A model generated the notes under the pieces. That model did no database searches, was not told the origin of the DNA, and worked only from the letters and a program-made list of their open reading frames with translations. A program made the position numbers and the translations under genes. A DNA stretch of 21,710 nucleotides, from the NCBI GenBank assembly GCA_004022145.1, contig RCNU01000042.1; one strand, given 5' to 3'. Source of the DNA: Paecilomyces variotii. Taxonomy: Eukaryota. Shown here piece by piece: positions 1 to 21,710 of this stretch; positions within the stretch are counted from its first letter, which is position 1, and every line of letters begins with the position of its first letter.

Positions 1-3000
1 AACTATTTATAAATAAAAAAAATTATAAGGAGATTATTATTAATATAGCCCTTTACTTTAAATATAAAAATATTTTAAAACTTAAGGGTAATTAGCTTTA
101 ATACTTTATTAAGTTACTTAATTTACCTCTACTTATTAATAAAAAGAATTTAAGTTTAATAATTAGCTATTATAGATTAAGAATAAGTTAAGAATAAATA
201 TTAATTACTATAAAAATAATTATCTTTATATTATATATATTTAGAGCCGCCTAGGTAAAAAGACTATAGCTTATATATTTTTAAGGTTTTATAAAGACTT
301 AAGCCTCTCTTTTTAAATAGCTAAGGAGATATTTAATTATTTTTAAGCTATATTTTATAATTTAAATTATTAATAAAATATAAAATACTAGTTTACTAAT
401 CTATATATAAAGATATATTAAAAATATAATAACTTTCTTATAGAATTTATAAGATTAATAGGTAAAATAAATATTTACCTTAATAACTACTAAACTAAGA
501 TATATAATAAGATTACTCTCTTTTTTAAAAGTCTTATTATTAGCTAATATTATTAAATTAAGGATTTTAATAATTTTAAAGATACTTATTATTAAGCTAC
601 TTATATCTTTTAAAAGAATAATAAAAATAACTATAAGGCTAATTAAAATAAGAACTTAAATACTAGAACTTTTTTTTAAATCTTATTTAATTAATCTAAT
701 AGCAGTTTCTCTACTCCTAGAATTAATATTAAATCTTTTATTATTAACTATAAGACTCTTATAAAAGAAGAGAAGTATTTTTTTTATAAAATAAAGAGAT
801 ACTTTATTACTAATTACTTATTAAAGAAAGTAATAATAAATATTAAAAACTTAGAAATTAAGATAAAGAAAAACAAATAGAACTTAAAAAAAACTAACTC
901 TTAAGCTAAAACTTTAATTTAGGGATTAATAAGGAATTAGTAGAAATTAATCTTAATTGCCTTTTAAAAGATAATTACCTTATTAAATTTAGCTTAATTT
1001 ATAAAAATAAATATAATATTAAGCTCTTTATCTTATTAGATTTTAGAATAAATAAGCTTTATTTCTTTAATAGTTTATTAATCCTATTAATTACTTAGTT
1101 CTTAAACGCCTCCCTAAAATCTCTATATTAATCTATATTTATTAATAGCTATAATAACTAAACTAGAGAATAAATAGATTATATTTTAATTACTAACTTA
1201 AAGATTAATAAGAGAATTTATTTAAACCTCTTTATACTAATTACTAACTTAAATTATTATAACTTAATCTTTAAATAAAAATAAATAGCTAAAAAGTTTA
1301 TCCTTTTAAATATTTAAAATTAATAGCTAATTTAGCTATATAGTAATCTATAAATTTATTAATTTAATAAGAACTAATCGCTATAAAAAAGATCTAATAA
1401 GGCTATTCTTAAATCTTAAATATTAATAAAATGCTAATAGAAGAGACCTATAAATAAAGAAATAAATCTAGATCTTAAAATAAGAAAATCCCCCTTACTA
1501 CTAGCTACTATAAACTAAATAAATTAATATCTAATTAGTTTTAAAAATATAATATAAATTAAAAGATTAAACTAATTGCTTATCTTCTATAATTATATAA
1601 TTATACCTTTTAAAGATAAATATTAAGATAATATTAAATATTATATATATAGGAGCTAAAAGATTCTAGTAAGCATTATATAAAAAGAATATAGAGGTCT
1701 TTATTATTAGCCTATATAAGATTAATAAGATTATTAAATAAAGGTTCTCTATAATATAAAAAAAGTAAAAACTTTTAAAACTAATTTATAAATATTTTCC
1801 TATAGTCTATAAAAACTTTTTTAATATTTTTTTTAAGTAAGTATTAAATAAATTACTTTTTTACTAGCCTTATAATTATAAAATAAAACTTAAAGAAGAG
1901 ATTTCTTTAAAATATTAACCCCTTTATAAATAATTACTAGAGAAACTATAAATACTTAAAGTATATTTAATTAATAATTTAAAGAAAGACTTTATTATAC
2001 CTAACTAGAAGTCTTTTACTTTATTTATTTTCTTTATAAAAAAGGCTAATAAAAGATTATAATTCTATATTAACTATTATTACCTAAATACTATTATAAA
2101 AAAAGATTAATATCTCTTATTATTAATTAATAAAACTTTAGCTAAAATTAGTTAAGCTAAGATCTTTATAAAACTAAATATTTAATAAGTATTTTATAAG
2201 ATTTAAATAGACCTTAGTTTAAAAGCTTTAATAACCTTTTATATAAGATATAGAACTTATAAATATTATATACTTCTCTTTAAGCTTACTAATAGACTAG
2301 CTATATCTAATAATATATAAATAATCTCTTTTTTAACCTGCTAAATAATTATATAAGTATTTATTTAAATAATATCTTAATTTATTTTAATAATAAGTAA
2401 GAGTATTAACTTTAAATAAAAGAGATATTATCTTATTTGTAAAAGGCTAGTCTATAAGCTAATATTAAGAAATATAAGTTCTATATAAAATAGATAAAAT
2501 ATTTTAGTTTTATTATTAGTATAAAAGGTATTAAAATTAATCTTAAGAAGGTTATTATTATTTAAGATTAAGAGCAGCCTAAAATAATCTATAAGGTCTA
2601 TTTATTTTTAAGTTTTTATAACTTCTATAGGAGGTTTATTAAAGACTATAATTATATTATAAGACTAATAATAAACTTAACTAAGGAGAATTACTTATTT
2701 AATTTTAATTAGAAGTATTATAAAGCTTTTAAAATATTAAAAAAGTATTTTTAATTAGTATTAATTCTATATAATTATAATCTTAATAAGAATATATATA
2801 TTAAGATAAATACTTTAAATAGTATTATAGCCGCTATACTTATTTAATAGATAGATAAATAAAATCCTTAGTATTTAATTACTTATTACTTAAAGATAAT
2901 AATACTAGTTAAATATAATTATTTAATTTATAATAAGGAGCTCCTAGCAATTATATAAGCTCTTAAGGAATAATATATAAAGCTTATAAGTTTATAAATA

Positions 3001-5062
3001 GATAAGCTATTTAATATCTTAATAAATTACTATACTCTTAAATATTTTATAACTATTAAAATATTAAATTTAAGATAAGCTTAATAAGTAGAATTTCTAT
3101 CTTATTATTATTTCTTAATTTAATATTACTCTAAAAAGCTAAATATTTTAGCTAATATTCTATTATAATAAAAAAGAAATATTTCCTAATAAAAAGAATA
3201 GATAAACTAATACTAGACTTAGCGCTTACTAGAGCTTAAAATCTTAGATAAATCAATCTAAAAGGAGTTAATAGAATAGAGAACTCTCTTAGCTTTAATA
3301 TTAACTAGAAAATTTACCTTAATAGATAGGATTTTTAGGGAAAATTATAAGAATATTAAACTAGTATTATTTTATAAAGACGCAGGCTAAAAAGGCTTAA
3401 TATATTAATTAATAAAAGAACTCTTATTATATAATAAATAATTAATTATCTTTAATTAAGAGAATTTATAAATATATCTTTTAAATAAAATCTATTATTA
3501 AATCTCTACTATTTATTCTAAATACTAAAAAATATAATAATTAATAAAGTCCCGCTATTACTAGCCCTAAATAATTAATTTTATTAATTAATATATTAAT
3601 AATTATTTAACCTGCTGCTAAACTAAGAATCTTTAAAACTTTTTATTAAAGTTACTTTAATTATTATCTATCTTTAAATAACTATAGTAATATCTCTTAA
3701 TAGATTTCTAATCTTTTTTAAAAGATAAATATAAGTATAATATAGTATTTATTATAGTTAACTATTTTAATAAATACTTTATTTTAATTCTTTATTATAA
3801 TATAGTAATAGTAAGAATTATAGCTAAAATTTTTTTAAATATATATATTATTATAAGGGCGCTCTTAATATAATAGTTTTTAATTAATAAACTTTTAAGA
3901 TAAATTCTATTTATTACTAGAAATAAAATTAAAGCTTTCTTTAACTATATACTTCTAGAGACTATAACTCTATATTAGCTATTATTAAGATAATTAATTA
4001 AACTACTTCTTAATAATTAATTTTATAGCAGTAATATTAACCTAAAAATTAATAAGAATATTCTTATTTACAGTTAAATATAGATATAAGCCTTATATCT
4101 TATTTAACTGGCGAATAGTACTGCAGTTAATCCTAATATTTAAAAAGGCTAATTAAGCTAAAGCTTAGCAATAGATACGCAGACTCTAATAGATTTAAAA
4201 GATAATAGAATTCTCTATTAAAAAGGCTTAAAAATAGTAAAAGAAATAAGTAAATAAATATTATTAAGAGATTAACTTTAATATTAGTAATAAGGTTCTT
4301 ATTAAACTTATAAATTAAATATTTAATTAATTCTTATAAAAGCTTAATAATTAAATAAAAAATCTCTTTAAAATTCTTAAAAAAATAAGAAATACTTAGA
4401 AGCTAAAGCTTCTTAATATTATAAAGATTTACTCTATATTTTCTCTAAATTACCTTTAATAGGCGCTAAATAATCTTATTCTATATTAAGTCTATAAAAA
4501 GCCTCTACTAATTTAAATCTAGGGTAAATTAAAATAAGAAGTTAATAAGATTCTAGCTATTTAGACTAAATATAAGTATTTATAATATTAAGCTACTTAA
4601 AAGAAGTATAATAAAGATAATATAGTATTCTGCTAAAAATTTTAAGAATTTACTATTAAAGGTTTAAGAGTTTTATAATAGATTCTCTAATAAACTTAAG
4701 CCGTTAGCTAATTTAAACTACTAGATTAATTATATTAATAAAAAGATTAATTTAGAGAAATAATAAGATAATAATTATTCTATTAATTTAAGGATAAATT
4801 AGCTTAAATAAAGAGATAATATTATAGCGCTATCTTAGCGCTAACTTAATAAAGAGATAAAGTAAGAAATCTGCTAATAAAACCCCTAACTACTTATATA
4901 ATTTAGAAGTAATTAAGAGATAAAGAATTCTATAAATAAAAGAATTAGAATTCTTTTTCTAAATTCTTTTCCTTTTCTCTCTTTAGCTTAAAGTTCTCTA
5001 TTATATTACTTTACTAGATTAAAAGTATTAATAAATTTAATTTAGTCTGCTTAAGCGTAATA
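1..5062 (+). mobile_element. RIP-inactivated Ty3/Gypsy chromovirus LTR retrotransposon (element 1; 5' end outside window)
   Basis: Motifs in Gypsy order after reverting C>T/G>A: gag CX2CX4HX4C knuckle 776-817; slippery AAAAAAC plus stop 888-897; protease LLD(S)(G) 1033-1047; RT Y-L-D-D-I-L-I-Y (tat tta aat aat atc tta att tat) 2362-2385; RNase H TDASD ~2806-2820 and YDKELLAI ~2929-2952; integrase PWQHLSMDF ~3681-3708; chromodomain WEVDKILA..YQATWKGY ~4535-4610; purine tract then LTR. All frames full of TAA/TAG stops. Confidence 0.93.
4820..5062 (+). repeat. 3' LTR of element 1 (~243 bp)
   Basis: Follows the purine tract aaataaagagataa (~4806-4819). Starts tattatagc (RIP form of TGTTAC..) and ends gcgtaata (RIP form of ..GTAACA), i.e. 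TG...CA inverted ends. Partner LTR not in window, so boundaries are inferred. Confidence 0.7.
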
Positions 5063-5985
5063 ATATAATAAGTCTTAGGCTATATTTTAATAATTCTTTA
5101 TATTAATTTTTAATATTACTTCTTAATATCTTTCTTCTTCTTAATATATTATTAGTTAAGCGACTTAAATTATAAAGAGTTAAAGTATAGAAATTTTTTA
5201 ATAAAGGTAATTAGTTAAACTAATTAAATAAAATATAAAATAAGAGATTAAAATATAAGCGAGTAATAATCTATATATAATAAGGTTAAAGATTAAGTTT
5301 TATAGTAGTTAGAATAAATTATTAATTTATTTAACTTTTATTTTTTAAGAGGTTTATTTATTTATTTATTTAATTTATTAAGTTATTAGAATAACTTAAT
5401 CTTAATAACTATATTATATAACTAGCTAATTTAACTATTATATATATCTAGTTATTTTATTATTTTTTCTCTAAGATTAAGTAAGTTTACTATAACTTTA
5501 GTTTATAATATATATTTAATAATATAATAATATTATTATTAATAAATAAGTTTATCTTTAGCTTATTTACTAAATATACTTTTATTATATTTTATAAGAT
5601 TACCTTTTTCCTTTAATTAATATAGAGAAGTTTAAAATAATATTAAACTAAATATAAGTAATAGTAAAATCTTTAATATTTAATTAATATATTAAAATAC
5701 TTATATATTCTAAAATATATACTCTATTAAGTATAGAATAAATTTATTTATAGTATTTATAATTAATAAAGTATATTTTAATTTAATATAGTTTAAGAAA
5801 TTATATTTAAATATTAGTCTTTATAAGATTTACTATATTATTTTAATTTATTAATAAATATTATAAAATAAAATGTTTTTAATACTATTAATAATAATAC
5901 TAAAGTTTATATTATATATTAAGTAAAGTAAATTACCTTAGTTAGCATAATTTAAAATATAGAACTATATTTTATAATGGCTATA
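5063..5985. other. AT-rich RIP-degraded sequence of unidentified origin
   Basis: TpA-rich and almost free of CpA/TpG like the flanking transposons; no motif I could decode. Confidence 0.5.
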
Positions 5986-6024
5986 ATAAAAAAAAAGAAA
6001 AAAAGGAAAAAAGGAAAAAAGAAA
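5986..6024. repeat. Polypurine (A/G) low-complexity tract at the RIP/GC-island boundary; T/C-rich 3' flank of the deaminase-like gene
   Basis: aaaaaaaaagaaaaaaaggaaaaaaggaaaaaagaaa ends 6 nt from the stop codon at 6031-6033. Confidence 0.8.
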
Positions 6025-6030
6025 CTGCCA

Positions 6031-7159
6031 CTAGGGTGGCGCCCCGGCTTGGCCGCTAGTACTTAAAAAGTTCTGAAGGTTCCCTCCGTATAGACGGATT
6101 AGCACCTGGCAGTTGGGGCAAGGGTCTCTAACCCTCGTCCAAGCAGAACCAGACAGATTATCTTCGTACTGTGCAGCTGTGGTAAAGTCTCGCTGCAAGG
6201 CTAAGCCATGGCAGGTTTCTCTAGTAGGATTGTGGCCCCTGCAACGGTCAGTCTATATCACTCAGGATGGAAGGGAATAGTCGCACTTGAGAAGTCTTAA
6301 AAAGGGGTATGTCTCCGCACAAGTACCAAATCTTTGCCTGTTGTATGCTTGGGGTCCCCTACGAGCAGGGGCATGCACGAAGTCGTATCCAGTCAATTTG
6401 AACGGTTCGTCGTTCAGAGGACGGAAGCGGGCCCGCCTCATAACATACAGCCAGGTGCCTGTCGAAGGTTTTGGCGCATCATACCCTGCCAAGTTTGAGC
6501 CCAGAAAAAACTCGTCGGCCTGGCCGCACCTCTGACGCCATGTACATTGGTACATGTACGGCGTTCGATCTCCAACTGCTGCGCACCATTTTCCGTATAC
6601 GGCCGTCAGAGGCAAGTAGAAATTCCGTTTGCTGGCTCCAGTCGGAGCGCCGCCAATCGTTGACAGAAATAGGCCGAGAAGGTCGAAGATGCCCCAGTAG
6701 TTTAGATTACTGTGAGCGTGGCCTCCGACTTTAAACTTCGAAACGATTACAGGCTGCCGTGATGGGGGCCACGCCGGATTCAACGTTCGGTGTATGTGCT
6801 GGTTTGGCGTCAGAGTAGCTGACGCGTAGTCTGGTCCGTTCGGCGATCTATAAATAGTTAAATACTATAATAACCAAGGAGTTCTGTAGCACGTATTGGA
6901 AATGCAGGACTGGGCCTATACCTTAATCGTAGGATCTCACGCCGAATCCGCTGCAACTCAGTTTGGACATTGGCCGGTACAGCATACGTTGCAGGGTTGC
7001 TGCAAACGTCCTGTAGGAAGGATTCGACCTGGGTATCTCTTTTAATTATTCTGCAGAATATGTCGATCCGAAGTCAGAACGTACCTGTCCAGCGTTGTAG
7101 CTGTAGGCAGCCCGGAGATCTAGCGTCCCGTTAAATGCACGGAGAATGTTCTCTGCCAT
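6031..7159 (-). CDS. Intact 4-exon gene, 316 aa, predicted zinc-dependent nucleotide/nucleic-acid deaminase-fold protein (CAE...PCxxC)
   Basis: Exons 7159-7085, 7028-6922, 6847-6287, 6238-6031 (951 nt, 316 aa + TAG). Introns: 7084-7029 (GTACGT..CAG, 56 nt), 6921-6848 (GTATAG..TTAAC..TAG, 74 nt), 6286-6239 (GTGCGA..CTGAC..CAG, 48 nt). All phases join with no stop: MAENILRAFNGTLDLRAAYSYNAGQ|VESFLQDVC...LRLR|SPNGPDY...FGTCAETYPFLRLLK|GHNPTRETCHGLAL...RDPCPNCQVLIRLYGGNLQNFLSTSGQAGAPP*. CAE at 6321-6313, PCPNC at 6123-6109. The listed ORF 6262-6783 is most of exon 3 read from a TTG and running into intron 3. Gene model well supported; function is motif-based. Confidence 0.88.
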
Positions 7160-7668
7160 ATCTATTGGGATATGCGGAGTTTTATCACTGATACTGCTTG
7201 ATATGGAAACAGCTTCGCAAGTCTTTTGTGCGACGTATTATTGTGAGTAGCAAGAGTATCGTGTGGATTACGCGAAGCACGTAGGAGTCAACAACTATTG
7301 GGGGGTGGGAAAAGAAAACTCCCACTTACAAAACTTTTCAAAAATGAAGTTTCCGACAGAGACTACTTCAAAGGAATACGCCTTCTGCAATCAGGCAAGT
7401 TCATATCGTATACAGAACAAGATGTTATGTTGAGCCAGTCAAGTAACTCTCCGATTATTCCGTTGATACTGAGCTAATGAGGGTAACTCAGCAATCTCCA
7501 ATTCCAAATCAAACAAGACGAAAGGCCACGAAGGACAAAGGAACTGAAGTACAACATTCTTCGAGCTAATCCTCTCCAATTTCATCAGATTAATGAGAGC
7601 TTGCGGTATTTTCAGCAGCGTTGATCCCAGTGTTCCCACCACCGTGGTTTCCGGAGGCAGTATTTGTA

Positions 7669-8065
7669 CTAGCACGCCTTCAACTTCAGTCCACAAGTAT
7701 CCGACTTGTACATTCTCTGCAAGATCTTGTTGAAATCCCGGCTTAACGTGATCTCGAAGACCTCACCAACTAGCTGACCCCATATGTAGAACTTGTCGCC
7801 GGACTTGAATAGGACGCTGCCACAGCCGATATGGGGCTTACTGCACATAATTGGCTGCGGATCAATTAGGCCGTGCTCTCTGGCCATCTCCTGTCCAGGG
7901 CTGTTTGCGTTACCCCAGACAAATCCAACATTGAGTTCTTTGGGATCGGTTGTCCAGTCTTCTGGTGGTTCAAACTAGTCAGAATCATACATCAGTGGGC
8001 CGTTTCATTCTTGGAATAGGGAAACAAGAAAAACGAGCACCAACGTTTCGAGGTACAGAAGCCAT
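7669..8065 (-). CDS. Intact 2-exon gene, 108 aa small protein of unknown function; possible SUKH/US22-like fold
   Basis: Exon 1 8065-8045 (MASVPRN), intron 8044-7975 (GTTGGT..CTGAT..TAG, 70 nt), exon 2 7974-7669 (FEPPEDWTTDPKELNVGFVWGNANSPGQEMAREHGLIDPQPIMCSKPHIGCGSVLFKSGDKFYIWGQLVGEVFEITLSRDFNKILQRMYKSDTCGLKLKAC*). Contains listed ORF 7669-7887. No signal peptide visible. Confidence 0.75.
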
Positions 8066-8490
8066 GACGGATTAAATGGACTTGCAGTTTAGCTTATGCA
8101 GCGGCTTATTTATTTGTTGATAGTCTCGAAGAACACAGCCAGAGAGTACGATTCTGTCTGGCGATGGAGGATAAGGCGATGAGGGCAGAGAGAGACAGGT
8201 GCCTGTGTGAGTGAGTGAGTGGAAAGACTTCATTGACATATTTGGCTGAGGGAGGTGATATATACCAGACCGCGCTAGACCAAATAGAGCTCCAAGCTTA
8301 AAGCTTCACTTCACTAAGTTATCGTTCTATCTGATTATATAATCCCAGATTTGTTTAGGTTGCCACCGACAGACACAGATAACCCTCTATATCTACCTAG
8401 GTACCTACTCTGCTATATCTTCAAGGAAAAGGAAAGCTCTGTAGTGTATTCAAATATACAGTTCATAGTCAACCGGACTTTTTTTATAAG
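8066..8490. promoter_or_regulatory. Probable divergent promoter / 5' UTR region between the 108-aa gene and the Zn2Cys6 gene
   Basis: Lies between head-to-head genes. Contains TATA-like words (8258-8264, 8336-8342) and a tract at ~8165-8225 that is CT-rich on the minus strand, as often found before fungal transcription starts. Positional inference only. Confidence 0.45.
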
Positions 8491-8564
8491 GTAAGTCTCC
8501 AAATTCTGACTCTTCGACCGATGTTTCTACCTCAGGCGACAATACCTAACCTACGCCAACTCAG
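8491..8564 (+). other. Spliceosomal intron in the 5' UTR of the Zn2Cys6 gene
   Basis: AG|GTAAGT donor at 8491, CTAAC branch site 8546-8550, CAG acceptor 8562-8564; 74 nt, consensus fungal signals. Confidence 0.65.
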
Positions 8565-8621
8565 CTGTTGGATTCGAGGACAGCCGTCGCCCAAGACAAC
8601 CATCTTCTTTTTATTCCAACC

Positions 8622-8807
8622 ATACCCGGTGTAGGTGATCGCAGCAAAGGTTGTAAAACCCGTCGAAATAAAAGAGCCAAATGCGGTATGGTTGGAGTCT
8701 AGTTACTTTGTTCACTCATGACCCCTAATAAATGCAAAATAGACAAGAAAATGCCATTCTGCGACCGCTGTCAGCGAGGTAATTTCCACTGTGTCGGCAA
8801 CAACTAG
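8622..8807 (+). pseudogene. Decayed Zn(II)2Cys6 (Gal4-type) transcription factor gene, N-terminal DNA-binding domain; remainder fades into RIP-mutated DNA (~8810-9900)
   Basis: Exon 8622-8685, intron 8686-8742 (GTATGG..CTAAT..TAG), exon 8743-8807 give [I]PGVGDRSKGCKT[R]RNKRAKC|DKKMPFCDRCQRGNFHCVGNN*, matching C-X2-C-X6-C-X6-C-X2-C-X6-C. Lesions: presumed start is ATA, second Cys position is CGT (8661-8663), TAG at 8805-8807. Confidence 0.85.
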
Positions 8808-9946
8808 CTACTCGCAAGATGGTTTACAATAGAATGCATTCTATTCTTCAAACATAATACCCGTAAGGATTTGTAAAATATTGGCGCGGCACAGAAGGCG
8901 CAGAAGAAAATAGCCGGAGGTTATCTTAGCATAGCTCAGACACTTGGCAAAGATTAGTTATTTAGGAGCTAACCTGAATTAGTATACATAATATAGTAAG
9001 AGCTACCTAATTCTTTGCGAAGTATTCCCTTTTCTTAGAATTACTATTAGCTTTTATTATAAGATTAAACCTTTTATATATACTTACTCTAATAAATTTT
9101 AGTATTAATAATTTAAAGATAATTATAAAGTAACTTATAAGTTAATATTATAGCCCTTAAGTACTTAAAAAGATAAATACTAAGCTAGTTATTACTAATT
9201 ATTTAAAATTCTTATTTAATAATAATAAGAGCTTAGAATTAATAACTTATTTTACTTATTAAATATATTAATTATTAATATAAATATTAATAATATATAA
9301 AATAAAGTTAAAATAGTTTTTTTAAGATTAAAGAAAGTCTTTATAAATAAGGTAAAGAAAAAAAATACTTTAATAATAAAATAGTAAGAAAATTATAATA
9401 TTATTAACTTAAATAATTATACTTTAATTAATTATAAAAGTAGTAATATTAAGTTATTATAATATTATATAAAGCTAGTTAATATTATAGTATTATAATA
9501 ACTTTCTTATTTTAAAGGTATAATAAAGTAAGCTTAATTAAATAAGTAAATAAGTTAAATAAAAATAAAGCTTAAAGATATAGTAAAGTAAGCTTTATAA
9601 TAATATTTAATATATACTTTAACTTTAATAACTTACTTAATAATTTTAATATAAAAGTTTAAAATTAATATTATTATAATATAATTTCTTAAAGCTAATA
9701 AAAATACTTAATTAAGAAATTATTTAAGAGTTTAATTAAGTTAAGTTATTTAATTACTACTTTATTAATTAAGCTAATTATTAATATAAGTAACTATTAT
9801 TAAAGCTTTAAGGTATTTATAATAAAATTCTTCTATATCTTTAATTCTACTAATTTATTAAATTTATAAATTTTTTACTTATTAAAGAAAAAGTAATAAA
9901 AAATAAAGAAAAGCTTTTATATATATAAATATTAAAGAGCTTAATA

Positions 9947-10007
9947 AGGGCTTATATCTTAGCTTAGCTAAGGCTAAGCTTAACTTACCCTAAAAGCTTA
10001 GCCTACC
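9947..10007 (+). repeat. RIP-mutated left terminal inverted repeat of the Mutator-like element
   Basis: 40/60 identical to 17304-17363; 19 of the 20 differences are C>T or G>A in the RIP direction. Confidence 0.88.
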
Positions 10008-10143
10008 TTAAAGCTTATCTTTAGCTAAGTTAAGCTTAATCTATCTTATATACAGATTAAGTATAAGCTAATTATATAATTAATATAAAATTAGCTTATT
10101 TAAGAATTAATAATAGTATTTATATAATAAAACTCTTTAAAAT

Positions 10144-10148
<5 letters not shown>

Positions 10149-10177
<29 letters not shown>
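10149..10177. repeat. (AT)n microsatellite, ~14 units
   Basis: Perfect atatat... run. Confidence 0.9.
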
Positions 10178-10180
<3 letters not shown>

Positions 10181-11692
10181 GCTAATATAAAGCTAAGAAA
10201 TATTATTATTTTATCTCTAAATACTTAAAAATAGCTAAGAATTAAATAACTATAATTAATAGCTAAATTAATAGCATTTTTAATTAATAGCTATATAATA
10301 TTCTTATTTAAATATATTTAATATAACTTTTACTAAGGCTAAGTAAATGCTAAATATATATTTAATATTAATTATATTTAAACTAAATGCTAACTCTTTA
10401 TAAAGTAAACTTATATAAAACTATAATCTTTATAAAGTATACTTAAACTAGTTTAAGGATATAATAAATAATTAAAGTAGTATTAATTCTTATATATAAA
10501 GTAAAGATAAAAAATTTAAGATATATCTTAAATTCTCTCTTTATATAGAACTTAATTAAATATATTTTTTTTATAAGTTCTAGTAAGATATATGCTAAAT
10601 ATATTTAAAAGATTATTTCTCTTATAAATATTATTATTAGCTATAATAATATCTTTAAGATTATAGTTAATAATATTTAAAATAAATTATTTATTTTTAA
10701 ATATCTAATAACTTATTTTAATAGTATCTTATATTTTATTTATTAAAAGAATTCTTTACTTTATAACTATTTTAATATAAATATTTATTAAATATTTTAA
10801 CAATTTATATTAAAGGTATATTTATACTTTATCTTAAGTAAATATTTAAGATATTATAAGCATATACTAAATATAGCTTAGATCTAGTTTAAGCTTTATA
10901 CTTAAGGTAATTATAAGACTTTATCTCTTCTATTTTTTTAAAAGGATAAAAAAGATAAAATTTAAAATAAGATATATTATTAAGTATTTAAATGCAGCAG
11001 TATTAAACATTGTAAATATATGCTAAAGCATATGCTTAGATAATACTATAAATATAACTATATTAAATTAAGTATTTTTAAAATGCTTTATAAAAAAGTA
11101 AGTTATATATTTAATATTACTTTTATTAATAAACTTTTTAAAAAAGAAACTAAAAATTAATATAATAAATTTCTTATTTTTAAAATTAATAATTAATAAG
11201 GTATTATTTTTATTTAAAAAATAAAATATAAGTATACTTAAATTAAACTTTAATAATCTTTAAATAATATAAAATAAGTTTAACTCTCTATTTAATCTTA
11301 GTATATGCTAAATATATTCTTAGCTACTAGTTACCTTTATTAGTTACTTATTAGTAAATAATTTTAAATTATAGTATATTATATAAGCTATCTCTATATA
11401 TAGCTTAAATTTATATACTTTATTTATATATTTTAGTAGCTTATAAGATATATAGTACTAATATTCTTATTTAATTTATTTATACTTATATTAATTATAT
11501 TATTTTAAGGTATATAACTTGCAGTAGGTATTTACTCTATATATACTAAGTATATATTAATTATAAGTCTAGGATTTAATTATTCTTAAAGTATATTTAA
11601 AGTCTTATATAAAAAATATAATACTTTAATTAATATTTTTATTCCTTATAATTAAGATTATTTTCTTTTTATTCTTCTTATTTATTAAGAAG

Positions 11693-11980
11693 TATTATAG
11701 TATTAGCCTAGGAAAATCCGCTAGCTAATACTTATATAAGTTAGAAGAGTAAGACTTAACTCTTCTAGATTATATAAGAAATTATATAACCTTATAAAGG
11801 ATATCTTTAGCGTATAGCTTAATCTAGATTTAAGCTTTTTAAGCTATATTTTATTTACTAAGCCTATTTATAATAGCCTATTTTAGTCTAAATTAATTAA
11901 ATAGAGATTTTATAGCTAGTCTTAGTATTAATTACTTATTCTATTTATTTTAACTTACTCTCTAAGCCTGTACCTTAATA
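11693..11980 (+). repeat. 5' LTR of element 2
   Basis: Ungapped direct repeat of 17949-18236; ends tattata...ttaata are RIP forms of TG...CA. Confidence 0.96.
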
Positions 11981-14900
11981 CTATGTAGCTCTTATCTAGA
12001 AGTTAATACTATTAATAATATTTACCCTAATTCTCTTATTTTTGCTAATTATTTTAGAAGAGTTTATTAAGTATATTACTACTAGTTATAGGCTAAAATA
12101 ATATAATTATTATTACTTAGTATATAAATATATTGCTAAGGCTAAGTTATTAATAAATAAAGCTAGCTAATATATTAAATAAATTAAGATAAAATTTTAA
12201 AAACTTTAATAAGAGTTTATAGCTATATAATAAAGACTTAAATAAGAAAATATTAATCTTAAGGCTATTTAATAATATTAAAAGGTATAGCTTAATAAAA
12301 AAGAATAGTAATATATTTAAGCTATTTTTAAAAAGGATTAAGCTTATTATATAGCTATTTCTACTATAAATATATTTATATTTATATTTAAATCTAAGCC
12401 TAATATTAAGAGATCTGCAGTTACTTTAATAAGAGTATTTAAAATATTTATTATTATATCTTTTTCCGCCCCTAAATTTTTAAAAAGACTTCTTAACTTA
12501 AATAAGTTTAAAGATAACTAAAAGAACTTTTAGTACTTTATAATCTAGATTTAAAAAAATAATAATTAATTAAAACTAATTTCTAATCTTTTAAAGCTAT
12601 ATAGCCTATATAACTAATTACTTAAAAGATATATCTTATACTTAAATATTACTATATATTAGAAATAAAATCTATATTCTTAATAATTACTAAAAGATTT
12701 TAAATATCTTAAAATATATATTTAATAATCCTAATTATATAAATAATATATATAATAAATTATTTAACCTTTATTAGATTAATAAGAAATTTAAAATCTT
12801 TTTTATTAAGTTTTAGCGCTTAGCGCTAAAAGGAGAAATACTTAAAAAAATATTATTTACCTTATTTAAGTAAGCTATTAGCTAAGAACTCTAGGATATA
12901 TTATTATATAGCTAGCCTCTAAGTTATAAATATTATTAATTTATTAAGTTCTTATAAGACTTTAAGAACTATTACTACTAATATATTATAAATTAGCCTT
13001 TTATTATAAAGACTTATACTACTATTTTAAGACTTACTTAATATATTTAATCTCCTTTATTTATTTTAAATCCTATTTTAGCTATAAAATATAATAATTA
13101 GCCCTAGAGAAGCTTTATATAAAAAAATAAACTAGCCTTAGTATAGCTATATAATTTAATAAACCTAAGTACTTCTAGACGCTTAAGTAAGAAAAAATAT
13201 AGCTTATTATATTATAAAACTAGCGCTTACTTTTAATATAGCTTCCTAGAATATTATATTAAAGATTATCTGCATTTAAATAACTGCTAGAAGATTTAAG
13301 CTATAGCTATATATAAACCTTACCCTTAGATTTCTTAGATAATCTAGTTCTTAGACTTATATAATCTATTCCTTAGCTAATTTTTAATAAAAGAAATAAG
13401 CCTAAAATAAGTTATAGCTAGGCTTAAAAACTATATATTATTTAAATCTCTATTACTGCTATTTATAGAATTAATTTTAAAGAATATTTATAATAATTAA
13501 AATTAATAATATTATTTATAATATTAGAAAAGAAGAAGAAGAAGATTTACTTATTAATTTATACTCTACTTAATATTAGAGTTAAAAGATAAAGATTTAT
13601 AGATTAAGAATAGGCTAAAGATTAGAAATTAAAGCTTATTCTCCTAAAAAGCCTAATTATTTTATATATATTTAATAAAAGAGAATTAGAGAATAGGAAG
13701 ATTATATATTATATTTAAATAAATATAAGAATTAAGAATTACTTTAAAAAGAATGCTAAGTTTTATATTATTTAACTAGTATATTACCTTATTATTTTAA
13801 GACTCTTCTAGTTAAAGTACTATAACTTATACTTATAATTTATTATCTATAATATTACTTTTAATAATAATTATTATTAAAAAAATTATAATATATTTTG
13901 AAAGCTAATTAAAATATCTACCCTATATAATATTTTTCTACAAACTTTATCTTAATATTTATTTCTAAGACTTAAAGGATTAAAAAAGAGAAATATAGCT
14001 TTTATTTCTCTAACTGCTTATTCTATCTATATTTAAAAAAATATTTAAATATTTATAATTATCTTAAAGAACTTAGATATTACTTTAAGAATTAAATAAG
14101 TTTAAAAAGAAGACTTTACTCGCCTATTACTTAAAAAATTTAAAAATTATATTAATATCTTTTCTTCTAAAGAGATTAAGTATCTATTATTATATTATTT
14201 TTATAATTATAATATTAAGCTATTAGAGAGAAAGTTACTCCCCTTTAAACTCCTATATATTATATCTTAAGATAAATTAAAGATCTTAAAAAAATAGATT
14301 AAAAAAAACTTAAAAAAGGGATTTATCTGCCTAAGCTTATTACCTATTATATTCTTAATTCTATTTATTAAGAAGCTTAGTAAAAGAATATAAATCTATA
14401 TAGATTATTAAGCCCTAAATATAATAATTATTAAAGACTAATATTCTCTACCTTTAATTAAGAAGACTTTAAATAATTTAAAAGGAATAAAATATTCTAT
14501 AAAAATTAATATTATTTCTATATTTAATAATCTTTATATTAAAAAAAAATAAAAATACTTAATTACTTTCTATACTTAACTTAGCCTATTTAAATTATTA
14601 ATAATACTATTTAGCTTAATAGAAGTATTAATAATATTCTAATAGTTTATTAATAATATTCTATAAGATTACCTTAATATCTTTTATACTATATATCTTA
14701 ATAATATCTTAATATATAATATAACCTATTCTAAATATATTTAATATATCTATATTATTTTATAGAAGCTATATAAAATAGGCTTATATATAAAGATTTA
14801 AAAGTATAAGTTTATTATCTTTAAGATTAAGTTTTTAAGTATTATTATTAGCTAAGACTATATTAAGATAAACTTAAATAAGATAAAAATAATTATTAAA

Positions 14901-15786
14901 TAGAAGACCTTAATTTATATAATTTATATAATTAATATATAAATCTTTATTAAGTTTAGTAACTTTTATTATTAGTTTATTTATAACTTTTCTAAGATAA
15001 TTATATTGCTTATAAACTTAATCTAGAAGAGAGTTTTCTTTAATTAAATACCTACTTATTAATCTAGTTTTAAAGCTTTAAAAAAAATATTTATTTAAGC
15101 CTTAATTTTAAAGCTATTTAATTAAACTTATAAAGTTATAATTAAAACTAACTTATTTAATTATATATTAGCTAAAGTTATATCTTAATATAATAATAAA
15201 AAAATCTTATATCTTATTATATTTTTTTTAAAAAAGCTTTTTATTATAAAATATAATTATAAGATTTATAATAAAGAACTATTAATAATTATTTATTGCT
15301 TTAAGAAGTAGCGCCCTAAGCTTAAAGATATACTATTATTAATTAAAGTTATTACAGACTATTATAATTTAAAATATTTTATATTAATTAAGCTATTAAA
15401 CTAATAATAAGCTTATTAGTCTAAGTTCTTATCTTAATTTAACTTCTAAATTATATATTATCTTAAAAAATAAAGAATAAAATCTAATACCTTAATTAAG
15501 AGATTAGAAGATCTTTTTAAAAAGAGAAATAAACAGCTATAATATTAGAGCTAAATAATCTTAAAGAAAGAGAACCTTAACCTATAAATTTAGAGATTCT
15601 TAAAACTAGAAGTTATTATTAGGAGTTAAATAGTAAGGTATATTTACTTTACTAACCTAATAGCTTAAAAGATTAGAAATCTTATTAAATCTATAAGAAT
15701 ACTTACTTAATTTATTTTAAAAAGTTAAATTATTTAATTTAGAGAATCTATTTAGTTTATTTTATTACTTAATTAATTTATTAAGA

Positions 15787-15870
15787 TTATTTAATCTATT
15801 AAAAGAATAATTTAGCCTATTAAAGAAGCTATTTAGCTTATTAAAGAAGTAGCCTCGCCTATTAAGTAAA
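15787..15870 (+). repeat. Four degenerate 21-bp tandem repeats in the RNase H-integrase linker of element 2
   Basis: ttatttaatctattaaaagaa / taatttagcctattaaagaag / ctatttagcttattaaagaag / tagcctcgcctattaagtaaa. Confidence 0.75.
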
Positions 15871-17302
15871 ATTAGCTAAGTTCTCCTGCTATATTTAATA
15901 AACTAGAATATTTATTTAATATTAAAGATTTATTAAATATAACTTATCTATTTAATAATTTAATATAGTTTATTCTATAAGCCTTAGACTATAAAGCTAA
16001 TTATTATCTTAAGATTATATTAGCTAATTATTAATAAAGAGGAAGATATTTATATTATAAAGACTACTTATATATTTTTAATTATAATAAGCTAAGAGCT
16101 TACTTATTATAAAAATACTATAATAAGTATATATTTAAATACTTTAAAAAATATAAGCTTTATAACTTAATCTTATAAGAGTACTATTAGTTAAATATAT
16201 ACTAATATATAAATTATTAGACTTAGAATTACTATATTTATTATTATATTATATTCTTAAATAAAGGCTATACTAGCTTCTTATCTCTAAATATTCTTAG
16301 TAAAATATCTTAATAGATTTTATTACTAGACTTATACTTTATTAAAGTTATAATATTATATTAATTACTATAGACTAACTTATAAAGATAAGATACTTTA
16401 TTTCTTACTAAGCTATTTATAATATTAAAGAAGTAGTATAATTATATATCTGCTATATATAAAAGCTTTATAAATTATTAAAGATTATAGTATTTAACTA
16501 AGGCTTTTAATTTATTACTACTTTCTAGAAATACTTAATTTAATATTTAAATATTATAAACTTATTATTTATTACTTATTACTCTAAGATTAATAATTAG
16601 ACTAAGAGAATAAATGCTATTTTAAAATAATATTTATACGCCTATATTAGCTATTTATAAGATAATTAGATTAACTAGTTATTTTTAGCTAAATTTATAT
16701 TAAACTTCTACTATTTTAAGATTATTAAAGTATTATTTTTTTTTACTAACTATAGGTTTTATTTATATATAGGATTTAAGCCTATTTAGCCTATAAACTA
16801 GCCTGCTATTAGAGATATTAAAGCCTTTATTAAAAAAATATAAGATATTATAAATTATATCTATACTTAAATTTATATTGCTTAAGCCTATTATAAAGAG
16901 TAAATTAACTATTATTAAACCTTAGCTTATTATTATTATATAGAATAATCTATTTAATTAAATACTTAGAATATTTATATTTAATATCTTTAAAAGAAAT
17001 TTAATTAAAAGAATCTTAATTTATTCTATATTATTAAGATTATTAACCTATATACTTACTAGCTAGACTTACTTACCTTAATATATATTTATTTTATATT
17101 TAATATTAGCCTGCTCTATTCTATTACTAAAGACTTTATATTTAAATAGAGATAATTTTCGCTATTACTTATTAAAGTTAATAGCCTTAAGAAATAAGTT
17201 ATTAAAGATATTTTAAACTTCTAATAGAAATATTAAGATTATAAAAGGCTTTAATTATAATATATTATTAAGTAATTAGGTTATAATAATTTAATTAAGA
17301 AG

Positions 17303-17822
17303 CGGGCCTACACCTCGGCCCAGCCGGGGGCGAGCTCAGCCCACCCTAGAAGCTCAGCCCACCCGAGTATTTTTACCATTTTTTAAGTGGGCCGAGCTTT
17401 TAAACTAAAAACTTCAAGAATTTATTAAAAGTCGAAACCTAAAGATATTTCACTCGAAATTAAATATTTATATAGGTTATAACCTATATCTTATATATAT
17501 AAAAAAAGAAAAATTAAATATCTAAAAATCGATTTTTAAGAATTAAAAAACCAAGAAAGATTTGTAATTTTCGAATTTCTATGTGTAATTTACTAACTCT
17601 TGCCCTAGCGTACCCAATTAAAATCCTAAAATCCTAATTTTAATATATAATGTAGACTAAAATATAAATTATTTTATAATATTTTTTATATATTTCTACT
17701 ATGCCTAAATAGGCTAGGAAAAATCAAAGTTTCTTGGGGTGCGCCGAGATCCCAAATACTTGGGTGGTATGAGCTTTTAGGGTGGGCTGAGCTCGTCCCC
17801 GGCTGGGCTGAGCTACATCCCG
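17303..17822. mobile_element. 520-bp non-autonomous Mutator-like element (MITE) inserted in the chromodomain of element 2
   Basis: Perfect 9-bp TSD ATTAAGAAG (17294-17302, 17823-17831); ~70-bp imperfect GC-rich TIRs (17303-17372 and 17754-17822), CGGG...CCCG ends; no ORF. Removing it rejoins the chromodomain reading ..KWSGYDDPTEE|PAYYL.. Confidence 0.95.
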
Positions 17823-17948
17823 ATTAAGAAGCTTATATATTATCTATAGTATATTTAAAAGATTATTACTAACTTTTATTACCGCTATTTAAATAAGTTA
17901 AAACTAAAAGATAGTTTTAATAAAGCTTAATCTTAAGAAAGAGAATAT

Positions 17949-18236
17949 TATTATAATATTAGCCTAAGAAGATTTACTAGCTAATATTTATATAAGTTAA
18001 AAGAGTAAGACTTAACTCTTTTAAATTATATAAAGAATTATATAATCTTATAAAGAATATCTTTAGTATATAGCTTAATCTAGATTTAAGCTTTTTAAAC
18101 TATATTTTATTTACTAAGTTTACTTATAATAGCCTATTTTAATTTAAATTAGCTAAATAGAGATTCTATAGCTAGTCCTAATATTAACTACTTATTTTAT
18201 TTATTTTAACTTACTCTTTAAGCCTGCACCTTAATA
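17949..18236 (+). repeat. 3' LTR of element 2
   Basis: Direct repeat of 11693-11980, preceded by a purine tract and followed by TSD AGAAG. Confidence 0.96.
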
Positions 18237-19754
18237 AGAAGATTATATATATTTTCCTCTATTACTAACTAAGTTAAGTTAAGATTTTATTTAAGAACTT
18301 ATAGATTTAATTAACTAAAGGAATATTCTTACTATAACTATATATATATTATATATACTTTAAATCTATACCTTATATATACTAACTAAATACTTATAAA
18401 TAAATTTTTAATATTTCTAGAAGTATATGTATTTAAATAAAAATATTAAGGTTAAGCTTTAAATTTAATTAGAGCTTCTTTAAATATTAAGAATAAAATT
18501 ACTTATTTAATTTAAAAATAAGAACTTATATAATATTTATTTAGTTTAAATATTACTAGTTAGAATTTATTCTTACTATATATTTTATATATATTAATAT
18601 TATATAGAGGTTATATAAGAGTATAAGTTTAACTAATATAAAAAAAATAATAAATAATAAATTTACGCAGTTAATATTAATAAAATTAGAGAATATATTA
18701 TTATTTATTATATAAATACTTAAGTAAAAGTATTTATAAAAGCTAAATACTTTAAAATAAATTTAGCTTATAAAATAGTACTTAGAAATTTAAATATCTT
18801 TTTAATCTTAAGCTAGAATTTTAAAGCTAAATATATATTTAACTTATTTATTATAAAATAGCAGTTAGAACTAGTAAGTATTATAGGGAATTATATAACT
18901 TTATTATATAGTAAGGAAATAAATATTTTAAGATAATTTATAATAAGAAAATAATAATAATAATAATTATAGTTTTACTTCTTATATTTATTCTTTTAAG
19001 TTATTTTTCTAGATTTAGAAGAAATAAGTCTTACTATAATTAAATCTATTTCTTTTAACTAGTTATAAGCTTAGGTTTATAATAACTTAGGAGAAATTAA
19101 GTAATATAAAACTCTTTACTTAAAGCTATAAGATTTAAAATAATAATAATAAGCTACTCTTATATAAGAGGACTTATAATAAGATTACTCTAGTATTTTA
19201 AGATTAAGTATTAAATCTAATAAGAATTAAAACCTATTAAAGGTTAGAAAATTAACTTACTATAAAAATATTATTAATAAAAAATATTAATAATTAAAAG
19301 AGAAAACTTACTTTTATCTTTTTAAAAGAGAATTATAAGAAGTAATTTTCTTATATAAGGAAATAGCTTATTAATAAGAACTGTTAAAAAGCTATTAAAT
19401 TAAATAAAAATCTATATAAAGCTATATATAATAAAACTAATATAACTATATAATACTAGATTACTAAATACTTATCTAAAGATAATTAAAATAGATTTAT
19501 TAACTTCTTTAATATAAAAGTATTATAAAAGGCCCTATAAATAAAATATTAAAAAACCCTTTTTACTTAAAGATATTAGTTTATTTAATTATATATATAT
19601 TTTTAAATAACTCTTAAATAAATAATCTTAAATATTTAGAGGTAATTATAATAAATAAGAAAGAGAATTATAATATTTAATAATATAATATTTTTTTTAG
19701 CTAAATTAAAAGTTAAAATATAATAATTACTCTTAATATTATTTAAAGAATATA

Positions 19755-21710
19755 TATTATAAAGAAGACTCGCGGGCTTACTGCCTTTAGGGCTTATCGC
19801 TTTATTTTACTAGTTATATTATATATATTAGTAACCCTACTTCTCGCGGGACTTAATAGAATTTAACCTTCTTATACTTTTATAATGCTAATAATTTAGT
19901 AGTATATTTAGTCTATTTAAGGCTTAACTAGAACTAGAACTAGAGAACTATTTCTAGTTTATTTAAGCCTTAAATATTATTTTACTTAAGATACTATCTA
20001 AGGGCCTAGCCTATAGTATTAGATTTAGGCTATATTATATCTTTTTACTTCAGATATTTACTTAAATTTTTACTTAAAGATAAGTATTTAAGGGCGAAAA
20101 GTAAAGACTTATATAAACTTAAAAGTAGCAGTTCTAATAGCTTAAGAGAAAACTCAGATAGCTTTAATAAAAAAAAAGATAGTTCTAATAAATATTTTAC
20201 AGATAAGGGGCTTAAATAGCTCTCTTCTAGAAAAAAAGAACTTTATTAAAGGGAAGAGAGCTATTTAATAGAGGAGAGAGGGTTTTTAATAGAGAAGAAA
20301 AGGCGCTTAATAGAAGAAAATAATACTTAACTATCTATATATAATAATAACGCCCTTAAATATATATACCTTAATAGATTTATAAGCTTAACTATTCTTT
20401 TATATTTAAGAATATTAATATATTCCTTTTACTAGAATAAGAAAGTAAAGTTACTTAATAAATCTCTTACTATTTTATAGAAAGTACTTATTATTTAATT
20501 AAGAGTTAATTAGTTAATTATTTATTCTATAAGGTAGAAGAAAATACTTATTCTTAATAGTTTTTCTCTTAAGGATATTATATTTATTATAAAGAGGGCT
20601 AATATTAAAAGTAATCTTAAAGTAAAGTAAAAGGTAATAATAAAATTAATAAGTAATAGAATATTCTAGGGAAACTAATCTTTATAACTTAATATTCTAC
20701 TATTATTCTGCCTAAAGGCAATAAATTAAAATACTATTAAAATAAGAGAGAGTAAGAGAGAGAATAAATAAATTACTGCTATTACTATATTTTAATCTAA
20801 TATAGTATACTATTAAACTATAGTATATTATTATAACTATTAAAATTCTATAAACTAGAATTAAATAAAGTAAGCTAGCTCTTAAAATAATCTAATAACT
20901 TAAACTTAAATAATATATATTAAATAAAATAACTATATTTAATAAGCTAGATATTATAAACTATTTATAAAAAATCCTTAATAAATATAATATTTAAGAA
21001 GATTATAGTTTTATAAATATATTAAAGAATTAATAAATAAAGATATTACTTAAAGAAGGCTAAGAAAGATATTTACTATACTATAGTAAGGTTTATTCTT
21101 TTAATCTTAAAAATAAAGAAGTTATTAATTAAATTTTTAATAAACTCTATAAATAAGGATAAATATCTTAAATAAAAGGATATATACTTAATAAATATTT
21201 TATATTTATTATTTAGAAGATAATTAAGAAGAATAGTATTTAAATATATAAAGAATATATTATAGTTAATATTAGACTATTAAACTATAAAATAGAACTA
21301 GATATTTATTTAATTTTAATTTAAGATAATATTCTTATAATAATTAAAGAATATATATATATTTCTATCTTTAATATTATCTTGTTTTTTACTAATAGTA
21401 AGTCTTTCCCTTATATTAATTAAAGCTAGCTGTTATAATATATTATAGCTAAAAAATCTTTAATATTATAGTAATAGAATTCTATAATATACTTACTTAT
21501 ATATAACGGCTAATAAATTTCTATTTAAGAAAGCTCTATAAATTTATATAAATCTATATTAATAATCTTATTATCGCCTCTTAAATACTGAAATAATATA
21601 AAGAATATTTATATTTTATTTTTTCTATCTTATAAGATTTAAATATTACTCTAAATTTAAAAAAGTTATTTATTAAATTTCTGTCTATAACTCTATTAAG
21701 CAGATATATT
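19755..21710 (+). mobile_element. RIP-inactivated Ty3/Gypsy-type retrotransposon of a different lineage (element 3); runs off the window; left boundary uncertain
   Basis: De-RIP translation of ~21088-21580: KVYPLDPKDKEVIDQTFDKLHEQGRMSW..YPVFVVWK..KGRVVVDIRPLN..DVYPIPTQDDIL..FDAISFFYQWRV..THRGQEIFNVAVMGFCNAPAYVQRLMD..YIDD (21555-21566). RT call is firm. Candidate short LTR 19755-19893 followed by PBS-like tttagtag is tentative. Confidence 0.85.

Follow-up and report, generated by a model that had tools for sequence, protein, structure and literature searches.

Two adjacent genes of Paecilomyces variotii, one for a protein with a predicted deaminase-like domain and one for a small protein that resembles SUKH proteins in its predicted fold, have relatives that lie side by side, or are joined in single proteins, in other fungi. 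This linkage is the new and decisive result of our analysis, and the two genes form a genuine functional module. The conserved togetherness of the two genes, sometimes as a fusion, suggests a poison-and-inhibitor pair of a kind not yet described in fungi. The DNA analyzed here, referred to as the window, is a 21,710-nucleotide (nt) stretch of contig RCNU01000042.1.

RESULTS

Two intact, transcribed genes in an island of normal composition

GC content is 0.42 to 0.52 across positions 6001 to 9000 and 0.10 to 0.27 in the rest of the window, and the RIP index, (CpA+TpG)/(ApC+GpT), is 1.08 in the island compared with 0.09 and 0.15 in the two flanks. These values delimit a normal-composition, non-RIP-mutated island of about 3 kb (6031 to ~9000) that holds both genes and the region upstream of them. 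The flanks (1 to 6000 and 9001 to 21710) are AT rich and show RIP-type dinucleotide bias. The first flank has no open reading frame (ORF) of at least 80 amino acids (aa), and the second contains two direct repeats of 288 nt each (11693 to 11980 and 17949 to 18236) that look like the LTRs of a mutated retroelement. Seven stop-to-stop ORFs of at least 80 aa were found in the window, six of them inside the island; the seventh, at 12150 to 12425, consists of AT-rich, low-complexity text. A 107-aa ORF at 7439 to 7762, which overlaps the spacer between the two genes, was set aside as unsupported. The initial annotation had described two intact, spliced, co-oriented genes 509 bp apart as the only intact genes in a stretch of RIP-mutated DNA. 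At this locus, that description is borne out: both genes are on the minus strand, and RNA contigs show splicing of three of their four introns.

The larger gene (6031 to 7159, minus strand) encodes 316 aa, from an ATG at 7159 to a stop codon at 6033 to 6031. Its exons span 7159 to 7085, 7028 to 6922, 6847 to 6287, and 6238 to 6031, and an annotated 310-aa P. variotii protein is 100% identical to it over the main exon. The smaller gene (7669 to 8065, minus strand; exons 8065 to 8045 and 7974 to 7669) encodes 108 aa and shows 99% identity to an annotated P. variotii protein. Both genes are transcribed. A single 2,038-nt RNA contig from run X2 spans both of them, covers the 509-bp spacer between the coding regions (7160 to 7668, minus strand) unbroken, and lacks the introns at 6239 to 6286 and 6848 to 6921 in the larger gene and at 7975 to 8044 in the smaller gene, all bounded by GT..AG on the minus strand. 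Removal of 6239 to 6286 and of 7975 to 8044 was confirmed in RNA from run X4. Upstream of the smaller gene, the X2 and X4 contigs reach 8220 and 8204, respectively, defining a 5' untranslated part (8066 to 8220, minus strand); the promoter presumably lies further upstream, inside the island. Metatranscriptome contigs from runs X1 and X3 are unspliced wherever they cover an intron; they are thus uninformative on splicing and may represent DNA or pre-mRNA.

The remaining intron, annotated intron 1 of the larger gene (7029 to 7084, minus strand; 56 nt, GTACGT..CAG), is supported solely by homologues, with which the product of splicing is colinear. It is retained in every RNA contig that covers it, and its retention brings in an in-frame TAA 13 codons into the intron. 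Since the sole RNA contig that spans the larger gene keeps intron 1, a protein translated from it would be truncated. Neither protein has a hydrophobic N terminus, the maximal mean Kyte-Doolittle values (10 residues, first 50 aa) being 0.66 and 0.81; this measure gives no sign of a signal peptide in either protein, in line with the initial statement.

The two genes are linked or joined in other fungi

With the larger protein as the query, 20 other fungal loci were found, and in 8 of these a relative of the smaller gene lies beside the relative of the larger gene, at a distance of 120 to 570 bp. Six of the linked loci (L005, L006, L010, L011, L014, and L015) show a divergent arrangement; the two genes run in tandem in L008 and converge in L017. 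Among the 12 unlinked loci, 10 have less than 300 bp of upstream and less than 600 bp of downstream flanking sequence; the flanks of the other two (L012 and L018) are usable, and no small-gene relative was found in them. In addition, four annotated gene models join the two proteins. In P0120 (Xylariaceae sp.) and P0221 (Xylaria digitata), the small domain comes after the entire large protein. In P0215 (Lasiodiplodia mahajangana), it comes after the C terminus of the large protein, and in P0201 (Aspergillus melleus) the order is reversed, with the small domain preceding the N terminus of the large protein. That homologues of the two genes might prove to be unlinked elsewhere had been set beforehand as a refuting test; with linkage in 8 of 20 loci and four joined models, that refutation fails. 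Separately, a small-protein relative (P0094) and a large-protein relative (P0033) are each encoded on a 2,241-bp contig, possibly one and the same contig.

Two of the linked loci, L005 and L008, are long and lie in normal DNA. The neighbors of the pair are housekeeping genes in both and differ between the two loci, so the pair alone is conserved. The RIP-rich setting is thus specific to the window locus and is not conserved. When 185,579 species genomes were scanned for patterns from the large-protein and the small-protein alignments, no prokaryotic relative was confirmed; because a match needs near-exact short motifs, distant bacterial relatives may have escaped the scans. Descent from bacterial toxin cassettes is accordingly conjectural.

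The larger protein is predicted to have a deaminase-like fold

The larger gene had drawn attention through the motifs CAE and PCPNC, and both are present at the expected positions and conserved in relatives. The first, within G-T-C-A-E (6313 to 6327, minus strand; CAE at 6321 to 6313), would supply the zinc ligand Cys237 and the predicted catalytic residue Glu239. The second, P-C-P-N-C (6109 to 6123, minus strand), would supply zinc ligands two and three, Cys288 and Cys291. Among 40 aligned relatives of the large protein, G235, C237, and E239 are each shared by 90% or more, and C[AG]E[TS]xP is kept in 79 of 90 family proteins. PCxxC occurs in 13 of the 20 related (metagenome) loci and is accompanied by CAE in 12; its absence from most protein calls arises because those calls end at a conserved intron. 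Identity among the large-protein matches is only 34 to 51%, even between Aspergillus species. The 87 hits are dispersed over genera, and no Neurospora protein is among them; given this scatter, it is unlikely that the large protein is the RIP deaminase itself.

The AlphaFold model of the larger protein (pLDDT, 80.6; pTM, 0.84) consists of a helical N-terminal region followed by a deaminase-like domain at about residues 130 to 310. Models of both proteins were compared with 48,161 chains; all scores for both are modest, lying below the tool's caution line of Z 8. The best match of the larger model was cytidine deaminase 3b8f (Z 6.2; rmsd, 3.1; 109 residues aligned), followed by blasticidin-S deaminase 3oj6 (Z 5.8) and 2g84 (Z 5.5). 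Judged by title, deaminases make up 21 of the top 25 matches and 25 of the 50 listed, and they include the toxins DddB and DddA and a T6S cytidine deaminase toxin. In the model, CAE and PCPNC are found at the N termini of consecutive helices (241 to 248 and 289 to 297) with one strand (257 to 263) between them, a predicted arrangement like that of the deaminase fold. Thus, [H/C]xE is present at the start of helix 2 (C237-A-E239), with CAE just preceding the helix, PCxxC is present at the start of helix 3, one strand past helix 2 (P287-C-P-N-C291), and the overall three-layer alpha/beta/alpha fold superposes on solved deaminases with modest Z scores.

Sequence comparisons gave no such match. 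No Pfam deaminase family matched the window protein or its 40 relatives at E values of up to 10, and the dCMP_cyt_deam model in particular matched none of the 40. Single-sequence and profile searches of PDB sequences returned nothing for either protein, Pfam searches with 94 aligned relatives (40 large and 54 small) and both window proteins, the latter also as exon translations, returned only noise, and Foldseek found no PDB match at an E value of ≤0.001 for either model. The deaminase fold proposed initially is therefore retained as a modest structural match (Z 6.2), and membership in a Pfam deaminase family by sequence is not. We regard the larger protein as a candidate zinc-dependent deaminase-fold enzyme.

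The predicted fold of the smaller protein resembles SUKH and immunity proteins

The model of the smaller protein (pLDDT, 93.6) is an alpha+beta structure whose best match among the 48,161 chains was the SMI1/KNR4 protein 3d5p_B (Z 6.3; rmsd, 3.3; 88 residues aligned). Immunity proteins followed (8g0k_D, Z 5.3; 8bd1_B, Z 5.2), tied with cystatins (Z 5.5 and 5.0) and coronavirus SUD-C (Z 5.0); 2pag, Knr4 (5j1b, Z 3.7), and Syd (3ffv, Z 3.6) were found lower down. In a second structural comparison, 8bd1_B ranked first, with a Z score of 4.8 versus 3.3 for the next match. ESM Atlas gave weak leads to a US22 cluster (0.89) and an SMI1_KNR4 cluster (0.85). Against a viral fold library, 23 of 50 matches were to betaherpesvirus proteins, with one "Syd" and one "US22" match besides, all at E values above 0.7. 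The Pfam models for SUKH, SMI1_KNR4, US22, and Syd matched none of the 54 small-protein relatives at E values of up to 10. The proposal of a SUKH/US22-like small gene accordingly finds modest support at the level of structure, with SMI1/KNR4 first and immunity proteins next, the latter tied with cystatins, and none as Pfam SUKH membership.

Some relatives (P0095 and P0110) carry two tandem copies of the small domain in a single protein, an arrangement reminiscent, by analogy, of immunity-gene arrays. Multirepeat matches to the small-protein profile (P0164, P0122, P0183, P0199, and P0225 among them) carry beta-propeller families such as SGL and Lactonase and were treated for that reason as motif-level false positives.

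DISCUSSION

The most likely reading of the pair, and one to which we give about an even chance of being right, is that of a putative deaminase restrained by a putative immunity-like inhibitor. The initial interpretation is partly borne out: both fold proposals hold modestly at the structural level, and the two genes are linked elsewhere; by sequence neither protein belongs to a Pfam deaminase or SUKH family, and the RIP setting is confined to this locus. In the mechanism that we infer, which extends to catalysis, substrate, binding, inhibition, and biological role, zinc would be held by Cys237, Cys288, and Cys291 and a proton would be shuttled by Glu239. The small SUKH-like alpha+beta protein would bind the deaminase and hold it inactive in the producing cell, a restraint that would be analogous to the action of SUKH immunity proteins against bacterial polymorphic toxins. 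The deaminase would be potentially mutagenic or toxic and would be freed once the inhibitor is missing, has been lost, or is outcompeted, as might happen upon infection, when cells have fused, or where a nucleus or spore is a noncarrier. Since a secretion signal is missing in both proteins, the pair would act inside the cell. Coprediction of the two proteins scored 0.00 in two runs made without controls or supplied alignments, a result that speaks neither for nor against binding. Full-text literature searches found no description of this pair, which agrees with the initial failure to recognize it as a described system; these proteins might already figure in the supplementary family lists of two surveys (Iyer et al. 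2011; Zhang et al. 2012).

The closest parallel is the bacterial polymorphic-toxin cassette in which a YwqJ-like deaminase toxin is paired with a SUKH (SUKH3) immunity gene (Iyer et al. 2011, PMC3239186). According to that source, YwqJ-like proteins have Gx[CH]xE in helix 2, extra residues inserted to separate strand 3 from CxxC, and a truncation past helix 3 or strand 4. Here, G235-T-C237-A-E239 includes a nearly invariant glycine, about 24 residues separate strand 257 to 263 from P287, and the large protein is likewise truncated; in 10 of the 12 family proteins with both motifs, the end comes 19 to 25 residues past PCxxC, and the other two are fusions. On the basis of the model, then, the inserts and the truncation after strand 4 resemble those of YwqJ-type toxin deaminases. 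The small alpha+beta partner encoded next door, which matches SUKH best in structure, adds to the likeness to the cassette, and ESM Atlas gave a weak lead (0.79) from the large protein to a cluster with PF14431, the YwqJ Pfam model, in 11% of its members. There are differences as well. PF14431 itself matched none of the 40 large-protein relatives, and the conserved insert histidine noted there for the YwqJ clade is not among the conserved columns here: the model has an insert before helix 2 (about residues 179 to 236, partly helical), and no histidine is found among the invariant or nearly invariant columns. Unlike the bacterial cassettes, the fungal genes are eukaryotic nuclear genes with introns and occur fused in some gene models; the Pfam YwqJ and SUKH models are unmatched, and the pattern scans found no prokaryotic relative. 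Nor is there an RHS, PAAR, WXG/LXG, or signal-peptide N-terminal module of the kind seen in bacterial polymorphic toxins; the N-terminal part has no Pfam domain.

The T6S deaminase toxins resemble the pair in that a dangerous deaminase (here putative) is encoded beside a small binding protein (again putative here). However, matches of the large model to such toxins (DddA-DddI, 6u08/8e5d; DddB, 9k3e; and a Pseudomonas syringae toxin, 9c63) scored Z 3.5, 3.4, and 2.4, lower than those to housekeeping cytidine deaminases; DddI matched the small protein weakly (Z 2.8), and these toxins, unlike the pair, are delivered between bacteria. The best matches, the homotetrameric cytidine and blasticidin-S deaminases 3b8f and 3oj6, share the CxE-plus-PCxxC zinc site with the large protein at about 12 to 13% identity, but the large protein differs from them in its inserts of ~60 and ~24 residues, its ~130 extra N-terminal residues, its C-terminal truncation, and its conserved partner gene. 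For the OTT_1508-like fungal deaminases, a role in conflict or incompatibility has been proposed (Iyer et al. 2011, PMC3239186). As outlined in the passages there, members of this clade have GxxK before CxxC and an extended loop plus helix 4 past strand 4, and no separate partner gene is described for them. The large protein has ...W(T/E)x(V/L)(R/W)D before PCxxC without GxxK, it lacks the loop and helix 4 because it ends at that point, and PF14441 matched none of its 40 relatives. On the other side of the pair, the SMI1/KNR4 top match of the small protein, the Knr4 and Syd matches, and the US22 leads point to the SUKH superfamily, and its gene adjoins that of a putative toxin-type enzyme, as SUKH immunity genes adjoin theirs, in the window, in the 8 linked loci, and in the joined models; the small protein, with 108 aa, falls short of the matched chains in length (130 to 220 aa), and its modest Z scores are tied with those of cystatin-like folds. 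Among fungal poison-antidote drivers, Spok and wtf have both functions tightly linked or in one gene. Their protein families are unrelated to this pair, for which no drive phenotype is known.

The main rival to a restrained deaminase is a two-subunit editing or modification enzyme, in which the small protein would be a positive partner (targeting, substrate presenting, or stabilizing) for action on a specific RNA or DNA target, with nothing toxic about it. We consider this unlikely, though by no means fanciful. Joined gene models in both orders, divergent promoters shared in 6 of the 8 linked loci, one RNA contig over both window genes, and conserved catalytic motifs are all consistent with such an enzyme, and fusion and shared promoters fit it just as well as they fit a poison and its inhibitor. 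Eukaryotic SUKH-domain proteins such as Knr4/Smi1 are protein-binding adaptors, a role that would suit a positive partner. The points that favor inhibition instead are the immunity proteins among the best small-protein matches, the tandem duplication of the small domain, the low identity within the family (34 to 51%), and the truncated, insert-bearing form that published passages give for toxin deaminase clades; none of these is decisive. If, on the other hand, the large protein were a divergent relative of the tetrameric cytidine and blasticidin-S deaminases, it would act on a nucleoside, a base, or a nucleoside antibiotic in salvage or self-resistance, with the small protein as an accessory. 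CxE plus PCxxC is the motif form of that class, and its members, a free-nucleoside cytidine deaminase and blasticidin-S deaminase, are the two best matches. No salvage enzyme known to us is paired or fused with a SUKH-like protein in a comparable, conserved manner, however, and the large inserts, the C-terminal truncation, the extra N-terminal region, the lack of a dCMP_cyt_deam match in 40 relatives, and the lack of secondary-metabolite genes beside the pair in L005 and L008 make a small-molecule deaminase very unlikely. The faintest chance goes to a noncatalytic zinc-binding scaffold in which the Cys/Glu motifs are structural. The modest fold scores and the lack of a sequence-level tie to deaminase families would fit a scaffold, but the CxE glutamate is dispensable for metal binding and is nonetheless kept in at least 90% of relatives, and the motifs fall at the expected helix starts in the model.

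A restrained deaminase could also be selfish. As a special case of the poison-inhibitor reading, the pair might be a toxin-antidote drive element (spore killer) or an incompatibility locus, which we regard as improbable. Its tight linkage in variable arrangements, the unlike genomic neighborhood in each long locus, and the isolation of the window pair in repeat-derived DNA point that way, as do the conflict and incompatibility roles that have been proposed for deaminases of fungi that came from bacteria (Iyer et al. 2011, PMC3239186; Zhang et al. 2012). In contrast, the RIP-rich setting is not conserved, the pair lies among housekeeping genes in L005 and L008, and a literature search found no case of a fungal spore killer combining a deaminase with an antidote. 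More broadly, and tentatively, since we think it somewhat doubtful, the pair might be the nuclear, intracellular counterpart in Pezizomycotina of bacterial deaminase toxin-immunity cassettes, a mutagenic or toxic nucleic acid deaminase held latent by a SUKH-like inhibitor, either from its own gene or fused to the enzyme, and freed in genome conflict. Its roles would then be the killing of noncarrier spores or fusion partners or a hypermutation or suicide triggered when viruses or mobile DNA infect the cell, and retention of intron 1 may serve as a second safety catch on the putative toxin.

If the reading as a putative deaminase with a putative inhibitor is correct, an enzyme-inhibitor gene pair of the bacterial toxin-immunity type is conserved and at work in eukaryotic cells, and two so far unannotated protein families would gain an annotation. 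Base-editing tools, too, have profited from pairs of this type, in which a compact deaminase comes with its natural protein inhibitor. Borrowing of toxin deaminases by fungi for internal conflicts was proposed long since in comparative work (Iyer et al. 2011, PMC3239186; Zhang et al. 2012), and an "immunity" gene as partner would for the first time indicate directly that such a fungal deaminase is dangerous to its own cell and actively restrained. The pair offers a concrete two-gene system with which to seek spore killers, incompatibility factors, and antivirus or antitransposon mutators in molds, including relatives of Aspergillus and Penicillium.

Structure and expression of the two genes

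Both genes lie on the minus strand. The large gene, which encodes the 316-aa deaminase-like protein, starts at an ATG at 7159 and comprises exons at 7159 to 7085, 7028 to 6922, 6847 to 6287, and 6238 to 6031; the small gene, which encodes the 108-aa SUKH-like protein, starts at an ATG at 8065 and comprises exons at 8065 to 8045 and 7974 to 7669. The genes are co-oriented, and the exon coordinates return the 509-bp gap between the coding regions that had been given in the initial annotation. Hydropathy analysis revealed no hydrophobic N terminus or membrane-like segment in either protein, in keeping with the earlier claim that both lack a signal peptide. Hypothetical proteins of Paecilomyces variotii match both genes: one of 310 aa is 100% identical to the large gene over its main exon, and one of 108 aa is 99% identical to the small gene. 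The deposited 310-aa model ends in FLSTSG, and the window frame adds QAGAPP before the stop (6031 to 6051, minus strand). Homologues of the large protein end in GAPP, like the window frame, and by this comparison of sequences six residues are probably missing from the deposited model.

Among the four RNA-labelled public runs compared with this region, X2 yielded a 2038-nt contig that spans 6025 to 8220 on the minus strand and lacks exactly 6239 to 6286, 6848 to 6921, and 7975 to 8044, each bounded by GT..AG. The joints at 6239 to 6286 and 7975 to 8044 are also present in run X4. These spliced joints confirm three of the four introns and establish that both genes are transcribed, although a contig over both genes is no proof of a single transcript. 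Intron 1 of the large gene (7084 to 7029, minus strand) is retained in X2, the sole spliced RNA contig covering it. When it is kept, translation would run 13 codons into the intron before a stop, and the exon after it lacks a methionine; when it is removed, the product aligns colinearly with its homologues, and for that reason intron 1 is probably real. Since contigs drop minor forms, its retention is no evidence of nonfunction. Splicing that is inefficient or regulated could account for it, as could the path chosen by the assembler. Contigs from the metatranscriptome runs X1 and X3 were unspliced throughout and thus uninformative for splicing. Their differences from the window, G>A changes at positions 7309 and 7565 and the loss of 5 nt at 8315, are probably strain variation in noncoding parts.

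Linkage of the two genes in other genomes

The test of whether the two genes are unlinked elsewhere came out in favor of the pair. Scanning of JGI metagenome contigs with the large-protein alignment gave 20 fungal-type loci, and in 8 of them a small-gene relative, detected by tblastn and a small-family HMM, lies beside the large gene. The genes are head to head (divergent) at L005, L006, L010, L011, L014, and L015, with spacings of 120 to 440 bp; in tandem with the small gene upstream, as in the window, at L008 (337 bp); and tail to tail (convergent) at L017 (about 570 bp). Ten of the 12 loci lacking a small gene are short contigs, with <300 bp upstream and <600 bp downstream of the match. At L012 and L018, no small-gene relative was found despite the available flank, making these true negatives at the sensitivity of the search; the large gene there may be orphaned or in decay, or its partner may be more distant. 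The large-gene relatives at these two loci occupy 778 to 1374 (L012; 39% identity) and 3710 to 4294 (L018; 33% identity).

Linkage was also seen in four predicted joined proteins, all of them eukaryotic gene models that came from the small-family search. In P0120 (487 aa; Xylariaceae sp. FL0662B) and P0221 (470 aa; Xylaria digitata), the small domain comes after the whole large protein; P0215 (Lasiodiplodia mahajangana) joins the large C-terminal exon to a following small domain, and P0201 (Aspergillus melleus) places the small domain before the large N terminus. At the least, these models record same-orientation adjacency in four further genomes from three classes.

The surroundings of the pair differ between loci. 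The window is AT rich (GC, 0.10 to 0.27) except for a single island at ~6031 to 9000 (GC, 0.42 to 0.52). The flanks carry a RIP signature, with TpA/ApT ratios of 1.37 to 1.38 and (CpA+TpG)/(ApC+GpT) ratios of 0.09 to 0.15, versus 1.08 for the island, and six of the seven stop-to-stop open reading frames (ORFs) of ≥80 aa fall inside the island; an island of intact genes amid RIP-mutated DNA had been proposed, and these values agree with it. The right flank has ORFs of ≥55 aa, but these consist of low-complexity, AT-rich text. It also contains two direct repeats of 288 nt each (11693 to 11980 and 17949 to 18236; 6256 bp apart) that are 89% identical, with 31 of 31 differences being C/T or G/A transitions; judged by sequence, these repeats are probably LTRs belonging to a ~6.5-kb retroelement that RIP has mutated. 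A purine-rich A/G run, aaaaaaaagaaaaaaaggaaaaaaggaaaaaagaaa, sits at the sharp island edge (5985 to 6024), 6 bp past the large-gene stop codon, and the RNA contigs end at ~6025. DNA at the long loci L005 and L008 showed no RIP mutation. Their neighbors are unrelated housekeeping genes: SET/AWS, DHHC, Coq4, and Sec2p at L005 and MFS, Msb1, and DUF3431 at L008. The repeat-rich setting is particular to the window; the pair alone is conserved between loci.

Family and predicted fold of the large protein

Neither the large protein nor its 40 aligned relatives matched any Pfam family at E values up to 10, and no PDB sequence matched the large protein, profile search included. A word-index search returned 87 relatives with 34 to 51% identity to the query; all those with an organism name are fungi (genera Aspergillus, Coccidioides, Cordyceps, Ophiocordyceps, Fusarium, Peltigera, and Ustulina). 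Motif-based scans detected no prokaryotic relatives of either the large or the small protein. Strongly conserved blocks are DLLGLFLS, NFYLPLTAVYGRWC, QCTW, FFLGASLAG, and FGNCAETYPF, followed, where the gene call includes the last exon, by HGLAL ... PCxNCxxLI ... NF ... GAPP. Of 90 family proteins, 79 carry the motif C[AG]E[TS]xP, and CAE-type and PCxxC motifs occur together in 12 of the 20 related metagenome loci.

In an AlphaFold2 model built from the 40-sequence alignment (mean pLDDT, 80.6; pTM, 0.84), CAE lies just before a helix at 241 to 248, a strand follows at 257 to 263, and PCPNC opens a helix at 289 to 297. Foldseek found nothing with this model. An all-chain aligner run over 48,161 representative chains gave a deaminase-dominated list for residues ~130 to 310, headed by cytidine deaminase 3b8f (Z, 6.2; rmsd, 3.1; 109 aligned) and including blasticidin-S deaminase 3oj6 (Z, 5.8) and 2g84 (Z, 5.5), with Z values below the tool's caution line of 8. 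By title, deaminases fill 21 of the top 25 rows and 25 of the full list of 50; among them are TadA/ADAT, dCMP deaminases, and three toxins (DddB, DddA, and a T6S cytidine deaminase). What points to a deaminase is the combination of a homogeneous set of matches with two catalytic motifs that sit where consecutive helices begin. The deaminase fold first proposed is therefore supported by structure and motif placement, but not by any Pfam or PDB sequence match, nor by a Z value reaching 8.

Table 1 of Iyer et al. 2011 (PMC3239186) gives the YwqJ clade a Gx[CH]xE motif, an insert between strand 3 and CxxC, and frequent truncation after helix 3 or strand 4; the same table assigns it SUKH3 or Imm6 immunity proteins and records its presence in basidiomycetes. 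The large family has G235-x-C-x-E, a partly helical insert of ~60 residues before CAE, ~24 residues from strand 3 to PCxxC, and an end 19 to 25 residues past PCxxC. A conserved histidine, as tabulated for the YwqJ insert, was not seen in it, and PF14431 gives no match. On the features tabulated there, this is resemblance to the YwqJ clade, not membership. The OTT_1508-like fungal clade, as described in that source, was rejected: the large family lacks GxxK, ends without any element beyond strand 4, and gives no match to PF14441. ESM Atlas gave a weak lead (0.79) to a bacterial cluster with PF14431 in 11% of its members. Its third-ranked cluster, for residues 100 to 310 (0.93; 114 members; 364-aa representative), is labelled 100% Eukaryota with Chordata commonest, which may reflect contamination, a shared fold, or transfer.

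Family and predicted fold of the small protein

Neither the small protein alone nor its 54 relatives matched anything in Pfam or among PDB sequences. A profile search of 1.84 billion representatives yielded 241 proteins at E ≤ 0.001, most of 70 to 140 aa; 10 of 20 clusters looked up carry organism names, and all 10 are ascomycetes (Aspergillus, Penicillium, Apiospora, Xylaria, a Xylariaceae species, and Lasiodiplodia). P0095 and P0110 each contain tandem duplicates of the small domain. The profile core also matched five long proteins (P0096, P0122, P0164, P0179, and P0183; 800 to 4212 aa) 7 to 14 times each. Those scanned (P0122, P0164, and P0183) carry beta-propeller Pfam families such as SGL, with Lactonase in P0164 alone, and the long multirepeat matches were judged spurious on this account; the strand motif G-x-K-x-Y-hydrophobic-W probably resembles a blade of such propellers.

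A confident AlphaFold2 model (pLDDT, 93.6) comprises two short helices, a four-stranded sheet, a long helix, and a final strand. Foldseek returned nothing significant. With the all-chain aligner, the best structural match was the SMI1/KNR4 family protein 3d5p_B (Z, 6.3; rmsd, 3.3; 88 aligned), and others were Fasciola cystatin 6i1m_A (Z, 5.5), chain D of the Bacteroides Tde1/Tdi1 toxin-immunity complex (8g0k_D; Z, 5.3), chain B of the RhsPWHH-RhsPI toxin-immunity pair (8bd1_B; Z, 5.2), the cystatin-type CsStefin-1 (5zc1_A; Z, 5.0), coronavirus SUD-C (6mwm; Z, 5.0), Atu4351 (6itw_A; Z, 4.8), PSPTO_5518 (2pag_A; Z, 4.0), Knr4 (5j1b_A; Z, 3.7), and Syd (3ffv_B; Z, 3.6). A second look at Foldseek's candidates put 8bd1_B ahead by 1.5 Z units; RhsPI (VP1518), the immunity protein of entry 8bd1, is termed a SUKH-SMI1 member in the text of a since-retracted paper. 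ESM features gave weaker leads to a US22 cluster (0.89) and an SMI1_KNR4 cluster (0.85). In a viral fold library, 23 of 50 rows were betaherpesvirus proteins, one row was “Syd,” and one was “US22,” with all E values >0.7; several of the betaherpesvirus matches (UL24, UL28, US24, US26, and DR6) are US22 family members. The SUKH/US22-like character suggested earlier thus gains from 3d5p_B and the US22 leads and loses from the cystatin matches and the lack of a Pfam match. Going by the model, “SUKH-like fold” is the best-supported description, short of proof.

Interpretation

We regard it as very likely that the large and small proteins are functionally coupled, and we give an even chance to the prediction that the small protein restrains a harmful deaminase. 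The conserved catalytic site, the toxin-type deaminase architecture, and a linked neighbor with an immunity-protein-like fold suggest a module of the toxin-immunity type, as do gene order that is shuffled with linkage kept, occasional fusion, and small-domain duplication; such an enzyme and its binding partner would act inside the fungal cell. The main rival, a cooperative two-subunit editing enzyme, strikes us as rather unlikely. Fusions and shared promoters fit it equally well, but fused immunity domains are on record for the bacterial OTT_1508 deaminase clade, for which Iyer et al. 2011 (PMC3239186) give SUFU. It is also possible that the pair has a role in drive or incompatibility, that the large protein acts on a small-molecule substrate, or that it is a noncatalytic scaffold.

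Iyer et al. 2011 (PMC3239186) and Zhang et al. 2012 predicted the acquisition of toxin deaminases by fungi and their possible use in conflicts, and a 2025 survey treats a Pfam-recognizable SUKH-3 protein of Aspergillaceae as a candidate for transfer out of bacteria. In full-text searches of the literature, we found no description of this family pair, nor of any conserved fungal deaminase and SUKH-like gene pair or fusion; the supplementary lists of Iyer et al. and Zhang et al. might include the proteins. The logic and folds of deaminase-immunity pairs are already known from bacteria. What would be new is the setting, eukaryotic and intracellular, with introns in the genes and occasional fusion of the pair, and the two families involved have had no annotation.

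Follow-up and report, generated by a model that had tools for sequence, protein, structure and literature searches.

A fungal protein with a predicted cut-down deaminase fold and its linked partner gene in Paecilomyces variotii

A four-exon gene of the fungus Paecilomyces variotii encodes a 316-residue protein which, with a probability of about 60%, represents an undescribed and probably active clade of deaminases that has YwqJ-like features and is paired with a likely inhibitor. The gene is located on the minus strand (7159-6031) of the window, the 21,710-nucleotide stretch of contig RCNU01000042.1 (assembly GCA_004022145.1) analyzed here. We infer zinc binding and catalysis by this protein, its inhibition by the product of the gene next to it, as well as its substrate and a biological role in conflict or defence. 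The linkage of the two genes is new in this analysis, while the 316-residue gene model is already present in GenBank.

Gene structure and transcription

The two genes are the only ones in a 3-kb island of normal base composition (6000-9000, GC 0.47), which is flanked by blocks with a GC content of 0.16-0.17. The TpA/ApT ratio is 1.37 in the flanks versus 1.01 in the island, and the (CpA+TpG)/(ApC+GpT) ratio is 0.09-0.15 versus 1.08.

Exon 1 of the deaminase-like gene (7085-7159) starts with the ATG at 7159-7157 and encodes Met1 to Gln25, which are residues 1-25 of the public protein P0216. Exon 2 (6922-7028) begins with Val26 and ends two bases into the Arg61 codon, again as in P0216. Exon 3 (6287-6847) covers the N-terminal domain and the predicted core helix 1, strands 1 and 2, an insert, and helix 2 with the Cys237-Ala-Glu239 motif (CAE, 6321-6313). 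Exon 4 (6031-6238), which consists of 68 codons and the stop codon at 6033-6031, encodes strand 3, a second insert, helix 3 with Pro287-Cys288-Pro-Asn290-Cys291 (PCPNC, 6123-6109) and the conserved C-terminal sequence ...GAPP. The spliced product is letter-for-letter identical to P0216 (316 residues, GenBank RWQ91169.1, 'hypothetical protein C8Q69DRAFT_410279 [Paecilomyces variotii]'). A shorter GenBank model, P0001, with 310 residues, was rejected as the true end of the protein; the homologues and six metagenome loci terminate with GAPP or GAPA, like the 316-residue model.

The original prediction, which preceded this analysis, had proposed a 316-residue protein that starts from an ATG supplied by two upstream exons, and both the translation and the identity with P0216 bear this out. 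It had counted about 235 residues in front of CAE, and there are 236 before Cys237. The protein was called hidden. This description is correct for a prokaryote-style list of open reading frames, where the gene is represented, as had been claimed, by a TTG-started fragment without the PCPNC half (6262-6783, ending in CAETYPFLRLLKCDYSLPS followed by a stop), with PCPNC in another fragment (6031-6198) and nothing else. It is not correct for GenBank, in which the exact model already stands as a hypothetical protein.

The intron of greatest interest is intron 3 (6239-6286; 48 nt, GTGCGA..CTGAC..CAG), because it separates CAE from PCPNC, the two halves of the predicted active site. It is in frame, contains stop codons and splits the codon of Lys248, nine residues past Glu239. 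Its proposed removal is seen in RNA-derived contigs from two studies: one contig each of the runs X1 and X5 has the joint 6237->6286, which skips 48 nucleotides with GT..AG ends on the minus strand. Intron 2 (6848-6921; 74 nt, GTATAG...TAG) is also removed, as the X1 contig with the joint 6847->6922 skips 74 nucleotides. Thus, two of the three predicted junctions are found in RNA. The third is not: intron 1 (7029-7084; 56 nt, GTACGT...CAG) is retained in an X1 contig (piece 6922-7974), the sole RNA contig to span it. Intron 1 is called here because the alignment to homologues is free of gaps across the junction, because the public models P0001 and P0216 both use it, and because the reading frame has to be kept. 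The X2 and X3 contigs retain both intron 3 and the intron of the partner gene; they resemble DNA or unspliced RNA and are therefore uninformative on splicing. The gene structure, the splicing of introns 2 and 3, and transcription are established.

Among 11 metagenome loci that were fetched, all eight that hold CAE have intron 3 at the identical position and in the identical phase. This, together with the family-wide conservation of the motif residues, indicates that the gene structure is more than a product of chance.

The fungal protein family

The family search with the deaminase-like protein gave 86 proteins at E<=0.01 from 137 candidates, and the number of representatives is 477 at E<=1e-3, 290 at E<=1e-10 and 114 at E<=1e-30. 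The matches whose source is named are ascomycetes without exception (Aspergillus, Coccidioides, Fusarium, Cordyceps, Ophiocordyceps, Ustulina and Peltigera). A scan of bacterial and archaeal genomes with a single narrow family pattern matched 15 stretches, none of which is a relative.

Both motifs, C[AGS]E..P and PCxxC, are present in 58 of the 211 stored family proteins at a spacing of 40-94 residues, and most of the others end at the position of intron 3. When counted over the non-gap rows of the family alignment A2 (148 rows), Gly235 is kept in 95% of 144 sequences, Cys237 in 97% of 144, Glu239 in 96% of 143, Cys288 in 95% of 77, Asn290 in 90% of 78 and Cys291 in 88% of 78. The homologues therefore retain CAE and PCxxC, as expected from the original prediction.

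Pfam searches with single exons, seven full-length members, ten long members and the 148 A2 rows gave no significant family; the rows obtained were isolated and at the level of chance (e.g. DUF4644, E 0.013-0.032). The models PF14431 and PF14441 match none of the 148 members at E<=1, the PF14431 model being positive in a Bacillus subtilis control genome. PF00383 matches one of the 148 at an E of 0.14, which is not significant. Neither a signal peptide nor a domain for delivery or nucleic-acid binding was recognized by Pfam in the family. A full-text literature search found no paper describing these proteins; members could be present in the family lists that supplement Iyer et al. (2011). These results support the view that this large, unnamed fungal family is an uncharacterized clade, as had been suggested.

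Predicted fold of the 316-residue protein

The AlphaFold2 model of the protein has a pLDDT of 95.3 and a pTM of 0.93. Its C-terminal half contains, in order, a helix (134-152), two strands (159-167 and 173-178), a helix (240-247), a strand (255-263) and a helix (289-297). CAE immediately precedes the helix 240-247, at its N-terminus, and PCPNC opens the helix 289-297, which follows the strand 255-263. The two motifs are thus predicted to lie at the starts of two helices that flank a strand. Two inserts, at about 179-236 and 264-286, interrupt the predicted core, in which helix 4 and strand 5 are missing. Cys291 is followed by the last 25 residues of the chain.

The model was compared with 48,161 chains in a wide structure search with VIA-align, in which Z differences under 1 are ties. 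Deaminase-superfamily entries occupy 19 of the top 20 rows (rows 1-18 and 20) and about 30 of the 50 rows listed, and nearly all of these matches span model residues ~130-310. The best match is the cytidine deaminase 3b8f (rmsd 3.0, 109 residues aligned over model residues 132-310) with a Z of 6.2, a value in the range that VIA-align itself describes as common for unrelated arrangements. It is followed by the blasticidin-S deaminase 3oj6 (Z 6.1, rmsd 3.5, 106 aligned) and the CDA-type protein 2g84 (Z 5.9). TadA, ADAT2, dCMP deaminases, DddB and a T6S cytidine deaminase toxin have Z values of 3.4-4.5. Foldseek against the PDB returned no row at E<=0.001, and CDADC1 (Z 3.0) was the sole row when Foldseek's 141 chains were re-examined. 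The three-layer alpha/beta/alpha fold of the model can thus be superposed, modestly, on solved deaminases. The assignment of the protein to the deaminase superfamily, which had been proposed from its motifs, is supported by the model and by the predominance of one superfamily among the structural matches.

At the sequence level, none of the methods links the family to deaminases. In hhalign, the C-terminal half of the family was aligned with 14 phage dCMP deaminases at a probability of 26.5% (P 1.3e-4) and with the nine shorter of these at 70.3% (P 4e-5), while the N-terminal control gave a P of 0.74. Just 18 columns are confident, all around the PCxxC helix, and CAE is mis-paired instead of being matched with HAE. 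A sequence profile search of the PDB returned no deaminase; UCH-L1, which appeared in eight rows (E 0.045-0.052, 53 columns), was rejected as a chance match. The Atlas feature search placed a YwqJ-related cluster at rank 18 with a score of 0.77, which serves as a lead only.

The partner gene

The gene directly upstream, on the same strand (7669-8065), was absent from the original prediction. It consists of exon 1 (8065-8045, encoding MASVPRN), an intron of 70 nt (8044-7975) and exon 2 (7974-7669, including the stop codon). The intron is skipped in X1 and X5 contigs (joint 7974->8045), and the 108-residue translation is identical to the GenBank hypothetical protein P0221. The two genes have consecutive locus tags in P. 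variotii strains. In metagenome contigs L006, L007 and L009, a homologue of the partner is located upstream of the deaminase-like gene on the opposite strand, i.e. divergently. No other locus among the 11 has an upstream sequence longer than 500 nt; all three contigs are short, and they are the sole basis for linkage outside P. variotii. The linkage is thus shown in P. variotii and in three metagenome contigs. The partner family comprises 479 proteins at E<=0.01 (980 candidates), and P. variotii is the only named species common to both family lists.

The structure model of the partner (pLDDT 89.2) is of the alpha+beta type. Its best fold matches, all of which are below Z 6, are cystatin (Z 5.7) and, tied with it, the SMI1/KNR4 protein 3d5p (Z 5.7, rmsd 3.5, 81 aligned), followed by the RhsPI immunity protein (Z 5.0), Ugi-2 (Z 4.7) and the Tdi1 immunity protein (Z 4.6); Syd also matches, at Z 3.4. 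The Atlas leads, US22 (0.88) and SMI1/KNR4 (0.86), are all under the bar of 0.9. Foldseek against the PDB gave no row at E<=0.001, and no meaningful match came from Pfam scans of 119 partner homologues or from a profile search of the PDB; in particular, the SUKH families match none of the 119 at E<=1. The predicted fold may weakly resemble immunity proteins of the SUKH and Tdi1 types.

Co-folding of the two proteins resulted in a score of 0.58 (runs of 0.55, 0.58 and 0.61), with 0.00 for the best of three controls. With a score of 0.60 or less, the co-folding mark is reached by only five of 78 solved complexes and by all four passing mismatches (of 180). At least 90% of the contacts agree between the runs, and the partner pLDDT is at least 83. 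Over all scores, the mark is reached by 51 of the same 78 complexes and by two of 108 mismatched pairs, and it is also passed by seven of 44 blind neighbour pairs. These values weakly support binding of the partner to the deaminase-like protein.

Comparison with known deaminases

The closest set of features is found in the YwqJ-like clade (PF14431). Iyer et al. (2011) characterize this clade by a Gx[CH]xE motif located in helix 2, additional sequence inserted between strand 3 and CxxC, a core cut off after helix 3 or strand 4, and a conserved histidine in the strand 2/helix 2 insert; they also describe truncated cores in active toxin clades. The P. variotii protein shares the first three of these descriptors: Gly235-x-Cys237-x-Glu239 fits the helix 2 motif, the insert 264-286 lies between strand 3 and CxxC, and the core is truncated after helix 3. 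An insert at about 179-236 is also present, but no histidine is found among the family positions that are at least 85% conserved. A small protein is encoded alongside in both cases (YwqK in Bacillus subtilis, the 108-residue P0221 in P. variotii). According to PMC13648612, YwqJ deaminates cytidine in single-stranded DNA and is neutralized by YwqK, and its first ligand is modelled as His537, whereas it is a cysteine in the P. variotii protein. The fungal family further differs in having no match to PF14431. Instead of LXG, PT-TG or another delivery domain, the P. variotii protein has a fungus-specific N-terminal domain of ~130 residues, and its gene is eukaryotic, bears introns and encodes no secretion signal.

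The CDD/CDA enzymes and blasticidin-S deaminase have the same all-cysteine zinc motif (CxE and PCxxC) and are the best structural matches. They are 12-13% identical to the P. variotii protein, and their core is complete, with five strands, in a chain of about 130-140 residues, whereas the fungal protein has 236 residues in front of the first ligand, two large inserts, and neither helix 4 nor strand 5.

The OTT_1508-like proteins (PF14441), as described by Iyer et al. (2011), are likewise fungal and intracellular, with an alpha+beta N-terminal domain before the deaminase domain. They are members of the helix-4 division, whereas the P. variotii protein stops right after helix 3; the GxxK that precedes CxxC in the clade is missing (...TRVRDPCPNC), and the family has no PF14441 match. 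The same authors propose a mutagenic or non-self-discrimination role for OTT_1508-like deaminases, and raise for fungal deaminases other than the present family the possibility of an intracellular mutator or toxin, including a link to repeat-induced point mutation. For the present protein, a function as the repeat-induced point mutation enzyme was set aside, since no Neurospora protein is among the named family matches.

For deaminase toxins of bacteria, Iyer et al. (2011) list SUKH proteins among the immunity partners. The SUKH proteins (SMI1/KNR4, US22, Syd) and the Tdi1-type immunity proteins resemble the partner in being small, of the alpha+beta type, and encoded beside a deaminase-like gene; they differ from it in that the partner homologues have no SUKH sequence match and cystatin ties for first place in the fold search. 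The pairing of the two fungal genes recalls bacterial toxin-immunity modules.

Proposed mechanism and alternative explanations

By combining the models with the conservation data, it is possible to propose how this two-gene module might function. The 316-residue protein would be cytosolic. Its C-terminal half (about residues 130-316) would form a cut-down deaminase fold that runs from helix 1 through strands 1-2, an insert, helix 2, strand 3 and a second insert to helix 3, with a short tail behind it. An N-terminal domain specific to the family (about residues 1-130) would be joined to this fold. A single zinc ion is predicted to be bound by Cys237, Cys288 and Cys291, and Glu239 would be the proton shuttle, activating a zinc-bound water so that an amino-substituted base is deaminated hydrolytically. 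Because the feature set is closest to that of the YwqJ-like toxin deaminases, cytosine in single-stranded nucleic acid is considered the most likely substrate. The 108-residue partner would most likely be a bound, immunity-like inhibitor that restrains the deaminase.

A rather unlikely alternative is that the protein is a deaminase of small-molecule metabolism or detoxification, acting on a free nucleoside, a base or a nucleoside-type antibiotic, with the neighbouring gene encoding an accessory subunit or being merely linked. The top three structural matches are free-nucleoside or antibiotic deaminases and not nucleic-acid enzymes, the all-cysteine ligand set is that of the CDA-type enzymes, and Pfam recognizes none of the domains that would indicate secretion, delivery or nucleic-acid binding. 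However, Z gaps under 1 are ties, and the nucleic-acid deaminases are within about 2 Z units of the best match. Furthermore, Iyer et al. (2011) describe a GxCxE signature, two such inserts and a core that stops after helix 3 for toxin clades and not for CDA or blasticidin-S deaminases. A conserved small partner with weak fold matches to immunity and inhibitor proteins also suits a controlled toxic activity better.

It is very improbable that the likeness arose by chance from an alpha/beta arrangement in which two cysteine motifs occur by coincidence, and that the fold and function are unrelated to deaminases. The empty Foldseek result, a best Z in the range of common arrangements and the lack of a significant sequence link in Pfam, the PDB profile search and hhalign would be consistent with such a coincidence. 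Against it, a single superfamily dominates a search of 48,161 chains, the motifs are exactly at the N-termini of the two ligand-bearing helices of that superfamily, and the hhalign P values of the C-terminal half (4e-5 to 1.3e-4) contrast with that of the N-terminal control. The least probable explanation is a catalytically dead scaffold with a structural zinc, serving as a binding or regulatory subunit like ADAT3/Tad3: the missing helix 4 and strand 5, the large inserts and extra N-terminal domain, which could serve binding, and the co-folding hint of a protein partner would fit it, but Glu239 is conserved along with all three cysteines, inactive deaminase paralogues usually lose the catalytic glutamate, and the active toxin clades mentioned above have truncated cores as well.

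An active deaminase restrained by its partner is thus the preferred reading. A wider version of it, which is possible but tentative, is that the two genes form the eukaryotic equivalent of a toxin-immunity pair of bacteria: an intracellular nucleic-acid deaminase would be silenced by a co-encoded SUKH-like inhibitor, and the pair would be widespread in filamentous ascomycetes as a conflict system. Such a system could function in non-self recognition after hyphal fusion, in defence against mycoviruses or transposons, or as a selfish toxin-antidote element. In a bolder variant, prompted by the weak likeness of the partner to Ugi-2, the partner could block uracil repair and not the enzyme, making the pair a natural 'deaminase plus UGI'.

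Significance

Nucleic-acid deaminases are the raw material of base editors and recurrent weapons in genetic conflicts. To our knowledge, every deaminase clade used so far was found through sequence models; the present family is invisible to Pfam. Prokaryote-style gene calls truncate most of its metagenomic members at the conserved intron 3, which hides the PCxxC half of the predicted active site. A family of this kind, with hundreds of diverged representatives, would widen the known deaminase repertoire: its predicted catalytic residues are conserved, its predicted core is minimal, its N-terminal domain is new, and a partner gene appears dedicated to it. Should the enzyme act on DNA or RNA, the unusual degree to which its core is cut down would also make it a new scaffold for deaminases. 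The family could further provide filamentous fungi with a candidate intracellular mutator or toxin system.

Gene structure and splicing

The deaminase-like protein (P0216) is encoded on the minus strand by four exons (7159-7085, 7028-6922, 6847-6287 and 6238-6031), separated by introns of 56 nt (7084-7029), 74 nt (6921-6848) and 48 nt (6286-6239, GTGCGA..CTGAC..CAG). This exon-intron arrangement, first proposed from the DNA, is reproduced from the minus-strand sequence and its three-frame translation. The bacterial-style ORF list gives just two fragments of the gene: 6262-6783, which stops after CAETYPF and some further residues, and 6031-6198, which carries PCPNC. The protein is hidden in the sense that this list lacks it as a whole, but its model is already public, as a 316-residue 'hypothetical protein' of Paecilomyces variotii in GenBank and UniProt. 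Automatic models from other P. variotii strains, within the same 90% cluster, are 152, 237, 296 and 310 residues long. Automatic gene callers evidently have trouble with this gene.

Contigs from public sequencing runs were aligned over positions 5900-8300. Intron 3 is removed in contigs of runs X1 and X5 (two studies), and intron 2 is removed in a contig of X1, in agreement with the original prediction. Intron 1 is not removed in the sole contig crossing 7084-7029 (X1). As contigs prove the presence and not the absence of a splice joint, the intron 1 junction rests on the homologue alignment and the public models. The joints of intron 2, intron 3 and the 70-nt intron of the neighboring partner gene are all GT..AG on the minus strand.

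The X1 contig of 2038 nt covers both genes (6025-8220), with three introns out and intron 1 kept; overlapping or read-through transcripts plus intron retention could produce it. The contigs of X2 and X3, food-fermentation metatranscriptomes of one study, retain every intron and resemble DNA or unspliced RNA. They break off at 6897 and resume at 6894, inside intron 2, with unmatched letters on both sides of the break, 29 of them the same in both runs, a pattern that resembles an insertion or rearrangement in that strain with 4 bases of overlap. Both also show G>A relative to the window at 7309 and 7565, probably strain variants.

The intron 3 arrangement recurs in relatives. Eleven related metagenome loci were fetched, and the CAE motif is present in eight. 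In all eight, the frame read on past CAE meets a stop after 23-30 codons, PCxxC is found 198-223 nt downstream, and the codon and phase of the break are those of intron 3 in the window. Closer homologues carry a conserved G-A-P-P or G-A-P-A directly before the stop (window 6034-6045; loci L001-L004, L006 and L009). The 310-residue GenBank model of the gene (P0001) is without this end, and distant family members have longer and different tails.

Genomic surroundings

The composition of the window is extreme: a 3-kb island (~6000-9000) of 0.37-0.56 GC lies amid blocks of 0.10-0.20 GC. In the flanks (1-5990 and 9050-21710) GC is 0.16-0.17, TpA/ApT is 1.37 and (CpA+TpG)/(ApC+GpT) is 0.09-0.15, against 1.01 and 1.08 for the two ratios in the island. 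The flanks thus show the bias expected from repeat-induced point mutation, and the two-gene island is unaffected. A two-part genome is mentioned for P. variotii in the available text of PMC6300479. The sole other GC bump in the window is an inverted repeat (17314-17372/17754-17812; 59-nt arms, 90% complementary, 381 nt apart), which may be what is left of a terminal-inverted-repeat element. A direct repeat of 288 nt and 89% identity (11693-11980/17949-18236), within the AT-rich block, is consistent with degraded repeated elements.

Predicted fold of the deaminase-like protein

The AlphaFold2 model, built from a 148-row alignment (pLDDT 95.3, pTM 0.93), has the deaminase core order of helix 1, strand 1, strand 2, helix 2, strand 3 and helix 3, as the original prediction required. 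From residue 134 onwards, helix 134-152 is followed by strands 159-167 and 173-178, a helical insert, helix 240-247 with CAE at its start, strand 255-263, a second insert, and helix 289-297 with PCPNC at its start, after which the chain ends. Both motifs stand at their canonical positions; the model has no helix 4 or strand 5.

Foldseek returned no match for this model. In an independent search across 48,161 chains, the deaminase superfamily takes 19 of the first 20 rows, the best being 3b8f (Z 6.2, rmsd 3.0, 109 aligned), 3oj6 (Z 6.1) and 2g84 (Z 5.9), and nearly all matches span model residues ~130-310. The top matches are small-molecule deaminases, and the main rival explanation is that the protein is such an enzyme. 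Profile comparison with phage dCMP deaminases aligns confidently at the PCxxC helix only. A chance resemblance to deaminases is a minor rival: the Z values are modest, and values under 8 can reflect a common arrangement, according to the tool's warning. The weight of the predicted deaminase fold lies in the uniform list of matches and the placement of the motifs.

Family and conservation

With exon 3 as the sole query, 86 proteins are found at E<=0.01 among 137 candidates, and a search with a profile built from eight full-length members yields 477 representatives at E<=1e-3, 290 at 1e-10 and 114 at 1e-30. The matches of named source in the exon 3 search are all ascomycete (Aspergillus, Coccidioides, Fusarium, Cordyceps, Ophiocordyceps, Ustulina and Peltigera), and scanning bacterial and archaeal genomes with a narrow pattern turned up no relatives. 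No family member scanned has a significant Pfam match, and the PDB sequence search gave chance-level rows only.

Both motifs, CAE-type and PCxxC, are present in 58 of the 211 proteins collected, most others being truncated at the intron position. Where the positions are covered, Gly235 is kept in 95% of 144 sequences, Cys237 in 97% of 144, Glu239 in 96% of 143, Cys288 in 95% of 77, Asn290 in 90% of 78 and Cys291 in 88% of 78. Arg81, Asp116-Leu-Leu-Gly119, Trp148-Cys149, Cys162-Thr-Trp164, Trp193, Arg201 and Tyr272 are near-invariant too. Beside this conservation, an inactive scaffold is another minor rival.

Long homologues, such as P0105 (885 aa), P0201 (633 aa) and P0194 (540 aa), have long extra regions without a Pfam match, and their architectures might hint at function. 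The third-ranked feature cluster in the Atlas search with P0001 (score 0.95, 388 aa, 127 members) bears the label 'commonest Chordata'. Such a taxon is unexpected for a cluster that resembles a fungal family, and either contamination or a true animal relative could explain it.

Relation to known deaminase clades

The YwqJ clade, in the available text of Iyer et al. [quoted passage not shown] The family resembles it in every one of these descriptors save the His. The PF14431 model matched 0 of 148 family members, and a YwqJ-related cluster that ranked 18th (score 0.77) in the Atlas feature search is a lead only. The OTT_1508-like fungal deaminases, as the same text describes them, do not fit: both a PF14441 match and the GxxK motif are missing. 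The family is therefore described as a putative new clade that would work like YwqJ-type toxin deaminases, outside the PF14431 family. The earlier suggestion of an uncharacterised clade stands: no description of the fungal family or of the gene pair was found in the literature, a scope outside which the supplementary family lists of Iyer et al. 2011 lie. According to the available text of a recent report, B. subtilis YwqJ acts as a cytidine deaminase on ssDNA, and YwqK neutralises it (PMC13648612).

The partner gene

Directly upstream of the deaminase-like gene, on the same minus strand, lies a two-exon gene (8065-8045 and 7974-7669) for a protein of 108 residues (P0221), whose intron (8044-7975) is spliced in the X1 and X5 contigs. 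The two genes have consecutive locus tags in P. variotii strains. Among the 11 metagenome loci, three (L006, L007 and L009) have more than 500 nt of upstream flank, and in these three tblastn finds a partner homologue upstream (38-39% identity, E 2e-12 to 3e-22), on the strand opposite to the deaminase-like gene. The linkage has been kept while the orientation changed, which speaks for a functional pairing. Identical longest-contig values among members of both families (10518, 2241 and 7554971) are a weaker hint of co-occurrence. In L009 (3-221, 525-1156), a gap of only ~300 nt, into which the usual N-terminal domain would not fit, lies between the partner homologue and residue 125, where the alignment of the deaminase-like gene begins, and the partner copy has substitutions at otherwise conserved positions; this may be a decayed copy.

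The partner family is large (479 proteins at E<=0.01, 980 candidates), with no Pfam or PDB sequence match. The partner is modelled as a small alpha+beta protein (pLDDT 89.2, 7-row alignment), and its best structural matches, all under Z 6, are cystatin (5.7), the SMI1/KNR4 protein 3d5p (5.7), the RhsPI immunity protein (5.0), Ugi-2 (4.7) and the Tdi1 immunity protein (4.6). The Atlas leads, under its bar, are US22 (0.88) and SMI1/KNR4 (0.86), with structure rows for GAD-like, Tdi1_C and SUKH, also under the bar; they point the same way as the structural matches, weakly towards SUKH/Tdi1-type immunity proteins.

Co-folding of the two proteins scores 0.58 against 0.00 for the best of three controls, in a range (0.60 or under) where just 5 of 78 solved complexes reach the co-folding mark, as do all 4 passing mismatches (of 180). 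At least 90% of contacts agree between runs, and the partner pLDDT is at least 83. Overall, 51 of the 78 solved complexes pass this mark, against 2 of 108 mismatched pairs, and so do 7 of 44 blind neighbor pairs. The models thus lend weak support to binding between the two proteins.

Possible mechanism and role

In the proposed mechanism, the three cysteines would hold a zinc ion and Glu239 would activate a water molecule. Both inserts and the N-terminal domain, together with the conserved Arg81 and Arg201, would shape the substrate pocket, and the partner would bind and restrain the enzyme. The most likely substrate would be cytosine in single-stranded nucleic acid. Within the known deaminase superfamily, what is rated as new is the clade, with its architecture, and the eukaryotic pairing with a partner gene. 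We infer that the role of these proteins may be in conflict or defence.
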